64,000 nucleotides of DNA from Convolutriloba macropyga (taxonomy: Eukaryota), in assembly GCF_964194025.1 (NCBI RefSeq), contig NC_134471.1:24304001-24368000 (forward strand). The letters are read 5' to 3'. The position numbers and the translations under genes were made by a program. A model generated the notes under the pieces. That model did not search any database. It was not told the origin of the DNA and worked only from the letters and a program-made list of their open reading frames with translations. Below are positions 1 through 64,000 of the stretch, piece after piece. Numbering within the stretch: position 1 is the stretch's first letter; each line of letters begins with the position of its first letter.

Positions 1-2455
1 TGGCAAAAATTTCGACCAAATGAGGAACAGATAAATCACCCCAAAAATTCAAGTACTTTTCAAAAAAATGTGTATGAACAAAGATAGCCTCTAACGCAAA
101 TAACACAGTGGAGCAAGAAATGCCGCATTAGATTCATGAAATCAGTCGTTATTAGGAAAGTAAGTCGAGAGAGGAGCTACCAAATCAAACAACAATAACA
201 ACAAATATTAATTACAACCAAACTTATGCCCATTTAAAAAATCTTACTAAAATAGCGTCGGATAAAACTGAAGCTAAACAAAATAACAAAATAACTTGTA
301 CTTCACCAGAAAAGATATGTGACCACTCTATAAAAAGGCAAAAGGTAGCAATTAGACAAAAGAAAAACGAAAAAACTGCAAAGAAAAAAATTGGCTTATA
401 TTTTTAAAAACAAATAATTTCAAAGTAAAGAAAACCATTAGATGGCAATTGAAAATATCCAATATGTTTATGATCAAATACACCTCTTTAGGAGGGCATT
501 AAGACCTGACATTAAAGATTTTTTGCGGTTACAAAACGAAAAACAAAAAGAGACATCAAAAAAATTCAGTTAAAACTTTCGAGAAAAAGCTGTCGAAGCC
601 GTAAAGCCATATTTGGCCACACAAAATATGTTCAATTGAGCCTTCCCCGAAAGCAAAAAATATGTTATAGGCCTTATCTTTAATGAGAATAGGTAACAAG
701 AAGACGAAAAAAGAGAAAAAGTGCAAAATTATTAAGACATTTTTGTTTTTGAAAACAATTATTTTCAAAGTCGTAAAAGCCAATAGCTACAAAATGAAAT
801 AATTAAACAGGTCGTCTTTTCGTCCAACGAAAGGCTTCAGACCTATAAGTAGTCAGATTGTGTCGTACGTCTACAAAAGGGACGTTAAAATTAGACAAAA
901 TTAAAAAAAAATAAAATTACTTTTTGTCCGAAAAACCCGTGTAGAAGCCAGTAAGTTCATAATGAATTCGTTGAAGATAACATTGGATTTTGTACACTTG
1001 CTGCTTCGACAAAAATAACGTCATGTTTGGCCTGTAATTAACAAGTAGAAAAAAAGAACAAAAATGCGAAGTTAAACGACGTTAATTTTTTTTTAATTTC
1101 TGAAAACAATTTTTTTCGAAGTCAAGAAAGCCATCAGCTGTCTTCAAATCAGAACAAAAGCTACTTTATTACTTCATCAAATGACAGTGAGAGCTCTTAT
1201 TATCCAGGTAATTTAAGACGACTAAAAGACAAAGTAAAAACGACACTAAAGACAATTGTAAAAAAAATTCTATTAAATTCTTCGAGAAAGGGCTGTAGAA
1301 GCCGTTAAAACCATAATCTATCCCTTTCAAGACTTTTATATGTTCAATTGTGCCTTAATTTGGACGCAAATAATGTAATATCTGAACTCTCAACAATGTG
1401 ATTATGTGACAAAACGAGAAAACACTTGAAAAATGGGTCAATACCTTAAAAAAAATAAAAATTGTGAAATCTAGTAGTATCAAAGCCAGAAAACCATCAC
1501 TTAACGCGTAAAACCTAGGAAACAATCAAATGTAATTCAGTAGAAAGAAGAGGAGGAAGAGGCATTCTTTCCTTGCTGAAACTAAGCTACAAAATGCACA
1601 AATTAAGAGAAAATTAGTAGCAAAAATTCAATAAGCCATTGTTGATTTAAAAAGCAAACATTTTTAAAAGTCAAAACGACTATAATCCTTCGACTACAGA
1701 AAGTAGATACACTAATTAGGAACTGTTTAGGAAACCATTTTGACCTATCAACAATGAGATTTGATATGAATTGTTTTACTCTTTGATTAACATAAAAACT
1801 GCTCGATTTTTTTTTAAAAAAGACAGACTGATTCCAATCCGAATTATTTTTCGATTGTAATCTTTCAAGATTCGAGCAAAACCAGGCCCGCCATTGCTGT
1901 TGGCCCATTTAGAACACTCAATTGGTTCAAATGCTTTAGATCTAGACAATTTGTTAGTTAAAAGATGAAAAGTAAATGCTGCGTTTTTGATAATCATAGA
2001 GTAAAGTTAGCAAAAAAACGGTAAAACTTTGATTCTGGATTTCTCGATTGAAAAAGGCTGAGTTTTGAAAAGTTTAGCCAAAATTTTAGACATAACAATT
2101 AAATCAAAATAGTTAACAATATTTTTCTGTATCTAAAATTAAAATCAACAGTACTGTTGTTAACAATTTTTACCAATTTAAGCAAAAGTCACGAAATTTT
2201 AGGCGAAATTCCTGAAAATGTGAATAAAAACATCGGAAATCCGCCTGTTTTTCACAAAACTTCAAACCACGATAACTCCCTGTAAAACACGAAATACAAC
2301 AAAATTCTTTTTAATTCCATATTCAACGCTGGAGGGGCTTTTTAATGATACCACTCACAACTCTGTACGATGAATATATCGATCGGTCAAAATTGTCTCA
2401 ACAAAAAAAACCCATTTGAGTATATAGTTCCTACCCCCTCAAGAGGGGTGGGAGC
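1..2455. repeat. Degenerate AT-rich interspersed repeat (non-autonomous element, possibly Helitron-like), truncated by the window start
   Basis: 2340-2455 (TTTAATGATACCACTCACAACTCTGTACGATGAATATATCGATCGGTCAAAATTG...AAAACCCATTT...TAGTTCCT plus hairpin CCCCTC-AA-GAGGGG) is clearly homologous to 52057-52170. Both regions contain recurring AAGCCAT/GAAGCC sub-motifs and have no credible ORF. Confidence 0.5.
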
Positions 2456-3054
2456 AATGAGTTAATTGGAGATATTTGTTTTTTTGGTAACCTTTTGTAG
2501 GAATGGATGTTTGGATATAAACAAAATGTTGACAATGTTCACATTCTGTAACATCAGATCGTTTTCATGCAGCTTTTTGTGTTCGATTCAAACGAAAAAA
2601 GCTTTACCATAGTTCTCAGAAACGTAAATCAATTTAATTTTTAGACATTTTTGTCATTTAAATATTTCTCTCTAGCATTTAACGTAGGCGTTATATGTTC
2701 TGACAATGATCATACGACGTCACATTCTCAAAAAATACCGCTTACAGTCACAATTTTGATTGTCTGCGGCACTGATTAAATTTCTGAGAAAAAGCAGATA
2801 ATATTTTTAGTAACTCTGGTCTTTTTTAATTACTATTTCCGGAACTCGCGTGGTATAATAGAGCTTCTATTGCTCTGGCAGATAAACTTCTGAATGTACG
2901 TGAGAACTTTCAATTCTATCTAAATCTCGCTGATTTTCTCTCGCATCAGTTCTAAAGTAGATTCATTTAAAATTACTATAGCATTGAGCAAATATCTGAA
3001 GCCACCATAACTTCTGTAAATTTATTGAGCTGCATATAAAAACACAACAAAAAA

Positions 3055-3208
3055 ATGAATTCAAACCAAGAAGAAACAACCAATTCGGTTTCCTTGCCAG
3101 CTGAAGTGAGAAACCTTTTAATCGAAGCTAAATCTCGAACTTACAGCCCCTACTCGAAGTTCCCTGTGGGATGTGTTTTACAGCTGGATAACGGAGAGTA
3201 TATTCAAG
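3055..3208 (+). CDS. CDA: Cytidine deaminase, exon 1 (codons 1-51 plus first base of Gly52)
   Basis: Translates MNSNQ...AKSRTYSPYSKFPVGCVLQLDNGEYIQG, the YxPYSxFPVG N-terminal motif of CDA. Joins in phase 1 to 38922 to give IQG-CNVEN. Donor CAAG|GCACGT. Confidence 0.9.
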
Positions 3209-3806
3209 GCACGTTCATTTATTTAATCAAATCTTATTGCAATAACAGATGCAAAATGTATCGATGAATATTCTGTTAGCGCACGATGAGTTCCACAAAA
3301 ATATGAAACACCGAAAAAATTTTTTCTTGTGATTTGACTGATATTTATCTTTTGCTATATGAAGAGTGGCATGAAGCCGAATGTTTTCAACCTAGATGTT
3401 GTGAAAATTAGGCGAAGAAAATCAAGTTGTGAAAAATCAAGTGTTCCCCTAAGGGGAACACTTGAACATATATCGAACATTATGAGCAACGTCGATGTAC
3501 TGTCGTCGAGGAAACCAGGAAAAAGTTTTTAAAAATATTAATTTTGACATGTAGGTTTTTCAACCCATATGCCTGAAGAGACGACTAGACAATTGCTAAT
3601 CAACAGTTTCAATTCAATTGTAGTTTGCCTAAATTGCACAAAATCTATGTTGAAAGTTTTCGACGATTTTCACCAAAAAATTTTTATATGACTAATCGAG
3701 CGCTTCATTATGCACTGTTGTAATCGTATCGGGAGTTGATTAAGAACATCGTCATACAAGTGTCACCGGAGTTTGTCTTAACCTCGGAATTTCCCGACGC
3801 GACTAT

Positions 3807-4417
3807 TGTTGGGTTATGGTCTTTCGCAAGCGGAATAAAAAGCGTTTTTAACTAAGTAAAAGAATTAATTTCTCAAAAATGAGAGAATAACAAAATGATA
3901 TTTTACAGTAGAATTTAGAGATTTACAGGAGAGATCTGATTATTAGATCAAGATGGTGATTTGAATTTGGGGATGAAAAAAAGACTCAAAAATCAGCTGT
4001 ATATATATACCCATTATCAGTGTGAAAATGTCAAGATACAAAACTAATCTTAGTACAGTGATTTATAGTGGGGTCGCAAAGGTTACACAATATGGTTTGC
4101 TTCTGCAAATCAGTCGCAAAGGGAACCATAAATGGAATGCATTTGCACTTTTCTAAGAATTCATTCACACTTCCGGAGATATCATCATCATTTAATACAT
4201 GCTGGGAAGATTTTACATCATTTAATCTAACTCTAATAATAGTCATCTAAATTCACCAATTTGAACCGAATATTGATTCTAAGCACCATTTCTTGACGAT
4301 TCATTTATATAATTTCTTTGATCGAAGTCATATTGCTTGTCTTTCTAATCTGGTAAGTCAAACTTTCTTTCTAATTCTCACTAAGTTTAAGACTATAGTT
4401 TGATCGATATTCTAACA
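3807..4417 (-). repeat. Copia 3' LTR
   Basis: Direct repeat of 8716-9326 (about 4 differences seen). Preceded on the - strand by PPT AAGTGGGGG (4418-4426). Confidence 0.95.
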
Positions 4418-4424
4418 CCCCCAC

Positions 4425-7400
4425 TTAGACTTGAGCTGATTGCGTAGAGTCTGTTCCCATCAAAACTGCTCTGAATGTTTCCACTTTCGAAACGGGTAAG
4501 GTCTTTATGAAGATGTCCGCTGCCATTTGGTCTGTAGAGACGTAATGAATTGAAATAGTCCCATCCTCCGTCTTGTCCCGGATGAAGTGAAACTTTGTTT
4601 CGATATGCTTGCTCCTTTTGTGCATGACTGGGTTTTAGCAGAGTCTGATACAACTTTGGTTTTCTTCTCCAATTGCTATTGGACGTTTCTGTTGGATGCC
4701 AAAATCCTCAAGAAGTTGTTTCAGGTAGAGTGCTTCCTGAACTGCTGCTGCCATGCCTTGATATTCTGCTTCTAATGAAGACAGAGCAACTGTGGCCTGC
4801 TTCTTGACACCCCAGCTGAGTGCTGCGCCACGTCCGTTGAGCTTGAAGTAATAGCCCGTTGTTGATTTTCTGTCGTTCACGTCTCCAGACCAGTCTGCAT
4901 CACTTTCCCCCACTAAATCATAACTAGCCTCTTTTGTGTAAGTAAGTTTTTAACCTTTTGAACTTTGAAAGTATCGCAGAAGTCGTTTTCCGCATATCCA
5001 GTGTTGATTGGTAGGTGCATTCATGTGTCTGGACAGAATGTTGACTGTGAACATGATGTCTGGCCTCGTCTGTTTGACCAGATACAGAAGTGATCCAACC
5101 AAGCTTCTGTAGATCCTCTGGTCCACTTCTTCGTCTCCGTTCTGTGCTGTCTGAAGTTTCAAATTCAAATCAGCTGGAGTTCTTGAGGGTTTGCATTGAT
5201 CCATTTGAAACCGCTCAAGCATTGTTTCTATGTAGCGTTCTTGGTCGACTGTGACTTTGCCCTCTTCTCGTCTGATTCTTAGACCCAGAAACCAGTGTAG
5301 TCTCCCTCTGTGATCCATGTGAAAGGTTGCTTCTAGTGCCTTCTTGACATCAGAGACCACTGTCATACTTCTTGATGCTACTATGATGTCGTCAACCCAG
5401 ACCAAGATGAAGGTGTGATCCTCTGCCTCTGATCTTGAGAACAAGCAGTGATCGTTCCTGCTTCTGGTGAACCCCTGTCTCAGTAGGAAGTTTGCCAGCT
5501 CTTTGTACCAGTTGTTAGCAGCCTGTTTCAAACCATAAATTGATTTATTTAGTCGACATACTAACTTCTCCCCATCTGATCCGCGTTTTACAAACTCCTG
5601 TGGCTGTTCCAGATACACTTCTTCCTCGATTGGTGAGTGCAGGAAAGCAGTCTTGACATCAAATTGGTGCATCACATGGCCCTGCTTCGCTGATAGCTGA
5701 AGTAGAATCCTGATTGTCTCTGGCTTACAGGTAGGCGCAAAAGTCTCAAAGTAGTCCAGTCCTTCCACTTGTTTGAAGCCTTTCGCCACATAGCGCGCTT
5801 TGTATTTGTCCACTTGACCACTGGGTCCCAATTTCACTTTGTAGACCCATTTGCCCGGTATGACGTCCCTGTCTGTGGGTGGTCTCACTAGGTTCCAAGT
5901 CTCGTTGTCTTGGAGTGCCTTAATCTCCTCCTTCATTGCCCGGTGCCACTGGTCCCAATCGCCACCTTGCTTGGCTTCGTAGACTGTGTTGGGTTCCACA
6001 TAGTCGCCCTCAGTCACAGCAAGATGGGTCCTGCCTTCTCCAAAAAATTGCGGAACATTCCTTGCTCGTGTCCCTCGTCTGGGCTCTGCTCTGTCCGCGT
6101 GTTCCAGTGCATCTTCATTGAAGCCAACTGTCTCTAACTGTGAGAAGTCTTCTGTGTCACTGTCTTCAGTGACTCTGAGTCTCTGTAACTCACTCTTGTT
6201 GCAGTAAATCCTTCATCTAGTGCTGTTTCTCCAACATCCGAGGCCTCTTGTCTCAGTGTTGTTTCTTGAGTATTCACGCTCCCTGCGTCATGCCACTCCT
6301 CCTTTATTGCAGTAGATATGTCCTGTCGTTCTCTGTTGTGCCAGATTCCCAGTTCCGACCCATCATCTAGTAGGTTACCCGTTTCTTTGTTGCCAGGGAT
6401 TGAGCCCACTTCAGACTCCTTGATGATCACATCTCGAACTGCCATCACCTTGCGTGTGTTGGGTATGTACACCAGGTATCCGTTTTCTCCTTCAGTGTAA
6501 CCCACAAACTTTCCTTCCAGTGCCTTGGGTTCAAGTTTGCTGACTTCTCGGTCCCTCTTCCCCATGAAGACTGTGCAACCAAAAATAGATAATTTACTAA
6601 TTGGAAGCTTAGGTTTTATACCTCTCATCAGCTCTGCTAGGCATTTTTCTTCTCGTCTGACAACCAAGTTTCTGATCCTTGCTGCGTGATGAATTGATGC
6701 TCCCCACATCATCTTAGGAAGTCCTGAGTCAATGAGCAAACATCTTGACATCTCCAGCAGTGTCCTGTTGCACGTCTCAGCTAACCCATTCTGTTGTGGC
6801 GTCTCTGGTATGGTCTTCTCCTGTAGAATGCCTGCATCTAAGCAGTACTTCTTGAACTGCTCTGAGAGAAACTCCTTAGCGTTGTCTTGCCTCAGCTTCT
6901 TGGGCGTCCCCACACGGAGAACAAACTTCTTCAGGCTGGCCAATGCTTCACTCTTTGCCTTAATCAATTCCACAAACACAATTTTCGTGTACTGGTCTGC
7001 AAACACTATGCAGAACCGGAACCCTGACAGTGACTCTACTCTGAAAGATCCCATCACGTCTGTGAACACCCTCTCCAGCTTCTCTTCTGCTTGGGTCTCT
7101 GCCACTCTTGGTACTGGAGTTTTTGTGATCTTGGCCAATGCACACACATTGCATACATCATCGCGTTTCCCACTGTCTCTGGTGCATTCCTGACCACATC
7201 CGCTTAATTCAAATGACCCAATCGTCTGTGCCACTTCCTTGCACTGTCAAGTTTCACGCTGTTGGAACTCATCTTGAATTTTAGAACGCTGCAGGGTAAG
7301 TAAAACAAATATTTTTCTTGTGTTAGTTTTACCCGAGTTCCCTTTTGGAGTTTCATGCAGCTGTTTCCTCTCTCGAAAGTGAAGCTATGTCCCCACTGCG

Positions 7401-8584
7401 TGCATCTTGTGACTGATAGGAGGTTTGAAGAATAGTCCGGCACACACAGAACATTTTCGAGTTCGCATTGGAATTGCCCTTTGTTTGAGGGTATGTTGAT
7501 CCTCACACAGCCTCTGCCCACCACTCTGGAAGCCTCTCCGTTGGGATTTCTGACCACTGATTGAATGGGCACAAAGTCCAGGAACGCATCGATGTTCGTC
7601 ACTATGTGATCTGTACAACCACTGTCCAATAGCATGCCTGCTTTTTTCCACTGAGTAAGAGCTGCCCACCATTCCTCGTCTGGTGTAGCCAATGTTGGAA
7701 CCATTGCCACTGACTCATGTTTGCCTCCATCTCTTTGTCTCTTGCATGCCCTGTCTAGGTGGCCCTTCTCACCACACTTGCTGCATTGTGCTGTCTCCTT
7801 CTTCCTGCAGTCCTTGGCAAAGTGTCCAGGGACCCCACACACAAAGCTGTTTCCTTTCTTGGGTCCCTTCTTGAAGTCACGCTTCACTGCCAGTGCCACT
7901 GAACCACTTTGTCCCTTGTGTCTCTGCACCGTGCTCTCATGAAAGTTCTGCAGCCTTTTCCTCAACTCTGTGAAGTTTGTTGCCGGGTTGAAGCTTTCCT
8001 GTATAGCAAATTTTTCATACCTCATTGGAAGACCATTGAGGACCAAGGCGTTGAAGAGGGTCTCTGAGACTGCTTCCCCTGCTTCTTGTAGCCTTGAAAG
8101 CAACTCCTGTCCTCTGATGAAGAAGCTGTCCAAATCCTCAGAATCCTCGAGCTGCAGTCGAGCAAGCTGTGCCACTAAAGTCACCACTGTCGGCGTCTCC
8201 ACACTCTGAAATCTTTCTTGCAAAAGCTTCCAAGCCTTTGCTCCATCTCCAATGCCATCATCTCCCACACAGTCATGTCTCATCAGCATGAGGGTTGTTG
8301 CATCTAGAGTCAGTGCCCGATGGCACCACACATTGATCCGTTTCTCCTTGATGTCTGCAACTTCCTTCTCATATGCATCCTTCAGCACCTTGTGGTTCTT
8401 CTTCTCATCATTGGTTGCCCCATTGGCCAGTGGCACAGGCTCATTGGGTTACTCCTTTGTCCCCAGTAGTGATCCTAGTGTAGAGTCCCTTCGTCTGCAT
8501 CATCGCCACAAATCTTGTGCTCCAGATTGGAAAGTCCTGTGCCTTTCCTGTGTAAGTCAGCAGCTTCACTGTCTGTTGATCCAT
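4425..8584 (-). pseudogene. Copia gag-pol polyprotein, interrupted by frameshifts and in-frame stops
   Basis: Starts MDQQTVKLL at 8584. CCHC knuckle CSKCGEKGHLDRAC, protease LLDSGCTDH, WHRRLGH, integrase LRQDNAKEF and PQQNGLAE, RT YKARYVAKGF and VWVDD, RNase H SDADW and HKRSKHI. In-frame stops at 7204, 4950 and 4635. Confidence 0.92.
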
Positions 8585-8701
8585 TGGAGTTTGAGCAGGC
8601 AAAACGGTTGTGAAAAAAAAAGTATTAAGCAGAAAAGGATTATGACTGTCAACAACAAATTAGTTTTGTTTTGGAAATTAATTTTATGACTTAGAAAATT
8701 G

Positions 8702-8715
8702 CTGGGCCCATAACC
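8702..8715 (-). promoter_or_regulatory. Copia primer-binding site (half-tRNA-iMet type)
   Basis: GGTTATGGGCCCAG immediately after the 5' LTR, the PBS type of Drosophila copia and related elements. Confidence 0.85.
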
Positions 8716-9326
8716 TGTTGGGCTATGGACTTTTGCAAGCGGAATAAAAAGCGTTTTTAACTAAGTAAAAGAATTAATTTCTCAAAAATGAGAGAATAAC
8801 AAAATGATATTTTACAGTAGAATTTAGAGATTTACAGGAGAGATCTGATTATTAGATCAAGATGGTGATTTGAATTTGGGGATGAAAAAAAGACTCAAAA
8901 ATCAGCTGTATATATATACCCATTATCAGTGTGAAAATGTCAAGATACAAAACTAATCTTAGTACAGTGATTTATAGTGGGGTCGCAAAGGTTACACAAT
9001 ATGGTTTGCTTCTGCAAATCAGTCGCAAAGGGAACCATAAATGGAATGCATTTGCACTTTTCTAAGAACTCATTCACACTTCCGGAGATATCATCATCAT
9101 TTAATACATGCTGGGAAGATTTTACATCATTTAATCTAACTCTAATAATAGTCATCTAAATTCACCAATTTGAACCGAATATTGATTCTAAGCACCATTT
9201 CTTGACGATTCATTTATATAATTTCTTTGATCGAAGTCATATTGCTTGTCTTTCTAATCTGGTAAGTCAAACTTTCTTTCTAATTCTCACTAAGTTTAAG
9301 ACTATAGTTTGATCGATATTCTAACA
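8716..9326 (-). repeat. Copia 5' LTR
   Basis: Direct repeat of 3807-4417, followed on the - strand by the PBS. Confidence 0.95.
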
Positions 9327-10685
9327 ACGATAAGAAAACGTAGGGTAATGTTGCCTTTTCTTCATATCAGAAATAAATAAGTTTTCTTATGAAAGTAGTA
9401 CCGTTTTTTGGTATTATACAGAGAATTGAACCCATTCGTTGTAATTTTAGATGTAATATGTTTTTTTTTGCAAAATCTTGCAAGATTTTTGAGATGGAAC
9501 GAAGTGCTCGTAATTTTGTGCAGCGACTTTCCAAGCTCGGCAGTAATTCTCACTTTGTGGTCATTCAAATTTAAAATTCCAGGAACGAAATCAGCTGATT
9601 TTTGTGTGCTCAAATTTGATGGATTTTGCGCCGCAAAAATGAGTTAACTTTTGTCAGTGAAATTCGAATTGTTTATGATTGAGTTTGTTTGTTGATTTTG
9701 CGCTGCAGATTTGATTATCGTTGTAATCCAGTGATTTTGCTTGGCAATTAGTTTCAATTGGAAGAGAATTACCTGAATGCTAAATTGGAAGATTGAAGAA
9801 TGAAAATCAGTTAAGAACAAATATGAAAAAATACATCGCAACTATTTCGCCAGGTGGAAGAACAACAGTTTAATCAATTTTCAAACGGATGGTCAGAAAG
9901 AAGTCTAATTTTGGAGCAGGCAGTGTTTTATATTTAAAAAAAATGATAATTATTGAAACGTTTTTTCATCAGATTGAAGGATTTGGGTTGTGGATAGTCA
10001 CATTTGAGTTAACTACACTATTTGGGGTAAGAAAAAAGATTAAATTGACCAAAAAGTTAAAAATGAAGTTCCAAATGATGATTGAGAAGGATGGTGCTGA
10101 CTAATGTGCCACATTTCCCTCCGGCCGACATAATATTAATAATTTTTTAAGCTTATTGGCTGACAGAGTTGGACGCGTTTTCTACTTCTCTGACGATCAT
10201 CTTTTATTTTTCTCATAATTTGCATAATTTGGAGAAATATTACTTAGAACGGGTAAGCTTGTGTACTCGGTCCGGTTGAATTTTGCCTTGAGAAGTTTTG
10301 AAAGTTTCCTATTGCACCTTGTATGCTGATCTTCTGCTGGTCTTGGTTTAGTAGCTTGTCGCAGCGCTGCTGCGATGGTGCTTTAGATGGTGAGATTTGA
10401 ATAACAGTATAATATTATACGAAAAATTGGCGTGGATTCATTTGATTTATCCTGTTCTGGGAGTGATATTCGTTGGCATGTTTGTTGCTGTTATTGCTGT
10501 GTTTGTTTCCTCTTTGACCGTGGTGATGGCACTGGAATGATTCGCGGTGCGTTTGTCCCTTGCTTTTGCGATGTAGTTATTTGAAGTCGGGCTGCCATCG
10601 ATTTCAGAAACTTTGTTTGCATGCGAACTCTCAACGTGTGCGCCCCCGATACGATCGACTCTATCGATGATACTCAACTAGCATC

Positions 10686-10951
10686 TGTTATCGACATCGA
10701 TAATCTTCTTATTGATTGGCGCTAATCATTTTACCGCAAAATTGTCATAATCCTTGTAAACTAACAAACATTGATTCATAACACAAGAAATTTGAAACCA
10801 AAAGGGCACGTGACAACAATGTAATTAAGGTAATTTTGAGGACTAAGGTTTTGAAACATCAAAAAACAGAGTAGAAAAATCCGAAAGAAGGCAAGTCGAC
10901 GCCCCCCAACCGAGCACCAAACTATCCCCCCAGGAGGCATCGACACTGTCA
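10686..10951 (+). repeat. BEL/Pao 5' LTR
   Basis: TGTTATCGAC...CACTGTCA, repeated at 20828-21093. Confidence 0.95.
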
Positions 10952-11407
10952 TTTGGCGCTTCAAACGAACAGATCCAACCCGAACAGCAGAGCAACCTCC
11001 TCTGTGGACAAGTTGGTCAACACAGATGCTAGGAGGGTGGAAAGGAAGCTACATTGAAAAAGAAATACGTGGAATGTTGGAATTGGACAAAAGTTGAAGT
11101 TGCATTATGGAAGGGTCTCGTGCAGGTGTTCTGTGAGAAGAAATGACAAATCAGATAAGCTTTGAGAACTTATATATTTTTTATATCACTCCATTTATTG
11201 GTTCTCGGGGCAAATAACACCCCCCCCCCTCACTGAAGAGGCGTAGTCACCAATTATCAACAGGGTTTGCGTAACTATAACTCAGGATTTCTCCTTTTTT
11301 TTGAAAAAAAAACAGTTTCTCAGCTAAGCGATTGTTAAAATTATTAGCAGTTCAAATTGTTATATTATAAAATTCGGGTCCGGTGAAACTTTTGCAAAGA
11401 TTACATT

Positions 11408-11945
11408 AACCCAGCAGCCAGCCAGTGCAATCCGGCCAACCGGACATCTCTACAGCCTCAACCAGCCGACTTCATCGTTCCGCCAGTGGAACATCCAAGC
11501 CGTAGTCGACATCTACACCAACCCAGCAACCAGCCAGTGCAATCCGGCCAACCGGACATCTCTGCAGCCTCAACCAGCCGACTTCATTGTTCAACCAGTG
11601 GAACATCCAAGCCGTAGTCGACATCTACACCAACCCAGCAGCCAGCCAGTGCAATCCGGCCAACCGGACATCTCTGCAGCCTCAACCAGCCGACTTCATC
11701 GTTCAGCCAGTGGAACATCCAAGCCGCAGTCAACATCTACACCAACCCAGCAGGCAGCCAGTGCAATCCGGCCAACCGGACATCTCTGCAGCCTCAACCA
11801 GCCGACTTCATCGTTCAGCCAGTGGAACATCCAAGCCGTAGTCGACATCTACACCACCCCAGCAGCCAGACAGTGCAATCTGGCCAATCGGGCATCTGTG
11901 CAGCCGCAACCAGCCGAGTTAATCTTTCCGCCTGTAGAACCAGTC
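11408..11945 (+). repeat. 112-bp tandem repeat (about 4.8 copies) in the BEL leader
   Basis: Unit starts at 11408, 11520, 11632, 11744 and 11856 (AACCCAGC; ACCCCAGC in the last copy). Confidence 0.92.
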
Positions 11946-11957
11946 AACAAAGTGCCC

Positions 11958-14110
11958 TAAAGATCACCCAGAGTGCCCCCCAAAAGTCACAAAAAGGCCC
12001 CCCAACGTCGCTCAAAGGCCCCCCCAAGGTCACCAAAAGTGTCCCAAAGGTCACCCAGAGTGCCCCCCAAGATCACACAAAGTGCCCCAAAGGTCACCCA
12101 AAGTGCCCCCCAAGGTCATCAAAAGTGCCCCAAAGGTCACCAAGAGTGCCCCCCAAGGTCACAAAAAGGCCCCCCAACGTCGCTCAAAGGCCCCCCCAAG
12201 GTCACCAAAAGTGTCCCAAAGGTCACCAAGAGTGCCCCCCAAGGTCACAAAAAGGCCCCCCAACGTCGCTCAAAGGCCCCCCAAGGTCACCAAAAGTGTC
12301 CCAAAGGTCACCCAGAGTGCCCCCCAAGGTCACACAAAGTGCCCCAAAGGTCACCCAAAGTGCCCCCCAAGGTCATCAAAAGTGCCCCAAAGGTCACCAA
12401 GAGTGCCCCCCAAGGTCACAAAAAGGCCCCTCAACGTCGCTCAAAGGCCCCCCCCCAAGGTCACCAAAAGTGTCCCAAAGGTCACCAAGAGTGCCCCCAA
12501 GGTCACAAAAAGGCCCCCCAACGTCGCTCAAAGGCCCCCCAAGGTCACCAAAAGTGTCCCAAAGGTCACCCAGAGTGCCCCCCAAGGTCACACAAAGTGC
12601 CCCAAAGGTCACCAAGAGTGCCCCCCAAGGTCACAAAAAGGCCCCCCAACGTCGCTCAAAGGCCCCCCGAGGTCACCAAAAGTGTCCCAAAGGTCACCCA
12701 GAGTGCCCCCCAAGGTCACACAAAGTGCCCCAAAGGTCACCCAAAGTGCCCCCCAAGGTCATCAAAAGTGCCCCAAAGGTCACCAAGAGTGCCCCCCAAG
12801 GTCACAAAAAGGCCCCCCAACGTCGCTCAAAGGCCCCCCAAGGTCACCATAAGTGTCCCAAAGGTCACCCAGAGTGCCGCCCAAGGTCACACAAAAGTGC
12901 CCCAAAGGTCACCCAAAGTGCCCCCCAAGGTCATCAAAAGTGCCCCAAAGGTCACCAAGAGTGCCCCCCCCCCAAGGTCACAAAAAGGCCCCCCAACGTC
13001 GCTCAAAGGCCCCCCCAAGGTCACCAAAAGTGTCCCAAAGGTCACCCAGAGTGCCCCCTAAGGTCACACAAAGTGCCCCAAAGGTCAACCGAAGTGCCCC
13101 CAAAGGTCACACAAAGTGCCCCAAAGGTCAGCCAGAGCTCCCCCCAAGGTCACCAAAAGTGTCACAAAGTTCACCCAGAGTGCCCCCCAAGGTCACACAA
13201 AGTGCCCCAAAGGTCACCCAAAGTGCCCCCCAAGGTCATCAAAAGTGCCCCAAAGGTCACCAAGAGTGCCCCCCAAGGTCACAAACAGGCCCCCCAACGT
13301 CGCTCAAAGGCCCCCCCAAGGTCACCAAAAGCGTCCCAAAGGTCACCCAAAGTGCCCCCCAAGGTCACACAAAGTGCCCCAAAGGTCACCCAAAGTGCCC
13401 CCCAAGGTCATCAAAAGTGCCCCAAAGGTCACCAAGAGTGCCCCCCAAGGTCACAAAAAGGCCCCCCAACGTCGCTCAAAGGCCCCCCAAGGTCACCATA
13501 AGTGTCCCAAAGGTCACCCAGAGTGCCGCCCAAGGTCACACAAAAGTGCCCCAAAGGTCACCCAAAGTGCCCCCCAAGGTCATCAAAAGTGCCCCAAAGG
13601 TCACCATGAGTGCCCCCCCAAGGTCACAAAAAGGCCCCCCAACGTCGCTCAAAGGCCCCCCCAAGGTCACCAAAAGTGTCCCAAAGGTCACCCAGAGTGC
13701 CCCCTAAGGTCACACAAAGTGCCCCAAAGGTCAACCGAAGTGCCCCCAAAGGTCACACAAAGTGCCCCAAAGGTCAACCAGAGCTCCCCCCAAGGTCACC
13801 AAAAGTGTCCCAAAGTTCACCCAGAGTGCCCCGCAAGGTCACACAAAGTGCCCCAAAGGTCACCCAAAGTGCCCCCCAAGGTCATCAAAAGTGCCCCAAA
13901 GGTCACCAAGAGTGCCCCCCAAGGTCACAAACAGGCCCCCCAACGTCGCTCAAAGGCCCCCCCAAGGTCACCAAAAGCGTCCCAAAGGTCACCCAGAGTG
14001 CCCCCCAAGGTCACACAAAGTGCCCAAAAGGTCACCAAGATTACCCCCCAAGGTCAAAAGGGCCCCCCAAAGTCACCCAAAATACCAACTAAGATCACCC
14101 AAAACCCCCC
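11958..14110 (+). repeat. 21/22-bp minisatellite (CCCCAAGGTCACCAAAAGTG-type, about 95 units) with higher-order structure
   Basis: Repeated (C/A)AAGGTCA-N-AAGTGCCCC units; a CCAACGTCGCTCAAAGG variant recurs every few units; a block of about 650 bp is duplicated (12841 and 13490). Confidence 0.95.
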
Positions 14111-14409
14111 AAACGTCACCCAGAGTCCACTTAAGGCCATCCAAAGCTCTTCAAAGAGCCCCCGAGTTCACTCAAGTTGATCTCACTCAACCCTCAAAGA
14201 AACGCAAGGTGCCCTCCAAGCTCACCCCAAAATTCGCCACAAAATTACCGTGTGTCCACCAACGTCATCCAAATTGACATATATCAACCCCCTAAGGTCA
14301 GCAATTTATCCCCTTAAGCCCCCAATAACATCCTAGATTATTGAATTAAGAATTCTAATTTGACGAATTTACCCCTCAAACAAACCAAAACATATAAAGA
14401 GCAACAAAA

Positions 14410-17400
14410 ATGAAGACAACACTAACAAAGAAATCAAAATTCGGAAATAGCAAGCAAAGCATAAATAGCACTGTCAAGCTCTTCCACCAACGCTTTAAAA
14501 ACGCGCAACTGCTTGAGAGTGAAATAAGGAGGCAAATATCAGACAATCTTGATTCAGAAATAGTCTCTCAGACGTTTCAGGAATTCATCCGAAATGTCGA
14601 ACAAACAGAAAAAATCGTGGAGGTAATGGCCCAGTCCGAAAGCAGTCAAGTCTTGGAACCTCTTGAAGAGGCAGAGAAGCTAACTACAATGAAAATTGAA
14701 ATAATGCAAATTGTCAAGCAACACGAAATTTCGATGAGAAAAGAAACCTCCAGAGCAAGTAGCAGATCATCACTTAGAAGTCGAGTGTCAGCTGTTTCAA
14801 GCACTTCGAGGAAAAATCAGCAAAAAACCACTGGAAGCAGGCATGTTGACAACCAAAACAACACACTCCTTTCTTCGAAAGACACTGCTAAATCCTCAGG
14901 AGGAACGAAAATCCAAACCAAAGAAACTGAAACATCAACAACAACGATTGGCAAATACAATTTGCGGAACAGAAGCATACCAAAATTGGGCGCATGCACG
15001 GGTGGAGAAGCAGATTTTGACCCACAAACAGCTCTCCCAAGTCAGAACGTCATTTCACAAGAAGATGAATCTGATAACAACGATGAAAATCATCTAGACG
15101 GATCTGGTGATCATAATTGGACAACCGAAAATCCCATTTCCATTGTTCCTAATAACCTAAGAAACAACGACGTGCAGCCCAACTACACACGAAACCCTGA
15201 GGGAATATACTTGCCTTCTAGGCAGGAAATGCTACAAATTAAGACGCAGAATTGTCTGAATAGTCAGCAACAACGAGAATCCTATAACATATTCCGTCAA
15301 AAGACACCAGAACCTTGTCTCCTACCGAAAGAGGGCCGTGGAATCACAGAGGTGGTGGCAAGCTTACAAGAAAGTCAAAACGTTGCATGCCAATTAAAAG
15401 AAATCTCAACAATATCACACGCCAATAGCAATGCATATCCTCAACAAATCGGTTCAACCCAACTTTCTACATCAATCCCATTATCAACTCCTGACATAAA
15501 CCAGCATTGTAGCTATTCGCAACCAATCGGCAGCCTCAGCAGCAACCAGGGTTTTTCAATTATGAACCCCGAAGCAAATGGTCCTTTAATTCATCATCGC
15601 GTTGCGCAAAACATCCTTCCTGCACAAAGCCATACACATTTTCAACCAAGCCACAGCACACAGCATCTCACAAAGTGGAAGGAAAAGGAATCGCTCAACT
15701 CACTTGGCGTCGTAAATAATTGGCCTGAAAGTCTTGGCCAAAACCACCAAAAGGCCTCAATAACCAAAATTACTGCCAAGAGGGTTTCGTACCCCCTGCA
15801 ACTCAGCAGATGATACAACCACCAGGCCTCCATCAGCAACTGCCAACGACACGTGAACAATATGTTCAACCTAATAACTGTACAAACCGTCAACAACCCT
15901 CTTCGGAAAATGTAAGTGGTCACCAACAACCAATCCACAATGGAAATAATGCTAATCAGCAAACTGCGCGTCCACAATACTCCGACACCTATCATCATCA
16001 GCCATTCTTTCGAAACAACTATCGCTCAGTGAAGCTGCCAGACATACGAATACAAAAGTTCGACGGAGACCCACTGAAGTGGAATGAATGGTCCTGCATG
16101 TTTTCCTCAGCTATTCATCAAAACCGTGACATCACTGATAATGAAAGAATGAGCTACCTGCAAACATTGGTGGTTGGACCAGCAAGAGAAGCCATTTCGG
16201 GATATCTCTGTAACCCCGGATTCTATCATGATGCCTTATCGGAACTTGAAAGACGCTTTGGAAATCCTCAACACGTTGTCGCCGCCCTCACCAAAGAACT
16301 CGAACTGTGGCAGAGACCACAAGCAAGCGACCACGCAACACTGATAAGCTACGCTTCTTTCCTGAGAAAACTAGTCCAGACATTTAATGCACATGGTTTT
16401 TACGCAGACTTGAATTCTACCTATTTAGTCCGGATCGCCCGAGATAAGCTACCATGGTCATTGAAAATGAAATGGAGTGAACACCTAGTCGACAATGGAA
16501 GTCCATTCCCAGGATTGGAAGACCTCTCAATATGGATGGATAAACAGGCTAGAGCCTGTGAACCTCTACAGGACAACAGCTTTTCCAGCAACGAAACGAA
16601 CAACGGAAATTACGACAAGAACGACCGCAATAGAGGTAAATTTAACCATAAATCTAATTTCAGGCACAAAGAAAGAAACGGAAACCAAAAATTTAGCCAA
16701 TCCGGCTACAACAAGAACCACCACAACCAAAACCCGAACAATAATAACCAGAACGCAAACGAACATCATCACAACAACGCTAACAGAGCAAAAACATTTG
16801 AAAGCAACAACAGCAGTTTTGTTCACAAACCATTCAATCCAAAGAAACACGAGTCTCAACAAAACAGAAGTACAAACTGTCCGGTCGATCAAGGCGACCA
16901 TTACATAGGGAAGTGTCCAAAATTTCTGCAAATGTCACCGTCTGAACGTAATGCTGAAGTCAAGAAGAATTTTCTTTGCTACAATTGTCTTAGCTCAACC
17001 CATAACGCAAAAACATGTCCATCGAAAATTTCATGCAGACATTGTTCACGGAAACACCACTCAATGCTACATGACAACAATTACGTCTCACAGCAAAAAA
17101 CAAACGCTACTCAACACGAATTACCACTACGCGAGTCCTTTGACGAGATCAGCAAAGAAACGAAATCACCCAACTACACGCCAGTTTTCCCTCGAAAAAT
17201 TAGAAATCAGCTTCCAATGGTTCCCATTAAACTTTACGGTCCCAACGAAACATGCGAATGTTATGCTTTACTTGACAGCTGCAGCACAATATCTTATGTT
17301 TTCGATCCCATGGTAACCAAACTCAATGCAGCACGAACGAGCCTAGAATCAACTCTGACCGTTTCGACAGCCTTTGGTGATTCCTCAATGGAAGCCAAAC

Positions 17401-20400
17401 TTGTACAACTTGATATTGGACCCTTTAACAGCAACAAACCACTGTTTCACTTGAATTACGTTTATTCAATTAACAATTGGCATTTTGATGATGCCCCTGT
17501 TTCAGAACTGAATGATGTTTGCAGCAAACATCTCCATTTGCAACACATCAGTTTTCCCCAACTGGAAAACAATCGCATCCAAGTATTACTTGGAATTGAC
17601 GCAACACAGTACATCCTCGAAAGAGAGTTTTTACAGGGACCCAAAAACACGCCATTTGCAATCAGAAATCTGTTAGGCTGGACTATAACTGGTCCAATCA
17701 AATTCGGCCATAAGGAACAACAAAGAACCAACTTCCTTTCTCTTAGCTATGAAGCATTCGACAGAGAATTGACGCTCACAACAAATGAAGATCCTCTGGC
17801 AGATTATATAACCAGTTTCTGGAAGATAGATTCATCGGGAACGGAAAATGAAAATGAAACGCCTTTGTCAAAAGATGGCACCAGAGCACTTAAAATACTG
17901 AATGGTACAGTGCGTCACACAGGCGAGAGGTACGAGATCGGTCTTCTCTGGAAAGAAAAAGTAAATTTGCAGAACAACTATCCTGTAGCTAAGGCACAAA
18001 TTCAAAGCCTCGAAAAGAAACTAAGCAAAGCTCAGCTGCTGAAAGAGATGTATCAGAAGACACTCGATACAGACATCGAGAAGGGATATGTCAAGCCAGT
18101 TATTTTCTCTAGCATCGCCCCTAGCCGCGTATGGTACCTACCACATCACCCAGTCACCAACCCCAATAAGCCTGGAAAAGTACGGCGAGTTTCAAATGCT
18201 GCATCTGTTTTTAAAGGGAATTCTCTGAACAGTAACCTCTTGACAGGCCCAGACCTGATCAACAATCTGGTTGGTCTCCTGCTTCGTTTCAGAGAAAATC
18301 CAGTTGCAGTCAGCGCCGATATTGAGGCGATGTTTATGCAAGTAGGTATAATTGAGACAGACCAGCCTTCAATGAGATTTCTCTGGCCCACCAATCACAG
18401 TGTGAAGCAATCCCAGTACACCCGTCTCATGCTCACCATCAACAGCTATTTTTGTCCTCCAGAAAACGCAGCGAGGACTGTCACCGCGTACTTGGTGTTC
18501 AATGGAATAAATCAACAGACAAATTTTTCCATCAGAAACCATCAAAATTTGAAACCAACGCAGAGAATTACACTGTTCGAAAACTACTATCTCTAATCGC
18601 ATGCCTTTTTGACCCGCTAAGGATTATAGCGCCCGTAATCATCACTCTGAAAATTATACTGCAAGAGATATGGAAAGAGGGTCTAGCATGGGATGACAGC
18701 CTGCCAAAGGAGAAGATTAAATCAATTCAAACATGGATAGACAATTACATGTACTCTCCCCCAATTGAAATCCCTCGCTGCCTAACACTAGACGTAGCGA
18801 CCAGAAAAGCCTATGAACTACACGTTTTTACGGATGCTTCTCAACTAGCCTATGGTGCCGTTGCTTATGCCGAATTATCTCTGAAAACGGCGTATCTTGT
18901 AATTTCCTAATGAGCAAAGCCAAAGTTGATCCAATCAAGCAGCTAAGTATCCCAAAACTCGAACTTCAAGCCGCCGTCCTTGGAACCCGTTTAGCTCACT
19001 TCATCAAGAAACACCATACTATAGAGTTCAAAGATACCACATTTTGGTGTGACAGCATGGCTGTCCTGGCTTGGATCAAAAACTCAGAAAAACTTAAAGT
19101 TTTCGTGGGCAACCGAGTAAGCGAAATTCAAAGTCAATCGCCAACCAGCAGCTGGAGACATATCAGTGGGAAAAGCAATCCAGCCGATCACGTTTCTCGA
19201 GGTATTCTTCCTGCTGACATTAAAGAGCATTGGCTAAGCCCACCAGCATTTTTGTTCAAACCGAAAGAAAGCTAGAGCACTTTTCTCAACACCGAGAAGA
19301 CAAACACCACAATGGCGCGACAAACAATTCAACCAGTGGTTGCAGCAAAAAATTTCTCAAAATGGACGAAGTTGCTAAAAGCAACAGCCCAAGTGTTTCG
19401 GTTCATCGAAATCTTGCGAACTAAATCCAAAAGAGCACTCAACATCAACGATGTCGAAAACGCCAGGAACCACCTTATTCAAGTATCTCAGCAGAATTCA
19501 TTCGGTCCCTCAATCGCTCTCTTGAATAAAAACAAGAATTTGCCATCCAAAGACAAACTTCTGCCGCTCTCACCCTTTCTGAAGGATAATATTTTAAGAG
19601 TTGGTGGCAGAACAAAGAGAAGTACTTTGGGATATAACACAAAGCATCCAATTGTCCTTAACGCAAAGGAATCAATCGCCCGACTATTCCTGGAGAAGTG
19701 CCATGAAATCTGCATGCACTTTGGAACAGAGTATGTCAAAAACTTTGTACAGCAAAGTTACTATGTTTTTGGCCTAAGAGACTCCCTACGCAGCATTTCA
19801 TACAAGTGCTTTGAATGTAGACGTTTTAAAGGACAAGGTCTTCAGCCACCTATGGCAGATCTGCCTGATGCCCGATTTCCAGAAAACGAATCACCCGTAA
19901 CCTTCACGAATGTAGGACTTGATTATATTGGGCCCTTCACCGTTATTCAAAGAGGCAAAGAAGAGAAGGCCTATATCTGTCTTTTCAACTGCTTAGTGAC
20001 TCGAGCAGTACATTTGGAAGTGACAGAAGATCTGACAACATCAGCTTGTATCACAGCCATCCGCAGATTCATTGCTCGACGGGGACAACCACGGCTCTTA
20101 CTCAGTGATAACGGAAGCAACTTCCTGGGAGCCAGAAAACAAATCAGAAGACAAAATCTGCAGTTGGACCACGACTTTATCAAGAACAACTTGTTGAACC
20201 AGTCAGTTGAATGGCGCCTCAACCCTCCATCTGCTCCTCACTTTGGAGGCGTGTGGGAGAGGCTCGTACAGATAGTAAAACGAGCTCTTCTTCTGAACTT
20301 GGGTTCTGCCAAATTGACTTGGGACGTCTTCACAACCATTGTCGCAGAAGCAGAATGCTTAGTTAATGCACGCCCCTTGACCCACGTCAGAAGCGACAAC

Positions 20401-20808
20401 GAAGACGAAGATCCACTAACCCCAAATCATTTTCTTATTGGTCGAGCTTTCCCTAACATACCAGCCTGTGTGTTCAATGAGAACCCTTCACTGAAGACGA
20501 AAAGTTGGACGCAGATCAGACAACGATTGGAAGCAATATGGAAGAGGCTGGTCCGAGAATACTTGCCTACCCTGAACACCCGAAGGAAGTGGACCAACCC
20601 AGAATCAAAGCTTGAAGTCAACGATATTGTTTGGGTACTGGAAGAGTGGACTCCCAGAGGAATTTGGCCCCTAGGACGCGTGACAAGGACGTTCACCGGC
20701 CCCGACCAAACTGCTAGATCTTGTGAAGTAAAAACCGCTCTAGGTCTTCTAACCCGCCCAGCTGTGAGATTAGCACATGTTTTCCCGAAACCAATCCAAC
20801 CAGGTTAG
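14410..20808 (+). pseudogene. BEL/Pao gag-pol polyprotein with frameshifts, a stop and an RT-core deletion
   Basis: KFDGDPLKW gag, CYNCLSSTH and CRHCSRKHH knuckles, ALLDSCS protease, WYLPHHPV and SADIEAMF RT, LHVFTDAS RNase H, LSDNGSNF and APHFGGVWE integrase. Split into ORFs at 14410, 15810, 18452, 18910 and 19312. Confidence 0.92.
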
Positions 20809-20827
20809 GTAAGGCAGGCCCCGAGAA

Positions 20828-21093
20828 TGTTATCGACATCGATAATCTTCTTATTGATTGGCGCTAATTATTTTACCGCAAAATTGTCATAATCCTTGTA
20901 AACTAACAAACATTGATTCATAACACAAGAAATTTGAAACCAAAAGGGCACGTGACAACAATGTAATTAAGGTAATTTTGAGGACTAAGGTTTTGAAACA
21001 TCAAAGAACAGAGTAGAAAAATCCGAAAGAAGGCAAGTCGACGCCCCCCAACCGAGCACCAAACTATCCCCCCAGGAGGCATCGACACTGTCA
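20828..21093 (+). repeat. BEL/Pao 3' LTR
   Basis: Near-identical to 10686-10951 and followed by TSD GCATC. Confidence 0.95.
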
Positions 21094-22671
21094 GCATCTT
21101 CCCTCAGTTTCTCGTGCATGAGTTTCGTTCCTCCCTCTAACTCTTTCCTTGCGTCCCTTCCGTGCTTCGCAAGTTTGTCCTATGTTATTTTTCCGGCTGC
21201 CGCCGCTGGTCTTGTTTTGGCAAGTTGGACAAGGACTGTAATTTTCTCCTCCTTCTTACCAGATTTTGCAAGGTCTAAGTTGCGAATGAATAACTTAGGC
21301 TTCCCCGGTTCCTGCTACGTGATCCATTCTGTCTTTATTAACCAGGATCCCGGAGGTAAGACCTCGTAGAATTCATTCTGTTTTTTTATCGACCGCTTAA
21401 TTTTCTACGTTTTGAATGCTAATTTCAACGTAAGTGAAATATCGGTCTTTAATCTAATCTGGAGAAAAGAATTACGCGTGATTCGATTTGAGGATCATTT
21501 TTTTAAAAAAAATTGCTGGCATCTTGTATGGCATCGTTTCTGTGTAATTTTATTTCACTGTTGCATCGCTGTGTCTGGTTGCGCTTGTTGTCTGAGAAAT
21601 GTTGATCTCGTCTGGGTTTTTTAAGATCTAAACACCTGTTAGGCCTACCTCCAAAAACGTTTTTGCAGGGCGAAAAATGTTTTTATCATTTTGTCTACAT
21701 ATTTTGAACTGGTGTATTATCGAATTGGTCGGCCTATTCTCAATAATTTTTTTAATATGTCTCTAATGCTTGCCAGTTGTCGTTTTAGTGTCTGAATTAG
21801 CCGCTTCATTAACCCAATCGCTCTGTAGTTGTCGACTGACGCCCCGATTTACTCTATAATATTCCGCTTACAGAAAATATTCATCTGCTGACACGTTTGT
21901 CATCGTGCTTGATTTAATGTGATTGCTTGCCGATCACCGTTCAAAGGTAAAAAAAATCTGAAGGATCTTTTGTATGATACTCGCTTGAATAATTTAGCTG
22001 TTAGGAACTTGTGATCCCTGCTACAAATATATATGTTGATCTTCTTCATTATCAATTGGTCCGTCTAGCTTTCTCTGTATTTCTTCATTTATGACTTGCA
22101 TGATTTTAGTGGCTCCTACCTCATAGGATCTAACTTGACAAAAGGATTGCAGTTGGTTGGAAGTTTTTGACAAGATGTCCCTGTTCTTATAAGACCCCCA
22201 TGTATGCATTGCCGTGTCCATCATGTCACAACTGCCTGGATGGTTGCTATGGATGGCCTTTAAACAAGCGCCATTGATCGAGATCGGTATCGCTACGCGA
22301 TCATCTACGCATACGCAGCATGAGTTTGCCTAAATTTTTCTCCAGAAACTGTGCTTGTTGGAAAGTTTTTTCCTGCAATATTAGACTCAAAATTTTTGTG
22401 TTTGCGGCTAAAATTTCTGTTTTTGGAGCATTTAAAAGAAGCTGTTTTGCACACTTTTGATTGAGTCATGGGGAAACTTTGAATACCTTGACGCGTAAAC
22501 CTTGTGCATAGGCGTCACATTCGACACGTCTATCAACATCGGGATTAAGGTGGTGGTTTAGTGTAGCCTGGATTATTCTGTGTTCTATTTCTTGAAGCCT
22601 CGTGCTATTCCGTCCACACATTTTTTGTTTTCTTTAGAAAAGATCCATCGCAACAGGTTAGGGACAACTTT

Positions 22672-25600
22672 TCCTGAAGGACAAACAGAATAAAGAAACG
22701 ATTAATTTTTTGCATCAGTTTTGTTAGTCAGCCGTTTGATGCCTGTTTGTCTGAACTCGTACTCTAAGCATTGACTCTCTGTTTTTGCGAAATGAAATTT
22801 TCACATGGTTTTTACGGAGCTGATTGTCATCCGTTTTCTTTAACCACTTGTTTGCTTACTAATACAAAATAATTCTTACAATCTTTTTGTTTTAACGATT
22901 GCGTTGCAGGCATGTCAGTTAGGCTGTAAATTCCGGTACGTGTCTGTTATATGACCGCCATGACCGCCAAAACAATAATGTTGAACGGCCGTATAAGGCG
23001 GCAATTTAAGTTGGTTATACGCATATTTTCAGTCTATCGAAATGAAAGAAGCATTGTCGTGTGGCGCGCTCAAACTTAGTTTTTCCTGAACTGTTTGCAA
23101 AATTGAATTGATATTCGGCATTTGATACTTATTTTTGAGGAATGGTTTGTTCAGAACCTTTGTGTTATCAGAAATAATTGTTTAGGTCCCAATAGGTTTG
23201 GAATTTTCCAATACGGCCTTCTTTCAATAATTTTGCTAATTAAATTTTGGCTTTTGGGTGTAAATGAAATAGCAATTTTCGCTTTTTTGATGTTGTACTT
23301 CATAAATTTTCTGAATTGTCAAGTTTTTTGTGCGCCTTGTTGGATTAACAGGTCTTCCATTTGGTTTCGGAAATTTGTTTGCATTTCCTTTTCTATCGCA
23401 AAGTTATTCATGAACAGTTAACATTGCTTGCTGGAAGTGATTTATTAGTGATGCGCATGCCTAAGCTATCGAAAAGGTCTTTTCCGTTGATCAATTATAA
23501 TCAGTCAGCTACTGCCGGTATTTGAGCGCGTTTGACATCCAACTTTTAGATTTAAAAATATATCCTCTTTTTGTTTGTGAATTTGTTTGTGACTAATTCA
23601 ACTCTTTCCAACATAGCTGGACCATGTGATTTTGCAGTCCTCAATGATTGTACTTCTTACCTATCACTGCACGCATTTGTTTTTGGTTTGATTAACAGTT
23701 CTGACAAGAATACTTGCATTGATTGTTTGCTCCGCCATTGTCAGCAATAAGAAATTGGATGCTTCTTCTGGTAATTTGTTCCTCGAAATCTTCTACTGAG
23801 TTGTACCCATTTCTGGGGGACAAATACTACAAAGAAACGTTATAATTTTTTGCATCAGTTTTGGTAGTCAGTGGTTCGATGCCTATTTGTGTGAACTGCT
23901 GGTCTAAGCATTGAGTCTCTGTTTTTGCGAAATGACATTTTCACATGGTTTTTACGGAGCTAATTGTCATCCGTTTTCTTTAGTCACTTGTTTGCCTACT
24001 AATAGAAAACAATTGTTACAATCTTTTGTTTTACCGATTGCGTTGCAGGCATGTCGGTTAGGCCGTAAATTTCCGTACGTGTCTGTTATATGACCGCCAA
24101 CAAAAAATATTATTGAATGAATGTACAAGGTGGAACCTTAAGTTGGTTATACGCATATTTTCAGCCTATCGACATGAAAAAAGCATTGTCGTGTGGCGCA
24201 CTCAAACTTAGTATCTTCTAAACTGTTTGCAAAAAAGAATTGATATTAGTCCTTTGATACTTACTGTTGAGGAATGGTTTGTTCAGAACCTTTGTGTCAT
24301 CACAAATAACTGGTTAGGTCCAATAGGTTATGCGTTTTCCAATACGGCCTTCTTTCAATATTTTTTCTAATAAAATTTGGGCTTTTGGCTTTAAATGAAT
24401 TAGCACTTTTTGCTTTCTTGATGGTGTGCTTCATATATTTTATGGATTGACAAACTTTTTGTGCGCCTTTATGAACTAACAAGTCTTCCATTTAGTTTCA
24501 GAAATTTGTTTGCATTTCCTTTTCTATAGCACATTGATTCATGACCAGTTAAAATTGCTTGCTGGAAGTGATTTATGAGTGATGCGCATGCCGAAGATAT
24601 CGAAAAGGTCTTTTCCTTTGATCAATCATAATCATTCAGCTACTACTGGTATTTAAGTGATTTTTACATCCAACTATCGAACTTAAAACTATTTCTCTTT
24701 TTTGTTTGTGAATTTGTTTGCAATTGATTCAACTCTTTGCAACATAGCTTGGCCATGCGACTTTGCAGCCCCCAATGATTGTATTTTTACCCATCACTGC
24801 ACGCATTTGTTTTCGGTTTGAGTACAGGTTTTGACCAGAATATTTGCATTGTTTGTTTGCTCCAACATTGTCAGCAATAAGAATTTGGATGCTTCTTCTG
24901 GTAATTTGTTCCTCAAAACATTCTACTGAGTTGTACCCATTTCTGGGGGACAAACACTACAAAGAAACGATATAATTTTTTGCATCAGTTTTGGTAGTCA
25001 GTTGTTTGATGCCTATTTGTCTGAACTCGTGGTCTAAGCATTGACTCTCTGTTTTTGCGAAATGAAATTTTCACATGGTTTTTACGGAGCTAATTGTCAT
25101 CCGTTTTCTTTAATCTCTTGTTTGCTTACTAATGGAAAATAATTCTTACAATCTTTTTGTTCTAACGATTGCGTTGCAGGCATGTCAGTTAGGCTGTAAA
25201 TTCCGGTACGTGTCTGTTATATGTCCGCCATGACCGCCAAAACAATAATGTTGAACGGCCGTATAATGCGGCAATTTAAGTTGGTTATGGGCATATTTTC
25301 AGTCTATCGACATGAAGGAAGCATTGTCGTGTGGCGCGCTCAAACTTAGTTTTTCCTGAACTGTTTGCAAAATTGAATCGATATTCGGCATTTGATACTT
25401 ATTTTTGAGGAATGGTTTGTTCAGAACATTTGTGTTATCAGAAATAATTGTTTAGGTCCCAATAAGTTTGGATTTTCCAATACGGCCTTCTTTCAATAAA
25501 TTTGCTAATTAAATTTTGGCTTTTGGGTGTAAATGAAATAGCAATTTTCGCTTTTTTGATGTTGTACTTCATAAATTTTCTGAATTGTCAAGTTTTTTGT

Positions 25601-28600
25601 GCGCCTTGTTGGATTAACAGGTCTTCCATTTGGTTTCGGAAATTTGTTTGCATTTCCTTTTCTATCGCAAAGTTATTCATGAACAGTTAACATTGCTTGC
25701 TGGAAGTGATTTATTAGTGATGCGCATGCCTAAGCTATCGAAAAGGTCTTTTCCGTTGATCAATTATAATCAGTCAGCTACTGCCGGTATTTGAGCGCGT
25801 TTGACATCCAACTTTTAGATTTAAAAATATATCCTCTTTTTGTTTGTGAATTTGTTTGTGACTAATTCAACTCTTTCCAACATAGCTGGGCCATGTGATT
25901 TTGCAGCCCTCAATGATTGTACTTCCTACCTATCACTGCACGAATTTGTTTTTGGTTTGATTATCAGTTCTGACAAGAATACTTGCATTGATTGTTTGCT
26001 CCGCCATTGTCAGCAATAAGAATTTGGATGCTTCTTCTGGTAATTTGTTCCTCGAAATCTTCTACTGAGTTGTACCCATTTCTGGGGGACAAACACTACA
26101 AAGAAACGATATAATTTTTTGCATCAGTTTTAGTAGTCACTGGTTTGATGCCTAATTGTGTGAACTGCTGGTCTAAGCATTGAGTCTCTGTTTTGCGAAA
26201 TGACATTTTCACATGGTTCTTACGGAGCTAATTTCATCCGTTTTCTTTAATCACTTGTTTGCTTACTAATAGAAAACATTTGTTACAATCTTTTTGTTTT
26301 ACCGAGTGCGTTGCAGGCATGTCGGTTAGGCCGTAAATTCCGGTACGTGTCTGTTACATGACCGCCAACAAAAAATAATATTGAATGACCGTACAAGGCG
26401 GAACCTTAAGTTGGTTATACGCATATTTTCAGTCTATCGACATGAAAAAAGCATTGCCGTAAGGCGCACTCAAACTTAGTTTCTCCTAAACTGTTTGCAA
26501 AAAAGAATCGATATTCGTCATTTGATACTTACTTTTGAGGAATGGTTTGTTCAGAACCTTTGTGTCATCACAAATAACTGTTTAGGTCCATTAGGTTATG
26601 CGTTTTCCAATACGGCCTTCTTTCAATATTTTTTCTAATAAAATTTGGGCTTTTGGTTGTAAATGAATTAGCAATTTTTGCTTTCTTGATGGTGTGCTTC
26701 ATATATTTTATGAATTGACAAATTTTTTGTGCGCCTCTATGAACTAACAAGTCTTCCTTTCAGTTTCAGAAATTTGTTTGCATTTCTTTTTCTATAGCAC
26801 ATTGATTCATGACCAGTTAACATTGCTTGCTAGAAGTGATTTTTTAGTGATGCGCATGCCTAAGCTATCGAAGAGGTCTTTTCCAATAATCAATCATAAT
26901 CTGTCAGCTACTGCCGGTATTTAAGCGCGTTTGACATCCAACTTTTAGATTTCAAATTTTATATTCTTTTTGTTTGTGAATTTGTTTGCTACTAATTCAA
27001 CTCTTTCCAAAATAGCTGGGCCATGTGATTTTGCAGCCCTCAATGATTGTACTTCCTACCTATCACTGCACGCATTTGTTTTTGGTTTGATTATCAGTTC
27101 TGACAAGAATAATTGCATTGATTGTTTGCTCCGCCATTGTCAGCAATAAGAATTTGGATGCTTCTTCTGGTAATTTGTTCCTCGAAATCTTCTACTGAGT
27201 TGTACCCATTTCTGGGGGACAAACACTACAAAGAAACGATATAATTTTTTGCATCAGTTTTGGTAGTCAGTGGTTTGATGCCTATTTGTGTGAACTGCTG
27301 GTCTAAGCATTGAGTCTCTGTTTTTGCGAGATGACATTTTCACATGGTTCTTACGGAGCTAATTGTCATCCGTTTTCTTTAATCACTTGTTTGCTTACTA
27401 ATAGAAAACATTTGTTACAATCTTTTTGTTTTACCGAGTGCGTTGCAGGCATGTCAGTTAGGCCGTAAATTCCGGTACGTGTCTGTTACATGACCGCCAA
27501 CAAAAAATAATATTGAATGACCGTACAAGGCGGAACCTTAAGTTGGTTATACGCATATTTTCAGTCTATCGACATGAAAAAAGCATTGTCGTGTGGCGCA
27601 CTCAAACTTAGTTTCTCCTAAACTGTTTGCAAAAAAGAATCGATATTCGTCATTTGATACTTACTTTTGAGGAATGGTTTGTTGAGAGCCTTTGTGTCAT
27701 CACAAATAACTGTTTAGGTCCAATAGGTTATGCGTTTTCCAATACGGCCTTCTTTCAATATTTTTTCTAATAAAATTTGGGCTTTTGGTTGTAAATGAAT
27801 TAGCAATTTTTGCTTTCTTGATGGTGTGCTTCATATATTTTATGAATTGACAAATTTTTTGTGCGCCTCTATGAACTAACAAGTCTTCCTTTTAGTTTCA
27901 GAAATTTGTTTGCATTTCTTTTTCTATAGCACATTGATTCATGACCAGTTAACATTGCTTGCTGGAAGTGATTTTTTAGTGATGCGCATGCCTAAGCTAT
28001 CGAAGAGGTCTTTTCCAATAATCAATCTTAATCTGTCAGCTACTGCCGGTATTTAAGCGCGTTTGACATCCAACTTTTAGATTTCAAATTTTATATTCTT
28101 TTTGTTTGTGAATTTGTTTGCGACTGATTCAACTCTTTCCAATATAGCTGGGCCATGTGATTTTGCAGCCCTCAATGATTGTACTTCTTACCTATCACTG
28201 CATGCATTTGTTTTTGGTTTGATTATCAGTTCTGACGAGAATACTTGCATTGATTGTTTGCTCCGCCATTGTCAGCAATAAAAATTTGGATGCTTCCTCT
28301 GGTAATTTGTTCCTCGAAATCTTCTACTGAGTTGGACCCATTTCTGGGGGACAAACACTACAAAGAAACGATATAATTTTTTGCATCAGTTTTGGTAGTC
28401 AGTGGTTTGATGCCTATTTGTGTGAACTGCTGGTCTAAGCATTGAGTCTCTGTTTTTGCGAAATGACATTTTCACATGGTTTTTACTGAGCTAATTGTCA
28501 TCCGTTTTCTTTAACCACTTGTTTGCTTACTAATAGAGAACAATTGTTACAATCTTTTTGTTTTACCGATTGCATTGCAGGCATGTCGTTTGGGCCATAA

Positions 28601-30545
28601 ATTGCGGTACGTGTCTGTTATATGACCGCTAACCAAAAATAATATTGAATGACCGTACAAGGCGGAACCTTAAGTTGGTTATACGCATATTTTCAGTCTA
28701 TCGACATGAAAAAAGCATTGTCGTGTGGCGCACTCAAACTTAGTTTCTCCTAAACTGTTTGCAAAAAAGAATCGATATTCGTCATTTGATACTTACTTTT
28801 GAGGAATGGTTTGTTCAGAACCTTTGTGTCATCACAAAGAACTATTTAGGTCAAATAGGTTATGCGTTTTCCAACACGGCCTTTCAATATTTTTCTGATA
28901 AATTTTGGGCTTTTGGCTGTAAATGAATTAGCAATTTTTGCTTTCTTGATGGTGTGCTTCATATATTTTATGAATTGACAAATTTTTTGTGCGCCTTTAT
29001 GAACTAACAAGTCTTCCTTTTAGTTTCAGAATATTGTTTGGTTTTCCTTTTCTATAGCACATTGATACATGACCAGTTAACATTGCTTGCTGGAAGTGAT
29101 TTATTAGTGATTCGCATGCCTAAGCTATCAAAGAGGCCTTTTCCGTTAATCAATCATAATCAGTCAGCTACTGCCGGTTTTTAAGCGCGTTTGACATCCA
29201 ACTTTTAGATTTAAAATTTTATATTCTTTTTGTTTGTGAATTTGTTTGCGACTGATTCAACTCTTTCCAATATAGCTGGGCCATGTGATTTTGCAGCCCT
29301 CAATGATTGTACTTCTTAACTATCACTGCATGCATTTGTTTTTGGTTTGATTATCAGTTCTGAGGAGAATACTTGCATTGATTGTTTGCTCCGCCATTGT
29401 CAGCAATAAGAATTTGGATGCTTATTCTGGTAATTTGTTCCTCGAATTCTTCTACTGAGTTGTACCCATTTCTGGGGGACAAACACTACAAAGGAACGAT
29501 ATAATTTTTTGCATCATTTTTGGTAGTCAGTGGTTTGATGCCTATTTGTGTGAACTGCTGGTCTAAGCATTGAGTCTCTGTTTTTGCGAAATGACATTTT
29601 CACATGGTTTTTACGGAGCTAATTGTCATCCGTTTTCTTTAATCACTTGTTTGCTTCCTAATAGAAAACAATTGTTACAATCTTTTTGTTTTACCGATTG
29701 CGTTGCAGGCATGTCGGTTAGGCCGTAAATTCCGGTAGGCGTCTGTTATATGACCGCCAACAAAAAATAATATTGAATGACCGTACAAGGCGGAACCTTA
29801 AGTTGGCGCACTCAAACTTAGTTTCTCCTAAACTGTTTGCAAAAAAGAATCGATATTCGTCATTTGATACTTACTTTTGAGGAATGGTTTGTTCAGAACC
29901 TTTGTGTCATCACAAATAACTGTTTAGGTCCAATAGGTTATGCGTTTTCCAATACGGCCTTCTTTCAATATTTGTTCTAATAAAATTTGGGCTTTTGGCT
30001 GTAAATTAATTAGCAATTTTTGCTTGCTTGATGGTGTGCTTCATATATTTTATGAATTGATAAATTTTTTTTGCGCCTTTATGAACTAACAAGTCTTCCA
30101 TTTAGTTTCAGAAATTTGTTTGCATTTTTTTTCTATAGCACATTGATTCATGACCAGCTAACATTGCTTGCTGGAAGTGATTTATTAGTGATGCGCATGC
30201 CGAAGTTATCGAAAAGGTCTTTTCCGTTGATCAATCATAATCAGTCATCTACTAACGGTATTTAAGCGATTTTTACATCCAGCTAACGAACTTAAAAATA
30301 TTTCTCTTTTTTGTTTGTGAATTTGTTTGCAATTGATTCAACTCTTTCCAACATAGCTTGGCCATGTGACTTTGCATCCCCCAATGATTGCATTTCTTAC
30401 CCATCGCTGCACGCATTTGTTTTCGGTTTGAGCACAGGTTTTGACCAGAATATTTGCATTGTTTGTTTGCTCCACCATTGTCAGCAATAAGAAATTGGAT
30501 GTTTCTTCTGGTAATTTGTTCCTCAAATTCTTCTACTTATTTCTA
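22672..30545 (-). repeat. Tandem array of 7 units of about 1.13 kb derived from Gypsy gag-to-RT sequence
   Basis: Junction TCTGGGGGACAAA recurs near 23812, 24942, 26081, 27211, 28343 and 29471. The last unit has an internal deletion near 29806. Confidence 0.92.
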
Positions 30546-32198
30546 CCCATTTTTTGGCTGAAATGTTTGACGTTGTTCTCTGTTGATTCAGTTTTTTTTA
30601 TTTCCATGTTTTCTGCTATTTTGACCTCTCTTTGTGGCTCAACTGTATATCGTAATAGATTTTGTTAACTTTGTTGTCGAGAAAAAATTTGTCAAGAAGA
30701 TTTCGCTTATCACTCTCCCTTCACAGTTTTCAAAGTTGCAGCTCTGGGTTTCTCGTTTTAGCACTTTATAGAATTGCTCTACGGTTTTGATGTTCCAGTT
30801 ACTGATATTAGAGTGTTCCAGCTTATCTTTTTTTGGATAGATTGCATATATTGTCCTCAGGAATTTTTTTCGATTGAGTTTTGCAATATCTATGCCTTTC
30901 TGACCTTTTAACTCCAAATAAAGTTTCAAAGGTGTAAATTGTTCTGTTCGCTTTTTTTTATAGATCTGATTGGTCAGTTATTGGAGCCTCATATACAGGA
31001 TTGGTTGGAAGCTCGATTTCTTTAAAATTTGTCAACGAGAAAATTATCCAGAAGAATAATCTGTTTTGCGTTTTGCGAGAACTGGCCGTTTTAGCTGGTT
31101 TTCTCCATTTTCCCCACTTTAATGGTGGTTTGTTTTGTGGTACGGTCCAAGAAAAGTCAGTGGCATTCAGGGTAAACTGACTGCCTCAAGCAGTTAGCGT
31201 CAATTTACAGTAATTAAGTTGCGTAATTTGTGAAGCGACTATTCAATATAAATTTGTGTGCTCTCACTAGATGGGTTTTGCGCTTCATTTGACCCAGCTA
31301 GTTTGTTGATTTTGCTCTTTCAAATTGATAAGCATTGTATTTGAATGGAGTTAGATTGGCGAATTGTATCTAATTTCCGTTGGATTTGTACATTTGTGTT
31401 ATTAAGACAAAAAACAGTTTAGAAGAGAGTTAGCTGAATGTGAGAGCTTTAAGAAACTGAAAACTTGAAGAAAGAATTTCAGTTAAATATAAAAATGAAC
31501 AAAAAAACAATAATTCCATCAACTTAAAGGAACAACAGTATTAACAATTTTAAAACGAATTAAAAGACAAAAGTCTAGTTTCGCAAAAAAGTTTGACGTA
31601 AATAAACGGACAATGATGACGAGGAAAGCTCGTTAACATAATGAGGGATTTGGTTTACGGATTACCATTTTTGTGATAACTAAAAACTGAAAATATTTGA
31701 CGCTCAAAACAGTGGAACGGAATGAAGTTCAAAATTTTGACTGAGAAGTATGACTGACAAATACCTCAGGATCAGTAGTTCAGGTCTCGGCGCTAGGTCG
31801 CTGCTGGAAATTGAACCAATCTTCTTTCAATTTTCATTTTTTAAGAAGAGTGACATTTTGGTTTTGTCGACTACTAATATATGCCATACAAAATTGACGT
31901 ATTGAGGTCAATGAGGATAGGGAAAAAGTTTTGCAATGGAAGTTTTTCATTTTTATGTTGAAATTCTGCCCAACTTCATAGCTAAATTGATTATCGTTTT
32001 TCATGATTTTTTTGTGAAAAGAATTACACTAAATTTGAATAAATGTACGGACCATGTTACTTATGTTCTTTTTTTCTGCGCAAAATTTTCATTATAGGTT
32101 GTCTTCTTAAAGTTAAGTGTGTTACCTAGGATGAGCCAACGCCCTCAGAGAGGTATCAGCCAGATCAAGGTATCGGCCGAGAGGTATCGGCCGAATCG

Positions 32199-35100
32199 GG
32201 CCATTCCCATATTCCAGGCTAAGAGCTCAAAAGAGAAGCCGGTTCTAAGCAAAATGTACAAACATGCTCTGCATTCACTGTTTTATAAAATTACAAGCCC
32301 ATCATTTGTAGGCAACATCTACTTCTAGAAGAATAGTCTATTTCATCAAACTTAATTTGTGAAACTCGCATTGCCCCTTAAATCAAAATTTTTATATTTT
32401 TTTTTCTAAAATATCATCCATTAATTGTAAAAAGTAAAGAAATAGATTATTAGTTTTATTGCATGCTTCTACAGGTTTTCTGGGGTCTGCCAATGGTCTG
32501 GCCAAAAATTGATTCCGTTTGTTCGTTGGTATGGACTGTGGTCTGGCGTAGAGTTTGTTGGGTTTGGGGAGTGGTGTGGAAAATGGTCTGACCTGGGGTC
32601 TGTTCGGTCTGGCCGAAGGTTTGGACAAAGTCTGTTCATTATGGTCAATGGTGACCAAAGTCTGTTTAATATGACCAAAGGCAACCAAAGCCTGTTCGCT
32701 TCTGCCAAAATCTTATTTTGGGTAAGGTCAGCATGGAGCCCTACTGTCCGCGATCGAAATCAGTCTGGCCAATATATGTCTTGAGTCGCGCACCTCATTT
32801 TGGGCCATCCTTCTCATAACAGGTTTTTTACAGTACAGAGACCTTCAAAATTTGCTATGAACGCCAGATAGAGCTAGTTTATATACAATTCCTGGTTGAT
32901 CGGAATACCTATCCAAGGGCGGTAGTGAACAAAATGCAAGATCGACAGAACTTTTTTGCAGGAGTTTTGTATTCAGCCAGATTGTTTGTTCCATTTCAGC
33001 CAGAAGATTTTTTGACGGGAGTCAAGGACACTGCGACTTCTAGTCTACAAAAGTCCGTTATCACAACAGTCATAATCATCAAACTGGACGGAAGTAGGTG
33101 ACTTCCAAACAAACTGTAGCAACAAAATCAAGCGATAAAAAACAAGTCTGAATTACATTATTAAACAAAACTGTTCCGAATTTCCGAAATCATAAGACCT
33201 AATTAGCCCCCTCCTTACCTTATTCAATACCTAATGGTTCTCAAGATTAACTTTTTTTGATGTCTCTGCATGCTCCGGACGAATAGGATAAAAATTCTGT
33301 CTGGTAAGGGAAGTAACAGGGCGACAACACGTGCCTAGTTATTTCCACTAATTCATAAAACCTAGGAATGAACTTTGGAGCGTCTTATTTTTTTCAGGAA
33401 ATGTTTTTGTTGTGGTTATTTTTAGTTGTTTCGGTGGGGTGTCTGGTGCAACCGTAACTCAATGGTCATAAAAAAATTGGGTCGCACCCTCTGTCTGACC
33501 AACAGCAAATTTTTGTTTGTTCCCTCTAGCCAATTGCCACATTTCAGTCTGTTTGGTCTGGCCAATTACACTATTTGGTTTGTTTCGTTCTGGCCAATAC
33601 CCAAATATAAGTGAGTTTGGGCGATTCCCATATTCCAGGCTAAGAGGTCGAAAGAGAAGCCGGTTCTATGCAAAATGTACAAACATGCTCTTCATTCACA
33701 GTTTTATAAAATTACCAGCCCATCATTGGTAGGCAACATCTACTTCTAGAAGAATAGTCTACTTTTTCAAACTTATTTTATGAAACTCGCATTGGACCTT
33801 TTACCTAATTTTTAAAATTTTTTTCTAAAATATCATCCGTTTTTTGTAAAAAGTAAAGAAACAAATTATTAGTTTTATTGGATGCTTCTACAGGTTTTCT
33901 TGGGTCTGCCAATGGTCTGGCCAAAAATTGATTCCGTTTGTTCATTGGTATGGACTATGGTCTGGCGTAGAGTCTGTTGGGTGTGGGGAGTGGTGTGGAA
34001 AATGGCCTGACCTGGGTTCTGTTCGGTCTGGCCGATGGTTTGGACAAAGTTTGTTCATTTTGGTCAATGGTGACCAAAGTCTGTTTAATATGACTGAAGG
34101 CAGCCAAAAACTGTTCGCTTAGGCCAAAATCCTACTTTGGGTATGCTCAGCATAGAGCCCTACTGTCCGCGATCGAAATCAGTCTGGCCAATACATGTCT
34201 TGAGTCGCGCCCCTCATTTTGGGCCATCCTTCTCACAACAGGTTTTTTACAGTACGCATATCTTCAAAATTTGCAATGAACGCCAGTTAGAGCTAGTTTA
34301 TATACGTTTCCTTGTTGATCGGAATACCTATCCAAGGGCGGTAGTGAACAAAATGCAAGATCGACAGAACTTTTTTGCAGAACTTTTGTATTCAGCCAGA
34401 TTGTTTGTTCCATTTCAGCCGGAAGATTTTTTTCGACGTGTGTCAAGGACACTGTGACTTCTGGTCAACAAAAGTTCGTTATCACAACAGTCATAATCAT
34501 CAAACTGGACGGAAGTAGGTGACTTCCAAACAAACTGTAGCAACAAAATCAAGCGATAAAAAACAAGTCAAAATTTTTATATTTTTTTTCTAAAATATCA
34601 TCCATTAATTGTAAAAAGTAAAGAAATAGATTATTAGTTTTATTGCATGCTTCTACAGGTTTTCTGGGGTCTGCCAATGGTCTGGCCAAAAATTGATTCC
34701 GTTTGTTCATTGGTATGGACTATGGTCTGGCGTAGAGTCTGTTGGGTGTGGGGAGTGGTGTGGAAAATGGCCTGACCTGGGTTCTGTTCGGTCTGGCCGA
34801 TGGTTTGGACAAAGTTTGTTCATTTTGGTCAATGGTGACCAAAGTCTGTTTAATATGACTGAAGGCAGCCAAAAACTGTTCGCTTAGGCCAAAATCCTAC
34901 TTTGGGTATGCTCAGCATAGAGCCCTACTGTCCGCGATCGAAATCAGTCTGGCCAATACATGTCTTGAGTCGCGCACCTCATTTTGGGCCATCCTTCTCA
35001 TAACAGGTTTTTTACAGTACAGAGACCTTCAAAATTTGCAATGAACGCCAGATAGAGCTAGTTTATATACAATTCCTGGTTGATCGGAATACCTATCCAA

Positions 35101-38100
35101 GGGCGGTAGTGAACAAAATGCAAGATCGACAGAACTTTTTTGCAGAAGTTTTGTAATCAGCCAGATTGTTTGTTCCATTTCAGCCAGAAGATTTTTTGAC
35201 GGGAGTCAAGGACACTGCGACTTCTAGTCTACAAAAGTCCGTTATCACAACAGTCATAATCATCAAACTGGACGGAAGTAGGTGACTTCCAAACAAACTG
35301 TAGCAACAAAATCAAGCGATAAAAAACAAGTCTGAATTACATTATTAAACAAAACTGTTCCGAATTTCCGAAATCATAAGACCTAATTAGCCCCCTCCTT
35401 CCCTTATTCAATACCAAATGGTTCTCATGATTAACTTTTTTGATGTCTCTGCATGCTCCGGACGAATAGGATAAAAATTCTGTCTGGTAAGGGAAGTAAC
35501 AGGGCGACAACACGTGCCTAGTTATTTCCACTAATTCATAAAACCTGGGAATGAACTTTGGAGCGTCTTATTTTTTTCAGGAAATGTTTTTGTTGGGGTT
35601 ATTTTTAGTTGTTTCGGTGGGGTGTCTGGTGCAACCGTAACTCAATGGTCATAAAAAAATTGGGTCGCACCCTCTGTCTGACCAACGGCAAATTTTTGTT
35701 TGTTCCCTCTAGCCAATTGCCACATTTCAGTCTGTTTGGTCTGGCCAATTACACTATTTGGTTTGTTTCGTTCTGGCCAATACCGAAATATGAGTGAGTT
35801 TGGGCGATTCCCATATTCCAGGCTAAGAGGTCGAAAGAGAAGCCGGTTCTATGCAAAATGTACAAACATGCTCTTCATTCACAGTTTTATAAAATTACCA
35901 GCCATTCATTGGTAGGCAACATCTACTTCTAGAAGAATAGTCTACTTTTTCAAACTTATTTTATGAAACTCCCATTGGACCTTTTACCTAATTTTTAAAA
36001 ATTTTTTCTAAAATATCATCCATTTTTTGTAAAAAGTAAAGAAACAAATTATTAGTTTTATTGGATGCTTCTACAGGTTTTCTTGGGTCTGCCAATGGTC
36101 TGGCCAAAAATTGATTCCGTTTGTTCATTGGTATGGACTATGGTCTGGCGTAGAGTCTGTTGGGTGTGGGGAGTGGTGTGGAAAATGGCCTGACCTGGGT
36201 TCTGTTCGGTCTGGCCGATGGTTTGGACAAAGTTTGTTCATTTTGGTCAATGGTGACCAAAGTCTGTTTAATATGACTGAAGGCAGCCAAAAACTGTTCG
36301 CTTAGGCCAAAATCCTACTTTGGGTATGCTCAGCATAGAGCCCTACTGTCCGCGATCGAAATCAGTCTGGCCAATACATGTCTTGAGTCGCGCCCCTCAT
36401 TTTGGGCCATCCTTCTCACAACAGGTTTCTTACAGTACGCATATCTTCAAAATTTGCAATGAACGCCAGTTAGAGCTAGTTTATATACGTTTCCTTGTTG
36501 ATCGGAATACCTATCCAAGGGCGGTAGTGAACAAAATGCAAGATCGACAGAACTTTTTTGCAGAACTTTTGTATTCAGCCAGATTGTTTGTTCCATTTCA
36601 GCCGGAAGATTTTTTCGGAGTGTGTCAAGGACACTGTGACTTCTGGTCAACAAAAGTTCGTTATCACAACAGTCATAATCATCAAACTGGACGGAAGTAG
36701 GTGACTTCCAAACAAACTGTAGCAACAAAATCAAGCGAAACAAAACAAATCTGAATTTTATTATTAATAAAAACCGTTCCGAAATTCCGAAATCATAAGA
36801 CCTAATTAGACCCCTCCTTCCCTTATTCAATACCAAATGGTTCTCAAGATTAACTTTTTTTGATGTCTCTGCATGCTCCGGACGAATAGGATAAAAATTA
36901 TGTCTGGTAAGGGAAGTAACAGGGCGACAACACGTGCCTATATAGTTATTTCCACTAATTCATAAAACCTAGGAATGAACTTTGGAGCGTCGTATTTTTT
37001 TAGGAAACGTTTCTGATGTGGTTATTTACAGCTGTTTCGGTTTTTGCCATCTTTTGAGATCTGTCACAATTTTTCATGGTTTTTGTTTCGATCGCTTCAA
37101 CATTGAATTTTTTTTCTAAAATATCATCCATTTTTTGTAAAAAGTAAAGAAACAAATTATTAGTTTTATTGGATGCTTCTACAGGTTTTCCTGGGTCTGC
37201 CAATGGTCTGGCCAAAAATTGATTCCGTTTGTTCATTGGTATGGACTATGGTCTGGCGTAGAGTCTGTTGGGTGTGGGGAGTGGTGTAGAAAATGGCCTG
37301 ACCTGGGTTCTGTTCGGTCTGGCCGATGGTTTGGACAAAATTTGTTCATTTTGGTCAATGGTGACCAAAGTCTGTTTAATATGACTGAAGGAAGCCAAAA
37401 ACTGTTCGCTTAGGCCAAAATCCTACTTTGGGTATGGTCAGCATAGAGCCCTACTGTCCGCGATCGAAATCAGTCTGGCCAATACATGTCTTGAGTCGCG
37501 CCCCTCATTTTGGGCCATCCTTCTCACAACAGGTTTTTTACAGTACGCAGATCTTCAAAATTTGCAATGAACGCCAGTTAGAGCTAGTTTATATACGTTT
37601 CCTTGTTGATCGGAATACCTATCCAAGGGCGGTAGTGAACAAAATGCAAGATCGAAAGAACTTTTTTGCAGAACTTTTGTATTCAGCCAGATTGTTTGTT
37701 CCATTTCAGCCTGAAGATTTTTTCGACGTGTGTCAAGGACACTGTGACTTCTGGTCAACAAAAGTTCGTTATCACAACAGTCATAATCATCAAACTGGAC
37801 GGAAGTAGGTGACTTCCAAACAAACTGTAGCAACAAAATCAAGCGAAACAAAACAAATCTGAATTTTATTATTAATAAAAACCGTTCCGAAATTCCGAAA
37901 TCATAAGACCTAATTAGCCCCCTCCTTCCCTTATTCAATACCAAATGGTTCTCAAGATTAACTTTTTTTGATGTCTCTGCATGCTCCGGACGAATAGGAT
38001 AAAAATTATGTCTGGTAAGGGAAGTAACAGGGCGACAACACGTGCCTATATAGTTATTTCCACTAATTCATAAAACCTAGGAATGAACTTTGGAGCGTCG

Positions 38101-38211
38101 TATTTTTTTTAGGAAACGTTTCTGATGTGGTTATTTACAGCTGTTTCGGTTTTTGCCATCTTTTGAGATCTGTCACAATTTTTCATGGTTTTTGTTTCGA
38201 TCGCTTCAACA
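32199..38211. repeat. Complex tandem array, 5 copies of a core (spacings 1419, 765, 1418, 1108 bp)
   Basis: Marker CTACAGGTTTTC at 32469, 33888, 34653, 36071 and 37179; higher-order period about 2183 bp. Confidence 0.9.
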
Positions 38212-38921
38212 TATTTTGTAGGAAATTAATTGTTTCAAAAATTTGGAGATAAAAAAATTCAGAGAAAATAATGACACTGAAGGACCTCTGTCGAATAAGA
38301 TTGGCAATCAACGTGTATCAGAAAGTGCACATTGAATTTCCACATTATTCGAAACGATCGGCTGGTTGTTAATATACACGTTGCAGAGGGAGCTTTGGTG
38401 TTTTTTTTATCAATTGAAAAAGAATACAGGTTAAAATATTTTAAATGAATGAAAATTGATTGTTGAAAAACTGATGCTAAATTTACTGATAGCATAAAAG
38501 TCTTGTTATTCATACATATGACACCTTGAAAGAAAAATCTCTCGTTAATGAACAAAATGGAATTGAACGAGTTCTGAGTTTTAGATATAAAGTAGCAATA
38601 GTATTAAAAAATTTTGTAAAAAAAGGATTTCATGAGGATGCAGGCGGTTGGGCTGACCAAATCTTCGATGCGAAAATTTCCTTTGTTACCCCCCTTAACC
38701 CGTAATCTAACTACATTGTTTTAATACGCCCCCATCTAAACTAATAAATTTTAAGTAAATAGGCTTTTTAAAACCGATAGTTAGATACTGATATACGCAA
38801 ACAGCTTAAACCTACTAAAAACAGGGACTTCGAAGTTTTTCGAAGTAAAACAAACAAAAAGCGACAAATTCTGGTTTTAAATGAACAAAAATATGCACTC
38901 GGAAATGTGAATTATTTGCAG

Positions 38922-39193
38922 GTTGCAACGTGGAGAACATGTCATATTCAATGACAATCTGCGCAGAGAGGTCTGCAATCGTGTCCGCTATCTCCCAGGG
39001 ATACAAAGCCTACCAGATGAAGTGCTTCTACGTGACCTCTGACCTCTCCAAGTGCATTACCCCCTGTGGTGCATGTCGCGCTGTGATTGCTGAGATGAAC
39101 CCGGAGGCGCGCATTGTTCTCGTAAACTCGGACGCCACGAGTGTCAAGCAGTTCTCAATTGGAGATTTGTTGCCATATAATTTTGAAATGTAA
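38922..39193 (+). CDS. CDA: Cytidine deaminase, exon 2 (catalytic Zn-binding half to stop)
   Basis: (G)CNVENMSYSMTICAERSAI...PCGACRAVIAE...LLPYNF: the CAE and PCxxC zinc motifs and C-terminal LLP of homotetrameric CDA. Confidence 0.92.
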
Positions 39194-40214
39194 ATATTTT
39201 CACACCGTTCACATTATGTGCTTTGAAGTGGGGGTGCTATGCGAATTCTACCGAGAGTTTAGAACTTTAGTCGGAAATTGTATACCTTTTGTAAAGCTAA
39301 TTATGAATTAATTCTGTAAATTTAACGCGCACCTTAATTAATATTTCTGGCTCCAGTTTATCATAAATTGTTTCCACAGATCTTTAACAGAATTGAATGT
39401 GAATGATAAACTGGAGACCTTTATTGAGTTAATATGGGATGGCTTTTAATAGATAGCGTTGATTTCTGTTATGGAAATAACGTTGCGAGAGAATCCGATT
39501 CAGTTCCATGATTCGACCGAATTAGTCAATCCAAATTCCTCAATATAATATATTTTATAGGGAAAATTTAGTTTGCGGTTTTGCTAGCAGTCACTTTGCG
39601 GTCTGAGATGCTTCCCAAATTAATCTTATCTCTTTCTTCACTGTTAACTCACCGTTAATATCTAATACAATAACTGTTCTCAATTGTCGTTATTCAAGTT
39701 ATCGCTGAAGCACCTTTTTTGAGATGCCCGTTGATATTAACCCATTTTATCATGAGTTGCACTACTCCAAGTATCAGATCATTAAGGTAAGTGAAGAGAA
39801 ATCAACTTGACAAATATCAGAAGATTAGTCTTATTTATAAGTTTCAGCGGGATATAGCATAAAGTTGAAATTTAAACTTGCTAAAGTTCCTGTATCGTTG
39901 ACAAAAAAATCACAAATGATGTAAGTAGCAATACGGTTCCGGCGAACAATCGTATAGGCACAGAGAAATGTATTCGTACAACTTTCTTAAATTTCAACCA
40001 CTAAACAAATGAGCTGTGTAGATAATTTGCTCTAGTAAAAAATATATTATACGTAAAATATATATATTTTAAAATTTTGAATTTTGTTCTGATATTCTGA
40101 GAAATAGTTCAGAAAGTTATACTTAAGCCGGGTTGGTTATTGTAGACAAATGACTGGGGAAAATATCGCTAACCTTGGCAAAACCCGGGCCACAGAATTT
40201 TGCCAAACTTATGT

Positions 40215-40388
40215 AAGATAAGCGGTAACTACCGTTGAAACGTTAAAAAATTCACCCTAATTTCCGTACATAAATTTGTCTTGAAGGCGTTGAATTTACC
40301 CCCATAAATTCTATGGATCCAATGCAAACATGTGCCAGAAGATTGTGGTTAGTTTTCTAAATTGTCAACGCTAGTTACCGCTTATCTT
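40215..40388. mobile_element. Small MITE-like inverted-repeat element
   Basis: Perfect 17-bp inverted repeat AAGATAAGCGGTAACTA (40215-40231) and TAGTTACCGCTTATCTT (40372-40388), extending imperfectly on both sides. Confidence 0.55.
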
Positions 40389-40389
40389 G

Positions 40390-41717
40390 CATTATTTTGT
40401 TTTTCTAAGCGTAGACCTTAAATAATTTGACTTCCTGTACATAATTTGACATAATCTGACCTTACGTAATGTGACTTGTTTATCTTACTTTGTTCATGTT
40501 ACTTGCTTATCGCGCGATCTAACACTCTGCCATAGTACCTTAGATTTGTTACGGGCATTTACACTCTTTGTGAATCGGATTGTCACAGCACGTTCTTAAG
40601 AAACGATCTTACTAGATCCTACATAATTTTGTCGTTTCTAAGCGTAGATATTACTTATTTTTTTTTTGTTTCTAAGCATAGACCTTAATTAAATTTATAC
40701 ACACAATTATTCAGCAGTTAATAGTTGCACTTATGGAAATCGTAGGCTCTATAGACAATTGTTGAGTTTCATTAAACTAAAATTTGAGTTTTCTGCGCAA
40801 TTAATATGAATTTGGCAAAAAATTAGTTTCGGACACTAATATTGGTAACCTAATCCTAATCCCAACACCCGCCTAGCAAACTGTCTCCTCCCCTGCCTAC
40901 CTATCACCAACTGCACTCCCCCCACACACACATACACACACATACCCATTCATAATCCCCACATTTATTTAAAATCAGCGCTAAGTTCAACAAAAAGTTG
41001 TTTGAGTTCAACGCTAAATTCATTTGCAAAATACGTAATCTACGCATAGAAACGCAAAGATATTGAAGATTAACGCTAGATGCAACGCAGAAATATCTTA
41101 GATCAACGCTGAATTTAACACAATATTACGTAAGATCTACTCGTAAAAACACAAAATGAGTTAGAACAACGCTAAATTCAACACAAAATCATGTAAGATC
41201 TACGCTTAGAATCGCACAATTATGTAAGATCAGCGCTAAATTAGACGTAATATTACTGAAATCTACTTAGAATGGCAAAACTAGAGATCATGGCTAAGTT
41301 CAACGCAAATTTGTCTGAGATCACCGCTGAATTCAACAAAAAATTATGTAAGATCCACACTTGGAATTTCAAATTATGTAAAATCAGAGCTAAATTCAGC
41401 GCAAAATTACGTGCGATCAAGGCTAATTTCAATGCAATCTTATTTGAGATCGGCGCTGATTTTGCCGCAAAAATATGAATGATCAGCGCTAAAATCAACG
41501 AAATATTACGTAAAATCAACTTATAGAAACGCAAAGTGAGGTGAGGTCAGCATTGAATTCAACGGAGAGTTATGTAAGATCCACGCTAAGTTAAACTTAA
41601 TATTAGGTAAAATCTACTGTCAGAAACGAAAAACTAGGTGAGATCAATCATAAATTCAACACAAAATTAGGCAAGGTCTACGCTTAGAAACGCAAAATTA
41701 TTCAAGATCTACGCTTG
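40390..41717. mobile_element. Foldback-like element with inverted arrays of about 30-bp subrepeats
   Basis: TTTCTAAGCGTAGA(C/T) units at 40390-40690 are the reverse complement of the TAAGATCTACGCTTAGAAACGCAAAATTA-like units at 40975-41717. Confidence 0.6.
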
Positions 41718-44219
41718 CAATATTTTCTTTTCTACCCCTCTAACATAAAATTAGCACACTCACAGCCACATTCACATCACTTTGAGTTGTTTTTTGCGTT
41801 GAAACCTCGACCCGGGAAGTAACCCTCTGATCGCAATTGGATTATGACAACATGCTGAAATATGCTGTTTGTGCAAATCGGTAAATAATTTTAAGTACAA
41901 TACCAACGCTATACACGACGAAATTTGGGTCCTTTGTTATTTACAACCAAAAATGCCCAAGTGATCGAAAAGGTCAAAATCCTGTAATAATGCTATGCAT
42001 TTGCAAGATACTACATAGTTCAACAATTTTGTTGCAAGATACTTGCAAGCATTGAATTCTTTCAACAAGATTATTGTAGGATTCGAACCCTCTGATCTGT
42101 AATACCTGTGGTCAACTAAGGTTGGTATATGAATGTGGTTTCTTCAGCTTTGATTACAGAGTTCAGTTAATACAGTCTTGTAATGCAGAAACTCAAAAAA
42201 AAAACATTTCTTGCAGGTGATTGATAATCCAAATAATTATCAGCATGTGAGTATGTTGCACAAGTAGTAGACAGCTCACGTTTGGAGTGCTTGCAAATTT
42301 TGTGGATTTGATTCTAATCATTAACTTGAAAGCTCCCCCTTTTTTGGGAATTGAAATACCCTTCTATTGGAATCTTAGTTGGACGATTGCATCTCAGCTA
42401 ATGAATCCAGTGATTAAATTGTTTAATGTTTCATTTAATTCGAGAATATCGTTTGATAATTAATGTTATCAATGTTCAATAGATACGTTTTGAATAATAT
42501 CAGCACAAATCTTAGACTTAATATCTAATAGAATGCAGTAAATGAAAATAATTCAAAATTGAGCCTTCCAATAAGCACTGCGGAACCAAATCAATATTAC
42601 TGGTAGATAGACTAATTTTCGGTTTTTTAATTATCAATCGGTCAAAGCAGGCGCATCTTCTATGAAAACTGACCACTACCGGAGTCAAAACGGAATCTCT
42701 TACTTTGAAGTAAAGTGTTGTAACCACTACACCAACTCTTATTAAGCTCGCGAACATGGGAATCTCTATAACACATTTGCTTGTTTTGTCTTGTTCCTCG
42801 CGGCCGCATCTCTTCAACCAATTATATGTTGAACAAGTAGAGCTTCTGGTCAACCCACGTCAAGCTAATTTTTTCCCCAATTTTGCATTAGGTTGTTTTC
42901 TCTCAATATTCCGACACTAGTTATCTGGGAAGTAACCACTGTGGTGTGGAATAACAAACAAAATAGTCCAAGATCTGGCTAAGATCTGAGAAAAATTGTT
43001 GTGGGTCTGCATTACGACGTCTGGGTTACAAAATTTTGGCTCCATTACAACATAACCAATTTTGGTTCGGCCATAGTTGGCCTGCGTCTTGAGTTATATT
43101 TGGCTTTTCATAGGAGAGAACATAGATGACTTGAAAAAACCAGGCAAGATCTTTCCAAGAGCTTGGCAACACAAGTGTGGTTCCTGGGGGAAATCACGAT
43201 TTTTTATGGAATTGCAGTGGATTTTGTGTCTCTTTGCACTAAGGTACTCTACATCACCTTAATTAATTTTCATATTTTGACAAATGAACAAACCTAAAAT
43301 TTTAATACTTCAGATCCCAAGGGTTCCAAGAAATTCCAGGAAATTAATAAAAAAAGAAACTAATAAAACTAATAAAAAAAATTAAGTTACAGATTTTCAT
43401 GACTTTTACATACATTACTTTGGCTGTACATGGTGTTTTTGTATAGTTGAGTCATTGGATACTTTTTCGTAATAGAAATCTGTAAATGGACTTCATTACA
43501 CAACTGCTTTTGATCACTTATTAGTGTTGGTTCCACTCGGCCTGAGGCCTCATTCCTGTCCTCTTATAATTCGATACGTCTAGCAGAAATCTGACAAACA
43601 CATCGATCGGACTAAAACATATTGACTGAGAAATATTTAAAAACCTTTTTTCAATGAAAACTATATTTCACAATCTGAACTGTCTATTTAATTAAGTATT
43701 AACTCCAATGTTTTTAGAGCAAGTATATAAGTAACTAAGAGACATTGTTAGTATGAGACATTATTCTTATACGTTTCTATAACGTTACCCATGATTATAT
43801 CAGCAACAGACAATACTAATAGGATAAACCTTTGAGATACTGTGTCAAGAATTTTTTTTTCAAGTACTTATACCAGTGAATGAACCTATTTTGTTTTGGA
43901 GCACGTGTTTCTCTTTCCTGTTATTTAACCTTCAACTGAAAAGTCAACATTTACTCCTGGCTGTCTATAAGAGAGAAGACCTCTTTATATTGTATACAGT
44001 ATTATAGTTAAATCTGAATAACAGTTTTGCTTCAACAATAATAGTAAATTTCATTTCAATATTTATTAATTTGTTCAATAGCTAATTTTTCTTTTGAATT
44101 CCAATTACTGGTTTGAAATCTCACCTCAGTTTAAATAGCTAGTAAAAAGCTACAAGCTAACTGGTTATAAATTGCATCAACTAAACTGTCAAATTAATTC
44201 AATAATTTTCATTTTGGAT

Positions 44220-44364
44220 ATGGAGTCAAGTGAAGATTTTACCCTGGATTTATTTTCGAGTAAACCCAGCGGAACACCCAGACATTCCCTGAACGGAAAT
44301 AGAACTGAAAATGCTATCGAGGATTCTATGCAGACGATTGCAATTTCAAACCATCTGTTCGGAG
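44220..44364 (+). CDS. Putative first coding exon of the coiled-coil gene
   Basis: MESSEDFTLDLFSSKPSGTPRH...; the phase-1 donor is ambiguous (GAG|GAATCT or weak GT alternatives). Confidence 0.4.
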
Positions 44365-47006
44365 GAATCTGTTTAGTTTTACTATTTTTTTCCGATTAGC
44401 TATTTCGGGTCTTTTCCGTTTGTGCCCCCCCCCCGTACGCTATGCTCACCCCAGTTACAGAGCTTGTGTCATTACATGGTGAATCATTATGTAAAAATAA
44501 GGCACGTGCGTCTGGGGGGTTCGAAATAATATGTATCCACTAAGCTGGGTGGGCGGGAGGCATGTAATGACAAACGGAAAAGATCCGCTTTTTCTACACA
44601 CAGATTTATGACTGTTTGCCATACAAAAATGAGGGACAACCCATTACAATTGGCTTCAGAAAAAAACCCACGGCTTAATTAAATTTTAAAATGGGGGTTT
44701 ATTTCCTGTTGAAATCAGACTGGATTTTTATCCGTGAAGTTTTATATCCTAGACCTCATTACATTAAGTCATATACAATTATGGTTTTTAAAGATATTAT
44801 CACGGGGAGGTGGCACCCATTTGAACTGTTGACGAAATTACTAAAACTACTGAATAAAGAAAAACCATAGCCCCACCCCATCCCAGCTTTGTGCACATAG
44901 AACCCAAGCCTATAACTCACATAGCGCTGTCCTATAATTAATTAATGGGAGCTATAATGGGAAATACTGTGAAAGACTGCACAGTAAGAGGCGTGCCGTC
45001 TTTTCTTCCGTTTCAGTTTTACCCCCTATCATTTAACCCCAATTAATAGCTCGCCCCAATTTTTGATTTTTTCCCATACAATTTGCATTCAAAATTAGAA
45101 ATGCGTAGGGTATGGGGAAAGGGTGTTGAAATTCATAGATGAATCAATCATGCACCCTTAAACCAACGTTAAATTGCATTGCAGCAGATTCCTTTTGTGA
45201 TAGTAACTCATCCGTCAGTAATGGCGATGATGAGGTCATTGATGGACGAAACGCTGACACTGAGGTTCAATTCCAGCAGCCAAATCTAAACAGAAATTCA
45301 GGACAAACTGACGGTGAGAAGTGAAGCCGGATCCGTTTCCTAACTCCTCCAAGATTCGGGTTGTTCACATATGAGTAAGACCAAGTAGTTGCCCGGTGAA
45401 ATTAGTCACTCCATTTTGGAATATATACAATATAATGTCTATTCTGTTTCAACCCCCGGTTTAGTGGTTATATAACTTTGTTCGTGCTATCTTTTTAAAT
45501 TGTTACTTGTTATGTAACAATATATCATCATTCGTAAGTGAGGGCATAAACAAGACTCCGAAACAGAATAGCTCCTCAATACTTTTTCTTTGGCTTACTA
45601 AGTTTTGTTGGAGCCTCGCTTACTAAATGAAGAGACGCATTCATGGCAAAAATTAACACTAGGGTTAGAATAGCATGACTATCGTCACTGAATGCTACTT
45701 TCAATCAAAGCTCATTCAGTTTGTTCACTATTTGACAGCATACTTAAGAAACGATTGTAAGTACATTGAAAATCAAACATAAGGTGAAACTCAAACTCAA
45801 AGTCAAACTACTTAAACTACCTCTATATGTGTATTCCTTGGTTTGCACAAATACAAAATCAACAATACCATCGCATCATATTATGTACTAATTCGGTTGT
45901 TGGTATAGAATACTCGAAAAATTTCTATATGGTCGATATTTCTGCAAAGACATCAAATATAAACCAAAAATAGACATTATGGAAAACTGTTCATTTTTTT
46001 CAACATTGTTATCTGATGGCAATCAACGATGCAAATTTATATGTAAGGACACGTGACTAGAACTAGAAATTGAAATTGAAAAATTTCAACAAACTGGTTA
46101 AAGATCAGCTAGTCCTTTATTTTTTTAAACAAAAATAGAGTGCGTATCGAGGTATATTTCCTTGAGCGGTAAATTGGTTTTAACCGTGTCTTTTTTGTAA
46201 ACAGTCTTTGTGGTTGTGCAGTTTCACCAATCTGGACCTTTTGCAAAAAACAAACTTTGCTCTTCTCAGTTTTCTTAGGAACAAAGTTCGAAAGTAAGAG
46301 AAACTTTATACCAAGTACAGTTTCAATTGCTCTTGCTGGCTGTAGCGAAGTCACTTTTCATATTGTTGTTATGGAAACCAACTGAGCACTAGATTTGACT
46401 AATTAAAGTGAGCAGTTGAAATCCAATAAGGAAATTAATTAGAGTTCTTAAATTTTCGGTTCTTGATAAATTTAAGTCACATGACTCAATGAAGTTTAAT
46501 AGTTTCAATTTGAATTATTTGTTTTTTATAAAGATGCAAATTGTTGAACAGCGGAGCTGAACGATTAGTTGTTGGGACTAATTGAGAATCAAATAATGCA
46601 ACAGTCATCTACAGTATATCTAATCATACGGTTCACAAATTTTGACAGCAAAAGTGTAATACCAGGGAACGTGTGAAACTAATTAAATAAACTGGGTGAG
46701 GTAAAATTTTCCTTCTGATTTATAGAAGTGCCAGCTTCAAATAACCGTTACAAGCTTCAAATCGATGTGAAACGCTGCAAAAGTTTTAGATATAAAGCAC
46801 CATTAAGTATGAGTTTGACTTGATTTGATTATTTTCCAATTTTATTGATCTCTACTACTTCAAAAGAAATACAGAGAGTCGTCAAAATTTAATGACGGGG
46901 CTTGAAGATCAACTTCAGCTTTGGCAAATTGATCCGGGTTACATAATCCTCCTTCATTGATGATTTTTGAATGCAGATTTCACTTCTGCTGACTCAATCA
47001 TATATA

Positions 47007-47059
<53 letters not shown>

Positions 47060-50000
47060 TAGCTAGATTTTATAAATTACATTTAAGTACAGTATCTTTT
47101 CTTGACTCCCATTTTAATCAAGTTTGCTGTAAAACATTGTTCCGGTTCAATGGGAAACCGATCCACCGAATGCCCCACAAAAGGTGTTAATGATGGTGAT
47201 GCACTGAAGGATCAAGGCCAAAGAAGGTCTTCGGGAAAAACCGGAAAAAGTGGAACGAGGCGTCGAAGTAGTGGAAGTGGATCAGGCGGACGGAGGGAAG
47301 ACCTCGTCACAGAAAAATTGTTCTAACAACTTACGCACTCATAACAATTTTTAAGTTACGGAACTTAACCCCATTATGCTCTTGTCTTAGATCGTCTCTC
47401 CATCTCAAACCCCCCCCCCCCCCCCCAGATTTAAGAATTTTGAGAGCAATTTTCTAAAAAGTCCCTCAATTAACCCAACAATCAAAATTAAGGTTTAAAT
47501 TAAATTTTCCTTCATTGCAAAAAATACTATTTTTTCTATTGACTATAGGTTATTAAAGTTAAAAGTAAATTAAACAAAATTAGTGTTTGAGTAAAAGGCA
47601 ATTAATATCAAATGGAAAAGTTGTTTTTCACCAAGCGACCGCTACTCGGTTTTTTGGATACGCAATGATTCTGTGCCGTCACCAAATGTGTCCGTAGAAA
47701 GAGCAGCGGTGGATCTGGCAAAAAGAGACGAGGAAGCAAGAAACGAAGGGGATCGCGTCGGCGAAGGAAGTCTTCGACTAAGAAAACGTTCAGCGACAAA
47801 AGTATCATGGTCTTGTCACGTGACTACATTTTGGATAAGATGTTGATTGAAGAGAACGAAGACCATTTTACCGAAATGTTTGCGTTGTCGAAAAAGATTG
47901 ACCAGATTTCGAAGAAGGGAGTCTTTTTTATGAATAGTGTTTCGCACTGTTTTCTCAGCTTTTCTAACAAAAATTTTTTTCAATACGCTTAGACCGTTGT
48001 CATAGCAACCAGCGAATTTTCCTCGATGGTTTTAAATATTGGATCTTTTTGGTTTTTGACCACGAACCCCCTCCCCAAACAACGTAATGCTACCCCAGTT
48101 ACACCATTTAAAAATTGAGTGTTATGTTACAAGCCAAATCATTACATTTTAATACAGCACGTGCACTTGGGGTGTTGGGGGATTCTGACCTGTTTTTTAT
48201 TAGTTGCGTATTGTGGACTGGATTTAGGAAAAAAATATTACTAACTGGGTGTTGGTGTTGATGGCAGGCGTCAGCGTGCCATGAGGGAGTTGCGGAATTA
48301 GCCAGAGTTCTGAGCGAGAACCAAACAGGGCTGATTGTGGAGAGACTCAAAAAACAGATTGCAGAGTCATTTCTCGACTTCCAGGCAAAACACACAGCAC
48401 ACGTTTTAAAGCATCAGCATTAGCATGGAAAAGAAATAACTTCATTTGTATTTGTGTTGGAAATTGAATTGAACTGCAATAATTGACTTCATTTTTTTGA
48501 AATTTTCAGCATTTTGATAGTTGTTCCAGACAAAAGATTTTACATCCTTGCATTTTTATAATTTCTGGCAAGTTTTTCAATTAGTTTCAAGTATAGTTAT
48601 TTAGTTAACATGCTCCCCTTTTCAGCATTAGGTTTTCTTAAAAAGTAGGTTTTTCATTGAATTACATTAATTTAGAAGAAATCTCTCATTTCGTTCCGCT
48701 TTTTGAACATCTTCCTGTCACATATGTTCCTTCCTACCTTCTTATGAACAATGTTTGTCGATTTTAATTTCTGATTGCGAGTTCTCAGAATACTTAATTT
48801 GCTCGTCATATATATTTCTATTAGAGTGCGTTGTGTGTGTGTTTACTTACCATTTGCCACTTACCATGACTAGAGAAAGAGCCAGCTGAAACAGCAGGAG
48901 ATCCAGGGTCTGTCTCTTGAGAACAGCTTCCAAGTAGAAGTCAGTTTGCTAGCTAAGATGAACACAGAAAGCAAACACATTCGAGAACAGGTATTTAAGG
49001 CAATCAGATCTTAGTTATAGAGCAACCAGCGCAGTTTTAAATAAATCTCTTTTATGAATTTAATCAACTCAAACGCCGCGATTCTCTGTTTTGTTAACGT
49101 TACGAATGATTTTCGGACGACATTATGAAATCAAATATTTGGTAGTTTGTCATAAAACTTACGATATAGCTTTTTTAAAAAAATGAACTGTGTTTAAGTT
49201 CAATGAATGCCCTTATGCTTATTTGATAGGACATTCTGTATCTCTTATGTTTATTTTTTTTACTACAAACAACAATTTGTTTTTGATGTTTGCGGCAAGA
49301 GCCAGAGAATTCAAAATTGTTTTCTGACGCAATGCAAACACGCAGATTTCATGCCGGTGATGAAAGATACGGATCTTTTCCAGACATCACCAGTCATTTT
49401 AGATCTTGACTTCGTGCATGTGGTGTGGATGTAAAGTTGTGGAAAGAGTAGACAGTTACTGTAAACTACTCAAGTACATTTGGGAAAGAGAGGCAAGCGA
49501 GGTAGTGGCAAAACAGGGCTGGCTAAGTCTCAATGACCACACTGATAGGGTTAAGAGGATGTTGATACAGGACTCATTGACTGAAATGTTAGTAGGATTC
49601 CAAATCTAGGATTTCAAGAATTAGTTTATTTTTTCAACAGCATAAAGTGGCGAAATGTCCTAATAAACATATAATGGAAACATATATCGTAAAAAAATCC
49701 GCAAAAAATTCAAAAGTATGAGATATATTTTCGTCCTTAACAGGCAAAACAATCAAAGGCTTATTTCAAGTTAATTTTTACCAGCTCTTTAGGGGCCTGA
49801 TTTCTTTATTTTTTCGTACGTAAAAAATGACAGAGAAAATGGGCCAAAAATGACAGAGAAAATGACAGATACTTCAAATTTCTAATCAACAAAAAAGAGG
49901 CTAGTCAATTTTCGTTCGCACTCGATGTTCCGACCCGAGCTCATCTACATTTTTGACTTAACTGTCAACCAAATGAAGAGATAATCAAAAATAGATCTTT

Positions 50001-53000
50001 GAGTTTTAAAAAAATCGTTACACAAGTTACTAAAAGAGTTACATAATGTCACGCCTCATTACAGCGCTCAGAATATTGACCATTGATAAGACTACGGGTA
50101 AAAAAACAACAAAAAATGCAAAAACAAAAAAAAATCAGTTTTTGCGGCAAAAATTCAACATTTAAACCTGAAAGCACCTATTAACAACGTCAAACTAAAA
50201 GCACATAGAACATTAACCATGCAAAATTACTTTTTCGTTAATACAAAGCAGATGAAACTTTTTTAAATGAGACTGGGTAGCAAATTGATACAAGGAAGAC
50301 ATAATGAGGCGAAAATCAAATATCAACCAATATTTTTTAAACAAAATATTTTAATAATTCTTAAAACATTAGCTTTTAACAAAAGAAAACTCTTGATAAA
50401 ATCACTAAAGAAACTTTATGAAACCACCAAGTCTTTCATGGCTCACCTTGGCCTCATTTGGAAGTCATTGGGAGCTTTTATTACGCGATTGCGCTTAAAG
50501 AAAAGAAAAAGGAACAAACTTATTGACCACTAACAAAACTTTTATAAAAACGCATATTGTTCTACTCACAAAACATCTGTTACGACCTAATATCAATGGA
50601 CACGCTAAAGTTTGAATTACAAGGAAGTGGACGGGTCCTCTCATTGATGAGAATTAGATGCAAGAGTACAAATATAACAACAAATGAATTAATTAGAAAA
50701 ATATAGTAAACCTTAATGCTATTTGCTATAAACTTACTGCATTGAGTAAGTTCTTTCATTCATCCCTCAGTTAGATGTTTATGAGAACTCTCAGCATTCA
50801 CGTCAACATAAGGAATTAAAAAAAAGAGGCAAAAAACTCAAATAAAAATTGAGAAAAGAGAGTGTCAAAGCCATTAAAAATGAACTATTCAACAAAATTT
50901 TTCTCATTTTAAGTTAATTTTTAACAACAATAGGTTCTTTTTGTGTAACAATATGGCTTCAAAAAACCAACAATCATGAAAATATTTTAAAACCACTAAA
51001 TTTTTTAAAAAACCCGTACTACCAAAGTCATTAATTCTATAGTTTTCAACGGAAATAAAAAAAATAGAGTTATAAAAAATTATGCCTGATTTGGAATGCA
51101 AAATTTTTTCTTTAAATTTAGTTTATCAATTGGTTATGAAATTGCGCGAAGCCATTAAAAACTGCGCAAAGCCATTAAAACAATACGTTTTCTCCAAAAA
51201 CTTTATCAACAATCCTTTGAACGTCTTCTCCATGGCAGCGGGAGCTATTAATAATAGGATAAGGTGATAAGATTTCAAAAGTAACAAAAATATAAAAAAT
51301 TAACCAAAAATTAAAAAAATTATGGAAAGTTTTGGCATCGAGATTATAAGACAAATTTAGAAGATAGAAGCGCTAATCAGAAATTTTTTTGATTGCAGTA
51401 AAAAGGAGGGGTCTTGTCAATAGTGAAACTGATTTACAATTCACAAAAAGAATTTTAGGATGGATAAATGTTTTTTTCGAAAAAATATTTTAAAAGTCTT
51501 AACCGCCATTAGCTGTCCACTCAAATTACTAAACATGTTTGCTTACTACTTTTTAGCAAGCCTATTGCATTATTAGTCAACGAGTTTGTGCCATAAGACT
51601 TCACATTTTTTAAGATCTCAAAAAACCACAATTTTAAGAATCACAAAAAATGAGCTATTCCTTGAAAAGGAATTATTTGTTCATTGGGCATTATTTGACT
51701 GTAAATCAGGTTTTTCATTAACAGAATCTGGATTTGAGAAGTTACTAGTCCCTTACTGACTTGAAAAAATTTTTAAAAAAGTTGAAGTGGTTAAAATATT
51801 AGCTCTCCACTAGTAATCGATTTTTTTATAGTTAACTTCCCTATGAGACAACAAAAACTACCATTTTTTACGGCCGTTTTACAAATGTTTCATTTGTAGC
51901 AAAAACGTAATTTTGAATACAAAAATTACGCTAAAAGTGAGCAAAATCATGCCAAACATCACGTGTTCACACAAAATTTTAAACCTCGATGGCTCCTCGA
52001 AAAAAAAACAAAATTCAAAAAAATCTTTTAAATTCCGGACTCTAGTCTGGCCGTGCTTTTTAATGTCACTACTCACATTTCTCTACGATGAATATATAGA
52101 TCGGCCAAATTTGACTCAACGAAAAAAAACCCATTTATGCATGTAGTTCCTCCACCACAAGTGGGGTCGAAACAAACATGTTTTTTATTCTAAATCTCAA
52201 ATTGACTGTGGTATCAGGAACATTAAGCAGTCGTGGCATTTGATATCAAATTAGGCTAATCGATATCTTTTTCGTGCTAAAACAAAAGCGTTGTCGGAAA
52301 CATTAAAAAAGAATCTTTTAAAAATTCTCCAAGTGCAAGATGTTATTTTAAATCAAAACTTGAATATATTCCCTAGAGTTATATTTGAAATTTAAAAGAA
52401 ATTCTGATTGTTCCAATGAAGATTGACCGAAAAAATAGCAAAGAATTCTACTGTCAAACTTTTTTAATTAGATATTTTTTGCGCTCTTTCTAAAAGCCGG
52501 ATTGTTGAATGCATCTGCTCAAATACAGCTTGGTTTAGGCTAAGCTATTCAATGAATTAGTGAGAATAAACGAAATGATTTTCCAGTTATTGTCGTAACC
52601 AAAAAATTAAAGCTAATCAGATAGTTTGTGTCTTTTCAAAGCTCTGATTGTACGAATAACGGTACTAGAATTGAGTCGGTGCTCTGAATTGAGTCGGAAT
52701 CTCATATATAAACTTTAGTACTGGACCATAGTCTTTTCATTATGATTGAGAAACTGTCTTTAAATGTTGAAGGGATAGAACCTCAAAGAAATTTGAGCGA
52801 GACGCAGACAGGATCTTGGAGAGGTATAATGAGCTGAAAGACTCAAACGAGGCACTTGCAAAAGACCTATTCTTAGTGCTCAATAAGCTCAAACAGGCTA
52901 GTTCATCATTCATCTCCAAAGTAGCACTTTCACACGCTTTAAATCGCTTGAATTTGATAACAAGGACCGTTTGTTTCGCAATTAATTCTGGTTCCGTAAA

Positions 53001-56000
53001 TCATTGTCTACGTAATTCCGCAAAGTTTAGTGTTTGAATTGTTTTCCATTAAAATGAGTAACGTCTATAGCTTGTACCGCCTTTGAATAACAAAACCAAT
53101 CGGAAATTAAAATAAATGATCGCAGACTTGTCGCGTGAAATCAAGAATTGATGTATTTCAAAGTTAGAGGTAAACTCTTTGAAGTTTGAGAACTTTGCCA
53201 CGTTTTGAAAATGCAAGCTTTTAAAGCAACTTTTAACGAAAAAAGTTTGGATAGAAATAACGTATATAAAGAAAGAATTGATACAATTTACTAGATTTGC
53301 AGTTGAAATAGTCAAAATTTTGCGCAACCATTTCTTGTTTTTGCAATTTAATCGCGAATTTTTACCAGATATTTTTTGCCAGTTGAACTGAATGTTTTCG
53401 TTGTGATGGTATGGTGCATGTAATGTAGGTGCAAGATTTGTATGACTCGACTTCTGAGCATTACAAGGCATGTCAAGAGACACAACACATGGAAGCTGTC
53501 AATCACAACTTCACAGTTATACAGCAGCTGCAGCTGGAATTAAAAGAGGTTCTTTAAACTATTGCTCACTCTATTGCCACATCTATTTCTGAAAGGATAA
53601 CGACCATCCCGACACCAAATACGAAGAGGGGGTTATCCGAGGGATCCCCCCAGCTTAGTGGGTGTATATTATTTGCAACACCCCGACGCACGTGTCATAT
53701 CTTTATATAATATGGTTTACTATTTAGTGGCACGTGTTCTGTAACGGGGGTGCATAATGTACTGGGGGGGGGGGGGGGATCGGAAAAGATCCCAAAAATG
53801 CTATGAATGTTTGAAATAAGCTCCAATGGTGGCTCCTTATTTTAACTTCTGCGGCAAACCCCAAGAGCTCTACAATCATTAGTTCAATTTTTTGGAATTT
53901 TGTTCTCTTTCAATAACTTTATGGTTGCTTTGCTTACCATGAGTTTGTATAATAGAAAGTGAAGTGAAAATTGATTCACTCAATTTCCATTTTGAACAGT
54001 GGAACCGGAAGGTGGAATTCCGCGAGAGACAGAAGGCGGATCCAACGACACTTCAAGATCTGAATAGATCCATCGCACAGGAAAAAGTCACCCAGGCAGT
54101 GAATTTCAAATAAAAGTAAACAATAGAGTTCCACAAAAATTTTCCCCTTGTTTCCCTTATTTTTTGGGGTCTTTTCCAGTCTTACTCGAGATTACATTTT
54201 AGCTGAAACTTCATATGCTAGTTTCTCCTCATTTTGAAACTGTTTGATCTTTCGTTTCAATATTTTGGGCAGGTTCAAACTCGCTTCGAGCGGAGGACTT
54301 TCAACGTCAGTAAAAATTATGCTTTTAAACCTCAGTTCCTTGGATCTAAAAGTGAGATTAAATAAATGGGATTATTAAATCATATTAATGGGCTTATAAT
54401 CTTTTTTCTTTTTGCTGGCGCTATTTATGGCAGACACAATTTTTCTGTATCAAAGCAATCTTTAAAATCTTTTGTGCCTGTTACTTGACAAAATTGACAA
54501 ACTTTTATTGTTTATTTGTATTGTTTCAAAATGAAGCTTCAGTTCCACACTATTTGCTTCTTATTTTGTGTTGAATCACATCAAAAAGGAACTGCGTCTT
54601 CACTACTACACCAATAAATCCTGAGAGGATGTCATCGTGCATGTCTAATAATACTGCATATCCCAAAAAGAAGATCATTTTTACCTGCCTGTTAAGGAAT
54701 TTTCTTTACTCCTTGGTTGTCATTAGATTTTTTTTTGTTCTTGTCAGGTGACGTAGAATTAAACCAAGGGCCACTTCTCAATTACACGCAGTTTACCACC
54801 TTAATGAAAAAATACAACGATCAAGTAAAGTTTCTACATCAAAATTGTCAAAGCGTGCTTGGAAAAAGGTTACTCCTTAAGAATTTTCTATCTGACCTAG
54901 GTGACAATTGTATTTCGGGCTTCTCAGAAACGTGGTTGAAATCAGTTAACGATATTTCGTTTTGGTCGATACACTCAGAATACTTAGTGTCCTTCAGATG
55001 CGACCGACGTACTGATCTTCAGGAGAAAAATAAGGGCAGTGGTATTCTTTTGTTCGTTCCGAAGAAATTTCATCCAAAAGCACGAAATGATCTCGAGACA
55101 ATGTCAAAAAACCATTTTGAAAGTGTTTGGGTAGAGTGTAAAATAAACAAAAAGCCCGCGTTGATAAATTTGGCTTACCGTCCGCAAAAAAGCCTAATAA
55201 ATTTGTTTTTAGAACAGCTAGCCCTGGGATTAGATAGAGCAGCGACTGAAAAAACAATTTTTCTACTAGGTGACTACAAACTTAATTACTTTAATTGCAA
55301 TGATAGAAATCTTCTAGAAACTCTGATCTTGCCGTACGGTTTACTGAATTCAAATACAACTTAAGCAACAGGAGAAACATCAAGAACGAAGTCGCTAATT
55401 GACTATGTTATATGCGAAAAATTTTTATGTTCCCAGACACTGGACTCGATTCTGAAAAGTGATTACTTAGTCACGCTTACTTTAATTGGTGAAACCGTTA
55501 AAAACAAAAGAAAAGCTATCAAAAAAATTGTGTTTTGATAAAACAAAGTACTTTAAAAATGCTTTTTCCCTAGATGTTGGAAAGATAAATTGGAGATCAT
55601 TTTATTTATAAGAAAATCCTAAAATCATGTATAAAACTTGTGCTCGTCATCGGAAACGGTAATTAAAAAGCATGCTCCAAAAAAGACCGTCTTCATACAC
55701 CATGACAAGCCTAAACTGACGCTACATCAACAATGGATATCAAAAAACACAGTAAAAAAGTTTGCAAAACATCAAATAATAACAAAAAGAAAGTTTTGAA
55801 GCAGGAAAATGAAAAACATCTGCTAGATGTGTTTCAAAACTTAAAAAGTGCCAGAGAAAAGTGGAATTTTATCAACGAAATCAGAAACGCTGAAAAAACT
55901 CAGACAGAAATACCAAGACTCAAAAACAGTTTTGTAACTAATTTGACCAATGGAAATGATATTTCCAATCTTCTCAACTGTAAATTTTCAGCGTTTGGTG

Positions 56001-59000
56001 AATATTTTGGTAGAAAAGAACAGTATCAATTCTGTAATAATGCGGCACGCCTCACTAACAAATTTATATTCAGGTATACGACAACCAAGGAGATATTTGA
56101 TATATTCAACAATTTAAATTTTAAAAAATCGTTGGGTCCATCACTCATTCCAGCTTGGGTTTTAAACGATGCAAGAGAACACATAGCTGAACCTCTCTGT
56201 TTTTTGTTTACCCAAATTTTAACTGAACAACGTTTTCCTGACAACCTTAAGCGTGCCCACGTATTGCCCTTTTCAAGAAAGATGATCCTGAAGATCCGAG
56301 AAATTAACGACCAGTTTTGCTTACTGGAGCTCTAGCTAAAATTTTCGAAATCCTTCTTCAAGATCAAATATTAGTTTATTTAGAGAAGAATAAGTTGCTT
56401 GCAACAACACAGTTTGGATACAGAAAAAAGTGTCAACTATTGATGCTCTTTTATATTGCACTGAAAAAATCAGATATGATCTCAATAAAAAACATCGTCA
56501 CAGGAGCTTTATTAGACCTATCAAAAGCTTTTGGTACCATATCACATCCTACTCTTCTGCACAAAACTAAACTTTTAGGTTTTAGTGAACAAGTAAATAC
56601 AATTTTAAATTCTTTTCTGGAAAACCGTGTTCAAAAAGTCAGATTCTCAAAGTATGAATGAAATTGGATAGCACTTTACCGTGGAGTACCACAAGGTACT
56701 GTGCTAGGCCCACTGCTTTTCAACTTATATGCAAATGATATGACAGATGATACTGATATGAATTCTAATATAATCCGTACGCTGATGATACTTTTATCTT
56801 TTAATTCAATAGAATTCAATATTTTTGGAGACCCTAAAAGGAATAAATTCGAAGAATTAGTTGTTAGCGGATGTACAGTTATCGAGAAAAAAGTTGTGAG
56901 ATACTTGGTTGTTCATATTGACTGTAATCTTTCTTTCGATGAAATAAAAAATTAACTACGAAAAAAAGGCTGTTGGCATAAAGGTCATTTACTCCATCAA
57001 AAATATATTCCCAGAAAAAAACTAGATCTGCTTAACCGAACGCTCTTGTTTTAAGTCATCTGCATTACCCAACTGTTCTGTTCTCAGGTCTTAAAAATCA
57101 CTTCGAGTTACTCTAAATAAGCAACTGAACTGGGGATTAAAGACATGTTTCAAAAGAACCAAACCTGACAGGACCGCTGATCTCAAGATCAAACACAAAA
57201 TCTTACCGGTAGAATACCTCATAAAGTATCGGGTTATTAAATATTTTATAAAGCTTCTAAAAGCAGATCTACCAGTTTTCGATGAACTCAAGTTAGCCAC
57301 CCTAAGTGCTAAATTGAATGACCGTACAAACAAGCTGTCATTTGGAGCAAACAAAAAAACAAATATAATGCAAAACTGTTTTTCAAAAAAGCAATTGACT
57401 GGTGTAACGATTGGCCTCTCGCCTTGAGGCGGAATATCCCTAAAAAGCGGGCTCTCAAAACTACAATAAAAAATCAATTCTGGAATGATTTTCTAAAAGA
57501 CCCAAGGGTTTCTGAATTGAATTCTAATCTCAAATCTTTCAAGTTCAATCTATTTTGACTTTGTTTTAGGGCGGCATTTAGTCTTCTATGAAATGTTAAT
57601 TGGAGGATTAGCGTTTCTTAAAACTTTCTCTTTCCTCGAAAATGTTAATTGTAGAATTAGCGTTTTTAAAAATTTTTATCAGTTATAATTCATCTCTCTT
57701 AATTTGTCGATATTTTAGCACATTGTAAATTTAAAACAATTTTAAACTTTCACAATATGTGACGTTTGTTTCATTTAAACTTCTTAACAGTACATTGCCT
57801 TTAAACTATGTTCTGTACTTTATAGTTCATAGTCAAAGGAATTAACAATGTTTTTTTTTGTTTTTTTAGAGATCATAAACCGAGCAAACACTGAGTTCCA
57901 CAGGTGACAATTTTTTTCTCTTGATTGGATATTTAATTGACCAATTAAATATAGGCGATTTCAGATCATCTTTAATTCCACGCCGACGAAGTTGGAAGCA
58001 ATTTTTGTAAACATGGTGGTCTCTTTAATGCAAATTTTTCGCTTGACCGTTCTAAGACTTTTTGAGTGTTTTTTACGCCGTTGAATTTTTTTCCTGATCT
58101 AATTTTCGCTCTCATTCATGAGTGCCAGCAAATGAACTCAAGTGGCGGCAGTTGACAATCAGCTATCAAATAATAAGTGCGCCAAAGTTTTTGCATTTTT
58201 TGGTGATAATAGTATATGATGACCTCTAATGATTTCATTTGAAATCTGTTTCAGCAATTTAGAACAAAATTTTGGTTTCTAATGTATAGTATTTACAGAC
58301 TGCTGATAAAAATCAGCGCCACAATGTAATTTTAAAATTTTTGAAATCACAACAATGTGACCTTCCTGTCAAAACTGCAGATACGCCCTTCAAACCCACA
58401 ACCTCATCCCACTCACAACTTACACCGACTTCCACAACCCCACCTCCACAACCTACCACCTCCAATTTACCTGCCAACATGACCTGTATACCCTTTAGCT
58501 TACCAACACTTACCACTCACTTACTCTCCCAATAACTTGGCCGCGTTTTCGCTTTTGCTCTAGAACTTTTTTCCTTTTTAATTCTTGAGTGATTTATTCT
58601 CTTTTAATTTCTTGACTTTTATGCGATCTAAATTGCATTTTTCTTAAATAAATCTCTTTCTGTATGATTGTAAGACAAACGATTGTAAGACAGAATATCA
58701 CAAGGCCCCGCTAGCCGAGTCGTTAATACTTCACTCTATCACGCCTGAGATCACATTTCCCAACCCCTTACTAGTGGAACTTTTTAAACCTAGAAAAATG
58801 ATCTGGGCCACAGCCCCCTCTGAATTGAATCGCCCGACTTGTCGTTAAAAATCAATTTTTCCGAGGTTAGTCCGTTTGTTTTTTGTTTTTTTTTTAAGTG
58901 ACTCAAGTTATTGTTTTAATGATTTTAAGGTTAAAGAGTTGCTAAGTCAAATGTTGCCACTCTAGACTACTCACCGAATGGCTGTTTTATTTGACCAGAG

Positions 59001-62000
59001 AACGCACAAAAATATGAAATGTGAATGTTGTTTCTGCTGACAGCTCAATCGCGTCAACTGGCAATAGTAATTTGACCATGAGTACCGTCTTCTAATTTTT
59101 GTTTTTATTAGTCGCATTTATGTTGAATACCAACTGAAAAATCAGTTGTTCAAATTCAATCTTTGAGTTCTCTTTAACATTCTCTTGTTAATATGTCCTG
59201 AATTTCGATATTTTGTTTTAATTCTTTTTCCTGAATACGGAATGAGCTGAATAAAAGCAATTGGGAGGAAGTTTTCTAATTGTGGACATGTAACTTGAGA
59301 AAATAAATTCTTTCTCTTAAAAATATAATTATTAAAACAATGGGGCAAAATGTTAAGCAGTATTTTAAAATTTAATTGGAAGATAACTGAAAATAAAGCA
59401 TCACAATGTTAGCAAAATTTTTAAAAAAATGAACAGAGTGTACAAAGAATTTGAAAAACGGAAAAATGGAAATTTAGCTCTTAGTTTTAATAATCACATT
59501 TTTGTATATGAACGAAAACTCTAAAATTTGTCGCGTGTTGATGTTTAGCTTAATTTCTGCCGATTTCGTTTGAACTCGTTCAAAAAACTTAATCGAAACT
59601 CAAAATCAAAACTAAACAACTATTGTTCGAAAAAAAGTTCGAAAAAAATTACCCAAAAATAGGATCCACGCCCGGCGCATTTCCAAATCATACCACTCTC
59701 CTCTTTAGGGGAAATACAGCGAAAAGCAGAAAACACTAAAAATCACCTTTTTATGTATGGTTACTTCCATACTAATGTCGGGTCAGAAGGTTAATCATTA
59801 CTTTTCCTTAAGCAATACAAGAGTTACAAAACTATTGTTTTGGTGCACGAAGTTTCCGATGGCTTTTATCACAGTTTTTTGCATACTGTTTTTTGAGAAC
59901 GTTTTCCTTAGATTTTCGTGCTTCTTGCATCACATAAAAGTTTATTTTTGTTCCTCATGTTTTTGTTTAGTATTTCAAGCCGTTTTTGCAGCTCAAGTTT
60001 ACTGCCTCTTTCAATGACCATTTGTTTGTATGTACAAAACAGGCGAGACTAAATTTGAGAGTGAAGCAGTTAAGAGAAGCAATGTCCTACACAATGGAGA
60101 GCTTCAAACACAGTAACAAAGTTCACTCAGACTATTTGAAAGGGAAGTCACAGAAATTTGCACACATACATATGCTTTTCACGTCTATTAAAAAGGATCA
60201 AAGAGTTTGATTCTATGCTTTTGGTGGGAAGATAACTTTTGGTGGGAAAAAGTTGGTGAAAAATATTTAACGTATGGTTAAGAACTCAGACATCTTTTTA
60301 AGATGCTTGAGGCATGATTTTATCTCTTTTTTAAGTTGTTACTTGAATTAAGAGTATGTGTGCATTGTGATGTGATAGAAGTGAACGAAAAAACAATTCC
60401 GCAGTTATTTGAGACTACGAAGCAGCAAGCTAAAGAACTCATGAACGCCGATTTATTAGGTAAAAATCTATATTTGGCAAATACCTAAGGGGTTCATAAT
60501 ATTCGATAATGCCGCTTTCTTAATTGAGGTTTAGGTACGGTTTCCAGACTATTTCAAATCTGAGTTTGATATACTTGTTATCCGATATCTCGACGGCTCC
60601 TGACCGCGAATATAATCTTTCTTTCTCTTAATTGCCATTGATTTTAATTTTTTTTATTAACCCCAGCCTGATATTAATGCGGCGAACGCAAAGTAAGCCG
60701 ATAGGCAAGCAAGCCGACAGAAAAGCAAGCCGAAAGTTATGTAATAGTTGTTGAAACAATAAAGATTTCTTTGTGTTCGAAAGAAAGTTACTATGGAGTT
60801 TTTATTGATTTATCGAAGGCTTTTGATACTGTGAGTCATGAAATTTTGCTCCAAAAATGTTTTGCGTATGGTTTGAGGGGGAAAATTTATGACATTCTTA
60901 ATTCATATTTGACCAACAGACAACAATGTGTTTCAGTTAGCAAGCAGCGATCATCCTTTGAAAGCATTTTTTGCGGTGTACCGCAGGGTTCTGTTTTAGG
61001 GCCACTTCTGTTCTTGATTTACGTAAACGATCTGCCTGCTTTTTGTACAAACTGTAATGTAACTATGTTTGCTGATGATACAAATATTTACGGAAAGGTG
61101 GATGATGGAATTAATGATACAATAGAAAATGTGTCAGTTTGGATGGAATCAAATAAGTTAGCAATAAATAGAGATAAATGCAAGGCTATAAGTTTTGGTG
61201 CTACTAATGAGACACCTGAAATAAAAATTATGATTACAGCATCGAATTTGTTGACCACATTAAGTACTTGGGTGTATACATAGTTAGTAAACTGAGCTTC
61301 AAATCACACATTGAGAAAATAATTAGTCGGATGAATTCTTTAACAGCGGCAATCTATCAGTATATAAATTTTTTCAAAAGACACATACTAGTCCGATTAT
61401 ACAAAGTTTATGTTCAACCAGTATTACAGTACGGGGTTTTGTTGTATGGAGTGGCCAATAAAAGCGATCTTCAAAAATTAGAGTGGCGGCAAAGCATAAT
61501 TTTTCGTTTGTTATTTTCAGCTAAGAGATTCCAAAGCATTGACGAACTGCGATGGAAACACAAGTTGTTTTCTGTTAAAGAGTTACACATATATGAACTG
61601 ATAAAATTACTGTCAAGAATTCTCTGCCATGAACATCCAAGCAAATTATTAAATAACTCATTTCCGGAATTAATTGAAGAAAATATCCAAATAAATGAAA
61701 GAACTCATCTAGTCAAAACAAAATATTTGCAAACGAAGCAAAGAAACAAGTCACTCATATATAGTTTAACTAAAATGGATGAAAGTATTATTCAAAAATT
61801 ATGCTCATTTAGTGCACAGGATTTAGCAAACTTTTTACATTGTTTTAGAGACTCATTTATTATAGATAACAGATTTTTTGTTAGCCTTTTTTGGTAAGGA
61901 ATAAAGCGAGCTGCATTTTTTTTGTAAAATTGGCATTCTTATTAAACATTTTTTTAGGGGTTTCTAAGATTGATTGGAAAGTGGTATTACCAGGGTAAAA

Positions 62001-63838
62001 TATGATTTTAGAGGGTTTGAATTAACAAAAAATTAGACTTTGAGAAGAATTAAAAGGCATCACTTGACAGGTCTAGCGACCTTTTGAGGTCCTTTCGGGT
62101 TATGTTTTGTTGTTTGTAAATTTATAAATGCAAGCAATGGAATAAACTCGAGAACTAATTTATTATTATTATTATTATTAATAGTTATGTAATCTATCAG
62201 AAATAATACATTGTCAGCCGTTACAATCAATACTGCGCGTAGTATTATAGTGCATAATGTATTCCAATGCACCAAAGAAACAAAAATGCGTCAATATTAG
62301 ACATCTATTGGGTACGGGCCTCAGCAGACCGCTGTCCATGGCCATGCCTCTCATCCGCTGTAGGATGTAATCCGGAAATAGCGGGCCGTTTATCGCGGCA
62401 GGCGCGCGCCCACCGGCCTGCCAGGGGCAAATTAAAATACGGGTATCCAAAAACTTTTCGGCTTACTTGACCTCATTTTCAAAATTCGGCTTGCTTGCCT
62501 ATCGGCTTGCTTGACCGCCACCTATTAATGGTGATAATTTTCGCCATTGAGTTACGTTATGTGATATCTGCAAGGAGTGAAGCCCCTTCGTAAGCAGCTG
62601 GGAAAACAAGCGCAGTGTCTTGTGTCGAAGAGAACTGAGGGAATTGTGATGACAGCTGAACAGATGAAACTACTCGAAGAGAACACTTCTATCAATGCCA
62701 ACCTCAACGAATGACATTTCAAATTAAACCAATGATCTTATTCAATTTAACAGAAAACAAAAACCGCGCCTTTTCTGTTTACATTTTTGATGCCTTGAAT
62801 ATCCAATGACACACAACAAAGAATACCACCTATAGAGAAAATTCGGCGTTAAAAATGATCATGGTCGTTTTTTGGAACATCTCAATTCGAATGTTTGGAT
62901 ACCCCTCTCCCTTTCTTCTTCCTCCCCAAGGAAACAGTTCTTAGCTTTATATGCGCAAAATAATGAATTAAAGGATTTAAAAGAAAACAGACGTCTATAG
63001 TTCATGTAAAACGTTTAATGACAAAATCAACGTGTTATTATCATTCGTTGCGATATATCCAGTTTCTGGACAACGCGATAGCCAGAACCGAGTCAGACCT
63101 CAAATCCTGCAAGGTCGATTCCCAAAACACAATGCACACCCTTACAACTGGGAAGGATGAAATCGAGGAATTGGAGTGGATCAAATTGGAGGGAGGAAGA
63201 GTTCTGGCCAGATTGACGGGGTTGACAAAGAGTCTTCAGCTGACGATTCCCAACATTGACAGACATCGGATGGCAATGATCAGGAAGAGACAAGAGTATA
63301 GGTTGGCAGGAGATCTTGGAAATTATATCTTTGCTGCCGAAAATGAAAAAAAATTCGGAAAGGACTTGACATCTTACACACTATATATACACTATATAGA
63401 TCTTTCGGAGATCTTGCCTATCGATATCGATGGAGGAGTTATAGTAGCACATCATCATGTAGCAAATCATGAGCTGATTGTCCCCCCCCCCCCCCCCCCC
63501 CCTCAACAAGAATGCTTCCCTTAAGTTGAGAGACAATTTTCGCCTGATATTTCCCAATTAGACTTTAAATGTAAATATGCAATTGTTGAATTAACCTTAT
63601 AACGATACTGCTTTGAGAAAGAAAGCAGGCCTCAAGTTTAGCATACCTGATTACGCCACGGACAATTTCGAATCGTAGTCGATTTTTTCTACTGTCAGTT
63701 CTCTTTTTATTTTCTCTGCATTGTTTGGTGTAGCTCTAATTTGTCAGACATGCGAGTGACCCTTAGGAAGATCAGTGACACTGTCTCGGGAGACACAATC
63801 TGGCAACTCATCCGGGAACTCTGCACCAAATGGGCCAG
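44220..63838 (+). CDS. Multi-exon gene (about 17 exons, continues past the window): Ser/Arg-rich N-terminal region plus long coiled coil; family unassigned
   Basis: Phase-consistent manual chain: 44220-44364, 45185-45313, 46726-46806, 46875-46937, 47184-47295, 47698-47917, 48268-48384, 48874-48990, 49403-49587, 52779-52896, 53468-53548, 54000-54095, 60043-60142, 60379-60459, 62575-62708, 63063-63309, 63748-63838. Each is a GC-richer, stop-free island, and all internal ones follow an AG. Confidence 0.6.
44406..44587. mobile_element. MITE (TIR CGG(A/G)TCTTTTCCGTTTGT)
   Basis: 17/18-bp inverted termini. A related copy lies in the opposite orientation at 53641-53793 and a more diverged one near 48040-48230. 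Confidence 0.7.
45185..45313 (+). CDS. Exon of the coiled-coil gene
   Basis: GCAG acceptor; DSFCDSNSSVSNGDDEVID...QTD; donor ACG|GTGAGA. Confidence 0.6.
46726..46806 (+). CDS. Exon of the coiled-coil gene
   Basis: TTATAG acceptor; EVPASNNRYKLQIDVKRCKSFRYKAPL; donor TAA|GTATGA; phase 1-1. Confidence 0.55.
46998..47058. repeat. (TA)n microsatellite
   Basis: Run of TA dinucleotides. Confidence 0.95.
47184..47295 (+). CDS. Exon of the coiled-coil gene (Gly/Ser/Arg-rich)
   Basis: VNDGDALKDQGQRRSSGKTGKSGTRRRSSGSGSGGR; the phase-2 donor GAG|GGAAGA joins it to RKSSGG. Confidence 0.5.
47698..47917 (+). CDS. Exon of the coiled-coil gene
   Basis: CCGTAG acceptor; KSSGGSGKKRRGSKKRRGSRRRRKSS...MLIEENEDHFTEMFALSKKIDQISKK. 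Confidence 0.65.
48268..48384 (+). CDS. Exon of the coiled-coil gene
   Basis: CTAAC branch point at 48241 and GGCAG acceptor; ASACHEGVAELARVLSENQ...FLDFQ; donor CAG|GCAAAA. Confidence 0.65.
48874..48990 (+). CDS. Exon of the coiled-coil gene
   Basis: RKSQLKQQEIQGLSLENSFQVEVSLLAKMNTESKHIREQ; donor CAG|GTATTT; phase 0-0. Confidence 0.7.
49403..49587 (+). CDS. Exon of the coiled-coil gene
   Basis: TTTTAG acceptor; ILTSCMWCGCKVVERVDSYCKLLKYIWERE...DSLTE; donor AAT|GTTAGT, phase 2. Confidence 0.65.
49790..52170. repeat. Second copy of the AT-rich repeat family seen at 1-2455
   Basis: 52057-52170 is homologous to 2340-2455, including a terminal hairpin CCAC-AA-GTGG. The left boundary is approximate. 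Confidence 0.45.
52779..52896 (+). CDS. Exon of the coiled-coil gene
   Basis: TSKKFERDADRILERYNELKDSNEALAKDLFLVLNKLKQ; donor CAG|GCTAGT. Confidence 0.7.
53468..53548 (+). CDS. Exon of the coiled-coil gene
   Basis: ACQETQHMEAVNHNFTVIQQLQLELKE; donor GAG|GTTCTT; phase 0-0. Confidence 0.6.
53641..53793. mobile_element. MITE, same family as 44406-44587
   Basis: Its reverse complement shares GGATCTTTTCCG, poly-C, GTTACAGA, CACGTGCGTC and CCACTAAGCTGGG with the 44406 copy. Confidence 0.65.
54000..54095 (+). CDS. Exon of the coiled-coil gene
   Basis: AACAG acceptor; WNRKVEFRERQKADPTTLQDLNRSIAQEKVTQ; donor CAG|GCAGTG (or GT three bases downstream). Confidence 0.65.
54531..57560 (+). mobile_element. 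Degraded CR1/L2-group non-LTR retrotransposon (APE endonuclease and RT)
   Basis: SGDVELNQGP, FSETWL and LLGDY (endonuclease); LLDLSKAF, GVPQGTVLGPLLF and YADD (RT); many frameshifts. Confidence 0.85.
58704..58856 (+). mobile_element. Possible tRNA-derived SINE remnant
   Basis: Starts GGCCCCGCTAGCCGAGTCGTTAA (tRNA-like 5' end with an A-box); the B-box is degenerate. Confidence 0.3.
60043..60142 (+). CDS. Exon of the coiled-coil gene
   Basis: ARLNLRVKQLREAMSYTMESFKHSNKVHSDYLK; phase-1 donor AAG|GGAAGT. Confidence 0.6.
60379..60459 (+). CDS. Exon of the coiled-coil gene
   Basis: EVNEKTIPQLFETTKQQAKELMNADLL; donor TAG|GTAAAA; phase 1-1. Confidence 0.7.
60680..62522. mobile_element. TIR-flanked DNA element containing a LINE RT fragment
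   Basis: 23-bp perfect inverted repeat at 60695-60717 and 62486-62508; 8-bp direct repeat TATTAATG at 60672-60679 and 62523-62530. Confidence 0.6.
60760..61897 (+). pseudogene. 5'-truncated CR1/L2-group LINE RT fragment
   Basis: FIDLSKAFDTV, GVPQGSVLGPLLFLIYVND and FADDT; frameshift near 61240. Confidence 0.88.
62575..62708 (+). CDS. Exon of the coiled-coil gene
   Basis: GVKPLRKQLGKQAQCLVSKRTEGIVMTAEQMKLLEENTSINANLN; proposed donor AAC|GAATGA. Confidence 0.6.
63063..63309 (+). CDS. Exon of the coiled-coil gene
   Basis: FLDNAIARTESDLKSCK...MIRKRQEYRLA; proposed phase-1 donor CAG|GAGATC. Confidence 0.65.
63748..63838 (+). CDS. Exon of the coiled-coil gene
   Basis: TTGTCAG acceptor with only phase 1 open; DMRVTLRKISDTVSGDTIWQLIRELCTKWA; donor CAG|GCATGT. 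Confidence 0.65.
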
Positions 63839-64000
63839 GCATGTAGTCAACCCACCGATTTTATTCAACCCTTGTATGCTCAAGAAAAGGAGCCGCTACG
63901 TGTACCAGTGATAATATAAATTCAAGCTTGGTTATAACCATTTTGTTTTTCACCGGACCTAAAAATTGTTGCTGATTGCAAGTTTTCAATTACATTCCAA

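Follow-up and report, generated by a model that had tools for sequence, protein, structure and literature searches.

Probable non-GT 5′ splice donors and paired intron ends at one locus of the acoel Convolutriloba macropyga

The acoel Convolutriloba macropyga is the source of the window analysed here, 64,000 nt of chromosome OZ077302.1 in which we considered three genes, all on the forward strand: a cytidine deaminase, an LPCAT-like acyltransferase and an uncharacterised coiled-coil protein (RefSeq LOC142338330). The NCBI locus of the cytidine deaminase is GCA_964194025.3 OZ077302.1:24,297,055-24,353,193, and the window begins at position 6947 of that locus. A second haplotype is available as contig L001 of ENA assembly ERZ25071359, which is 95-96% identical and extends beyond the window. 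Between 44 and 64 kb, the window is AT-rich animal DNA, with short stop-free segments on the forward strand lying between introns that hold retrotransposon fragments. An Rfam search of the window and L001 found no snRNA and no other family.

The in-window coding part of LOC142338330 occupies 44221..63842 on the forward strand, and the final two coding exons are located past the end of the window. Its longest RefSeq product has 722 aa, with a coding start at 44220/44221, where the preliminary description of this DNA, made from the sequence, had already placed the start of its exon chain (44220). Isoform X4 (XP_075244143.1, ‘uncharacterized protein LOC142338330 isoform X4’) has 558 aa and a start Met at 47807. 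None of ten exon reading frames of the gene matched a Pfam family above threshold; therefore, judged by its sequence, the product is poorly conserved and coiled-coil-like. A homologue search with XP_075244143.1 returned only XP_075244143.1 itself, and when the 82-residue exon at 63063-63308 served as query in an exhaustive HMMER search, two near-identical proteins were recovered, XP_075244143.1 and one unspliced genomic open reading frame. Consequently, with no orthologue found, homology is unable to arbitrate the junctions of this gene.

We therefore relied on the RefSeq protein. XP_075244143.1 was threaded on the DNA, and every donor/acceptor combination within 14 nt that yields the protein sequence was enumerated for each junction. 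Twelve exon blocks match the window at 100%, and the last two exons match L001. A single AG-ending solution exists at each of the 13 coding junctions, and six of the 13 coding introns of isoform X4 have a non-GT donor (GG twice, GC three times and GA once). Neither of the two GG junctions, nor the GA junction, has any GT solution in the enumeration.

The first coding intron of isoform X4 is a 350-nt GG-AG intron at 47918..48267 (AAG/GGAGTC ... GGCAG/GCG, the slash marking the splice junction), the only AG-ending solution for the protein junction ISKK/ASAC. It is followed by a 489-nt GC-AG intron at 48385..48873 (CAG/GCAAAA), by GT-AG introns at 48991..49402 and 49588..52772, by a 532-nt GC-AG intron at 52897..53428 (CAG/GCTAGT) and by a GT-AG intron at 53549..53999, each the only AG-ending solution at its junction. 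The same is true of a 5947-nt GC-AG intron at 54096..60042 (CAG/GCAGTG), a 236-nt GG-AG intron at 60143..60378 (AAG/GGAAGT) and a GT-AG intron at 60460..62574. The long GC intron encloses a non-LTR retrotransposon (54507-57864) that is missing from the other haplotype, L001. A 354-nt GA-AG intron at 62709..63062 (AAC/GAATGA) has no competing solution, of whatever type, at the junction ANLN/FLDN. The remaining coding introns of isoform X4 all have GT donors: a GT-AG intron at 63302..63733 (TAG/GTTGGC), an intron from 63843 onward (CAT/GTAGTC) whose acceptor lies beyond the window in L001, and a thirteenth coding intron that lies wholly beyond the window, in L001.

These junctions allow the preliminary description to be judged donor by donor. 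All fifteen donor hexamers that it quoted are found at the coordinates it gave, each coordinate being intron position +1, and its GT donors at 48991, 49588, 53549 and 60460 match junctions of XP_075244143.1. It had listed eight non-GT donors in the coiled-coil gene. Five of these fit the protein, being the only AG-ending solutions at 48385, 52897 and 54096 (GC), 60143 (GG) and 62709 (GA), while two give way to GT donors: in place of a GA donor at 63310, isoform X4 uses TAG/GTTGGC at 63302, 8 nt upstream, and in place of a GC donor at 63839 it uses CAT/GTAGTC at 63843, 4 nt downstream. The GC reading at 63839 is in frame with another acceptor, and isoform X4 shows otherwise. The GG donor at 47918 had been absent from the earlier list. 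Its estimate that roughly half of the donors are non-GT holds for LOC142338330, at six of 13 introns.

Three sites of the preliminary description, 47296 (GG, the eighth of its non-GT donors), 45314 and 46807, are all upstream of the isoform X4 start codon at 47807. The first would be the donor of a candidate GG-AG intron at 47296..47697 on the forward strand (GAG/GGAAGA ... CCGTAG/A), proposed from a reading of the sequence in which the phase of this GG donor fits the one acceptor available ahead of exon 5. When the N-terminal exons were rebuilt to fit a product of 722 aa, 122 stop-free chains were possible, and this uninformative approach was dropped.

The cytidine deaminase provides a junction that homology can fix. 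The last nucleotide of exon 1 (3055..3208) is the first of a Gly codon, exon 2 (38922..39193) runs from CNVEN... to the stop codon, and both exons are placed by homology and by RefSeq. Between them lies a GC-AG intron of 35.7 kb at 3209..38921 (AAG/GCACGT ... TTTGCAG/GT), which is full of retrotransposons. The split codon G/GT encodes Gly across the intron, and the RefSeq protein, which reads ...EYIQGCNVEN..., has the same junction. Against mouse cytidine deaminase (PDB 1zab), exon 1 extends to residue 51, the split codon supplies Gly 52 and exon 2 continues from residue 53; no residue is gained or lost when the joined exons are aligned, and the alignment with the Bacillus enzyme is equally exact. 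A GT four bases downstream of 3209 would shift the reading frame. The GC-AG intron of cytidine deaminase is independent of trust in the annotation pipeline, since the homology that places the junction at 3209 is exact to the residue. The GC donor that the preliminary description had read here is thus supported by both homology and RefSeq. A cytidine deaminase gene without introns, carried by a 3-kb contig that proved to be an environmental metagenome scaffold, was set aside.

The third gene, a conserved LPCAT-like acyltransferase of 493 aa, has its first exon at 39724..39786 on the forward strand, followed by the donor AAG/GTAAGT at 39787 (RefSeq locus and L001). Its first intron spans at least 29 kb, and the coiled-coil gene lies entirely within it, in the same orientation; the later exons are in L001, past the end of the window. 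GT is used at each of the five donors seen in this gene. Across the three genes, seven of the 19 introns scored in about 74 kb are non-GT, and four of the 19 have GC donors, alongside the GG and GA donors. The preliminary description had called non-GT donors pervasive; the local count bears this out in part, while the exclusive use of GT in the neighbouring acyltransferase gene means that the relaxation is not uniform across the region. The non-GT introns are concentrated in the lineage-specific coiled-coil gene, and the relaxation is locally uneven.

We compared the sequence context of the seven non-GT donors supported by RefSeq threading or homology (AAG/GGAGTC, CAG/GCAAAA, CAG/GCTAGT, CAG/GCAGTG, AAG/GGAAGT, AAC/GAATGA and AAG/GCACGT, all on the forward strand). 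An exonic AG precedes six of the seven, the exception being the GA donor AAC/GAATGA; the earlier remark that nearly all non-GT donors have AG at -2/-1 is borne out. An A occupies position +3 in six of the seven, the exception being GCTAGT. The GT donors of LOC142338330 are looser, as in AAT/GTTAGT, CAT/GTAGTC, CTG/GTCAAT and others. Every intron examined keeps the G at +1 and an AG acceptor.

The splice sites are also stable at the level of DNA. Between 49588 and 63843, all donors and acceptors are unchanged in the L001 haplotype, and the exons are 99.2% identical between the window and L001 vs 96.6% elsewhere. Contigs from DNA reads reproduce 59900-60706 and 62498-64000 with no donor differing (60143, 62709 and 63302-63843). 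Four DNA runs cover exons and introns at a flat depth of 35-60, with depths of thousands over repeats, and a DNA form lacking the introns was not found among the contigs of these runs in the same two intervals.

We now consider the ends of the introns. For each of 17 introns, all from this one locus, the first 50 nt (-5 to +45) were compared with the last 50 nt (-45 to +5), and the longest perfect Watson-Crick complement was recorded. The seven non-GT introns gave 6, 9, 6, 7, 11, 10 and 9 bp, vs 5-6 bp for each of the ten GT introns; a perfect complement of 9-11 bp is present in four of the seven non-GT introns and in none of the ten GT introns. As a null, 20,000 window pairs were drawn at random from this region; complements of at least 9 bp occur in 1.8% of them (P = 0.018), and the excess among non-GT introns is significant (binomial p = 3e-6 for four of seven at ≥9 bp; Mann-Whitney p = 9e-4). 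The link between end pairing and non-GT donors is a strong lead from a small, one-locus sample, and not an established rule.

The complement search places the arms close to the splice sites. In the GA intron, a perfect 10-bp complement joins 62705-62714, which covers the 5′ splice site, to 63041-63050, 13-22 nt before the acceptor. The GG intron at 60143 has arms of 11 bp, also perfect (60159-60169 with 60354-60364), the GC intron at 48385 has AC/GT-rich arms of 9 bp (48388-48396 with 48836-48844), the cytidine deaminase intron has arms of 9 bp (3213-3221 with 38878-38886) and the GC intron at 54096 has arms of 7 bp at its 5′ splice site (54094-54100 with 60001-60007), all on the forward strand. 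In most non-GT introns, the complement links a segment within the first ~45 nt to one located 13-45 nt before the acceptor. RNAfold predicts, in the minimum-energy as well as the centroid structure, that the stems close both short introns (the GG intron of 236 nt and the GA intron of 354 nt), and the fold of the 236-nt GG intron is 4.5 sd better than its shuffles (z = -4.5). Two of the stems are AC/GT-rich or AT-rich. The main stem arms are identical in the second haplotype, where one two-base variant falls in an outer part of a stem and has no compensating change.

The simplest competing account is that the RefSeq non-GT junctions are wrong, through misaligned reads or the chaining of gene models, and that nearby in-phase GTs are used, making the protein a few residues longer or shorter. 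Such GTs do exist at 48403 (+18), 52921 (+24), 60113 (-30) and 54099 (+3) relative to the non-GT donors, as the preliminary description had cautioned. With in-phase GTs 3-30 nt from several non-GT sites, the open reading frame alone cannot decide the donor, and the poor conservation of LOC142338330 keeps homology from arbitrating. The preliminary description had named the GTs at 60113, 54099 and 52921 as the donors that spliced transcripts might turn out to use, and the RefSeq protein shows otherwise. Its exon chain, built from sequence, and RefSeq independently agree on five sites, and nothing in the name of the RefSeq protein marks it as low quality. Near the GA junction at 62709 there is no GT, and three bases further on comes a TGA. 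The GC junction of cytidine deaminase is fixed by homology. The non-GT sites moreover share the pattern AG/G.A, unchanged in a diverged haplotype, and their excess of end pairing marks the non-GT introns as a real class. Weighing these observations, we regard an annotation artefact as unlikely.

An origin from transposons overlaps with our main explanation and deserves more weight, although we still hold it to be the less favoured account. According to it, the introns derive from insertions with terminal inverted repeats, the pairing is a relic of those repeats and the odd donors are tolerated. The non-canonical introns of larvacean tunicates have reportedly been proposed to descend from insertions of this kind, the genome is rich in MITE-like and retro-elements, and four or five of the seven non-GT introns carry short inverted repeats close to their two ends. 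Against this, a BLAST comparison of each short intron with the window plus 9.5 kb, a sample much too small to exclude a repeat family, detected no further copy of any non-GT intron and no long terminal repeat. In three cases the splice site itself is overlapped or touched by the 5′ arm, which is not where an element would end, and the acceptors are all AG. A different mechanism altogether is hardly credible here: the U12-type minor spliceosome, RNA editing of +2 before splicing and removal at the DNA level are known routes to apparent non-GT junctions, with nothing specific at this locus to favour them. None of the seven non-GT donors resembles the U12 consensus RTATCCTT, an A or G at +2 cannot be edited to U, and the contigs from the four DNA runs cover the introns at exon depth with no intron-less form.

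We consider it probable that these are real C. macropyga spliceosomal introns in which the initial G precedes C, G or A and the end is the usual AG. The junctions are implied by the RefSeq protein and presumably rest on RNA-seq. The Gnomon pipeline is not known to place GG or GA introns, or to call multiple isoforms, without support from transcript alignments. The major (U2-type) spliceosome probably still reads the donor through the remaining consensus; the exonic AG and the A at +3, each present in six of seven cases, suggest that, given an otherwise good donor, any base may be tolerated at +2, as it is in the copepod Eurytemora. An end-to-end stem would bring the two splice sites together and could help a weak donor to be used, so that the stems may help splicing; alternatively, the stem could be a relic of the intron's origin. 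A broader proposal, that acoels have a genome-wide class of non-GT (GC, GG and GA) introns in which stem-paired splice sites compensate for weak U1 recognition, is possible, and we put it forward only tentatively.

The closest known case is that of Eurytemora affinis, in which GA/GG donors make up ~12% of introns, with an obligate exonic AG and an A at +3 (Robertson 2017, PMC5714493). There, as probably here, the introns are U2-type, and in both animals they start with G and a non-T base, end in AG, follow an exonic AG and carry an A at +3; the non-GT introns are likewise needed if the protein is to be complete, and they share their genes with GT introns (PMC5714493). The 5′ end of Eurytemora U1 is unchanged (PMC5714493). 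Since this holds despite GA/GG donors at 12%, the altered U1/U6/U5 donor recognition that had been proposed for this locus would not seem to be required. The two systems also differ. The acoel belongs to a different phylum (Acoela, Xenacoelomorpha), GC is as common here as GA and GG together, one GA donor lacks the exonic AG, and the local non-GT share is six of 13 in LOC142338330 vs about 12% GA/GG in Eurytemora. Complementarity between intron ends, present in the acoel introns, is not reported for Eurytemora (PMC5714493). The Eurytemora junctions were shown by RNA-seq reads, whereas those of the acoel are implied by the RefSeq model and, for one intron, by homology.

Ordinary GC-AG introns account for about 1% of introns in most eukaryotes. 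The four acoel GC donors are like them in following AG and in lying near the consensus except at +2, and unlike them in making up four of 19 introns here, together with GG and GA donors. In the larvaceans Fritillaria borealis and Oikopleura dioica, snRNA modification and U2AF changes have been proposed as enablers of non-canonical splicing (NAR 2026, PMC13326754). Those genomes similarly break the animal GT rule at the intron start on a large scale while retaining splicing (PMC13326754). Departures from GT/AG affect 95% of Fritillaria introns, with variation at both ends, whereas each acoel intron examined keeps the G at +1 and the AG.

Pairing between intron ends also has precedents. The acoel stems 48388/48836 and 60159/60354 are AC-rich on the 5′ side and GT-rich on the 3′ side, as in structured zebrafish introns. 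In some yeast introns, the 5′ splice site pairs with the branch-point region. In the zebrafish (AC)m-(GT)n introns, complements at opposite ends fold into a stem that bridges the intron and pairs its splice sites (Lin et al. 2016, PMC4691745). The acoel stems, which are predicted only, differ in being short, unique stretches of 7-11 bp instead of long dinucleotide repeats (PMC4691745), and they go together with non-GT donors, a feature that the zebrafish introns do not have.

A full-text search of the literature brought up no relevant paper that links acoels to GC-AG, GA-AG, non-canonical splice sites or introns. Non-GT donors are mentioned neither in the genome paper on Symsagittifera nor in the genome note on C. 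macropyga, the latter containing neither annotation nor splicing, and further papers that work with Convolutriloba genomes mention neither splicing nor introns. Dinoflagellates have high rates of non-GT donors. Such rates are thus already known from Eurytemora, larvaceans and dinoflagellates, and the association with end pairing is the newer part. If RNA confirms the junctions, Acoela would join these three groups as a lineage in which GT is optional; we found no earlier report from Xenacoelomorpha. The link between non-GT donors and paired ends offers a testable idea for how weak donors are recognised, and perhaps for how such introns originate. Acoels are an early branch among bilaterian animals, and their gene sets are heavily used in research on bilaterian origins and regeneration. 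If the finding is true, predictors that allow only GT or GC donors would truncate or split acoel genes, as in the copepod.

The 35.7-kb intron of the cytidine deaminase gene hosts two sizeable elements. A Copia-like LTR retrotransposon occupies window positions 3807-9309. Its reading frames for gag, protease, integrase and RT lie at 4396-8448 of the minus strand, its LTRs share 99% identity at a spacing of 4909 bp, and it appears to have inserted recently. Farther into the intron, at 11300-21000, lies a large GC-rich element (up to 59% GC), presumably a further LTR retrotransposon, whose long plus-strand reading frames reach 928 aa and whose N-terminal segment is repeated and rich in proline, serine and threonine. 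A second cytidine deaminase paralogue of 155 aa is located immediately upstream of the window on the same strand (positions 1-6803 of the upstream sequence, L002), and the pair is therefore arranged in tandem. The upstream paralogue's isoform X2 (protein P0012) has 63% identity across exon 2.

The coiled-coil protein gene LOC142338330 is nested wholly within the first intron of an acyltransferase gene (LPCAT-like) that has the same orientation, as seen across window positions 39724-64000 and positions 15611-17740 of L001, the contig that runs past the window end and represents the second haplotype. The acyltransferase's exon 1 is at 39724-39786, its next exon is about 4.6 kb beyond the window end, and the intervening intron is at least 29 kb long.

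Within the introns of LOC142338330, a MITE-like element of about 150 bp is found in two inverted copies (44403-44552 and 53646-53796), which are 76% identical, have opposite orientations and contain poly-C/poly-G tracts. By eye, an element near 48050-48200 resembles these copies.

The gene also varies between alleles. One DNA run (X5) contains a third allele at 59943-60183. It differs by nine substitutions in and near exon 12, among them a change at the +7/+8 positions of the GG donor that L001 shares. The GC-AG intron at 54096-60042 contains a degenerate non-LTR retrotransposon (54507-57864), its endonuclease and RT frames interrupted by stops. The second haplotype lacks this element, which is therefore an insertion polymorphism.

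Follow-up and report, generated by a model that had tools for sequence, protein, structure and literature searches.

Position and conservation of a GA-AG intron in LOC142338330

Three consecutive coding exons on the + strand of the 64,000-nt stretch of a Convolutriloba macropyga chromosome analyzed here (the window) belong to LOC142338330, an uncharacterised coiled-coil protein gene of this acoel. The intron between the first two exons most probably begins with GA, ends with AG and is likely of the U2 type, while the next one is an ordinary GT-AG intron, a reading to which we assign a probability of roughly 80% (Table 1; the cut is marked by a slash). The reference for the exon boundaries was XP_075244143.1 (P0002), isoform X4 of the gene in RefSeq, which mapped exactly onto the window and yielded 11 introns. 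Within ±10 nt on each side, 62708/63063 is the sole junction that reproduces P0002, with AG/TTT at 63061–63063. The gene model was predicted by Gnomon, and models of this type require transcript support for non-consensus splice sites.

Table 1. Exons, introns, splice sites and repeat arms in and around the GA-AG intron of LOC142338330.
Feature	Position	Strand	Details	Basis
GT-AG intron	60460–62574	+	ahead of exon 62575	
Coding exon	62575–62708	+	G-VKPLRK...INANLN	exact P0002 mapping; orthologue exon L005:318–451, 68% amino-acid identity
Alternative GT donor, rejected	62646–62647	+	ATT/GTGATG, in frame with 63063	conservation of 21 downstream codons
Inverted repeat, 5' arm	62705–62714	+	CAACGAATGA, perfect 10-nt repeat, covers donor −4 to +6	duplex energy
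GA-AG intron	62709–63062	+	354 nt, phase 0, AAC/GAATGA ... ATATCCAG/TTT	P0002; L005; contigs of four runs
Inverted repeat, 3' arm	63041–63050	+	TCATTCGTTG, ends 12 nt before the last base of the intron	
Coding exon	63063–63301	+	FLDNAIAR...RKRQEY, last bases AG of the split AGC codon	matches L005:656–894
Canonical GT-AG intron	63302–63733	+	432 nt, phase 2, TAG/GTTGGC ... GGTGTAG/CTC	P0002; L005
Second GA donor of the earlier note, unsupported	63310–63311	+	CAG/GAGATC	not in RefSeq model; L005 reads TTC AG/G TTT TGA
Coding exon	63734–63842	+	starts with the C of the split AGC codon, followed by SNLSDMRVTLRK...KWARH	P0002 mapping
AG assumed as acceptor	63746–63747	+	TTGTCAG/AC, inside exon (codons TCA GAC)	P0002 mapping; L005 alignment
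Donor	63843	+	CAT/GTAGTC, next exon beyond the window	

The second line of evidence is a metagenome contig, L005, which carries the LOC142338330 orthologue of a related worm. When its introns were removed as GC-AG, GT-AG, GA-AG and GT-AG in that order, with a run of N at 938–947 left unfilled, the contig gave 268 residues that aligned to P0002 284–551 with zero gaps. An orthologous GA-AG intron (L005:452–655) lies at the same codon boundary and in the same phase, its donor following ANLN as AAT/GAAAGA. In C. macropyga, a cut at 62708/63063 would join the ANLN codons to TTTCTGGAC. Thus the GA donor at 62709 that the earlier note on this DNA had proposed, joined to 63063, was borne out both by the unique junction and by the orthologue, and the peptide alignment that it suggested as a check was gap-free across this junction. 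No codons of the gene are better conserved than the last 21 of the exon (62646–62708), of which seven are identical to those of L005, ten differ by synonymous changes only and four by replacements (81% amino-acid identity). The four ANLN codons immediately before the cut carry two synonymous third-position changes and no replacement. At the level of this two-species comparison, coding selection is shown to extend right up to the GA at 62709, and the intron is, judging from its counterpart in L005, old enough to be present in a related species as well. From these junctions we infer that the RNA is cut at 62708/63063 and 63301/63734.

Contigs from four independent DNA read sets were identical to the window over 62498–64000 and had no alternative letter at the splice sites; since the four agree, the GA at 62709 is not an assembly error. 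A poly-C run near 63482, within the GT-AG intron, varies in length among the read contigs. Word depth was single-copy across 62528–63440.

Alternative exon boundaries

The least improbable of the alternatives, which we nonetheless consider unlikely, places the donor 12 nt upstream at GC 62697 (AAT/GCCAAC), so that ANLN would be intronic and the intron GC-AG. This site is in frame and corresponds to AAG/GCGAAC in the orthologue, and LOC142338330 commonly has GC donors. However, ANLN is present in the RefSeq protein, its codons are conserved as described above, and the fit of GC 62697 to U1 is poor (T at −1, CAAC at +3 to +6), other GC donors reading AG/GCA.

The earlier note had claimed two GA-AG introns, the second running from CAG/GAGATC at 63310 to an exon at 63748 and giving QEYRLA-DMRVTLRKI. 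That both introns start with GA appears very improbable, and of the pair only 62709–63062 stands, the other being in fact the GT-AG intron 63302–63733. Much of what the proposal rested on is present in the DNA: TAG/GTTGGC and CAG/GAGATC occur at 63302 and 63310 as described, only one frame (starting at 63750) is open from 63748, the open frame of the second exon runs past 63302, the 63310/63748 junction is in frame, and GA donors do occur in this gene. The GT donor at 63302 had been dismissed on the grounds that its phase does not match that of the third exon, but this exclusion fails because it presupposes an acceptor at 63747. The true acceptor, GTGTAG/C at 63733, lies 14 bases upstream of the assumed one; its AG (63732–63733) is the first past the pyrimidine run and restores the frame, forming an in-frame GT-AG intron with 63302. 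The GT-AG intron yields the P0002 product, RefSeq having 63301/63734, and fits the orthologue, where QEY-SSNLSD-MRV aligns without a gap, whereas the 63310/63748 junction supplies four residues where the orthologue has six and leaves a two-residue gap. Junction 2 of L005 reads CAG/GTTTTG ... AAGTAG/C with the same split AGC codon, and L005 cannot read through at the equivalent of 63310 because an in-frame TGA follows its GT donor, three codons on.

Still harder to sustain is an exon that ends at GT 62646 (ATT/GTGATG) and is followed by a GT-AG intron of 62646–63062, which the earlier note had named as a possible refutation of the GA donor. This GT is in frame with 63063 and is found as an identical GTGATG in the orthologue. 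Its use would, however, delete the 21 best conserved codons, whose changes are mainly synonymous and which are included in the RefSeq protein. Coiled-coil periodicity does not help here. The continuity of heptads that the note had offered in support of the GA donor is real in that the same best register is found on both sides of 62708/63063, but it has almost no discriminating power: a matching register is expected by chance about once in seven, and the 21 residues lost with the GT donor at 62646 make up exactly three heptads, so the register is preserved with either donor and cannot separate 62709 from 62646, only the residues at core positions differing. Arguments from frame and heptads were therefore of limited value, having led to one right and one wrong junction.

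The last and least probable alternative, also raised in the earlier note, is that the transcript stops at the TGA at 62712–62714 and that a separate gene begins at 63063; the exon 62575–62708 has a single open frame, starting at 62577, and this stop does lie one codon past AAC/GAATGA, but RefSeq joins the two exons, L005 has the equivalent exons within 1.5 kb, unchanged in order and phase, with no stop after the junction-1 site and an open joined frame, and a search of the C. macropyga genome found no LOC142338330 paralogue that might confuse the mapping.

Non-GT donors and the spliceosome

The GA donor at 62709 is not the only unusual donor of this gene. Six of the 11 P0002 introns in the window begin with GC, GG or GA, and all 11 keep G at +1 and an AG acceptor. 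Two of these non-GT donors, GC at 54096 and GG at 60143, belong to junctions that are gap-free against L005, which itself is without the intron of 54096 and has GC at the equivalent of the 60143 intron. In the tubulin genes of the same genome, 21 of 22 introns are GT-AG and one is GC-AG; with a single non-GT donor there, we rejected the idea that non-GT donors are uniformly pervasive in the genome.

A dedicated U1 was considered as an explanation. Canonical U1 pairs with the GA donor at only about four of nine positions. The search found 27 U1 copies, and all 24 that were read keep A7-C8-C9, the bases that pair with +1 and +2 being unaltered in each, so a U1 matched to A, C or G at +2 was rejected. 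Several U1 genes of this genome do have altered 5' ends, and its U6 has the canonical ACAGAGA box. A U12-type intron was likewise rejected, the donor being GAATGACA rather than [AG]TATCCTT with a TCCTTAAC-like branch site. U12 snRNA was not found in the genome, but this negative carries little weight, only few candidates having been scored. Removal of the GA-AG intron is most likely the work of the major (U2-type) spliceosome. The spliceosome of this lineage may accept bases other than U at +2 of the intron, and the mismatch with U1 at this position would simply be tolerated.

An inverted repeat near the intron ends

A perfect inverted repeat of 10 nt has its 5' arm over the donor of the GA-AG intron and its 3' arm near the acceptor. 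The duplex of the two arms has a predicted energy of −13.6 kcal/mol (z = −3.0 against shuffles), and no other window within the intron pairs as well with the donor. Pairing between donor and acceptor-proximal sequence was detected in three of nine non-GT introns and in none of 28 GT introns. It could be speculated that such a 10-bp pairing helps bring the intron ends together, but this role is only a guess because the pairing is absent from the orthologous intron of L005. A broader scheme, which we regard as rather doubtful, would have convolutid acoels accept any base at +2 of their introns (GT, GC, GG, GA) and retain GA donors without an exon-side AG from species to species, with some of the non-GT introns aided by a built-in sequence complementary to their 5' splice site and located 9–34 nt ahead of the 3' splice site, as a cis stand-in for weak U1 pairing in a genome with altered-5'-end U1 genes.

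An origin of the intron from an introner or MITE was also considered and rejected. Its boundaries show no direct repeats and no target-site duplication, and the intron is single-copy and occurs in the orthologue too. Since it is single-copy and also present in a related species, the intron is not a recent mobile insertion.

Comparison with other lineages

GA-AG introns have been described in Oikopleura dioica and Eurytemora affinis (Frey and Pucker, 2020, PMC7072748). As in C. macropyga, these are nuclear introns of animals that occur beside GC-AG introns where non-GT donors are unusually frequent, and A at +3 (GAA) is common to both. The donors of Oikopleura and Eurytemora, in contrast, are preceded by a strongly conserved AG (PMC7072748), which is absent at 62709, where the exon ends in AAC (AAT in L005); AG before the cut with A at +3 is, however, a statistical consensus and not a requirement. 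The human FGFR GA-AG site, which is also handled by the major spliceosome, relies on a canonical site that lies six nucleotides upstream of it (PMC7072748). Unlike that site, the 60 nt preceding 62709 contain no GT except the one at 62646.

Dinoflagellates commonly use GC-AG and GA-AG donors, and Amoebophrya has hairpin-ended non-canonical introns termed introner elements, some non-canonical introns carrying inverted repeats of 8–20 nt that pair their 5' and 3' ends (PMC7789003). The 10-nt repeat of the C. macropyga intron is a similar trait. In contrast to the Amoebophrya introners, this intron is without boundary direct repeats, single-copy, present in a related species and found in an animal. 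In Fritillaria borealis, many non-GT introns are processed by a major spliceosome whose snRNA sequences are conserved, and changes in snRNA modification and U2AF, not in U1 sequence, were proposed (PMC13326754). Both intron ends are non-canonical in Fritillaria, whereas in LOC142338330 the acceptors are all AG and +1 is always G.

No literature on GA-AG or other non-GT donors in acoels was found. To our knowledge, GA introns are rare in nearly all animals, Oikopleura and Eurytemora being the known exceptions. A GA intron kept at one and the same position in two acoel species, within a gene in which over half of the introns lack GT, suggests that acoels are a third animal lineage with tolerant reading of the 5' splice site. 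Gene finders limited to GT and GC donors will break such genes, and the broken models may be one cause of the low BUSCO scores that have been reported for acoel genomes.

The LOC142338330 protein

Searches used single exons or the public protein P0002 as queries, exons being joined only for local frame checks. P0002 is not the longest product of the gene; word searches of the protein collection returned neither a longer isoform nor a transcript-derived fragment of LOC142338330. No Pfam family scored above its cut-off for the exons or the whole protein. A search of 1.8 billion proteins matched only the gene itself, one orthologue fragment (P0004) and coiled-coil noise. A weak lead to CCDC178 came from the Atlas, with a feature score of 0.88, under the 0.9 line of the tool itself.

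The host gene and its orthologue

The middle exon (63063–63308), used as the query of an exhaustive protein search, retrieved the 558-residue RefSeq protein P0002 (XP_075244143.1, 'uncharacterized protein LOC142338330 isoform X4 [Convolutriloba macropyga]') with 99% identity over 80 residues, and the stretch studied is therefore part of an annotated gene of this acoel, whose chromosomal assembly (1,175.98 Mb) has been published (PMC13650328). P0002 was mapped on the window by exact matching, and all exon ends and starts reproducing the protein were enumerated for each junction. Six of the 11 LOC142338330 introns in the window were found to have non-GT donors. In the GC and GG donors, AG precedes the cut in every case, and A or AAGT mostly comes after it. 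The same search yielded a 69-residue fragment (P0004) encoded on L005, a 1,524-base metagenome scaffold on which tblastn with P0002 revealed the orthologue, its introns being much shorter. The L005 exons, joined in a local script, form a single open frame that aligns without gaps to P0002 residues 284–551 (268 residues). The alignment spans six C. macropyga junctions, of which two introns (GC 54096 and GT 63843) are absent from L005; in L005 a GC donor stands at the position of the GG donor 60143, and three of the six non-GT donors are backed by L005.

Introns of LOC142338330 and of its L005 orthologue, and U1 gene copies (slash, splice site)
Feature	Position	Type	Boundary sequence	Basis or remark
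LOC142338330 intron donor	47918	GG		P0002 exact mapping
LOC142338330 intron donor	48385	GC		P0002 exact mapping
LOC142338330 intron donor	48991	GT		P0002 exact mapping
LOC142338330 intron donor	49588	GT		P0002 exact mapping
LOC142338330 intron donor	52897	GC		P0002 exact mapping
LOC142338330 intron donor	53549	GT		P0002 exact mapping
LOC142338330 intron donor	54096	GC		P0002 exact mapping
LOC142338330 intron donor	60143	GG		P0002 exact mapping
LOC142338330 intron donor	60460	GT		P0002 exact mapping
LOC142338330 intron donor	62709	GA	AAC/GAATGA ... CCAG/TTT	Single solution reproducing P0002
LOC142338330 intron donor	63302	GT	TAG/GTTGGC ... GTGTAG/CTC (63733/63734)	P0002 exact mapping
L005 intron	122–179	GC-AG	G/GCAAGT	Read from sequence
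L005 intron	261–317	GT-AG	ACG/GTGTGA	Read from sequence
L005 intron	452–655	GA-AG	AAT/GAAAGA ... TTGTAG/TAT	Read from sequence
L005 intron	895–957	GT-AG	CAG/GTTTTG ... AAGTAG/C	Contains run of N, unaltered
U1 copies, C. macropyga genome	L004, L010–L012, L018, L019, L024–L029
Example U1 loci	C15:12297861-12298022, C7:54712531-54712688, C10:13481482-13481642

A GA donor at 62709 and a GT donor at 63302

The earlier note had proposed two GA donors, at 62709 and 63310, from frame and coiled-coil heptads; the mapping of P0002 shows that the public gene model includes the first and rejects the second. The exon 62575–62708 indeed has a sole open frame, which starts at 62577 and reaches TGA at 62712–62714, and AG/TTT lies at 63061–63063. 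The junction 62708/63063 is the only one that reproduces P0002, and L005 carries an intron, likewise GA-initial, at the same codon boundary (ANLN/FLDNAIA in P0002, ANLN/YLDNAIA in L005). Contigs from four sequencing runs match the window over 62498–64000 save for a poly-C run near 63482 that varies in length, and the GA donor is therefore not an assembly slip. In both sequences it lacks the flanks seen at the gene's GC and GG donors and is therefore, by the usual criteria, a weak site.

Splicing from a GC at 62697 would also keep the frame, dropping ANLN, but is less likely, as these four codons differ from L005 by two synonymous changes and nothing else, ANLN is retained in the RefSeq protein, and the flanks of this GC fit U1 poorly. 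An exon end at GT 62646 would excise 21 codons and preserve the heptad register, because 21 residues make exactly three heptads, but no part of the alignment with L005 is better conserved than these codons (81% amino-acid identity; 7 identical, 10 with synonymous-only changes and 4 replacements), which are therefore coding. The heptad continuity cited in favour of the GA donor 62709 does exist, with an equal register on both sides, but it would arise by chance in roughly one case in seven and fails to separate this donor from GT 62646; the argument was correct here by luck more than power.

The second GA donor, 63310, is unsupported, since the gene model and L005 both use GT. TAG/GTTGGC at 63302 and CAG/GAGATC at 63310 are both present, and the sole open frame downstream of 63748 is that of ATG 63750. 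The GT had been discarded as out of phase, which is true only with the assumed acceptor TTGTCAG/AC at 63747. The first AG past the pyrimidine run is an earlier acceptor at 63732–63733, and splicing from 63302 to 63734 is in frame, splitting an AGC codon that L005 splits identically. The resulting peptide, QEY-SSNLSD-MRV, aligns gap-free with SNF-SKEISE-IRV of the orthologue, whereas the proposed QEYRLA-D-MRV is two residues short. L005 reads TTC AG/G TTT TGA, so that in the orthologue the frame cannot run on to a later GA donor. A poly-C run (63475–63502) in this GT-AG intron differs in length by 1–2 bases between read sets.

Splicing machinery

The intron 62709–63062 has no U12-type donor. 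A whole-genome search for U12 snRNA (Rfam RF00007) returned no match among the 44 of about 111,000 first-look candidates that were scored, a weak negative and a faint indication that C. macropyga may lack the minor spliceosome. Among 27 U1 genes found, 24 were read, and A7-C8-C9, the partners of intron positions +2, +1 and −1, is kept in all 24; U6 has the canonical ACAGAGA box. In the simplest reading, the major spliceosome of this lineage may tolerate a mismatch at +2, like those of Oikopleura and Eurytemora (PMC7072748). The AG before the cut and the A or AAGT after it in the GC and GG donors fit compensation through other U1 contacts.

Canonical U1 genes carry ATACTTACCTGG, and several full-scoring copies have other 5' ends (TTGATTACCTGG, TTCAAAACCTGG / TTTAAAACCTGG, TTTATACCTGG, ATACTAACCTGG, TTCAGAACCTGG); the changes fall at the partners of intron +3 to +6, and the +2 partner is unchanged.

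Distribution of non-GT donors

GA-AG introns as a kind are already known and occur at high frequency in O. dioica and E. affinis (PMC7072748) and in dinoflagellates (PMC7789003). In tunicates, snRNA modification and U2AF changes, not altered U1 sequence, have been implicated (PMC13326754). A full-text literature search combining acoels with splice-site terms returned nothing on GA-AG introns; the public RefSeq model already implies the junction at 62709.

Copies of alpha- and beta-tubulin that have no introns, taken from the C. macropyga genome itself, served as references for resolving tubulin introns; six of them are alpha-tubulin copies (L033–L038). Across the tubulin genes (loci L043–L061), 22 introns were resolved, 21 GT-AG and one GC-AG (L051, CAG/GCATGT), a count that leaves aside one further junction in each of L053, L057 and L061, whose best-scoring donor is neither GT nor GC. 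With non-GT donors in 6/11 introns of LOC142338330, three of them orthologue-backed, versus 1/22 in tubulin genes, non-GT donors are real but unevenly distributed across genes.

Pairing between donors and acceptor-proximal sequences

The donor region CAACGAATGA (62705–62714) is perfectly complementary to TCATTCGTTG (63041–63050), which ends 12 nt short of the last base of the GA intron, and the fold of the whole intron closes on this stem. Duplexes with z ≤ −3 were detected in three of the six non-GT introns of LOC142338330 (GC 48385, GC 54096 and GA 62709) and in none of 26 GT introns (five in LOC142338330, 21 in tubulin genes). When the four L005 introns (two non-GT, two GT) and the tubulin GC intron are added, the totals are 3/9 versus 0/28 (Fisher, about 0.01, computed by hand for a test devised after the first case had been seen), so that the link of pairing to non-GT introns is suggestive only. 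The GA intron of L005 lacks such donor/acceptor-proximal pairing, which is therefore not generally required for GA use.

In the GC intron 48385, 48383–48403 pairs with 48825–48859, 14 nt upstream of the acceptor (−23.8 kcal/mol, z −4.0); the latter arm contains ACTTACC, which in antisense reads as a consensus donor, GGTAAGT. In the GC intron 54096, 54093–54107 pairs with 59994–60008, 34 nt upstream of the acceptor (−17.4 kcal/mol, z −3.5).

Repeats and composition

The two longest introns of LOC142338330 contain non-LTR-like retroelements with reverse-transcriptase ORFs on the gene's own strand, at 60771–61283 in intron 60460–62574 (Pfam RVT_1, E = 1e-26) and at 56317–56661 in intron 54096–60042 (RVT_1, E = 6e-6). 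A very high-copy repeat (62300–62527; word depth 1e4–1e5 versus about 40 in the flanks) lies in the intron before the exon at 62575, with a sharp end at 62522–62524 and three TCGGCTT(G/A)CTTG units. Positions 12001–14000 have 59% G+C, a GC skew of −0.32 and an AT skew of +0.51, in contrast to the remainder of the window (about 35% G+C).
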